Shown: positions 1-64,000 of the stretch, one piece after another
Layout: each line of letters opens with the position of its first letter
How positions within the stretch are numbered: position 1 is the stretch's first letter
From: Styela clava
Taxonomy: Eukaryota
Length of the DNA stretch: 64,000 nt
Direction of reading: 5' to 3'
NCBI RefSeq assembly: GCF_964204865.1
Contig: NC_135252.1
Span: 6,448,001 to 6,512,000 of the forward strand
Position numbers and translations under genes: made by a program
The notes under the pieces: generated by a model
The model's input: only the letters and a program-made list of their open reading frames with translations
What the model was told of the DNA's origin: nothing
Database searches by the model: none

Positions 1-987
1 GAACGATTTTCCTCAAAGAAATACTGCACCTACTCCACATCACAATTGGAGATGGAATTACGATACTCGTTCCAGCGCGGAATTTGACCCAATGGTTTGG
101 ACACCACGACCAAGCACAACAATGCCACAAACATCTCTTCTAGGTATTCAAGATAATTGGACCAAGGTAAATGATATGTATTAACCTATAATGTCACCCC
201 TATTTACAAATGGGATTTGAATGTTATCGATCGAGTAAGGTAGCCCCAGTAACATATAAAGTCGCGGTCCATCGGATGTTGAAGCATATCATCAGACTGG
301 AGCGAAGCGATAGCGAGCAAAATGACTTATTCTGAGGGAAAGGGGAAAGATTCCGTTACTTTCAAACCTTATATTGTGTCATTTGCAGTTGTTGCCCCTA
401 AAAGATCGGGGGCGAAATCGCAAAACCCTCAATAAAAAATGTAATAAGCAGTAAGCTACAAATAACAGATAGTGAGGCGAAAGTATGTTTTATTCAAAAA
501 ACACGTTGAAAATACGTGGGTGGAACGTAAATAATGAAATAAATAACAAGTTTTGAAAACAAGCAAAATTTGTTGTTATTTTTATTAGTGCAGATGTTTT
601 TTGGCTGGCAAAATAAGAAATGTAAATATCCAAAATAAGGCAGGCAAGATCGAATCTAACAAATATTTTTATTTTTAATTAGCTTCATACCCCCTCAAAA
701 ATTGTCTACGCGTCCCCAACCGTTTGAGAACCACTGAGATAGACTATATGTTTTGATAAAAGCAAAAACTACACGAACTAATACTTTTTTAGACTGATGC
801 ACATCGTCGATTCCACAAAGACTTCCCCGAACAAGCTCCAGATTTTCGTGACAACACTCGTTTATATGAATTAGCAGATAAATCTGCTGATCTTCGCTTC
901 ACAAGATCTGCACAACACAGAGAAAAACGACACAAATTTTACGGCTTTAACAGTTATGATTTCTACAACGGAAATCTAGTGATGTAA
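1..987 (+). CDS. 3' two exons of a C7orf31/SPMIP4-like (sperm microtubule inner protein) gene; 5' end outside the window
   Basis: Exons <2-166 (..PQTSLLGIQDNWTK|gtaaat) and 793-987 (ttttag|TDAHRRFHKDFPEQAPDFRDN...KRHKFYGFNSYDFYNGNLVM*), phase 0. AATAAA at 1175-1180. The C-terminus resembles, from memory, the C7orf31 tail (LQDxxxKxxAxxRFH...DLRDN...KHxFYGxNSYxFYN). Gene model solid; name from recall. Confidence 0.7.
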
Positions 988-1676
988 AGAAAAATTCCTA
1001 GACTGAGAAAATTTGTGCATTGTACATCAATGCATGCATGGTTTTTCATAAGCAAATTAGTATAATCCACCGCAAGATAATTTAGTCAAAAATACTCATT
1101 TGGAATTGATTAGTAGTTCGTTGTTGAATGAACTTCTTTGTATCCAATTTGCATGGTTTTTATGGCTGGACTTCAATAAATATGGTCACTAGATATACAA
1201 ATTTTTCAATGAGAGCGAGGAAAAATAGGGTTTCAAACTTCTTGAACTCTATGAATTGATTATAGCATCTTACATAAAGAATTTTTGACCGACAAATAGC
1301 TAAATGGTATTGTTATTTCATTTGCAAGTTATGCTTAGCAAATAAGCAAACATCTGACTATTTATTTGTACTGATATCTGAGAAAAACCACTTTATTGTT
1401 TTTAGTCGTTTATCAGTTTTTTGCTTATATTCGTTGAAATCGATTACACGGAAATTCTTATTTGCACTTAACAGAATATTTTATTCATTGAGATTATATA
1501 TTTGTTTTGATCTTTATTGCCTTCTCGATTTTAAATGATTTCATAAATTAAATCTTCTTATTTTGTTTAGATCAAGTGATTTTTTTACAATTAGGGTTAA
1601 TTCAATGACCGATAAAATTATACCGATTATTCTTGGTTGCGTGAAAAGTTGTTTATTTCCGAAAGCAATTTACTCG

Positions 1677-2267
1677 TAGGGCTGGGAATTTTAGGGAAAA
1701 CTTTTTAACCGTTAATCGGCTAAAATCATCTGATTAACCGTAACATGAAGTTTGATATAATAAGTTCAGATTTAGGATTGTTACGTCACACTGGTTTCAA
1801 CGCAGTTTTGAGTGTTTTTGTCCTGGCATCGATCGATATCGTTCACGGATCGAGATAGTCCCATAGTCACTCTACAGCAGGAGATATGCATCGTACTCCG
1901 GACATATGGAAGTATTTTCGCCAGAGGATCAATATGAGGCGTTTTAGCGTGAACCAGCAAAAAAGACAAATTGTGACCCACTGAAGTGGTGGGAAGTTAA
2001 CATTCAAATTTAAGAAATATGTGGAAATGGAGCAAAAATATATGTTCTGTGTATCTGACAGCGTTCGTCACTACTTCACGAAAATGTCAATATAATAATA
2101 TTCCTGTGACAGAATGCGCATTTGTTGAATGAATTAGTGAGTTAATAATTGATATCGTGATATTCTTTTGAATTAAACGCCACGGGAGATGAACTAATCA
2201 TATTCGAAGAAAATGTACAGTATAAAGGAGAGAGAGATTTTATTTTGTTTAACCATTCCCAGTCCTA
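1677..2267. mobile_element. hAT-type MITE, family TAGGGCTGGG (copy 1, degenerate)
   Basis: Terminal inverted repeats tagggctgggaat ... attcccagtccta; subterminal TTAACCG repeats; internal sequence (gaattaaacgccacgggagat, cctgtgacagaatgcgca) shared with copies at 19224 and 55045. TSD decayed. Confidence 0.75.
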
Positions 2268-2572
2268 CTTTAGCGTATTAGTACGATTACTGAACAGTAT
2301 ACCTCAGTATAACAACCCATTTAGCATTTCTTATTACGTAGCCACCACGACACACTTGGTATTTAAACATCCATCCGTTGATAAGGTCGTCATAAATTTT
2401 TAATTTGTTTGAAAATGGCAAGAAACAGATAGCACAAGGAACGATGGGTGAATAATAGTTTCCCAAGCTATTTTATCGATGAAAATATTTGTCGTTCCAA
2501 GAACTCTTTTCAAACTAAATTCAAAAGCCAGTTTCGATTATAGAATATTTTCAATATGATTCATTCAAGTTT

Positions 2573-3054
2573 TCATGTATCCATCGATGCCTCAGCTGAG
2601 CACTGATTTTTTCTGTAAAGATTGCCAAATAAGAGTGATGGAATGCCACGTAGTGGTGCGAAATACAAAAGGCTAAATTTATGGTGGAACATCGCACCGC
2701 CAGACTCTGAATAAATCTGCAATGAATTAAAAAGCCTCCTAGCGACTTTCATATTTTTAAATTAACTGATTCCAGTAGTTGCAGATAAAAGCGTTTTTTT
2801 CACAATAAAAATACCAAATCTAACAAGAACATACAAAAGGCTAAATTTATGGTGGAACATCGCACCGCCAGACTCTGAATAAATCTGCAATGAATTAAAA
2901 AGCCTCCTAGCGACTTTCATATTTTTAAATTAACTGATTCCAGTAGTTGCAGATAAAAGCGTTTTTTTCACAATAAAAATACCAAATCTAACAAGAACAT
3001 CAACTTTGCAAAATGATCCAAAGATTTCACTTCATCTCTAATAACGTAATCCAC
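2573..3054 (-). CDS. Possible terminal exons of an unknown gene
   Basis: ttag|3054-2983 VDYVIRDEVKSLDHFAKLMFLLDL|gtattt and ttgcag|2716-2573 IYSESGGAMFHHKFSLLYFAPLRGIPSLLFGNLYRKNQCSAEASMDT*, both phase 0. No 5' exons could be joined and no homology was recognised. Confidence 0.25.
2663..2998. repeat. Perfect 168-bp tandem duplication (2 copies)
   Basis: 2663-2830 and 2831-2998 read identically (atacaaaaggctaaatttatgg...ctaacaagaac). Confidence 0.95.
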
Positions 3055-4917
3055 CTAACCTTAAAGTCAAAAAATTGCGTACTGCTCTTGGTATCTTGAG
3101 TACTTATCGTTCTTCGCCATTGATCTATGATCTGTATATTGAAAGAAAAAATTAGTCATAATTTTCATGTTCAACTTCATAATATAATAAATATATATAC
3201 ACTTTTAAAACATGATTTCCACTATAGATATCTTCAGATGTCCCAACAGTCAGTCATCGAATGGGAAAGCAATGAATTAATTTGAAAACCTGAAAATTCA
3301 AGGCGAATAGGATTATATCGATTGGTCTGAGCAGGGCCAGCCTTAGGCCACTGAAACCTATGTGGCGCATTAGACCTCGCATTTTTACAGGATAAGCTAT
3401 ATTTCCAGGAAATGAATAGTCCCCAAAGTTGCACAAATAAAATCTCTGAAGTTTAGGTTAAGTTACTTTAATGTTGGATTTATATTCAGTTGAGTTAATG
3501 CGATGTAAAGACGAATTCATTTTCTATTACAAAATGGTAATTTTCAATTTGTATCTTTATTTTCATTCAGACTGGGCCCAGCTCAGTCGGTTTGCATATA
3601 TATATAGGTTCACACAACTGTTATGGCCGATCTTGGGATTGGTTTAGAATAAAGGGAAACTGTTGGCAAACTTTAACATGAATCTAATTAATTTAATATT
3701 GATGGATTACTGGTATGGTTTTCCCAAAAACAGAAAATTGTCTAAGTCGTATAACTAACTGCGTCATATATATATGGCTATACATACAACATCGATGTAC
3801 GCATTTAGAAATACCGGAAATAAATGTCTGATCAATCATCGAGGTAATGCATATTAATGTAAAGAATTAAGGAAACAAATGAAACAGTTAATAGTTCATC
3901 ATTGTAACGTCACATTCGACAGAAATGGAAACTATAGCATAATTACTATTTGTCAGTTTTAATAATTACGGATCAATAAGTGACATCATTGCAACGAAAT
4001 TTACGCACAAGAAATAGTAAAATAAATGCAACAAAGCGCGGAAGATTGATGACAATGGATGTTGTTCAATAATTCATTTCATACTACGTATTACCCGAAA
4101 AAATTGTAAAAAGTCAAATTTCAAGAAAATGGTTCATCCTTCTCAAAACGTCGAACGAAATGTTTTGTTGACAAACATTATCGATAAAGCATCACAGCTA
4201 TATACGCAGCACGTCGCTTTGCGATATTTTAAACGTATTGAAAGTAAAAGTAGGCAGGCTTTCGATCTAGATAACTGATGTTGAAGTACTTAGCCAGGCT
4301 ATAAACTGAGTTGCAGTTAAACACAGCCAGGTTAGAGCCAGCTAATGAACTGAGTTCAATTGGTAGTACTATTTTATCGTCGTAGACAAAACTGGCTGTA
4401 GGGTTATAGGATCTTCTATTTTGATCGCGTGCTCGTCTGAGTCAGTCCCCACCATTTTGCTGTTTGATGTATAGGATGGTGTCCAACAATGCCAGTACCG
4501 TTGGTAAAGAGAAATTTACGGACATTGGCCTAAAAGATATGTTTATCTTGAATTTGACTTGTTTGAAAATAAGATCCTTATGTTTACGTATTTATTTCAT
4601 TTCCGGGTAGTATTAAATGATGGTGTATAGCTCTCATATCTGGCGATGAAGTTAAACAATATTTGAAAATGAGTTTAATTCAAATGATGGTGCAAATGAG
4701 AAACGAATTTCTCGATAAATCGTAAAAGTGAAATGTTCTGGAAGTAAAAGCCGCAAAAGGTGATGTTTCCGACACAAATGAGATATTTGGGGTTTCGTCA
4801 AATAAACAATTTAGATTTGGTTCGGTAATTTCGGCAATATCAATTTAAACTTGTAATAATTGATTTTATTGTTTTTAAATAATTGTGCAGCCTTAGTGAT
4901 ACTACGATATAAACAGT

Positions 4918-5604
4918 ATGCATTTAATATGTGTTAGACTCATCTTTATTTTTGGATTTTTCGCGAGTTACTCAATTTCCCAAGAGTTCAACGATGAAGG
5001 ATGTTCGGTGGCCTTTTATCCTAAGACCGGCTGTATCGGAGAAGAAAGGTATTATTGAATTGGTAATATTGACCAGTGGTAATAGTTTTCCCCGCGGGTA
5101 AAAGTTTTTAAATTCATTTCATTGATTTGAGGTGATAAATATTCCTTTTAAGAACAATCTTACTTATGATGAAGCGTTTTTTCAATAACTTACATAATTA
5201 CGCATGGCTGACGCTTTTGCTGATATTTCAGGCCGTCTTCAGCGAGTCCCGAGCTCACCCAAATTCAAGCCAGCCTTGCACGCTTCCGGTGCGCCATCCG
5301 GCCCTACTGCCTCAGTAATCGATGTAAGATAAGGCTGATCCGATGCTCAGCAAATTTACCCCATGGGTTTTAGTAAAAAAAATCGTTGTGGCTCAAAATA
5401 TGAAGCTCTAATTTCAACTGATTTAAACAAAATGAAACATTGACAGGCACATTTATCTGCAATTCCTGAACTGTTCCTCCTCGTCAGCAACAGTTAGTAG
5501 AGCCTACTTCAACTGGTTCCGCTTGACTACACGTAAAGGAGAAATGATTCGGGACGACACCGATTCCTCATACCCAGTGATGTGGAAGGAATTAATTATA
5601 CCAA
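4918..5604 (+). CDS. Candidate small secreted orphan protein (first two exons; 3' end uncertain)
   Basis: ATG 4918: MHLICVRLIFIFGFFASYSISQEFNDEGCSVAFYPKTGCIGEE (signal-peptide-like), ending ag|gtatt at 5048. Phase-compatible open exon 5447-5604 (RHIYLQFLNCSSSSATVSRAYFNWFRLTTRKGEMIRDDTDSSYPVMWKELIIP). Acceptors are weak. Confidence 0.3.
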
Positions 5605-6302
5605 GTATTAAATTATGCTGTTAGTTCTTAGTCTCTGTTTTGACCGTACCTTTATCCCAAACAAGATTCTGAATAGGATGCACGGTTTACAAAGCAGAAC
5701 TTGAAAATTGGGTGTGGGTGATTTATAACACATATATGTGTAACGATTTATAAAAAAATATAATCCCATATATATTATAAAATTATTTCAAATTTTTGTT
5801 TCTAAAGGTATTGCATACTCATTTTTCAGAACTTTTCAAGTTCAATTTTATTGCTACTCAACGCACCCTTTTTTCCTTTTTGTCACCCACTGCAGATTTT
5901 TTGGTTTCAATGAAATGAAACAACTATATTTTGTGACATAGATACAATAGAATCTGTAACTCTATTTTTTCAGAATATTACAGACGGAAAGGGTACGTAA
6001 CCGCCTACTACAGAAGGTCATTACGGGACTATAAAAACAATGCAATTCAGATGGTGATACCGGGATGTGATAACCCTTGACAACGCAATTTATAATACAA
6101 TTTTGGACTCATTTCTTGCATCTTGCTCAATCTGCTTATTTTCCCTCACGATTTTCAGTTACATACCTAACGGACCTCTCTTATGTTTATGTTACTTGTC
6201 AATACAATATTTTTTCGAATGTTTACGGAATTTATATGTCTTCATTACGATGTTGTCATGAGCTTTAAAATGTAAACGAATATGTTCCTTTATAGTTTAG
6301 AC

Positions 6303-8384
6303 CAGTGGTTCCCAAACTTTTTTGACCATCGCCCCCCTAAAGTAGTTTATACAACTTCATCGCCCCCCTGCACTACAAAAAAATATAAAGTCAGAAACGA
6401 ATTTATTACAGACCAAATAAGAAGACAAATCATAGTTTATAGTGTTTTTTAATGAGATAGATGAGCTTGGTGTTCTTCAGCGAGTTTTGTTTATATCTAA
6501 AATTACCCCATTTACTGATGGAAAGGTGATTTCATTGTTCTAATAGCAATAGTAGCACGGCTGAAAACCCCTTTTTCACCATATAATAGGTCGGAAATGA
6601 AAGAATCCAGGGTCCTACCTCCTCAAAAACCGCCGTGTACTCTTGCCTTATAGCATTTCACTTCCTAAATTCACCCCATTTCACATTAAAATAATAAGAA
6701 CAAAGTTAATTTTCCAAACTTATAATAATGATTTTCGTACATTTCATTCATTCGTACAGCCTGATGACCTGCACCAAAATATTTCGGAAAAATCCCCGAT
6801 TCCTCATCCTATCACGGCCTCCAGTCCATAATTAACCAGCCATTTTTTTGGATTCATGGACTCGGATGTGGAAGAAGCCGTGACTGACTATCGGCTACGG
6901 CCCAGGGGTCGGCAAATTTTATGTCGATCGCAGGACAAAATTCAGGGTTGCTAGTCTTTTGCGGGTAGCATATATTTTTTGAGAGTTAAAAACGGAACAC
7001 ACGCGAAAACTGCGACAATCGTGAACTCAACTCAGTCGTCTTATTAAAAAAATTTTACAATGACATTTAATGTGACACTGTCTTGTTGCTGAATCACGCT
7101 GGATAGCTTTACGACGCCAAGATTAAAACATTTTCTAAATGGGCATCACCAAACCCACTTCTTTGCTTGTTCTTTGTAATGTTCATTTTCGAAAATAATG
7201 GTTTGCACAAATATGTACTTCCAAACATCGAAGTGAATATTTTCGCACGATTTGTGAAATTTTTGATAAATATATATTTTCTTTAAGAAGATACATTCTT
7301 ACAAAAATCAAGCATGATGAATCTCCCGAATATGAATATGAATTTTATTTCCTTATTGCTTTGCAATATATTCGAATATTTACTGCGCTATTGAACCCCT
7401 GCACTCAGCATCAACTTTTCTGCGTGTTTCCATTTGTCTAATTATAATTAAATTGTAGGCTCGTTAAACGAGTGGCTGTTCACTAAATTGTTAGGATATA
7501 GTATAATTTACTCTAAACGTGTCTCACGATAAATTCTGTTACGTAAAAAAATGTAATTTACTCCTCGAGCGTAGATTATAAATAAAAATTTTCATCGTCA
7601 AAACCGCCGTTTGGATATTTCCCCGGACATAGACTTCCTTGTTTACTTCGTGACATTGGCCAATCAGCAAGATGCAAAAAACGTAACAATGCCCCTTTTG
7701 CAGGCGCTCAGACACTCTCACTCGGACAGATTTCAGGGGTGGTCGTGAGCACTACCTCATTTTCACGTTTTTGAAGTATATTCGTTAGTATTTAGTTGTT
7801 TTTCGGAAATTTAAATATAAATCAAATAAGTCAATGATTACTTTGTCTTTCTATGAGTTTCAGTTTAAATACAGCAATCAAAAATTAGTGTAGAAATAGC
7901 TGTGATAGACTAGGCTAAAATTCTTTATCGGTACTTTTAAAAAGCAGATTGTTAAATGGTGTGTATTAGAATGATAGTTTGAATCAAATACCCCATTTTA
8001 CAGGCCACAGCTCGCGAAACCACTCTTAAAATAAGCACCGAAAATTTTAAAATGGTAAAGTATGGAAAGAATTTTCCGCGGTCAAAGGTCGGGGAAAGGT
8101 CCATTCAGTGAATCGTCCCGGGCCAGATTATTTTACTTCGGCAGTATTTTGCCGACCACTGGGATACGCAAACTACCTTACCTTACTGCAAAGACGAGAC
8201 CAGTAATCCTTTCGCGTGTGAATATCGCCCACATGATTCAAGTCTGCGAATGCACACAAAGTACAGAATTAAGTGCGCCGAACATAAAACAGCTTTCGCG
8301 AAATCGCCCCCTTAGACTTTTTCGCCCCCCTCTGTATCGTTTTCGCCCACTGGGGGGCGATATCGCCCACTTTGGGAATCACTG
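6303..8384. mobile_element. Non-autonomous hAT (Buster/Charlie, ZBED5/SCAND3-like) element containing a nested second hAT
   Basis: TIRs cagtggttcccaaa ... tttgggaatcactg; perfect 8-bp TSD gtttagac (6295-6302, 8385-8392). Minus-strand transposase C-terminal relic ~6450-6640 (ILSFPTYYMVKKGFSAV ... HQAHLSH*). Confidence 0.9.
6903..8161. mobile_element. Nested non-autonomous hAT (GTF2IRD2/SPIN-like) element
   Basis: TIRs caggggtcggcaaa ... tttgccgaccactg. Minus-strand dimerisation-domain relic ~7110-7260 (AKIFTSMFGSTYLCKPLFSKMNITKNKQRSGFGDAHLENVL). TSD decayed. Confidence 0.85.
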
Positions 8385-10786
8385 GTTTAGACCACATGGT
8401 TTTCCCTCCTATTTTTCGATTACGACGAACTCGGGACTCTTTTTTCAAAAGTGGTGGTTTCCCCAACTTTTGACTTCAGAAACTCTTCATTTAAGTTTTT
8501 ATGTTTAGTTTGAAAGTGATTTTGCAATTTGAGTTATATATATGTAAAATTATGATGTTTTTCAAAATCATAATTTTGTTTCAATTATAAAATAGTATCC
8601 ATAAAAAACACAAAAAGCTGTACAGCCTGTAGCATATTCTAGCCAATTTTTAGATTACTAAAGCTAGACCTAAACTCACTTAAAATATAATAGCGCAAGT
8701 TGTCTATTTACACCGGCATTATATAAACATAACTAAAAACTCACAAGTGAAAAACTATAGAAAGAATGAGATATATATCGATGTTTATCAGCGCGCTGTA
8801 TGAATGAAAATAAAAACCAGTATATATATTAAGGAAGGAATATCCGTTTCAAACAAAAGTAGGCTACTCTTGCCTTAACCGACTTCTTCCAGCTTTAAGT
8901 ACAAAAATGCATTCAATCGGGTTATAAGTTGCGTGGAAAATTGTTTTTTTGCAACATCAACAACAACAAACCTAAAATATTTCGGATCTTTTGTACAAAG
9001 TCCCCGCCAACGCTCAAAATAAGAAAATTATCCAGTTAGATTTGGGAACGCAAACTGCACTGGATAATTACTAATTTCATATTTTAAAATGTGGCGGTGA
9101 TGCTTTTCTCAACTCTCACATTTTTGCATTAGTGGCGGGGAACAACAACAACGATTCCATCACAAGAACGTTTCGTGCCCAAAAACTGTCTGAGCGGCTG
9201 GTTCAATTCCAATTGTTACGTCACTGTAAACCTCCAGCTGATTAGCCATTGAGACAGAGGTAAACAAGGCAGTCCATCACGTCACGTTGAAATATCCAGT
9301 AGTTTAATTGTATTGATGCTCTTAGGTCAATTTACGTTAGATAACAGCCAGAAATAATGGTAATGTAGATGTCATAGTACACAAGAGGGAATGCTTAGTG
9401 TTTGTCATCAGACAAAGAGGTTTGAAACGTAAATAACGTCGTTGCGCTAAACGCTAGTGCACCATGTTTATTTTGAAGAAGAGACTGGTTTGTAACGTTA
9501 ACACGATTTTCATAACACGTCACGAGTTTTCATGTTTTTTTTTATTAGACTGTATATATTTATAACTAGGCCAAACCATTTGTATATAAATGGAGATGCG
9601 CAAATAGGTCACGATTTTGCGAAAGGCTTCGCGTATGAATGACTTTTAGAAAAACACGCCGGTTTTGAGTAAAATTTTTTCCTACGTCAATTCTGTATCG
9701 TTGTCGTTCATTTGTGCATTTCTTACAAACTAGCTGCTACTCTGTGAGTAGACTGAACATTTTGGATCGATGTTCTTATTTAGAAAAGTTCTTTTCGAGA
9801 CTCAACCGCCGCCGCTCGCATTGTGTTACTGCAGTGGTTGTTTTCCCAGCATAGACTTCCTTGCTTATTTATGCAACATCGATCAATCAACAGAATGCCA
9901 AATATGACGTAACAATTGAATTTTTAGATGCTCTCTGACAAATTTTTAAGAATAGTTGTAAACATTAGACCAAGTAGTGTTACCGAATTTTAGATATATA
10001 TAAATAGGCTTACAATACGTCTCGGTTGAGCCAGGACAGTCCCGGTTTTTCGCCGCCCCGGAAGTAAACCTGAATGTCCCGGTTTTCTGCAGTATGACAG
10101 TCGAAAATAATTTTTCAATTCGATACTATTACAAAATTGCTTTTTTAACGGAGGCAGCCGATTTACCACTGGTTTGCGTCTCACTTCACTAGTTCAGATA
10201 GAGAGAAAAATTGTTAGGCCATAGGATGCTCCAGAAGTATGCACACCAAGATTACGCACAACCTGAATTAAATCGGTATTATGTCGTCATAAGCAATTCC
10301 TTGGGTTGGAGTAATTTCGGAACACAAATTTTGCATTATTTATTGTATATGCACAAAGCAAAAATACAACAGTACATATTTGTAAAACTATTTAGCAAAC
10401 GCCGTAATTAGGTAGTCATTAAAGTTATCGTCATAAAACTGTACCGCCATATACATTTGGACGTCAATTTTTAGAAAAAAGACGAAAAAAATCTAAAATA
10501 GCAACTGTGAAAATTGATAAATCGTGTTTTAATGCATTCGCGTACATAATATTATGGGTATAGTTTTATTATAAAAAATACGGTATATAGAATACAAACT
10601 TCTTTATAATGTTCTAATCTCAGGTGGGAGTATTTTCAAATTTCAATATTTTATAAATTCGGGCATCTAATCACTGAAATATTTATCTCTTGATATCATT
10701 TCAGCGATAACTCTCTGAATACTTAATCTCAAGCAGGAATAAATACTCATTTGCGACTATTGTTGTGGATTTTATCACAGTGAATA

Positions 10787-13254
10787 CTACCTATGTTTAT
10801 CATTTGATAAACCTTTATCATGATTTATTGCGTGTTGTTCCCAGTACGTTTTAGAAAGAGCCATAAGTCCGTTAAGTTCTTGTTGGATAGCATTTATTTT
10901 CCTTTCTAATTCTTGTTGGTGCCGAATTTTCATGCGATCGACGTCTTTGTTGTGTTCTTCAAGTTTGTCTTTTTCTTTTATAACGTGTTGGGCATCTACT
11001 TGATGAATCTTCAAAAAATATAAATATTAAACAACAGAGCAATTCTCAAATATATGGGCACGAAAGTTCAATGACCAAACGCAGTACCCGTAGCATATAT
11101 CCCCTATATGTGAGGTATATGTATATATTGAAGTCTGTTATATGAATGTTCAAAAGCTTCAAATTTAAATTGTAAATGAAGTCCTACCACCGTAACAATT
11201 CGCATCCGTAACGGTAAGCCCACAGAGTCACTCGTCTCCATCAGTACAATTTCAATAATATTTGGGTTGGATATCTTGTAAATTTTGCATGTTTTAAGCA
11301 CAAATTGTTGGCGTGGAAAAGACGCTGCTGGCACTATTCGCTGTACTCCGCATGCTGTGACTGAACCAGTGGTTCCCATACAGTGCGAAATATCGTCCGA
11401 TTTCGTCAAGAATTACTTCTTACGTTACCCGCGTTTAGTACAAGGCGCTAAACGAGAAAGCAATGTTCAAATATATGAACACCACCAACAATAACAACTA
11501 GCACTCCATCAACAGCAAAACGAATAAACGACAGCAATATAGTCGAACTATCTATCTCACACCATGCGTAGAGCAATGCTTGGATCTATGGGCACTAAGA
11601 TCAAATCACTAACCCAATGTCAGCAACATTAAAAGCGTTGCAACGATCAGTGTCGTTGTGGTGATTTATATGCGCAAATACAGTCGCTCCCGAAGTGTAT
11701 TTACCAATATGGAGGTATCTAATTTTGTTCGCCTACTTTACATCAAGTTGTGTAAACTGTAAAGGGACTGAAACCTATGGTCAGGAGATATTCACTTGGC
11801 TAACACAGACAAACCCGACTCGTAATATAACTAAAATAAGTAATCGGAATACAAGCTCACGTATCACATTGATTAAATTTGCATATATTATTAATATTTT
11901 CCTTATTGTAGTTCGATGGTAATAAATTGAAATTTTTCTTCTCAGTGCGCCGTGATTTGTATTACAAGAGGTAAATGTGTCTCGAGCTTGAAAAGTTGGG
12001 AAACCTCTTTACTAGACCATAGGAAGCTTCATCTGATAACAATACATAATTATCCCATATAATAACATTTTCTCAAGTTTAGTCGTCTCCGATCCGTATT
12101 GAGTCGAGGGATAATCGAGATTCACTGGCGTCAATGCGACCAAAATCACAATAAAATCAATTTTGATGTACTCCGGCACTATGTAGTGGTTAGACTGTTT
12201 TGCTCCTAAGGCTATCGCTCTGAATAAAACAGAGCAAAAGCTTTCATCACAAGCCTCAAAAAACAACACGAGCACAAACGTGATCGTAATTCGGCTTTGA
12301 AAAAATAACCTTAGCGAGAAACATTTTATTTTTGTTTAATGGTTTAATGAAAACATTTAAATTCTACAAACCTGAGCGTCGAACTGTTTTCGAAATTTAT
12401 CAACATCATGTGAATGTGATTCCTTCATAAGTTTTATTTCATGCCTATGTGTTGCTCCCAGCCATAATATATCTGAAATACGAAGGTTGAATATAAGATT
12501 GCTCAAGTGGTATATCGGGGTAACTGTTCATCAATATTCCAATAACAGTTGGGGCCGTATGGAATTTATTCTACTTTCACCGCCTGGCTAGTATTCATTC
12601 CACTTCACTGACATGATTATGGGTTACTGATAAAACATAACTTCGAGTTATCATCGCACGTACCTATTATATACGCCGCCGAATTAGTGCATGCGGACAT
12701 GCATTGTTATTGTGTGGCCGTGAGATATTTAACACCCGTCGAATGCAGACCAGAGTTGGCTTGGATTTGAAATATCATTCAAAATCATGAGAATGCAAAA
12801 CTATTACTTCAACACAAACGGCGTTCAGTGATACTTTACAGTCATTTCAAGGTACAAACAAGTGATGGGAATTTTAATACGTAAATTTTGAAACGCCAAA
12901 TATAGCGTTAGCATCAGCGGCGAAGTACATAATCTGTTTGCTGCGGTCGTCTTCGTCTATACATAACGTCTAAAACAAAGAACAAGAACGTGTTCGCTGA
13001 TTAACACGACATTTCCAGAACGGTTCGCTCGTGTCCCCTGCTTTCCACCGCTGTATATAAGATGCATCAAAATAATTGTCTGCTGTAAGAAGTCGATAAT
13101 CAATTAACTTACCAGCTATTAGGAGAATGCATAAAATAAAAACTGCAATGAACAGCTCAACCACAATTGGTGAATCCTTTTGAACTCGTCGGAAGCTTCT
13201 GGCGAGACGTGTGAGCGGTTTACACCATCGAAATTTCACTGGTGGATATGACAT
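10787..13254 (-). CDS. Orphan single-pass transmembrane + coiled-coil protein 1 (~189 aa)
   Basis: Exons 13254-13008, 12472-12372, 11008-10787 (phases 1, 0; 570 nt). Basic N-tail, hydrophobic IVVELFIAVFILCILLIAG, then E/K/Q/H-rich heptad-like sequence (HRHEIKLMKESHSHDVDKFRKQFDAQIHQVDAQHVIKEKDKLEEHNKDVDRMKIRHQQELERKINAIQQEL). First donor (c|gtgtta) is weak. Confidence 0.75.
11367..12008. mobile_element. Degenerate hAT-type MITE in intron
   Basis: Left end cagtggttccca; right end ...cttgaaaagttgggaaacctct; no clear TSD. Confidence 0.5.
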
Positions 13255-16200
13255 TAGAAAATTTAAATATACATGTATCTAAAAATGAAACATATAAGAC
13301 AAGGATTAAGATCCACAAATACCATTGGAAAAAGCACGTTAGGAATAAATTTGCGTCTTATCGTGGGTATGACCATCTGGTCAATCGATATGACTAATTT
13401 ACAATATCGTAATGATTAGGTCAGTGCGTTAACTGGGTAACCATTCCCTCCCTTACAGATAGATATGTGAGAAAATGACAGATTATCGATTTGAAAATGT
13501 GTTCTAAAAAAGCGACGAAATCGAAATAAAATTTGTCAACGATTGCATTACTGGTGATACTGGTTTAATCAATATCGATAATGCGTGATGATTGTGATAA
13601 CCTCAAGTACTTCCATCAAATGCGTTCTTCAAGTTAAAACTCGTCAATAGCTCATTCGCTTTAACATATGGCGGCATATGTACCAATCCAACTTGACCTA
13701 TTCATGTTTTAATTTTCCGGAGTATAAAACAGAACGTCACGAAAGCATACTTCTGTCATTCCAAATGAATCATGCTCGGTTATGCTGATGAATCAATTTG
13801 GACCTAACACTTCGGGTACTCGAACGAGCTTTCCACGCTGGTACAACTTTTAAATCAACATCAATAAATTATTGATTACATTTTGCGACGCACATGACTG
13901 AATACCAGTATATGGCTTAACAATTAGAGCTGAGCTAAACACAGACAGCGATGACTGCTTGCATGTTCCCTCGGTCGAGTAAGTAAACAGCTTTCACTAA
14001 GTAAGGCGCTGACGGATACTGCCTGTTTATTGCGAACATTATAGTAATCGAAGCTATTCAAAGAAAGTTAGTGCTACTATTTACATTGCAAGCTAGCAAC
14101 CTTTGGTAGTGCGCAACGGCAATAGCCAAGACTGTTATTTTGCCAACCCGAACACTCTCAAGGGATGTATCTGTCGTAAGACAACTGTTGAATAGGATAG
14201 CCCAAGGCATGACGAGGGTTGATATTAGCGTAAAAAATCCTGTCGCCTCGAGCGGAAAGTGTTGAGAGTGGAAAGTTGCGAAGCGTGTCGACGCAACTTA
14301 TAAGTCCACAAGAACTGCATGAACCTAATTTCAATCAAAAGCAGCCGCGTAGTGGGCAGTGCATATTTTCAGTGTAGCTGGTTTGCTCGTATAAAGTCTG
14401 ACGGTATGAAAAACTTTCCACACTGTCGATTCCATGACTGTGGTTTAAAAATGTAGATCACTAATCCTAGCTCTACCATGATGCTTATAGATCAGTTTGT
14501 TTGTTTTGTTGGGGTCGCAGAAAAACTGACGAGCAAAAAAAAAACCGAATTGCCGAATGATCTTGATATCATTTGTTAGAAATTGTGTTAGGAGAACGAG
14601 ACACGTAAATTCATACAAGTCTAACTTAGACCAGCCAGCTCTAAATAACTTTATGAAAGTGGCAATTATCCGCCTATCTGTAGGCTATATGTTAGTTTAG
14701 TCTGGGCGTTTTCCGCAATTCGCTTCGTTATTATACGCACAGGGCAGTGGACACAGTTTAGTGGCTCATAAATTTTGAGAAAACTAAAGTATTCACTGAT
14801 ATTTATTTAACAATACGCGACAATGTTAACCTCTTCGAAACCTCTAAAACCGATAAATCGAAGAAGATTATTGCTGAAAACACATTTTATCTTTGGCACA
14901 TAGTTGATGCGAATGTCTTTAGCAATACTAATCGTATATGGCGGTCCTTATTTATAATATTCGAACCCGGATATAAGACGGAGAGAGTTCCAAATTAATC
15001 TTAGCTTGTTATTGTAGTGGTAACCGTATAATTCTATAGGTTTCGGTCGCACAATACAAGTCTGCGTGTTTTATCAGTATCAATGATGTGAGATATGTTT
15101 TGGGGTACATAGAGCACAGTCGGTGTCAGCAAAAAGATTTTGAGTTTCTATACAGAAAGAGCGTAATGTGTTGATGACTTACATAGGACTACGTAGAATA
15201 AAAAATTATCAGCGCATAATATCTGATGCTAGATCTAAATAATTTAGCGAAAGTTCAAACAAGTTCCGGGACTATTTATACAGCGACATAGGCGCGAATA
15301 GGGTCGTCCCTTTATCCTTCATCGATTTCTTTCTATTTGTCTATATGGTACGATTCAAGAAATAGTCTTTTCCCGTAGAGCGTCTCGTATTTTTTCTACT
15401 GTTGACAGGTCAAGGTAAAGAAAAACGGCATGATCTATTTAATTCCATATAGCTACTGTCCTTCTGTTTACTCCGGAAAAACAAAAATGGGTTTTCATAT
15501 CTTAGTAATATCAGCTTTTCTTGGAAGCTTGTTTACCAGTTCCAGTTCGAGAGTTCTGCATAGTTTCATATATCGATATACTTACTTACTACCCATGTGA
15601 AACTAATATAAATATCAACCCATGATACAATATTGGTAATCATATCACGCACGATTCGTCACTTCCGTTACCTCTGCGTCAAATAAACTTAGCTTTTCAG
15701 CGCATATGGTTCTTGTGCCGCTCGCTTATCAAGATAAATTTGTGATGTTTTCTTGGGAAAATACCATATGCTGTAGATAGTGTGGAGAATGCCGAAATAT
15801 GGTCTTAAAAATGGATTACATAATGATTAATTACTATTAGCATGCGTGACTAGTGTGTGTGTACCGAAGGCAGGAATAGGCAATGCAGGCAAATCTAGGT
15901 TGTCCCCCCCCCCCCCCTTCAGTGCAATGCAACGAAGAATTTTTAGGACTCATTCAATGTCTTTTCCCCTCAATTCTCAAAATTAAGATGCTGATGTGAA
16001 TTACACTGAAATGCCGTTATTGGTCTTGCGCAATGAACCATTCGATGTTGTAGATTACTGTGATTGGGTATAGTATCTTCGTATGTGTCATAGCCAAAAT
16101 CGTGAGTGATTATTTTTCACTTTATTAAATATCCATCTATCTTGTGCAATACTTGGATATTGAGTTAAATTTTCCAAATGTTAGGCTATAATGGAGATAT

Positions 16201-16651
16201 AGAGGGATCAAGAATGGATTTCATAGCAGTGAATTCAATCGCTTGTCGACATTTAATTTCGAATTGTTCCGCTTGAACTCAATGTATACCCCGGGGTTTC
16301 GTCAAGCACGAATGAACGATTCAATGATTTGACCGTTATCTCTTTTACCTCTCATATTTCAGTGTCCACATCGTGGTACAGGTATTTGATAAATGAGTTT
16401 ATATAGTTTTGGATCTTTTAACTGAATAAGCCAACAACGAGCGACAACAAAGACTAAATGAGTCAGCACTAGGCATTACAAAGTTCAGAATAACGGGATC
16501 TTACTACCTAATACGCCTACACAAAATATCGGGCATGGGCTGATCTCTGGATTGTCTTAGATTAGTGACCATCTCAGGTAATGCTGGAACTTTTTGATTT
16601 TCTTTCTGCATTTTCCTTTATTGACAGCTGCAATTTTGCTTCTCAGATAAA

Positions 16652-19600
16652 ATGAACAGTGACAGAACGATTGTCCAGCTTTTTAAGACGGCATTTGTTA
16701 TATGCACGATTCTAACATTTGGAGTGATTTTGAACAGTAAGTTGTTTTCCTAACAGTCGTCAGTACTATGAAATTGGAAAGTTGTGGATGCGTTTTCGGT
16801 ATAGGACGCCAATTATACAATAATTGGAAACCATAATTTATTCTCCTTTTACATGTAATAACTGTTAGCTTTTGTGTATAAGTCTCTCCACATAAAATGA
16901 TTTTTGGTGAATTGATCAGTTTTTCTAAGTTATCAGCTTGTGTTATTTAGAAATCACTCTGTTTATATGTTGCATCGCAACTGCTAATGACATTTGCATG
17001 GTTTCTTTATGACAATTCAGATTCCAAGTATCGTAAAATATCAAAACAACGCAAGCCAAGAATGTATAAAAACGTCCGATCGACACTCAAGTTGATACAA
17101 TGAATAGCTGTAAATGCGCTCAAATTTCTATCAATGTTAATTCATTCCATCAATGTGTACAGATTCTACACTCATTGTATGACCAACCGTTCTTTATAAT
17201 ATTAATAAAGTTTATATAACATCCCAATTGTTATCTACGCCCTGTACATGAAGACGGTCGCTCGGGAGCATATACATTCCTATACTACTAACTATAAATC
17301 AATTATACACCATTTACTTTACAAAACAACGTTGTTTTGTTTCGTCTCTGGCTTTTACGTTTAAGTCCCTGAAAGCCTTGAATACATTAAGATCGCGCAC
17401 ACAGCAAACGGCTTTTAATAGGGTTAGGGGCTGGATAAACTTCAGTAGGGTAAAGCATGGGTAGAAAAATTGTGATGCCCTCCTCTTATTTTAATTCAGG
17501 TGTTGCAAAGAAAAAAGATAAAATAATTGCAGAACGAGATCATCAGACATTAGTAAGAATATCACTAGTGAGGGAAGAATATGAAAGGAAGATGGCGGAC
17601 ATGAAAATGATTTACGAACAGAAAGTACAACAGGTAATTTATGACCCAGTTTTATATTCACGATTAGGGATGTTCAAATAATTTTATTTAGTAAGTATTT
17701 CAATTTGCTTCAAGTAATTTATAGAGATTTGTTGCGGTGTAAATGATGTTTTCAATATGAAATTAGAAATGTTCATAGAAAGAAAATACGAAAGTTTACG
17801 TTTTTCCCCATTGTGTATGGGGTCTCAAAATGAGGCATAAACGAAAAAAATAACATAAATTTACATCATCCTATTCAGGTAATGAATTTGATGAAAAAAT
17901 CGGCAACGGAAGAACTGGAAAAACAAAAAAACGAATTAGAAGAAAAATTTGCGAAGGAATTGAAAAATCAGTCAGGTGGGAAAAACTGAGATAATAAGTC
18001 GAAAAATGCGTTCTTTTAAATAGGTTAGATATTTTTTTGTTGTGAAATATAGACGTTCTCGTTTTATGAGTTGATAAACTTCTGATCAAAAGATTAAGTA
18101 TTAAATTAAAAAAAATTGCCAGAAATTCATAGTGAGAGAAAGTAATGACTTTTTAAAATCATGATTTCGATTTGTCGAATTACAATTTCGAGAGGCGTCT
18201 ACCGTTTGCCAAAAACGAGAAATGGGCCTCTTCACTCCGTGTGATATGATGACATTACACTTGTTGGCTGACTTAAAAATGAACCATTATTGATATCCTA
18301 TTTGAGAAAATGGTTTAAATAAGCTGGAACACGTTTTTTCTAAACTTTACCTACCTACATAAACAAATTTAGTTAGACAATAGTTTTAAAGTTTTCAAAC
18401 TCAGCTGTATGGAGATTCTCGTACGGACTTCTTATCCCGATGCCATGCAAAATGGTTTTTATATAAATTTTATTAAACAAAGAAGGCGACGTTGTGAAAT
18501 CCGGACCAACTTTGAAAGATGACTTTTGTATTGGTCCATAAGGTATAAGGGGCTTTACATTACAATAATAATATCTATTCCTGTGACAAAGACTATTTTC
18601 TGAAAATGGACTGTTGTTTTTGTTAAGAGTTTTCGAACAATTTCTAAAATTTTAGGCAATAAGAGAATCTAATGTGCCATACAATGTACAAGTACAATGC
18701 GAATTATAACTTAGTAAAACCTAGAGATATTTTTTTATTACTTATAAATACAAATCAGTTGTAAATACATAATTTTCACGCATTCTAGAAATAACTATTT
18801 GATGCCGTTTTAATTCATATTTAGAGGAAATTGAAAATATCAGATTACAGTTGAAACGAATTGCTGATCAAGTGAGTAAATACTGACTTGTATAGTATAT
18901 TTTATCTGATAATAACTCACATGAAAGTATATATGATTTATTAAACAAAATCCAAGGCTAGTAAAATAATTTTTTTCTTGATTAGCACACAATCTTCAAT
19001 ACAGCGATGCCCTAAAACGGGCCTAAAGATAATTACTTGGGGTTAGGTTCTAGACTAGAAACCCTTTGTTAGTTGACTTAATCTTAGAATATTGCACTGA
19101 ATCGACAAATTGGTTAGATTGTGTCGAATTAGAAAGATTGCTATATATACTTCTAAATTCGTTAGCTGCCTACTATGTGCCGTAAAGTATGTTGATAAAT
19201 CCCTGTGTGATGTATGTTGTCACTAGGGCTGGGGATGGTTAACCGGTTAACCGATTTTAGATGGTTAACGGTTACGATTTATTATAACCGTTAACTGACA
19301 TCTCAGGTACAAATCATTTTTATAATGTACAATTCTTTCAAAAATGATTACGTCATCGCAAATTTATCTCCTGTGGCGTTTAATTCAAAAGAATATCGCT
19401 AACTCTATTTGCGAGGACCTAATAAATGTGCTAAATACCTAAAAAAGTATCAAGATTGCTGATTATAAAAATTTGACAATAATTAATTATGAATCAGTTT
19501 TCGGTCGAAATATATTGTTCACGATTTTATTTCAAAATTGTACCGTATATTGTATATTCAATGCCAACCAATAAGTGCGTAGTTGATGCTGTTTTTCTTT

Positions 19601-20385
19601 ATATATCTCAAAGTAGAATTTGCACATCAAACACTGAAAATTTGTCACATAAATGACATTTCATAACGGAATCAGGTTTTACTAAAATACTTGCATATGT
19701 CCTATCCACGCTACATATATATTGCAACAGAGCGATCACGAAACTATCTCGATTCGTGAATAATTTTGAGCAATACCGGGATAAGGTCACGCGAAATTGC
19801 TGTGTAACCATTGTGGCGTAACAAGCTAAAATTATAAATTATTATGTGAAACGTCACGCTGCGGTTAACCGGTTAATTTTACCCGGTTAACGTTTAAAGT
19901 GTTTTCCCTGAAATTCCCAGCCCTAGTTGTCACATAATGTATGGGCAGTCACATTAATATAACGTGTCTAAAATACTAGATGTTTAACCTGTGACTCATC
20001 ACTGTGTCTCAAACAAGATCTAATGAAACTTTAAAACAAAAAATAGATGTAGAATCTGGAAGCTTGGACTTTTAATATAAACACTCCCTACTAGTGGATA
20101 TTTTAAATCCATTACCTCAAAATCTTCGAACGTTTTCAATTCCTTTAATTTCATTGCCAGGAACTAAATCAAGAACTGAATCAACAACAAAATCAAGAAG
20201 AAAAGAGTTTATCAAGTTTGGAGAAAATCCAGCAACTTCTTTCAAAGATAAAATCTCAAATATTGCATCGAGAGAAGGAATTAAAAACCGATAAAAATGA
20301 AAAGTATTCTTACGTTGAAGATAAAGAATTACCTAAACAGATCACTAATCAGTTAGACAGAAGAAAAATAGACAGTGAAAAGTAA
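16652..20385 (+). CDS. Orphan single-pass transmembrane + coiled-coil protein 2 (~195 aa, possibly N-terminally extended by micro-exons)
   Basis: Exons 16652-16736, 17500-17633, 17879-17975, 18825-18871, 20161-20385 (phases 1, 0, 1, 0; 588 nt, all GT-AG). MNSDRTIVQLFKTAFVICTILTFGVILNSVAKKKDK...EEYERKMADMKMIYEQKVQQVMNLMKKSATEELEKQKNELEEKFAKELKNQSEEIENIRLQLKRIADQELNQ...IDSEK*. Confidence 0.85.
19224..19925. mobile_element. hAT-type MITE, family TAGGGCTGGG (copy 2, opposite orientation), intronic
   Basis: TIRs tagggctggg ... cccagcccta; perfect 8-bp TSD gttgtcac (19216-19223, 19926-19933); GGTTAACCGGTTAACC subterminal motifs. Confidence 0.9.
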
Positions 20386-22547
20386 CATTTTCGATTGTTT
20401 AAATTTGAATTCTAAATGATGAAGCATCAGAACGAAGGGAAAGATACAAATAGCGAATATCTAAATAGAAATAACGATGCATAACGATAATTTATATCAC
20501 ACATTTTATCTAGTCTGGATGTGCATTTCGCCGTTTACGGGCGAATTTTGCATCAGATTTCGTAAACAAACTAAATTTGCTATTTCCGTATGTAGAAGGT
20601 TGAAGACGCCTCTCCAATGCCAGCTTCATCTCAATATTGACAAACGATCGAATGAATATATTCTATCACAAACCCTTCATCACATAGATATTGCTGATAT
20701 GTTCCTTTTCATATTTCCTATGAATCAGAATGTATCGACCGTATGGGTGCGCTTCAATGACCAACCTAGAAGCGCCGATAACTTTTCTGTGGCAAGGAAT
20801 AGTTTCATCACAAGTATATGGGGAAAATACGTAAATTAGTTGTTGTTGTTGTTAAATAAATTATTCAATGAGAGTCTGAGCTACAAATATGCATGCACAA
20901 ATAGGCTATTAAAGATTCAAGCACTCACTGTAGCTGCTTGGTATCTTGTTATATATTTCCATTTTATTCTTTTTGTATATTTTATACAGCACCATATCAT
21001 TTTCATAGTTTGATTTCAATTTAATTTTGAATACGGAATATTGCCGCATTATATTTTCTTCAAAAGCATGCTCAAAATTGCAATTTTTGTGAAAAGGTTA
21101 CGCTGCCAGGATCGGTGTGGTCCGATTGCCGATAATCTACAAAGACGATGTCGATGGCCACCTTTCGAAAATAGTCATGAACTTCTATTTGCGAAATTTT
21201 TGTTCTAGATTTTAGAACTTTTATTATAACCATATATATGTGTGAGTTTTTTTCGAGGGCCATTGCAATTTCAATTTAAAATGTAAAAAAAAATGCTCAG
21301 TGTTATAGAATTTCACTATGCTAAAAGTTGACTCGTTTTATTATTGAAAGACCGCATAAATTAAAAAAAAACTGCCTAAAAACCCTTCAACCGCTGTAAT
21401 ATTAAATTATTGCTTATTATAGTTCCGTTGACAAATAATGTTCTCAAATCGAATGACATCTTGTGAGGTACCGGATGGACCTTAGTAATTATTCAGTCAG
21501 TCAGCAATGTAAAATGCAAATATTCTTGACTGAGAAGTCAGTGTTGAATTTCTTGGTATTTATCTGGTTGCAATGGTACATGACATATCTAGTATTTATC
21601 TGTTTTTATGTTCTATAATGTCGCACGAATAAAAGATATATTTTGCATCTTTGTCATTACTATTTTTCGTCTCGATACGCCGAGATTTGACAGAAAAATT
21701 TGTCCCGTGGACAAGCCTGGGGATCATATAGCTGGGTTGCCATGTTGCCAGTTTAGTCATGTTTCATTGACTGCTATCAAATCCGAGTGAATTGTCACTG
21801 AGGCCAAACAAGCTTCAAGTTTGGAACAGCTTGGATTGACTAAGAAACGCAAATTGATACACCTTGTGATAAGTGGGTTCACCTAATCCTTGCATAGAAT
21901 ATCTGATTTAACAGCAGAAAGGTAGTGACAATCTGACATATATACTAATTTTCGTGGAATCGCTCATTTCATCATTATCCATATTTGGTGATGATGCCTT
22001 AAGAAGGAGGGTTTATTCAGGCATAGGTTATTGACTTCTGCATTAGATAAAGAATTGAATGGGAAGCTGTTCTGTAAGCAAAGTCTACAGTACCAAGGAA
22101 CATCATTTGGTTCATTACTCATCTTACGAAACTATTGTAACCTTCAAGCCGCAGCATTTTAAATAAATATTGTCAAACTGTACGTTTGTTTACACAAAGT
22201 GCAGTACGTTGGTATAACGTCTGTATCGAGATATAGTTGCAGCTTGCAGGTGATAACACCGCCCCGACCATTGCAATAAATCATATTCTAAAAAACGAGT
22301 CTTTATTTATGTGAGTGAAACATTCAAAAATCTTTTCAAAACTTCTCTCCATTAAAGATGATGTTTGCAATCCTCCGATTTACAGTCTTCAGATTGCATG
22401 TAAACTCTGTGAAGTACAAGGCTATATATAACCTACGTGTCACAGAATATAAGTGTGAATCTTCTCATACCCCACATTCACCAGCAGACAATGGGTAGAG
22501 ATTAGAAAATATGTTCGGCAAACTTTAGTAAAGTGGTATTCTAATCT

Positions 22548-25500
22548 TCAATTTTCTTGAACGCTGATGCTGTAATTATGAAAGTCGAAGCTTGCCACGT
22601 AATGGAAGAAGATATTGGATATCACAACAATATATTCGAGTAATGCGAACAATGTGTACACTGTAAATTAATAAAAAATAATAATGATCAGCAATCTAAG
22701 AAATTTGAGCACCAATGCTAAAAACATAATATACAATAAATCAAAGTTATAGTTATTTTATTTACATTTTATATATATACGTTTGGGAATATGAAACCTC
22801 CATATTTCATCTACTGGTGTGGAGATTTCCAGGCTTGTCCATGGGACATATTTTCCTGTCCCATTCCCATCCCATCGCAATTATGCCTGCCCCATCCCAT
22901 CTCATGGGCTTCCCATTAAAATAAAATTCATTAAAAATTGTTAAATTTAGGTTTAGCGTACGAAGAGACATGCAAAACAACAAAATTTACGGAGCTATGC
23001 TCAGATATATGGACACAAAGTCCCTAACAAATTTTTTCACCATTATTTCCTCGAAAATCATACGGTTTCTGTGTCGCATGGGAAATATGCTGTCCCATCC
23101 CACCTCACGGGACGTATCTCATGGAAATTCTATTCCCATGAACAAGCTCGGAGATTTCATGACAGTCATGACTTCAGAGAGTAGAGCTGTGTGATCGGGA
23201 AAAATTTATAACCGATCTCGGGTTGGAGAGAATTTGACTCTGACTCTCGACTAAGAGTTTTAACAACTCTGGCGTGGAACCCATGAGAAAATCAAATTTT
23301 GATAAGAAGTTTGGCATATTTAATGCTTCTATAGACTGCTAGAAAGTTCAATCTGTCTTTTTTCCCCTGGCACCACAGCCCTCGCGAGTCGACTGTTCTA
23401 GAAAGTTTTATTGTCTTGGCGACCTTGTTTTACTTGAGGAAATTTGATTGAAAACGATGTAAACATGTTAGGTTATATTCATAATGTGTATGACATACCT
23501 TGATCTTCACAGTATGTATTGTGCCGATAGTAAAAATACATCGAAGAAGATAGCGAAAGAAGGTAGATGATACATAATATTCTTTTCCATTTTTTAGACT
23601 CCTTTCTATCTCCTGTGCCACATATACTACTTCCACAACAATATATAACGGACGAAGCAATGTAGGTTATAAAGCCAATTTTGTGCCATACTGAAACATA
23701 GTTATCACAACTCTCAGTAATGACGAAAAATTGAATAAGTTAAAGGTATGACAAATAGTGCAAATGAACCAGAGGTAAGTTGTTATCAGATAAGGTTCAA
23801 ATGTACAAATATTTGCTGTGGTTGCCTACTTTTGATGTGCAAAATTTCATTGTTCAGTTACGCTTGCTTACCAAAAGTAATTAAATATGACAAACTAGAT
23901 AGTATAGTAACTTACTATTAAATTTATAGTATATACATAGTTCTGACGCGCTGAAACAGAGAACGAAACGGATGCTGTACAAAAAAGTCTAATGGGACAA
24001 AACATATGTATGTTCTGGCTATTCTACATCAAATATATATATCAAAATAAACTTTGCTTGGCAATTTTCTTTTTCGGAAATTAGGCAACCAAGTAGTTTA
24101 TTCAGGTAGTGATAACTTGCCGCTTACATTTTGGGTAAGTCTATTACCTTTTAGTTAAATCTCTCAATATTTCCAAAGACGAATATTTATAGATAAAAAT
24201 AAACGGTGCATAAATTTATTTCTGTTTAGCTGTAACGTTGCCTATAATATTCATTTCACCATGCTTATGCAAGATTTAGAGTTTGGGCCATGAATATCAC
24301 AAGTGTGATGGATGTTAGAGGGTTGTCTATTTGCATCAAAAAACTCAAAAATCAGAATGTATATAAACATTTATTTATTTAAAAAATATATATATACTAA
24401 CATTTATACTCGGTTGATGACATCATTGTGAGAATGAGTAAACTAAAAACTTCAATTGTATTCAAACTCAAATTGAAGAAGGCTTTTATACTTTGACATC
24501 TCTGTACAAACACAAGGTTTTTCCTTTACATTTTGTTGTGTAGTTATACAAAAATCTAGCTATATTTTCAACAACAATTGGTTAAGATGCTTTGAACAGA
24601 ATGACACGAGAGGTGTTATCATCGGAGAATAAAAATCAAATTTCTGCGAATCATTGACAGTATATAGTGGACAGTATAGTGTAAAAACAGTTTTTTTGTA
24701 ATTCAAAACTCAAGAATTAAATTAACGTTAATTACTAAATTCATGTTACGACATCTCTTTTTTATTTCGAAACATGTGTATATTATTTGATCACAAAACT
24801 GTTTTTCATTAAGCTATGAGTATAAACTTACCGATGTACCCAATTTTCTAGCTTTCATTTCGTGTATCACTGCAATAAGAAGTCTTGGTGCTGAATGAAG
24901 AGCGATACATATTTTCCAGACTACAGATGAAGGTGGCTGGTCAATTGCTGCGCTGATCGATGGTAAATAATTTATCACCTGTTATGGTAGGACATGACTT
25001 TTATTAATACAATAGAGCAATGCTCAAATATATAGACACGAATTCCAAAACCAAGTAGTACGGGTAATATATCTTCGAGTACTGGTATCGTAGTCTTCCC
25101 GACTTCGAGTGGAGTGACCACTAGATCTCAACGACATTTCGTGTCCGATTCGTGATGTAAATTTCTCACCCCACACAGTATATCGTTTACACGTTTGCTG
25201 CAGCAGTTTACTTACATACAAGTAGTCTTGTAATGCAATACAATGCCACAAGTAACGATTAGGACTTATGATGGTTTACGCTCAACCATACAAAATTGCG
25301 ATACTTTGATATATATTTATATTTAGGTGACCGTACATTTAAACTCACGTACATTTGAACCCATGTGTATATCCGCGGGTTCAACCTATATGCGGGTGGT
25401 AAAACCCATGGGTTAGGTAGGGTTTAAATATCCGCAAAACAAAATAAAAATTCATAGGTGCAATATATGCAGGTGCAATTGTCGTGTGTTCAAATGTACG

Positions 25501-26038
25501 TGGGTTCAAATGTACGGGGACCTTTTATTTATAATATATATATATATATATATATTATTACTTATTCACCAGTATTAAATGTTGGGACCTGCGCTAGTGT
25601 TTGCCTAACAGCATTATCTAAAATTTCATTCACAACAGTAGCCATGACCAATCGAGCTGGAAAAACACTCTGCGGGTACACTGCTTGCCAATTCAGCAAA
25701 ATTCCACTCAAATTTACGTTCCAGTATATATATATAATAATAAACCGATTTTACTTATAGTTTGAAACGACCGGATGATTTCTGATGCAGTATAGCCTAC
25801 CCAAATTATGTGTTGGGATTGCCAATTCGATTTGAGCATCTCGAAACTCTATGCTGTCACGTCCACTTACCCCACAATGTGTAGCCGTTGTCCTGTTGAA
25901 ATCAAAACATAGTGACCAAAGTATGGAGAATATCAATCCAATCAAAGGTAGAAGAACAGTGTTAAATGCTAATTTTGGCACAGGTATTTCGACGAGAGGG
26001 TCCATTTGCCCTTTGTTCAAACTAATCAAGTAGTCCAT
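22548..26038 (-). CDS. PGAP2: Post-GPI attachment to proteins factor 2 (FRAG1/DRAM/Sfk1 family), ~239 aa
   Basis: Exons 26038-25871, 24978-24832, 24501-24402, 23690-23499, 22660-22548 (720 nt, phases consistent). Hallmarks: [83 protein letters not shown]. Confidence 0.95.
22830..23150. mobile_element. MITE family CAGGCTTGTCCATGGG (copy 1), in PGAP2 intron
   Basis: TIRs caggcttgtccatg ... catgaacaagctcg; 8-bp TSD gagatttc (22822-22829, 23151-23158); CCCAT/GTCCC subterminal repeats; homologous to 50229-50689. Confidence 0.85.
25326..25522. mobile_element. Palindromic MITE in PGAP2 intron 1
   Basis: ggtgaccgtacatttaaactcacgtacatttgaacc ... gttcaaatgtacgtgggttcaaatgtacggggacc inverted arms; central ggttaggtagggtt. 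Confidence 0.7.
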
Positions 26039-26908
26039 CTATAACATGAAAACAACAAAATATTGATGATGTTTTCATCAACAAGAATATGTTAAATCAA
26101 ATAACAAAAATCTGCAACCATAACGTCTGAACCGCGACGCAGTTTTTATCCTGACATGCCACCCAGAGATAGCTACCTATGGTTGCTCTTGCCCAAATGC
26201 TGTGTAATGTGAATACATTTTTCACGTGTACAATTCACATCCACCAATGTGCTAATGCCCATTTGTGGCAACAATGCTTTTTCACCCTAGCAAATTATCA
26301 TCATTTTTTCATGCAGCTATTTTGAATTTGAGGAATCTAAATTTAGTTGTGTATGCTTTGCTAAAATAATGCTTATAGTTTATAACTTAACTGCTGTTGC
26401 GCAAGCATTCAAATCGTGAACGTTACTCGACGGTTATCTCCAATATTAAAGAAATAAACTTAGTGCAAACAAATATCAAGCGGTGAGTTTGGTAGAAAAA
26501 CATGCTGTGAATTTATTCAACTGATAGTAATTATGTTGACGGTGAAAACAATCTTATCTTGCTACTATCTCGTACGTTGCTCTGGAAGGCACTAAACTTG
26601 ATTGCTTCTGCCGAACAGAAAGTTATGGGTATTTTGCGGATAAAGAAGCTCATATGTTTCAGAATGTTTTTACTGTTGTTCTGTCCACGTCCGAACCACA
26701 CAATAATAATGGGGATTAAAAAGACTCCCTCACAGGCACATTAAGTTACAAGCTCAATTCACTTTGGAAAACTTGAACATATGTTAACGTTACTAATAAT
26801 ATTATTTATTAATCCTTTAAGGACTACCTGTGCTATCTATGAAAAGAAACATTCAACAAAGAGATACAGTTGTCAAAATTTTGATCGTTAATACTTTACT
26901 ATCTAGAT

Positions 26909-27512
26909 CAGGGTCGGCCAACCTTTTTGGCCGGCGGGCCACATTTTGTTCACTAATAATTGCGCGGGCCACTTAACATGGTAATTATGTTCTAGTTTTG
27001 CTACACTGACTAAAATTTAATGAAAAAACCCTCGCACCAAACTTTCTCAATAATAATAACAATGAACAAACGAAGATACAGTAAAGTCAACAAAGTTTTT
27101 CTACACGTAGATATTTTAGTGTGAAGTTTGGCAATGTTTTTCGCTAAGTTTGTCAATATTCGCTGAAATGGACGATGTAGCAATGCGAAGCGAATTTTCC
27201 ATATGACTGTCAGAAATTAGTGATCTCACAGGGGATTTGTCTGCCCAAGTGTATACGACTATTTATGTATCGATATCTTTCAGTTGGTTTCGATTCCAAA
27301 TGGCACTCATGGCTCGTTTGAAAGGGCTAGCAGAGCGCATTTCAGAAAAATGAACAAATTGTTAGTATTAAAACTTCATATTAACTACATTACTCGAAAA
27401 ATAGAAGTTTTACTCAATTTTTTTTCATTTAATTCCGAAAATACAGCGCGGGCCACTCAAAACTCTTCGGCGGGCCACATGTGGCCCGCGGGCCACGGGT
27501 TGGACGACCCTG
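26909..27512. mobile_element. Non-autonomous hAT (GTF2IRD2-like) element
   Basis: TIRs cagggtcggccaacc ... ggttggacgaccctg; perfect TSD atctagat (26901-26908, 27513-27520); GCGGGCC subterminal repeats. Minus-strand relic KSPVRSLISDSHMENSLRIATSSISANIDKLSEKHCQTSH* (~27117-27240). Confidence 0.92.
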
Positions 27513-30090
27513 ATCTAGATTCTAGACATACCTTCTCTCTTTCCTGTACCCATGCTACTGAAAAGAAACGATATCAATGTTTTACTATAATACGGTGTCG
27601 ATCTATATTTATTAGCGGGGGTCTCCATGATCTGTTTTGGCTATTTAAAACCCAAGCACAAGCAATGAAGTACCAATCACAGTCATAAGCAAACCTGGAA
27701 AATATCATATTACTCATAACAAAACGAGTCTACTACTTGTTGTCTCGAGCGAGACATCGAAACTCGGGTACTTGGAATTTCCCGACCAGGCTTTAATCCA
27801 GGCTTTGTTTGAAGTTAAGCAGAACTGCTATGAGTTTGAAAATTGAATACGTAATCTATCGAACCTTTTGAACTAAATCAAACTACAATGAAGAACCTTG
27901 TTTTGATTTGCAGTCACTATTGAATTGAAACAAAACGAGGAGTAGAATCAAGCAGGTGATAAAATGTAATATTTATTACAAATTATTAGTTGAGTGAAAC
28001 TCACTTTAATATTAGCTCCTGATATAAACCTAATTATCCACCCCTTCATAACCAGTGACTTTATTCCAAGTTTCCTCTTCTTGACCTATCCAGATCCTTG
28101 TAATTTGTTCAATTCAGTCTGCAAACGAGAATCGCCTAAATTATATATAAACGATTATATTGTCTACAGTCTCTACACTCCGAGTCTCATAGAATCCGGA
28201 TAGCAACTAAGATAGGATATTGAAGAGAGAATAAATTATAAAGTCAACATAAGTTCTGTTTGTGTAACTAACTCAAACAAAAAAACTGGACACTCCAGTT
28301 TGATGACATGTACATAAAATTACTGGATCGATCGAGTTTGGCAATGAAAATCCGATTCATATGCTTCATGCTGTACGACATTTTATGCACAATATTACTG
28401 AAGCAGACCTGATGAGTGTACGAAACCAGTTTTGTCTGACTTCAGGACCAACTCAGAAATTGCGAATTGTATCGTGGGACAATAGTGTAACTGTATAACG
28501 TAGAAAGGTCAATTTTTGGAGAAGAATTCAATATAATGCGATCATTTCGACACGTTTGGTTTATACGTTTCATACAATTTTTTATTTAACGACATATTTG
28601 GACGAGTCGGCGTTACGAAAACAATCTACGTGCTAGCAATCTTTTATAAATGTCACTCATCGCTTTCCGTTAAGTTTATTAATATTAAGTTGTTTGTCAA
28701 CGTTTTTTGGTGCCTATGTTTGGCCCCATTTGGCTGGAGGGCGTCAGATATTTAAATCTAGCTACAAATACTTACTCAGCTGATTTTCGATTTTGTAATG
28801 ACAATAGCATATTATCCTACTCACGTATTACTTTCTCCATTGTCACTGGATAACACTTAAAAACCGTTGAACAGTTATTGAAAATAACCCATAATTTTGA
28901 AATTGATCGTACGTAATTGATAACTGTTTTATAAGCTTGCTTGGTATTTAATAGAATAAATAAATTGACGCCGTTGACTGATTTCCTATTAACGTACGAA
29001 AATAAGATGTCACATCAATGATAAATTATAATTACCGCAGTTACATTAGTTATTAGTTAATATGTTACTAACGACTAAGATAATACTGACATTTTATTTA
29101 AATTTTACAATATTTGCCAGTTGATTGTATGGATAGAACTTATCGTGTCTATCCAACTCATCAAACATAGCAGTGCTAACGCGAATTATATATGGCTGAA
29201 TTCACGTTCACGTTTCTAGTTTGCAGTCACGTGTGATTTGTAACGGCGTTGTGATTGCAAAATTTGTTTGGTTTGTACTGTTTTTCAATCTAGAATATGA
29301 AATCAATCTCTGGCATTACGAGCCAAATGAGGTATTCAGAGACTATAGCCAATATTATTCCTCAACAACAGATAGAATGTATAATCATCTCGTGCCAATG
29401 TTTGATAAACGAACCACATAGTTTTCTACGTAGTAAAGAAAATCGGTATTTGTGCGTACCTGAGTGTCATATGAAATTGTACTTTTTTAGAAGACGATAA
29501 ACATTCCTGTTAATTGTATGCATGTTCAAAAATGAGTCTATATACACAAAGAAATGTTGTTGTACCATCAAATATAAGAAAAAGTATCGAAGCTGATAAA
29601 AAACAAGAGTGCATCCCAACAAACACAGTTGAAAGTTTTGGTTGACTGGTCCATATATTTCTTTTCATAAATAAGCTGTCCAACACGCCAGTACGCAAGC
29701 ACCGAATAAGTGAAATTCGTCCATGTCACGCCAGACGTTACAGTAATTAATTATCAACTGACAATGTACGTTATTTCAAAACAAAGAGAAACGGTATGAG
29801 ACAAACGTACGGATGTATCGCTTTATAGTAATTAATCTTAATGTCGAATCAAGCTGGATGATGTAGCAGTTACAGGATGCAGTTTCTTCTTGTTTTTGTG
29901 ATGCTATATTGCAAATATTTTTTTTTTCAACGAGGAATACTGCATAAATAGTCCACGTCTATTTGGCGCAGAGCATATGTGTAAGTGCTGTACTTGCGAG
30001 ATGTACTTCGATTTTCTTATCACTTAAGCGTTCGCGCAAGAAAGTGAACGTACTGTGTATCTCTTATGCGCACGCAAGGTTGTTGAATCT

Positions 30091-30150
30091 TCTACAAGGT
30101 TGTTGAATCTTATTTGCCGCAAAACAAATAAGATTCAACAACCTTGTAGA
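30091..30150. repeat. Perfect 26-bp inverted repeat with 8-nt loop, preceded by a 17-bp direct copy of the left arm
   Basis: tctacaaggttgttgaatcttatttg-ccgcaaaa-caaataagattcaacaaccttgtaga; caaggttgttgaatctt also at 30075-30091. Confidence 0.95.
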
Positions 30151-30415
30151 TAAAATGATCATGTAGCTAGCTATAATTTTTTTTGCAAACCCATGCGCGT
30201 TGTGTCATACTAGTTGATAATTTTATTGGCTGGCGCAATAACCAAAAAATAAAACGTCACAGATGCAAACCTCTAGATTTCAACCGATTAAGTTTTCACC
30301 AATTGAGTTACCAATTTACCTGTTGTCAAACTGTCAACTGATGGCAACACACCACTAACAATTAGCATTGTTAGATTTTCAGTTCCTAATAATTAAGAGA
30401 CTATTACTAGATAAA

Positions 30416-31530
30416 ATGAAAATCTCAGTTATTATCTTATTAGTCGTCTGTGTGACATCATCGCATGCCTTTACGTTAGATTTCCTCAGAGCTCGTCTTT
30501 CTTCTATGGTGAACTCAGCAAAAAAATGTTACGTCGGAGAAGATGAAAAATACAAGAGCACTAAATGCAAGATCGACGGAGTGAGTACATTATTATTGAA
30601 AATTGCCTTAAAACATTTTCCGGACATTTCGATATCAAACTTCAGGTACTTGAAGAAACAAAAGGCCCCAGAACTTACTTTTACTTTGTCCCATCAGACC
30701 CATATTTAACCCAAAACTTTGCTATTTTTTTATAATTTAGGAGAGGACCTTTTTTTTGGAAATTCTTCCAGGTGTCCGAATATTCAAGTATTGCCATCAT
30801 GTCCAATTATATGCTTAAAACCGGAATCGATCAAAGACTATAATTGGATTGATGTGTTACTCAATAAACTTGTCTGCGACCTCAATGCGATTAAAAATGC
30901 GAACAGAATCTCGAGCTAATCATTGAAAAGCAACCCAAGCTGTAAACTCAACTTTATTAATAATTGCTGTAAGATTTATTAGTTAGAAATTAACACAAAT
31001 GCACCAAACTATTTTTTCAGTCAGCTGCATGCGTAACGAAACTACTTTTTTCCGCCGATCAAGACCAGTCAGCAATAGTCACAAAATCTTGTATGGAAAA
31101 AAACGAATGCATGCAACTTTCGGATAAAAACAAGGAATTGTGTCCTAATGATGAGTCTGCAGAAGGAGTAAGTTGAGCAATAAAACGCAAAATTAAAACT
31201 TTATGAAACCATAAGTGGTTTATGGCTGCAAGTGGGCTAGCTTCGTGGAGGCTGAACATGGCCTAGTCCTAGTGTAAGCCTAAGCCCGATCTTATTATTG
31301 ATTTTCAGCCCTACGACAGCGAAACTGGTGATTGCTAACGAGTTTTGCAATTTTTCGCTTTTCTAAGAAATGAATACAGTGCGAAACAGTATGCTTAACT
31401 GTAGATGTTTAGTATATTCTTACTCTAACATACGACATCATTTTTACAGGAAAGAGTGTGCTACTACTGCTGTTTTACCGATGATTGTAATCAAGAAATA
31501 AAAATCAAAATTGTTTCCAAAGACGATTAG
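30416..31530 (+). CDS. Secreted three-finger (Ly6/uPAR) protein A, 130 aa
   Basis: Exons 30416-30580, 31021-31167, 31450-31530 (phases 0, 0). Signal MKISVIILLVVCVTSSHA; CYVGEDEKYKSTKCKIDGSAACVTK...KSCMEKNECMQLSDKNKELCPNDESAEGERVCYYCCFTDDCNQEIKIKIVSKDD*. CCxxxxCN LU-domain end; no hydrophobic GPI tail. Confidence 0.9.
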
Positions 31531-33772
31531 AACACTTTATGATATATTTTTGTTGACAACATTTGTTTATATTACATTCACACTTGTTAGGGGCATTTCT
31601 TTATGTACAACGGCGCGTGGAAGCGCTAATGAGTTTTATAGTTTTTTTTAGCTTAGAATTCTGCATATATTAATAAAAAAAAATGTCACTATGAACTGCA
31701 AACAAAAATGGGAAATTTTAAGATGTTTGCACAATAATTGATTACCTTGAATATCTTATATGATGAATTCTGATTGTGTATTTTCTATGATTAGTGATCA
31801 AGTAAGTTGTAGATGTACCGATCAACTGTGTTTTATATATTAATAAATATATATATAAAAAAAGAATTCTGCATGTTTCGTCATTGCCTAATTTAACTGT
31901 TTCTAAATGTGATGAAGCACTACAAGTTTTTTTCTCATGTTTTTGCATGTTTATTGTGTACTTTTATCAATCAATCATAAATGCAAAAAAGCAATTACAA
32001 TATTAAATGTCCGAAAAGAATATTTGTCTCATGCTTCTCAGTTTTGAAAACAGAGTGAATAGTAATCAATCGGCAGTCACCATTATGTCTAGCATAACTA
32101 ACCAGCGGGTGGGGTCCCAGAGTCGGATCGCGGTTACGCGTGTGGTATCGTAGCAGGGGTTTTATCTACAAGATTATAAACAACATTTTGCCGATAATAC
32201 AGCCTCGACACCGGTTGTTCAATAGATTTATACAATATCTATAACAAGAAAGTGGCACGTTTGTATATAACTAGTGCTGCCCCATTCACAATAAAAACGA
32301 GTTCTGAAGCAACGCACGTCATAGTAACCAACTCTAAATTACTGATTTTTTTCGAATTAGGGGAAACAATTTTAATGACTGACTTATATTGCTAGTATCT
32401 AATTATGCAATAAATACCTTATCTGTACACTGGATGTGGCGTTTGCACAAAGATCACAATATGTAGGATAGATTGGAAGGTAGAGCGACTTGGCGACAGC
32501 CGCTTTCTTGTGAATTATGAAGGAGGCAATCGCAACCAAAAAAAGATGTACACTTGCAGTAGTATTCGGTTGTTTACTGTCACAACATCGCCATGCACGT
32601 ACTTAAATTACACATGCTTAAATCAAATTTATACAACCTAATTAACATTTTCAAATATTCATGTAAACCATTTACATCGCCGTAGTTTTCAGAGACAGTT
32701 CGTTTCCGATCGGCAGTTGATGCTGCACTAGGTGAGGTTCATCTATTTCATAATAGGCGACAGACTACTTAATTCTCAAATAGCAAGTTAACTACTTTTA
32801 AAACAAAGAGTAGCAATATGAGACAAACTTACGGATGCATCGTTCAGATAGTAATTATTCATGTCAAATCAACTAAAACTCAGATGATTTCATTGTCGGT
32901 TGGTGTAGTTACAGGATGCAGTGTTTCTTGTTGTGCTGCATGGTGTTCTATTGCATATATGTACTGCATTGCACTATTTTTTTAATGATAAATAAAGCAT
33001 AAATAGTCTACGTAAATTATATCAAGAGCAGAGGTACGGATGCTACTCTTGCAGAGGTACGGGTGCTGCCGGTTTCGATTAAACGTATACACTTTGTATA
33101 AATGTCACGCGCTACCGGAATTAAAATCGCTTGTTGAAAAAGCGCTACAACGAGATTGGTATATAGAAATTTCAGATACAGTGAGATTAGTTGAAACAAC
33201 ATTGCTTGTCCATTTTTTTTTTTTATAAATTCTTTGTGGATATGGTGAGGTGAACGCAAACCAAGCTTTTTGTCCAGGAAAAGAGCCATCGAAATATGCA
33301 AGAACCTTAAGAAAAAGCAGCATTATATTGCTCATAGCACCGACAAAAATCCATTCTCGACATCATTTGTCCAAGTTGAATTTGATTCCTAATGCCAGAC
33401 TAAAACCTGATTTGCAACTTAGGGAGATAACTTATCATGATTATAATTCAGTAATGCCCTCGACTGCCCTTTGCTTCCTTGTAATAAACAGTAGAGTATT
33501 TCTTATAACAAATTCTTTGTTTTAGGGGTTATTTCGAAGTAACTAGATCGTGATTTCAATTCGACAGCACGAAGTAGAAACAAATAATTCAAATACGGCA
33601 ATTATTCCCCCATGTGACCTATCGATTCCAAACATCGATTGATATTGTACCAATTGTGTTACCGATTTACTCGCTATCGAATCGTAAGTGAATTATAATG
33701 ACAGCGCACCAGTAACAATTAGTAATATTGTATTTCCAGTTTTCAATAATTAAAAGAATATTGCTGGATGAA

Positions 33773-35096
33773 ATGAAAATCTTCGTTATTATTTTAGTCG
33801 TCTGCGTGACATCATCTCAGGCCTTCACGTTATATTTCCTCAGAACGCGTCTCTCATCTATGGTGAACTCATCAAAAAAATGTTACGTCGGAAAAAATGA
33901 CAAATATATGAGTGATTCATGCGAAATTGACGGAGTGAGTATATTGTTATTTGAAATTGCTTTGATACAATTTTTATTTTTTATCTAACACATCACATAT
34001 ATCACATTAACATCACATCTAACACACACAGCGTTTTGCCAAATTCTTGTCGTTATTTGTTAAAAAAATGCTAATAGACTGTTCGATTTCAAACCTTTAA
34101 TATTTAAACATGGATTGGGTCCCTTGAACGCAAATAGTTTTCTTTTTTTATGGTACACGACATTTTATCCAAACTTTACTTTATTTTTAAATTGAAGAGG
34201 CATACTTTTCAATCCGTATTGCTCGGTAGTCTAAGTTCTTACCGTACCGGCACGTATGGACAAACGTCGTGTCCGTGTAATTCAAGTATTGCTCGCATGT
34301 CCAATTATATGTTTATAACCGCTGGCAATAATAGGCTGGGTGAACTATTCAAAAAAAAACTAATTTTGCCATCTATGAGAATAAAACTACGAAAGATAGA
34401 AACTCGAATGGAATGTACCTATTTTTAATAATGGCTATGAAATTTATTAGTTAAAAATGAACCAAACTTTTTTGCAGTTAGCTGCATGCGTAACGAAGCT
34501 ACTTTTGCCCGTTGATCAAGACCAATCAGCAATAGTCACAAAATCGTGTATGGAGAAAAACGAGTGCATGGAACTCTCGAATAAAAACAATGAATTGTGT
34601 CTTAATGATGAATCCGCAGAAGGAGTGAGTTTATAATAAATAAAACGCAAAATTTAAGGGTGTTAAGCAATGAGTGGTTGACAGTTGTTAGTGGGATAGC
34701 CCAATGCGGGCTGAACATGGCGAGGCCTGAATCCAACTCTGATTATTGATTCTGAGGCAAAATACAGCACGAATTGATGATTGTCAACTTTTTATTATCT
34801 GCCATAGTCTTCATTCTGAGTTTGGTTAATAATAATAAAACATAGTACGGGAAAATAGGCTCAAGTGTAAGCGTGTGGTCTATTTACTACTGTATCATAG
34901 AATGTTATTCATCAGTGATATCACAAATTTCGAAAAGTTTAGTTTTCTAATGTCTTTTTTTTTCGAGTGTTATAATTCTATCATAAACTATGTATCATAC
35001 TTTTTACAGGAAAGTGTGTGTTACTACTGCTGTTATACCGATGATTGTAATCAAGAGATACAAATCAATATTATTCCCAAAAGTACTAGCGATTGA
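33773..35096 (+). CDS. Secreted three-finger (Ly6/uPAR) protein B, 131 aa; recent tandem duplicate of A
   Basis: Exons 33773-33934, 34478-34624, 35010-35096. CYVGKNDKYMSDSCEIDGLAACVTK...KSCMEKNECMELSNKNNELCLNDESAEGESVCYYCCYTDDCNQEIQINIIPKSTSD*. Flanking non-coding DNA is also homologous to A (29780-29960 vs 32800-33015; 31930-32100 vs 35400-35510). Confidence 0.9.
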
Positions 35097-36045
35097 AGAT
35101 TCAAAATATATTTTTGTATATTTCATGCTAACACAATTTGTTTAAATGAAAATTTCATACCCCATGACATATCATCTTGCATTATCGTATATTCCCACGT
35201 TTTCAACAATGCTTAGTCATTTATTCGTTACTGCATTTTCCAGTTTTTATTTTTATTTAGTTACGAATTCATCTACTTTTGTTGTTCGCTTGTTGGAAAC
35301 ATTATTGTAACAAATGAAAATTGTGTCTCGTTTCACTTTATAATACTGTTGCTAAATGGGAGGAATCATTTTTATTTGTACTACGAAAATCAAAAAATCT
35401 TTCCTATGTTTTATATGTCTATTGCGTACTTTAATCAACCAATGATAAATAGTAAGAAGCAATTATACTATTAAATGTAATGCTTTTGCTAGCATATGTC
35501 TAGCATAACGTACTAATAGATAGGGATTACAGTATTTTGTGGAGTTACAGTCTGGACAGTACAGTTGAGAAGCAACATACCGTACAATTAACAATACAAT
35601 ACTGTTTACGAAACAACGGCAAATATTTTTCTAAGCAAAATTCATCCTAGCAATTATCCTTGTGTTTTTTCATCATCTGAAAGTCACAATACAACTAACG
35701 ATATATATACTTGATAAAATCTGATCAATCGCTATGCAAGATATAAAAATTGGTTTCATGTTGCATTAACATTGAACAACGTTGATGTCAAATCTTAAAG
35801 CTCAATTGAGCGTCTGAATTCAATCTGCCAGACTTTAAACACTGAACGAGTGAGAACCTTTAGATTTTAGATCGAAAATATATTTCTCTGTCAACTTCCT
35901 ATTTGCGGTTTAAAATAATGGAATCAACAAGCAATTTTATTTTATTTTGATGTTTTATTACACTCCAACATACAATGCTCGCTTTTTTATTTGATTTTTT
36001 TCTGCTGGAAAAAAATCTGAAGTGAAGTATCTTGCGAGTTGCAAC

Positions 36046-36260
36046 CTAGGCTAACCCTCTCTCTATTCTCTCAATGACATAGTTGTCGTTGTTGCAACCA
36101 TCTGTGAAACAGCAATAGTTGCAGACTGTTCCCTAAAAAATAATATATTTATAATTTCATAAGAATGCACACGCTTCATTATATTAATGTTACATTAGAC
36201 ACAAAACTGCTTTCGAACTGTTGGTAAGCAAAACGCCGTTACAGCAAAGTTTAAAATTAC

Positions 36261-36292
<32 letters not shown>

Positions 36293-37236
36293 GCTTATCA
36301 GCAGGCATAGCATATATGACGCTGACACATTCTAAAAATGGTAGATTAAAAAGAAGCAAAAGTTTATATTCATTTTGTTGCATTTTTGTTTTATTTTTTT
36401 CAACATTGCACTAATTTCCTAATAATTTTTGTTTGGCATCAGTGCTGACATAACGAAATGATCATATAATGTGATTTGCTCAACAATTACACCCGGGTTT
36501 GAATAAATATTATCTGAAATTCTGCTGTTACACCCAAATCTTACATCGATTGCAGTTTCTCCTGCAGTTTTGCACGCTTCCACATTTTGGCTGCCCAATT
36601 CTAGGCATTCTGATACCGGCATGCACTGACTTTCAACCTCAGCATTTTCGTGTAGGCCCGTATATCCGTTCGTAAATGTAATCTTGGTGTGGCACGCCAT
36701 CTAAAAATATATGACAAATATTCGGTATTTTTATATGTTTAGACTAGAACATCAACGTCAGCTACAATTTATACAAACTGATCAAAATTTTCAATGAATG
36801 TTGTTATTTCTGATTTTCCAAATAATTAATCATTTTTAATGATAATAAGTCGAAATTTAAAATTGGATTTAGAAAAAAAAATTTGTTAAAATATTTTTGA
36901 AAAATCTGATGCCTATCTAATTTCAAATATGAACATGGACATAATAATGAACAATATAACTGCCATAAATTATGACCTAATTCCAATTTACTAAAAATCA
37001 GAAAAGTTAATAAAATAAGATTTATTAGAACGAGCATGTATGGGCAAGACACATACAATAATTCTGTGACCTTGAAATGAAGGAAGTTAACTCACAATCT
37101 GACGCGTGGAACATTGAAATCGAAATGATTTCTCAGAGAAGCGCAAGTAACATTTAGGTGATGTCGTTATTGCCGGCCATTCAGCAGCCAACGTCAATGA
37201 TACGAAGGTGTATAGAAAAATCGCTGCAATTTTCAT
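36046..37236 (-). CDS. Secreted three-finger (Ly6/uPAR) protein C, 127 aa
   Basis: Exons 37236-37096, 36700-36545, 36132-36046. MKIAAIFLYTFVSLTLAAEWPAITTSPKCYLRFSEKSFRFQCSTRQIMACHTK...SQCMPVSECLELGSQNVEACKTAGETAIDGTVCNYCCFTDGCNNDNYVIERIERGLA*. Confidence 0.9.
36265..36290. repeat. (TA)n microsatellite
   Basis: Uninterrupted TA dinucleotide run; a second one lies near 25535-25554. Confidence 0.9.
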
Positions 37237-38992
37237 ATTTATGCCTTGTAACTTCAAATAAATCGACTATGCTAATGATATCACCTTTAATAAAATATAA
37301 ATAATATATAAATTGGTAATGTCATCGTATATATGCAAGAAATATGTCATAAACTTCAAGATAATATAATCGAATCTCGAACTTGAAAACATCGGTCCCA
37401 AACAATGATAAAATACCTGGCGAACAAATCAGCATCCACAATACGAGTCAAACATTAAGAAAATGCTCCATTTTTTTTATAGAATTCTGTCATAGTTTTG
37501 TTTCACGACTTTTTGTTTGCGGTACCTTATATTATACTACAATTGCTTGAACTAACTGCCGTTGACGTATACACATTATTATACCATTAAGAAAGCAGAA
37601 AAACCAAGTGAGTTTGATTATGTTAAATTTTTGAAGTAATTCAGCAATAATGGGCGCCAAATTCAAGACCGTTTTTTCAAATAGGAAAGTTATGTTTCTA
37701 GGAAAATCTACTCGCTTATACCAGCCTAGAGTCCAAGAAAGTACGCTGGAAGAACAATTTCCGCACATGAGTTTTATTCATTTTTTCTGACGGAAAGGTA
37801 AACCAAACCGATATTATTACTCGTTATTTTAGTCCGATAAGGTTTTAAAATGCCAATGCTTTTCACTAACTCTTAGCTTCGCACCATATCAACAGGTCCC
37901 ACTACAAATTCAATAATCTTTATGAAAAGGGTCAACTATCATATTTCGTACTTGACGTCTCCCTTGGGTGTAGTGGAACTAATGAAATCTTGTGTACAGA
38001 ACGTGCAAATTTATTGAATCCAGTATTGAAATGTTTCCGCTGCAGACAGCGTCATGCATTACTTAAATGCATAAATATAAATCATCCTGACTGCATCCCA
38101 CAGGAAACTACATTTTTTGATCGAAGTAAGCACCGTCGAAATCAGTAGGCTATATCATATTTCGGAGTTTTTATTATAAATCATGAAAACCAATTTTGAA
38201 ATTTGTTATTAGCAATTTGTTATATTGTCTTGCGTGGGTTTATTTTAAATAGCAATGTAACGTAAAGCTCAATATATAAATCAAACTACGCGACCAAACT
38301 AAATTCAACTACGAGAATGACACCTCGATAGCGTGTCAACGTACAGATTCAAATTAATTTATTTCCTGTTGCTCTGGCTTTTAAAGCCTTTTTAGCTCAA
38401 GCGGAAATCGTATAAACAAGCTATTGAATTTATTTCATTGAATTCGGCTTTTTGATATTTCCGTCCCAGTCTGAATCTCTAAGGCAAAGTTGTATCCATT
38501 TGAATCCTTCTCAAGTTTCCCCCGTATAGGAAATGACTAAATATTTCTGCGAACAACTCTCCGGGAATTTAGCAGCAATTGAGTTCACAGCAAGTACGAC
38601 TTTGTATAGAGTGCATCACTTTTACCTTAGAAGCAGGTTTAAATTATTAAAATTAAAATATAAAAGATGTGCTATTCATGATATTTTTGGGCTTGCTTTT
38701 ACACACTATTTAAAACATATTTTAAGGGGAAGCAAGTTAGGACTAACTAGAAAAACCAGGAATCCAAATTAATTCGTCCATTGATTTATTTTGTATGCGC
38801 TATTTTCTTAAATTTTCAAATTTAAACTGCGCTGTAGTCACTTTTCCGCCTGCTTACTGAAACCTTGTATGACTAAAATAAATTTCATCACCATATCTAA
38901 TGTATTTCAAAGATAGTTTGTCACAAGATACAGAATTAGTCTAACACACATTCATAGAGAACTCGTCCCAATCGTGCCTTTTATTCCCAAGA

Positions 38993-41900
38993 TTATTTTT
39001 CTTTCTTTCCCAACTTTTCTTGCAATATTTTCTCGAGGGCAACATTGTCGTTGCAATTGCTTGTGTTGCAGCAATAATGGCATATTTGCACCTGTAATAA
39101 TAATTTGGATCGATATTTCGATGCTGTATATATTAGGTTTTAACCACTCAGATCACTGGGCGATTGGTACAAACGCCTAAGCAAGGACACACTGAATCTA
39201 CGACGCTATGGAGTTAAGAGTCGGGTATAGTTTTCGTGTTTTGGCTTAAGATTGAAATCTAAATTCAAATATTTAAAATTTGTTCCTAACTTTATCAATC
39301 CATGCTAATTCATCAATTTTATTAGGAATGTCATATACGTTTCCCAATATTAAAAGTTTTAGAAATTCAAATAAAAAAAATGTAGGCCCAATTTACGCCG
39401 GGGCATGATACAGAAAAAATAATAGGCTACAACTCAAACCAGAAAATGTTCGATTTGCTTGGGACTCCATATCAGATGCTATTCTTGGATTATACAATCT
39501 CTTATTTATTGAGCAAATATTGCTGTACTGAGGAAAAATCAGAAAAAGAGCACACTGATTTTCAATGGTATCGATGCGTTGAAATATGCCACTTACTTGA
39601 TCTGTGTTCAAGTGAATGCATTTTAACATGCATTTATAGTTTCAAGAAAAATTGTCTGGTGAATTTGATATAGTTGCATAGAGTTGAACTTTCTTGTATT
39701 TCTCAGAAAATATAGACTGACTGATTGGAATGAGAACGACTTTATGGAATCAAATTCGTAACCTGTTCTTAGTGTTTGAGTTGGGAAATTCGAACGTTTT
39801 ATTTCAAGAAACGGGAGCAACAGTTGAGTATTGTGACCCTATTCATTAACTTCCGCTTCATTGTAATTAATACAATTATATTAGCAGTGGTACTTCGAAG
39901 TTAGTAGAATTTTCTATATATAGAAACAATAAAACACTCGGGCAGACGGTATAAATTACAAGAAGTAGAAAAGAACACTCCAACCCAATTTGTTTATTTT
40001 TATTCGAGAAATATTGTATTGTGACTAAATGTTTAATGCTTACTACGGCTATATTTACTCAGAAATTGCAAGATCAAGCAGTGCTTGAAGCTGTGAACTG
40101 TGATACAGCACTATATTTTACTACGCTATAAGGGGTGCTCCTGAAGTATGCGAACCAGGTTGCAGGTACCAGGTTAGGGTTATGCCATAATGTTATTTTC
40201 ATTTCCCGTAGTTTAGTTCTATTGCAAGTTCTGGGACTAGCCAAGTGGCTCCCGTAGTATTTGTACCTGATATTAGGGCCTAACCCTAACCTTGTACACA
40301 TACTACGTTTGGTGTCCGCCATCTTGGTACGCATACTTCAGGAGTATCCTATATGGACATACTGTGGGTTATATTGTCCTCTGAAGGCGTTGGATATTTC
40401 AGTCCTGAGGGAATTTAGTACCAGCCCACGTTTGTCTGTGCTAGTAAAAAGATAAAGATCACCGTTTCTGTAATGATAACAATACTGCCTAACCGAGTTT
40501 TATCACCTGATTTCTTTTTGCTTGAGGTCCCCTACATTGTATTCTATTTTGACTTTGTAGATTCTTGCATGGTTCTTCTTCCTTGCATTCTCTCATCACA
40601 TGAACCAAATCATGATTGTAAACAATCTTCGTCAAGCAATTTCCCTAATAAAATATGCAAATAATAAACCTTTGATTTTGTTCTAATTCGTATTGTTCTA
40701 ATCTAATTTTTTAGTTCATTCGACCGAGATTCACTCTCAATTTTTTTTTTTTTCATTTCTACTAGAAGGCTTGCAAAATTGCTTTAATTTGAATGATCGT
40801 TTTTGTACTAAATAAGCTTGGACATAAAAATCTTGTTTCTCTGTTGGATGAAACATGGCGGACTGGTGTGGCTGGTTTTATGGGATGGGATCTTATAGTA
40901 ACACCTAGGCCCAGGTCATGTGACCCCGTGACGCGCTTGCCACGTTTCGGCTTTTGTGTTTTACAAAATTAGGACACTCGGCTGAGGGATAGCGCGCGAC
41001 ACGCACCCCGACTGCGACTACAAGCTTTTGTCTCAACTTTGAGTTAAGTTATTTTACCGTTTTATTGCATCTTCATATCGAATTTATTGTTATCATTTTA
41101 ACTGAAGAATATAATACACAACCAAGATTTTACACGTTTTTAACTACTAGAGACTTGAAAGCGGACAGCTGAAAGGAAGCGCAGTCTCGACACGGAGAGT
41201 CTATGGGACCATAGCAACATACCCTACACATGATTCTGTGCATTTTTGTTGGATTTGTTTGCATGGACTGGCTTTAGCACCGATGATATAATCCCTACAG
41301 GCTACACTATATGAGACATCATTGGTCCATATATTGGCAAAATAATCTCATACTAATCAAATGCCTATGATTGTGCTACCTGAATTTAGGCCTCAGACTG
41401 AGTTTCTGAGTTTAATCACGACCGAAGACACAGCGCCAAGATGCCATGACAAAATTCTGAGTGACATTTTTCTTTATAAATATTGCCTCTAGCAGAACCA
41501 AAAATTGTTTCCGTGCAATATATTATGAATATTTAAATCAAAATACAAAAAATAAATGTTATTAAAACAGAAGCAAGATTTTTAACTTGAAGAAACCCTA
41601 TTTTTGGCGAGTTGTAATCAGAAGACGTCAGTTTTTTTTCCCTCGAGTGTCATATCCATATTTTATAAATAATTGAAATCAACTTTATACCTTTTGTGAT
41701 GGACACCGAACTTCTTTAAAATTATCGTTTTCTCCAGTAAGACAAGTTTTGCTTCCAGAAATCGATTGCTGTAATCTTCCAGAAGCGAGAATAGCATTCA
41801 CCAGACCGGCAAAAGCTGTTAAAAATGATTTGAACTAAATATTGCATATAGAGTCAAATTTGAATTTTATAGCATCTATTTAAAATATCGAAAAACGTCC

Positions 41901-53633: not shown

Positions 53634-55044
53634 CTAAAATAGATGATTATTTTATTCAAAAAACTAAACATATACGAGATGTTATACTGTTGCAAAATGT
53701 CTTTTCCGTGCAATAAATTGAAATATTATGAGTTTAGTTTTGAAACATGAAATGGCGAGATGAAGGAGAAGTCCCACAAAACCAAATATAATGGCATTCT
53801 GCAAAAACAAATTTAGTCGATTTTCATACCATTTGCGCACGTGACATAGTAAATTTACGGCTAGAAATATCTGGAATTGTGGGAAAGCATTGTAGTCAAA
53901 AGCTTTTTATTTTTCATATTGACATGTAAGAATTTGTGAATAGCCGCCCGATATTGGCGCAAGGTGGTGGGCTGGAAATCCAGTTCACAGCCAAGGCGCA
54001 CATTGACCCACTTTTACGTTTGTATTATGGCCGTCAAAAAAGAAAATAAATATATTTTTAAAATGATTCAACAGCTATCTGCGAAACCATTAGGCAAACA
54101 ATATGAGCTACTACGTATGTTTGTGAGCGCACGATGCTGTAGCATGGTCAAAAACGCGTTCTTCTGCTTTTACATTGTGACGTAACGGACTCGGGGGATT
54201 CGAGCCTTTGACCTATTACTCGGATTCGTCGAATCTCTGTAATGCCGGACTCGTCCCATCCCTAAATTTGCTCGCATTGTCTATATGTTGAGCTTTGCAT
54301 GTACGCATATATTGCCAACTTACTATATAAAAATGTAATTTTACAGGTTCCAAAAAATATATACGACATGTTATGATCATTAAAAACTCTCGAAAACTAT
54401 CTGACATTTGCCATATCTCAACGTTTATATCGTATCATTCTGCGTTTATGCACTTTATAAACTAAAGACTGAATACACTAGTTCAACTATTCGGACATAT
54501 ACCAACTACACTAGCCTACATTGTGCCTGATCTTTAAGTCTTTTCGTCGTTATCTTACAAGTCTGGAGTGTCGAACGCAGTGATTGAAATTTGTCGCCTC
54601 GTACAAATTTTTCCCTCCCGAAACCTGTGCAAACTTGGAACCTTCATAGTAAACAAATTCTACACAAACCTAGTTTTCAAGTGTTTTTTAAATGTTTGCT
54701 TAAGTTAAGAATTTCACAATTTGAAAAATTGTTTATTACGTCCTAATGTGTTTAAAACATCAATTTTGAAGGCACTTTGAAAAGGGACCTTACAAATGGA
54801 ATACCCTGCAGGCCTCTTGTTGTCTGAGTCCACTCAGCCCGATAAGTATGTCCTACTTTAGTTTTCTTTTATTTGAGAATTACTCTCTTGTTCTGTGAAT
54901 TCTTTTGTTTTAGGAGTTTGAATTTAATCAACATTCTAATTCCTAATTGTTAAAATTCAGAAAATATAATAGTGCTCCGCTGTTTTGCCCTCGGGCCAGG
55001 ATACGTTACATACGATAGGACGTTTTACACAAACATATAATTAT

Positions 55045-55758
55045 TAGTGCAGAAAATTTTGGGGGGAATTATTTCAACCGTTAACCGGGTAGAATTAACC
55101 GGTTAACCGTTGCATGACATTCGACTACAAGGTATAGTCAAGGCGTGTTACGTCACAATGGTTTCAAAGCAATTTCGCGTGATCTTGTCATGGTATCGCT
55201 TCGTGCTTCGGGCATATGGAGGTATTTTAGTAAAACAAATTCTGAAATTATTTGTTATTTATTAGACAAAATTTTTGGTGTTCGATGTACAACTTCTTTA
55301 AGATATCATAAAAAATAGCATCAGCTGCGATTAGAAGCTACCAGTTCCGTACGATGTGATACGTATTTACTATATGAGTGCGGCAGGAAATATTGTGAAA
55401 CGTTCGTCGCTACTTTATGAAAATATATTTATGCTATTATTCCTGCGACAGAATGCGCACTTGTTGAATGACATTGACGCTTTTACAATAAAATCCTTAA
55501 CCATGACCGGAAACTTGTTCTGAATTTGTCATTGTCAAATTTTCATATTCAGCAATACTAGTACTTCAATTATTTTTGATAATTTCTCGATGATTACCAA
55601 TTGAGTTAGTGATATTCTTTCGAATTAAACGCCACGGGAGATATATTCGCGATGAACTAATGATTTTTGAAAAAATCCTACCGTATAAAAGTAATTATTA
55701 CTTGAGATGTCAGTTAGCGATCAAAATAAATCGTAACCGTTAACCATTCCCAGCCATA
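55045..55758. mobile_element. hAT-type MITE, family TAGGGCTGGG (copy 3)
   Basis: Right TIR accattcccagccata, left decayed; 8-bp TSD ataattat (55037-55044, 55759-55766); interior homologous to copies at 1677 and 19224. Confidence 0.85.
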
Positions 55759-56068
55759 ATAATTATACAGATAGCAGAATAATAGCCACATGAAACAGAA
55801 TAAACTGCTCCTATCTAATTGTAAGATTGTATGTCTGAGTTTCCATTCCCACTATATTCATATCTATATATGTGTATAATACTCACTTTATCAGCCTTAC
55901 ATTAATCGATGGTTTTTGAACAGCATCAATATTCATTTTCCTTACAAACATCCTACAAAGTCCTTCGACCCCAAATATAAAACACGAATCAACATATTTC
56001 ATTAGCTTTCCATAGATTCCATAATATTATTTTTATATTACATCATTCAGAAATACGCTTACATCATT

Positions 56069-56695
56069 CAGAGTGCCCCGAAAAACAGGACCCATAAATT
56101 CTTAATTACTTCTACGAAAATATATTCAAAGAGTTTAAACTTCTTTAACGGCCTTGCATACGTTGCGCAAAATTGTCAATCACTGACGCGCACTTCTCTA
56201 TGAACAATCTCTCTGCAATTGCAGTTTTGAGTTCACGAATTGTTTGAAGAATGTTCTCATACACATGATCCCCGAGATAAAAATCAGGAGGATTCAAGTC
56301 CAATGCCTGAGGTTCCCAATCGACGTTACACCTCCTTCTGATTATCTTTTTCTGAAATCGCACTTATACCCAGTCAGAGGCGTGATTAAATATGTGGAGC
56401 GTCCTTCCTGCTGGAACCACTAATCATCAGCACTTTATCAGTCCAGTTACATAATGTTCCATATTTACCTCTTGAATTTCGTCTTCCAATCAAAACAGAC
56501 CAGTATGACATGTTTGGAAATGGTATATTCCAGAGAGGACATAATTTTTTGTGCAAAGCGCCCTAGATTACTGAAGCTTTCGGGCATGATAATACAAAAA
56601 CAGAACCTCAAGAGTAAACAAAATTGAATTAATTTGCTTCATTTTTGTAGACGTAATTGGGAAATTTATGGGTTGTGTATTTTAAGGTCATCCTG
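56069..56695 (-). mobile_element. Decayed Tc1/mariner-superfamily element
   Basis: Imperfect ~55-bp TIRs (cagagtgccccgaaaaa...acccataaatt / aatttatgggtt...tcatcctg-ta). Transposase relics WFQQEG (cf. WFQQDGA) and WEPQALDLNPPDFYL..VY...TIRELKTAI (cf. WPPRSPDLNPLDFFLWG). Confidence 0.85.
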
Positions 56696-56915
56696 TAGTT
56701 AAAAACATTAAAACAGTTAAAAAAAAAATCCTATACATATTTTCTTTTTTATCATCTTGTAATCTTGTAATGAAATTTTGTAGAGAAAAACTATTTCCGC
56801 AAGATTCGCAAGAGGATTTCAAGATGATGACTAAATTTAAAAAAGTTAGTAAACATGTACAATTGAGCTCAAATTTCCTGAATCGAACTCAAAATATGTA
56901 ATCTCCAGAACAATT

Positions 56916-59900
56916 TTAAACGTGAGTATCCTCTTCGTTTTCGTATCCAAAATTATCAGTGCCCTTCTGAAGAAAATTATTTCATGTTATTATATGATTC
57001 TGATTCATTAGGAATTTCCGATTAAAAACCACAAAACAGTGAAATCAATGTCTTCCGTTCCATCCATCTATTACCCCGACTGAACACAGATTTTTCGCTA
57101 GTTTTATTTGAATGGTTTTAACAAATTAAAATATAATTTGAAAATTTTCGGAGTTGTAACATACAGTGCAAAATGATAGTAATATACAGTGATGCTTACT
57201 CTGGGCACTTTTGGATCTTCTTTATCGATGTCCTTCAAATCATCACGTGACAGATGAGCAATAATGCCTGCACCTATGCTGTCTCCCAAAACATTGATGG
57301 TTGTACGGAACCGATCACTAAACAAATTAAATACATTATTTTTCTCGTGTTGAATGAATGCTTAACATGAACTAATGGAAAGAATTTCACTAACATATAT
57401 TCACTGCCCGATTACATGTTTTTATTCTATTTAAGAAACCGTATTTTCCGGCGAATAAGACGATTTTCTAGACCTAAATTTTTGGCCTGATTTAGGGGGG
57501 GTCGTCTTATTGGGCGAATATGGTAATATTAATTTTTTTCGATGTCAGTTTATTCTGCAATTAGGACCATGAAATATCTTGCGAGCGATAATATGCCCTC
57601 CCCGACAGTTTAGTTTGATGAATAGGCGTTCTCGCTTGGTAAATCTGGAATATAAACGCTTTTTAATTATTGTATTTGAAGTTTCCACATTTGCGTGTGC
57701 ATCACGAGCAAAAGTAATCTATGAAATGAAAGAGGCGGGCGCGCACGCCATCGCGAGAGAAACATCAATCTGTTAATCATTACTAGACAGATCAAAGTTA
57801 TTGCGCGATGACCGAATCCGAATATCAAATTTCAATACTTTGAATTGCCCATGCGTAAATACGGAGGTCTCACCATGGATTTATAATTAGCCGCAGAAAT
57901 ATTTGAATAATATAATATTAACGCAAATAAACAACATTTGAGCGGAAACTAAATTTAACAATGGACATTTAAATATATAACTTTTAAAAACACAAAATTC
58001 AAGTCAAGTAAATTTTTTCATCATCATCGTTATCGTCAAACAATCGACCCCAGTCTTCGGCGGACACCTGATCGTCATAGGGGTCATTTTCGGTTGGTGT
58101 TGGTTGAGTATTGCGGTCGTCCTCGCCGTCATCCAACCATAAGAGATCGTCCTCCGTCCCATCCATAGCGTTCGAAATGCCGCATTTTTTAAAAGACCGT
58201 TCTACTGTTCCAACCTTAATGTCTCCCCACGATTTCAAAACCCATTCACAAACCGTGGCCAGTGATGCGGCGCGCATATTTCCGGCTGGAGTGAAAGTTT
58301 GGTCCCCGGAAGCCATCCATTCATTCCAGCATTTACGCAGCCGATCTTTAAAAGGTTTATTTAGACATACGCCCAATGGCTGCGTGACAGATGTTAGACC
58401 ACCGGGAATCACGGCAATATCTGTGTTGCACCGTCTAACTGCTTGTTTTACATTTTCACAGAGATGTGATTTAAACATGTCCCAAACAAGCGGGGATCTT
58501 GGTTTCAGGAGTCCACCAGGACGACGCGACCACACTTCATTTATCCACCTTATACACCCCTCGTCATCCATCCATCCGTTTTCTTGAGTGTGGACGATCA
58601 TTCCATTCGGGAATTTTTGTTTTTTTGGAAAGGTCTTCCTTTTAAAAATTACCATAGGCGGCAATTTTGTTCCATCCGCGAGGCACGATAGAACTACTGT
58701 GAAACGTTGTTTCTCGTGGCCTGATGTCCTAACCCATATAGTTTTCTCGCCAACTTTATTAATAGTTTTGTTTCCTACCATATCGAAATATACAGGTGTC
58801 TCGTCCATATTTCCGATCATCTGTAACGGGTAATCGTGTTTTTGACGGTGACGAATGATAAATTTTTGGAACGAGGCGATTTTATTATCCATATCTCTTG
58901 GCAATTTCTGCGCAATCTTGGTTTTTTGACGAAGTACTAGGTTGTGCCGATTCATGAAGCGATTACACCAGCTGTTAGTTGATCTGAAATTTAATGAATC
59001 TTCTTCGTTTTTACCAGCCCAGTTTAGTGCATAAAGACGCACCTGTGCACGCGTGACAGTCAAGCCTTTCTTTCGGTTTGCTTCCACCCATTCCGCTACA
59101 CATTCCTCCAGTTTTGGCCATTTCGGTTGATTTTTCTGGTTACATTTACTTTTTCTCGGCATTTCTTTGAGTACACATTCTGCTTTCTTCCAATCACGGA
59201 CCAGTTTTTCGGTAACACCGTATTGGAGAGCGGCTTTCACGTTTGTTGTTTGTAAGGCTAGCTCAACTACTTTTAGTTTGAAAGCAGCATCATAACGCAT
59301 TCTTTTTGTAGATGTAGACATCTTTCACGGGGAAATAATAAACTTATATTACTGATGACGCAGTGAATGAGGCGCTTTCAATTTGGCGCGTATATCGTCA
59401 ACACGACAAAGATCAATGAAAAGAGAGTGCATTAGCGCGTAACTGAAAAATACAACAACAGAATCGGTTAAAAATAATAGTGCGCTTCTTTGCTTAACTG
59501 TCGAACGGAGACGCAGGGTTGCGATTTTCTTACTCGTCTTATTGGACGAATACACGGAAAAACCCCTTTTTTTGGTGCCAAAAACAGGCCTCGTCTTATT
59601 GGCCGGGTAGTCTTATTCGCCGGAAAATACGGTATTTAAAAATAAATTCAAGATACAATATACTGCAAATACTTACAGAAGCCAGTCAATGGCCAAGATG
59701 AGTTCAATATCTTCCGCAGGTAATCCAACAGCAGCCATTACAATCAACAAAGTCACCAATCCAGCTTGCGGTACTCCAGCTGCTCCGATACTGGCGGCTG
59801 TCGCTGTGATACTGGGGAATATCATACAATGATTTATGTGAGTCAGTTTAGTCTTCTAGATTCTAAAATACTTGAACGTGTTAGGATACTTGAGAGTATT

Positions 59901-62900
59901 AAATTCTCTAATTTCCCTGAAGTTCATTATAACAATTCTTAGCTTACAATATTCAGCCTTCAAATTACAGTAGTAGCAATACTTACTTTTGTTGTATAGC
60001 AATACAACAAAATTATTCATTAGTGACCTTACGACATTGGCGCGTTCTCAAACTCTCTGAATTAAAATATATATCTGAAATACATGTCTATCGTTGATAA
60101 ATTGTGTTCCTTTATTGGCCATGAAACGGAATGGAATTTTGTGTTTTTCTTCGAAAGGGTTTAGGATATTACCTGACAACCACAATCTGTCCAAAATTGA
60201 GGTAAATGTTGTTAGACTGCGCAATGAAAATTGCTGCAACTGCTTCATACAATGCAGTACCATCCATGTTGATTGTCGCTCCAACAGGAAGTACAAGTCT
60301 GTATAGACAAATTAGGTTAGGAATTAGCACTGATATAACAATAAAACACATATAATTTTATAATCAAATTTGCACGATTTCCGTTTAAAAGGATGAACAC
60401 GAAACCGAAAAAGCTATGGCATATATTCAACTTACACTATATTTATGCATCTGAATGTCACGCGGTCATAGAACAGAAACTAACACAATGCATAAACTAA
60501 CTTTGTAGCACCATTGCAAGACCGTTATTCTTTCTGAATTTTTGCGTTGGAATATGGTATGTTGTACCAACCTGACAACTCTTCTGTCAACTTTGTTGTT
60601 AGTTTCAAGGCATTTGATCGTTACCGGCAATGTTGCTGAACTTGAAGCAGTGGCCAAAGCAGTCAGTAGAGCCTGTCAATTGCATGGGATGTAGAATGAT
60701 TATCATAGTTTCTATGATTTTTTTTTCTAAAATATGGACTGGTTATAGCCCCCCATGAGTAAGAAAGTATATATTGACTTTGATTGGTTGTTTGTTATGG
60801 AGGTGTAAAAAGTTAAATATGTCACCAATTTAGTGACAAGAATTATATATCGACTTGTTGTTGGTATCATGGTGAACGACAAGACAGCTTATCGTCTGTC
60901 GTCAAACGACGAATACAATCGCAGCGCCTTTCACCAATCACCCAAAATTTTGCCAGACAATGTCCTTATTTGTCAGCTTCCAACTTACGATCGCAGTACA
61001 ATATTATTAAGTAATCAAATAGAGAATTACAATCAGCGTATATACTATTTTACCATGCATGACAATATCCTAATCAAGCGCGAAACTGAGATAATTATAT
61101 TGAAACTGGATAGTTTTGGTGAACTGGCTCAAAGTCTAAATTAACTGGTTTGACTGTGTTTAATATTATTAATTTGAAAAACAACAGTGAAATCCTACTA
61201 AAATTATTAAAGTATTTCTATAGCCCAATATTTAATACCTTATTGTACTAATCGTGTACTTTAACTGTACTAATTATCTGTGGTAATGTTAGAATGTTTT
61301 ACGATATCCAGGGAGACACAAATCATTTCTTGAATATAAATTTGAGCTCAGCAATCAAAACAAAGGGTTTCTTTTGGAATGGTTTACCTGTGACACGCCA
61401 ACGATGTATGTGATTGGATTTTTTCGGACGAAGATAAGATACAACAGAGGAAGAAATATGAGACCGTGTATGAACAGGCCAACAATGACTGTTGCCATAT
61501 ATAAGCCCAGCTGAGTGAGAATTTCCTCTGGTCGGTCCATCTCCATAATCTTGCTCGCTATCAAGAAGCAGATACCGACCGGGGAGTACCTGGAGAATTG
61601 AAATATTTAGAACCACTTGAATGAATGCATAATTGATTATAATACACATTTTGTTCTGTAGAGTGTAGAGCAGAGGTCGGGAACCCATGGCTCGCGAGCC
61701 ATATATGGCTCTTTTGGTGACGGCATATGGCTCCCAAAAAAAATCTAATATCCCAAGACTAAGCTTACTATTGTTACGAGATTTCAAACTCTTTTATAGC
61801 CAAATTTGGCAGGAAATGACCAATACGTTTGAGAAGGCGCGTCCAGCACATGTCTATGTTATGTAAGATAATTACCAGACAGGCATTGTGACAAACAAGG
61901 GGATTCTGGAACATATATTGTGACATCACGGAGCGATAGAGTTTTAAAAACACTACGGAGATACCTAAACGAAAAAGGGCGATGAGTATCGTAGATTTCA
62001 ACTTGGGCTGCATGTGAGCAACCGTTCAAGGCCCGCAGCGACTACATGCAGCATCAGATAATCACATTAAGTGTATACAGACATTGTATGTGTTGACTTT
62101 TGAGTAAACATTTCAGGCCTGATTAAGTGAAGAAATGTTATATGGCTCGCACGGAAATGCAATTGAAAATATTTATATTTTATGGCTCTCTTGACCAAAA
62201 AGGTTCCCGACCCCTGGTGTAGAGTATCATTTGAACCACTGATCATGCCTTCGATATGCCTTCAAGTGTGTGTACCAAGAAGGAGATGACTAATTTTGTT
62301 CGCCTACTTCACATCAAGTTCTGTAAATGGACTGGAATCTATATGCAGAGGGGGTATATCCACTTGGCCAACATAGACAGCTCCCGAATTCGTAATGTAA
62401 CAAAAATAAGAAAACCTTCTGCACAAGAGTAACTTTCTGTATCGTACTATTTCTAGAGCTGGGCATTTGGAATAACTGATGATTTCAGAATTCGTAATGT
62501 AACAAAAATAAGAAAACCTTCTGCACGAGAGTAACTTTCTGTACTAGAGCTGGGCATTTGGAAAAACTGATGATTTCAGAAGGGGATCAAATAATTTTTT
62601 TGAATTGAATAAAATCTATATATATATAAACTTGAAGGGTGGAAGGGACCTTTTTCATTGTTGAGTGAATTAGGTATTTCAATGCATTATCATATACGGT
62701 AAAAGATATATAAAGCCAATAAAAATATACAAACCATATAATAATGTAAACAATTCTCATAATTGCTTCGTTGAAAGCAACAAAGAAGTCAACCAAAATT
62801 TTCCCTTCGTTTTCCATTTTTCCGATAATCAGGCCGAATGTCAAGCAAAAGACGATGAGTCCAAGAACATTGACTCCGGATTTGCTTTCAATGATCTTGA

Positions 62901-63378
62901 AATACAAAATATAATAAGTGAAAATTTAGAATAAAATTGTAATCGCAACTTTCATGTTTACGACAACTCACAAATTCTTATGAGGCATGAAAACTCATAA
63001 AAAATAAATTTAACTTCGTTGAACATTTGGGTTTTGAGCTATCATTTATGGATAAAAAAAAACCGCAATACCTTTTCTGATAAAAAAAATGATATCCTAT
63101 TCGGAATATTGAAAAAAAAACTAAAATCTTATAAATGCGAATGCCAACATAATTTAATTCTCCAAGTTTTTGAAAAAAAAGAAAGAGGTCACGTCTTCGG
63201 ATCACGTAATGCAAAATTTACTTACCAGTTTATAGTCACCAACAACTTCTTTTTCTACAACCATCGTGTTCGTTTTCACCGGGACAGTAGTAGCTCCACC
63301 TGGTATGGCTGTGCTATTGATTTGGTATATCATTGTCACGTTTCTGTCAACCATAATTGGCACACGAACTGATTTGAT
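56916..63378 (-). CDS. Excitatory amino acid transporter (SLC1A/EAAT family), 3' eight exons; 5' part beyond the window
   Basis: Exons 63378-63226, 62895-62735, 61589-61388, 60672-60572, 60298-60173, 59811-59677, 57317-57200, 56966-56916. Motifs [24 protein letters not shown] (HP1), [22 protein letters not shown] (TM7), [12 protein letters not shown] (HP2), [16 protein letters not shown] (TM8 Arg indicates acidic substrates). Specific vertebrate orthologue not assignable. Confidence 0.96.
57439..59632 (-). mobile_element. Full-length pogo-superfamily DNA transposon (POGK/Passer-like, DD35D spacing) in SLC1A intron
   Basis: Perfect 23-bp TIRs ccgtattttccggcgaataagac ... gtcttattcgccggaaaatacgg; TA on the right flank (left reads aa); subterminal gtcttatt repeats; contains a 440-aa ORF. 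Confidence 0.95.
57999..59321 (-). CDS. pogo transposase (Brinker-type DBD + CENP-B/Tc5 HTH + DDE_1), third catalytic Asp replaced by Gly
   Basis: Uninterrupted 440 aa: [27 protein letters not shown]..., NMDETP (D1), LVWDMFKSH (D2), then 35 residues to QPLGV (consensus QPLDV); acidic tail. Confidence 0.95.
   Translation of the reverse strand: MSTSTKRMRYDAAFKLKVVELALQTTNVKAALQYGVTEKLVRDWKKAECVLKEMPRKSKCNQKNQPKWPKLEECVAEWVEANRKKGLTVTRAQVRLYALNWAGKNEEDSLNFRSTNSWCNRFMNRHNLVLRQKTKIAQKLPRDMDNKIASFQKFIIRHRQKHDYPLQMIGNMDETPVYFDMVGNKTINKVGEKTIWVRTSGHEKQRFTVVLSCLADGTKLPPMVIFKRKTFPKKQKFPNGMIVHTQENGWMDDEGCIRWINEVWSRRPGGLLKPRSPLVWDMFKSHLCENVKQAVRRCNTDIAVIPGGLTSVTQPLGVCLNKPFKDRLRKCWNEWMASGDQTFTPAGNMRAASLATVCEWVLKSWGDIKVGTVERSFKKCGISNAMDGTEDDLLWLDDGEDDRNTQPTPTENDPYDDQVSAEDWGRLFDDNDDDEKIYLT
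61671..62216. mobile_element. hAT MITE (TGGCTC subterminal repeats) in SLC1A intron
   Basis: TIRs cagaggtcgggaacc ... ggttcccgacccctg; perfect TSD gtgtagag (61663-61670, 62217-62224). Confidence 0.92.
62386..62578. repeat. ~102-bp tandem duplication (second copy has an 11-nt deletion)
   Basis: gaattcgtaatgtaacaaaaataagaaaaccttctgcac... starts at 62386 and again at 62488. Confidence 0.9.
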
Positions 63379-63836
63379 CTAGTTGAAAGGTAACTTTTTT
63401 ACAAAGAATCTTTGTGAGACAACGGTTTGCAAATCAAGCGTATACGCATTAGCTAGAATTTTTGCAATGCATCAGCTATTTTAGGTGGTCAAGAATGTTG
63501 ACAATGGCCAGTGAGTATGTTCTACTTCTGCACAAACTTACATTTAGAAAAAGACAATAAAAATGTTTAGCATCGTTGGCCAGCATTTTTATTTAAGTAA
63601 TATTAGAAAGAACATTTTTGTTTAAAAAACCGTGATAATATTAAATTTGGCGATTTGGAATAACGTGGTGTCGACGTGTTTTGCATTTTGCTACATATTT
63701 TACTTCTAACGTCGTAATAACAAGCTAAAAATGGTTTCTAGGAAATGCGAACCATGAATTTAAAGCAAATAGGAGATCCGCACGATTGAATAACAATATA
63801 TCATTTTACATAAGAACTGTGAAATACTGAAATGTT

Positions 63837-63940
63837 GGACCTCCTGAAGTATGCGCACCAAGATGGCGCACAACCTGAACTCAGGTTGTGTACCAGGTTA
63901 GGGTTATGCGACATCTTGGTGCGCATACTTCAGAAGCACC
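63837..63940. mobile_element. Palindromic MITE (YY1-motif/TTAGGG family), short form
   Basis: ctgaagtatgcgcaccaagatggcgca ... ggttagggttatgcgacatcttggtgcgcatacttcag. Confidence 0.8.
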
Positions 63941-64000
63941 GAAGTGTTTGTTGTCTTTCATTATGTTCTATGTATTTAATAAATTTTTGATAAAAGTTAC

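Follow-up and report, generated by a model that had tools for sequence, protein, structure and literature searches.

The window, a stretch of 64,000 nucleotides of the Styela clava genome (RefSeq assembly GCF_964204865.1, contig NC_135252.1, positions 6,448,001 to 6,512,000 of the forward strand), contains two small, divergently transcribed genes, here called gene A and gene B. Their start codons at 13254 (minus strand) and 16652 (plus strand) are ~3.4 kb apart, as an earlier sequence-only reading of this DNA had stated; the observed transcript 5' ends at 13280 and 16361 leave about 3.1 kb between them. The locus has the following features:

10267..10786, minus strand: gene A 3' UTR; its extent is the reach of the RNA-type contigs, which continue from exon 3 with no further joint among those listed
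10787..11008, minus strand: gene A exon 3, coding part; His100, His111, Trp137, His140, His144 and the stop codon
12372..12472, minus strand: gene A exon 2, 101 nt, phases 1 and 0; Asp48, His56, His67 and the first hendecads
13113..13280, minus strand: gene A exon 1; short 5' UTR, ATG at 13254, basic N-tail FRRVQKDSP, TM helix at residues 29-47, phase-1 donor
13281..16360, no strand: divergent intergenic stretch of about 3.1 kb; nothing else in the 124 kb compared matches it
16361..16577, plus strand: gene B non-coding first exon, without an upstream in-frame start
16647..16736, plus strand: gene B exon 2; opens the coding sequence (ATG at 16652) with a short N-tail and a hydrophobic helix, which is either a signal anchor or a signal peptide that is cleaved off; phase-1 donor
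17500..17633, plus strand: gene B coding exon, 134 nt; the coil begins here; part best conserved relative to P0004
17879..17975, plus strand: gene B coding exon, 97 nt; coil
18825..18871, plus strand: gene B coding exon, 47 nt; one NCBI isoform lacks one residue at the junction
20161..20385, plus strand: gene B last coding exon; end of the main helix, second helix 138-167, low-confidence tail and stop codon
20386..21628, plus strand: gene B 3' UTR; its extent is the reach of the RNA-type contigs

Gene A is composed of the coding exons 13254-13113, 12472-12372 and 11008-10787 on the minus strand, which encode 154 aa; its introns follow residue 47 (phase 1) and residue 81 (phase 0). Gene B encodes 195 aa in the plus-strand coding exons 16652-16736, 17500-17633, 17879-17975, 18825-18871 and 20161-20385. 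Both are real, spliced genes. The two introns of gene A (exon joints 12472-13113 and 11008-12372) and all five introns of gene B, one of them in the 5' UTR, were joined in each of three runs from three studies; the RNA nature of these runs is presumed from a guessed label, none of them being on record as RNA. The spliced joints of both genes were absent from the listed rows of the one genomic-looking run. Contig depths of gene A and gene B in the three runs were 241 vs. 221-255, 10 vs. 12.6 and 20.5 vs. 16.9, with a ~20-fold spread between runs, but such depths cannot give RNA levels. Both promoters would sit in the intergenic stretch.

The protein of gene A is identical to NCBI LOC120343161 (P0005; Styela clava, 154 aa, 'uncharacterized') and that of gene B to LOC120342853 (P0003; Styela clava, 195 aa, 'uncharacterized'). 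Thus the length first proposed for gene B agrees with the gene model and the NCBI record, and the 189 aa proposed for gene A have to be corrected to 154 aa, the length given by the gene model, the RNA contigs and the NCBI record alike. A 189-aa form was rejected: none of 11 candidates provided a 35-codon internal exon, and the RNA contigs join the three exons directly. The boundaries of exon 2 are identical in a paralog of gene A and in L025, a family gene in another genome. One RNA-type contig of gene A carries 22 non-aligning letters beyond an AG acceptor at 13280-13279. These extra letters fit a spliced leader or an upstream exon; the use of spliced leaders by ascidians is described in passages of PMC3074122.

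Gene B is a single locus in the genome. Among 396 candidates a single relative was detected (P0004, 61% identical), and 595 stretches of metagenome contigs yielded none; the range of gene B given here is a lower bound. The predicted fold consists of a helix at residues 3-130 and the second helix at 138-167, with a coil period of 3.70-3.72 and two histidines in the whole protein. The charge difference across the hydrophobic helix was 0 and -1, and a basic cluster follows the helix; hence the protein may be type II, inverted or cleaved. The last intron contains a high-copy element with inverted ends (19223-19925), of which related copies lie at 1677-1918 and 55481-55747.

Several other features were seen in the window. 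A multi-exon membrane-protein gene at 22987-26038 (minus strand), which we take to resemble PGAP2/Frag1, lies tail-to-tail with gene B; its first exon alone gave no Pfam match. At 30269-31262 and 33617-34721 (plus strand) there are tandem copies, with 76-79% DNA identity, of a small gene that encodes a signal peptide and has Cys-rich exons; a further gene of similar appearance is found on the opposite strand at 36422-37266 (minus strand). The exons tried from these small genes (30269-37266) had no Pfam match; presumably they resemble Ly6/three-finger proteins. An open frame of 441 aa at 57999-59324 (minus strand) resembles, as we assume, a pogo-type transposase. A SUEL lectin exon is located at 53435-53725 (minus strand, E 3.5e-8) and an exon of a sodium:dicarboxylate symporter family gene at 62587-62922 (minus strand, E 8e-10). 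At 2663-3000 a unit of about 168 bases is repeated exactly in tandem, with 170 bases at 100% identity; the repeat is either real or an assembly artefact.

Gene A had been regarded as an orphan, but it has a paralog as well as relatives in Phallusia and Oikopleura. The paralog, LOC120342652 (136 aa; G000:C3:17054843-17056582, minus strand; L002, L005), lies 10.6 Mb away on the same contig. Its three-exon plan is the same, with intron phases 1 and 0, and its middle exon likewise measures 101 nt. The histidines and the Trp are kept, Asp48 is replaced by Gly and the basic motif is lost. When 1.84 billion representatives were searched with a profile built from three close sequences, 20 proteins came out at E<=0.001. 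One of these, P0021, was rejected as a repetitive false hit. The named members are the Styela paralog and proteins from Oikopleura dioica and Phallusia mammillata, so that the family spans two ascidian orders (Stolidobranchia and Phlebobranchia) and Appendicularia; its restriction to tunicates rests on these three named genera and the one search with a three-sequence profile. The Phallusia mammillata record is labelled LOC100178552. This record (P0034) has an N-terminus without the basic motif and a weak TM score of 1.74; its first exon is probably mis-modelled.

The family alignment comprises 22 rows, namely 15 of the 20 matches plus seven cluster mates or close relatives (P0015, P0021, P0023, P0024 and P0026 were left out). 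The search began from gene A and thus favours its motifs. However, a profile built from 11 distant non-Styela rows scored gene A with 90 bits and the paralog with 64 bits, so that the family does not owe its existence to the choice of starting sequence. Further paralogs of gene A were not found at a useful E with a distant query. A tree of 18 family rows resolved the ascidian-like rows poorly and gave the paralog a long branch. L023-L025 represent one locus of the one other genome examined. Broken frames downstream of the family gene there (L023 11103-13689, minus strand) look to us like retroelement gag/pol.

No Pfam family scored above its curated cut-off for gene A, gene B or the listed family members; none was matched by more than three of the 22 members, with a best E of 4e-4. 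Weak look-alikes of the family are FAM184 (E 0.01) and CEP152 (score 0.75). Among solved structures, the best weak matches of the family profile were apolipoprotein A-I (17.4 bits) and ATP synthase subunit b (14.7 bits), at E 0.02-0.3. Foldseek on the PDB returned no match for gene A and one for gene B (E 9.4), and the best feature scores in the ESM Atlas, 0.86 (P0034) and 0.76 (P0006), stayed below the bar of 0.9. An assignment of gene A to a known family, which would have spoken against the earlier reading, was thus not obtained from Pfam or solved structures. None of the papers searched names the genes or their relatives by accession or LOC number, and topic searches listed nothing on the family. 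A histidine-cored tunicate family of fixed length therefore appears to be undescribed, although its architecture as such is of a known kind.

Members of the family share a basic motif ahead of a single hydrophobic helix, Asp48 at the helix end and a coil of fixed length with an 11-residue repeat. Invariant in all rows with a residue at the position are His56 (16/16), His100 (20/20) and His140 (19/19); nearly so are His144 (17/19), Trp137 (16/19) and Asp48 (15/17). These counts include near-copies. For the hendecad register, six near-copy or truncated rows were dropped. In the remaining 16 rows, His occupies 61 of the 118 cells at position a, hydrophobic residues account for 81% of position e and 75% of position h, and of the 105 histidines 75 sit at a or h. 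The best coil period was 3.64-3.68 in all four members tested. The three invariant histidines are unchanged down to 22-28% identity while nearby core positions vary between Leu, Ile, Val and Met, and additional histidines (140, 144) cluster at the membrane-distal end. Of the 13 full-length rows, 12 have a span of 124 residues from Phe21 to His144, and the paralog has one of 121; the family proteins are 136-252 aa long, with a short tail at most.

In gene A itself histidine makes up 7% of the residues, and the coil is about 95 residues long. AlphaFold2 predicts one helix from 29 to 153 (mean pLDDT 83), which by arithmetic (95 residues x 0.15 nm) would give a rod of ~14 nm beyond the membrane. 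The charge difference of -1.5 to -3.5 favours an N-in, coil-out orientation for all six family proteins considered; this assignment comes from the positive-inside rule and not from a topology predictor. Sequons after the TM helix are present in only four of the 15 TM-bearing rows and not in gene A, so the lumenal location has no independent support from them.

The sequence-only reading also held that gene A and gene B are ancient duplicates. Some of what it described is correct: a TM-like stretch occurs once in each protein, together with a long predicted helix, and in both genes the TM exon is followed by a phase-1 intron. Such an intron is common in type II membrane genes. The three motif matches that had been aligned by eye exist (6/16, 5/27 and 4/8 identical residues) but need offsets of -24, -11 and -4, which imply indels of 13 and 7 residues, whereas family A allows none. 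Under these offsets the phases of the introns agree, but their positions are 5 and 3 residues off. The overall alignment score of 75 differs little from the 68 reached against the reversed sequence. In six of 16 pairs the similarity exceeded period-preserving shuffles (p<=0.05), and hhalign gave 51% with a deep alignment (E 1.5e-4, a single comparison) but 2.4% with a shallow one. In contrast, block shuffles resulted in p 0.04-0.40, the alignment register differed from tool to tool, and at the DNA level the two genes have no similarity.

The profile comparison was clearer. Gene B reached -1.5 to 5.0 bits on the family A profile, no better than reversed controls (-1.3 to 13.0 bits) and below apolipoprotein A-I and ATP synthase b on a profile of the same alignment. 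On the profile of distant rows only, it scored 2.0 and 7.7 bits, as compared with the 90 and 64 bits of the true members. The basic motif, Asp48, His56, His100, His140 and Trp137 are all missing from gene B, and His occurs at position a in 0 of 16 cases. B-like sequence was found neither in 40 kb around the paralog nor over 6.8 kb upstream of L025; a diverged or more distant B could escape this search. The 11-residue coil period is common to both proteins, and what they share is largely generic TM and coiled-coil similarity. Since B scores low on the family profile and lacks the family marks, and since the introns are misaligned, an ancient duplication is unproven; as judged from the sequences, common ancestry of the two genes is possible but doubtful. 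Gene B is best read as a gene of its own next to gene A, likewise with TM and coil but evolving faster and without the histidine layers.

Among known proteins, GPP130 has a His-rich stem, and GOLM1 and CASC4 are built like GPP130/GOLIM4. None of the 20 family matches was a GPP130-type protein. As described in parts of PMC3727924, GPP130 is a single-TM, Mn-sensitive protein whose lumenal coiled-coil stem carries Golgi targeting. It thus resembles A, as predicted, in its short cytoplasmic tail, single TM and lumenal coiled-coil stem, but differs in having a 210-residue stem and a 451-residue acidic domain, as compared with ~95 coil residues and a short tail in A. A second analogy is offered by the mussel protein mefp-12, which passages of PMC13022425 present as a His-rich helix, stored in secretory vesicles, with a predicted Zn-cored trimer and a peptide that assembles in a Zn- and pH-dependent way. 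A likewise is a long His-rich helix, and in both cases the coiled-coil core is the predicted place of the His-metal sites. However, mefp-12 is secreted, has Zn-finger-like end domains and about 18% His in its helix, whereas A is membrane-anchored with 7% His; the likeness is one of analogy only. By analogy, A would work like mefp-12 and the GPP130 stem and would be a member of neither family.

The stalks formed by ATP synthase subunit b are oriented opposite to the orientation predicted for A. These stalks and the apolipoprotein 11-mers were the best weak profile matches, reflecting the 11-residue periodicity, but the matches are not significant and both proteins lack His layers.

How could a rod of this kind work? 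Our interpretation starts from the gene structure, the family, the periodicity and the histidines at core positions a and h, all of which are observed for A. By the positive-inside rule, the coil would be lumenal and the N-tail cytoplasmic. The hydrophobic stripe formed by a, e and h is one-sided and needs a partner, which argues for an oligomer. If the chains ran parallel in a bundle, the invariant histidines would stack into rings spaced by 44 and 40 residues, and those at 67, 89, 111 and 144 would add further ones. Imidazoles buried in such a coil core would repel each other when protonated in the acidic lumen of the Golgi or of granules, and near pH 8 the same imidazoles could bind Zn or similar metals. 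Buried imidazoles titrate between the pH of the secretory lumen and that of seawater and bind transition metals, and on this ground A may be read as a likely pH- or metal-switched rod. We tentatively favour, at somewhat less than even confidence, a model in which A represents a tunicate family of type II rods whose lumenal coils form parallel homo-oligomers and whose histidine layers would respond to pH or metal and thereby switch the rod, within the secretory pathway or on the cell surface.

Alternatively, the role of the histidines may be no more than structural, since ordinary 11-residue coils often pair His at a with Glu at d and the look-alikes of the family include FAM184 and CEP152. A would then be a plain structural stalk or accessory subunit, a fixed spacer docking via Asp48 and the TM helix. 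The constancy of its length, the conservation of Asp48 and of the basic motif, the commonplace His-Glu pairing at a and d and the fact that the best weak structural matches are simple stalks and amphipathic 11-mers are all consistent with this. Yet a spacer does not explain why three histidines stay invariant where the adjacent core varies, nor why the extra histidines are clustered membrane-distally, and we regard it as the main rival, somewhat less likely than the switch. Less probable still is a heteromeric TM-coil tether formed by A and B as old inverted duplicates under a shared promoter. The genes are indeed adjacent, divergent and spliced in the same three RNA-type runs; their proteins combine one TM with a coil of period about 3.7, an 11-residue period being a requirement for a heteromer, and position d is acidic in A and more basic in B. 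Some shuffle tests and the deep hhalign comparison point the same way. These arguments are outweighed by the failure of B on the family profile, where unrelated solved proteins score higher, by its lack of the invariant residues, by the block shuffles, the misplaced introns, the tool-dependent registers and the absence of DNA similarity. Moreover, the orientation of B is ambiguous and the 5' ends are about 3.1 kb apart. Since relatives of A occur without a detectable B alongside, gene B is not needed for A.

A topology like that of tetherin had also been proposed. According to parts of PMC10617486, a tetherin consists by definition of tail, TM, coil and GPI anchor and owes its action to its topology; virus restriction with no GPI anchor added is described there for some reptile TMCC(aT) proteins. 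The same passages describe a cluster of adjoining tail-TM-coil genes, tetherin (BST2), TMCC(aT)/CCDC194 and PLVAP, whose kinship is argued from structure and position and not from sequence (PMC10617486). A and B show the tail-TM-coil build, with a type II orientation favoured for A by the charge rule and ambiguous for B; they differ from that cluster in having neither a GPI-type tail nor a Pfam match, in the His-cored 11-residue coil of A and in their neighbours, as neither CILP2 nor PLVAP was recognised among the open reading frames of the window. The earlier statement that a C-terminal GPI signal is missing from both proteins was borne out, as neither has a hydrophobic C-terminal tail: the highest 12-residue hydropathy in the last 30 residues was 0.30 in A, -1.07 in B and at most 0.80 in 25 sequences. 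No second membrane anchor was present in any of these 25 sequences, by which membership among the tetherins fails; as already noted in that reading, A and B are not true tetherins. An alternative last exon encoding a GPI signal was not found among the listed RNA-contig joints, and the contigs pass from the last coding exon into the UTR. Given the GPI-free reptile proteins and an action that depends on topology, one or both of A and B could still restrict enveloped viruses with their short tail, TM and coil. We consider this highly improbable, as neither protein has a Cys after the TM or a Pfam family above cut-off, and as family A keeps invariant residues and a fixed length, unlike a sequence-independent tether.

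To return to the switched rod, a bolder version of it would make family A a tunicate invention common to sea squirts and larvaceans, in which a membrane-anchored histidine ladder of fixed length senses the jump from the acidic secretory lumen to seawater, binds metal and so triggers the assembly of the machinery for tunic or house secretion; gene B would be a diverged, histidine-free duplicate that co-assembles with A and tunes the switch. We offer this as a speculation with little probability. The pair of A and B also illustrates how easily neighbouring TM-plus-coil genes seem related by eye. The constant length and the invariant, predictedly buried histidines, maintained from ascidians to Oikopleura despite the fast-changing genes of these animals, point to a basic, as yet unnamed function in tunicates. 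If the switch is real, family A would show that histidine-cored 11-residue coils exist in nature in membrane-bound form.
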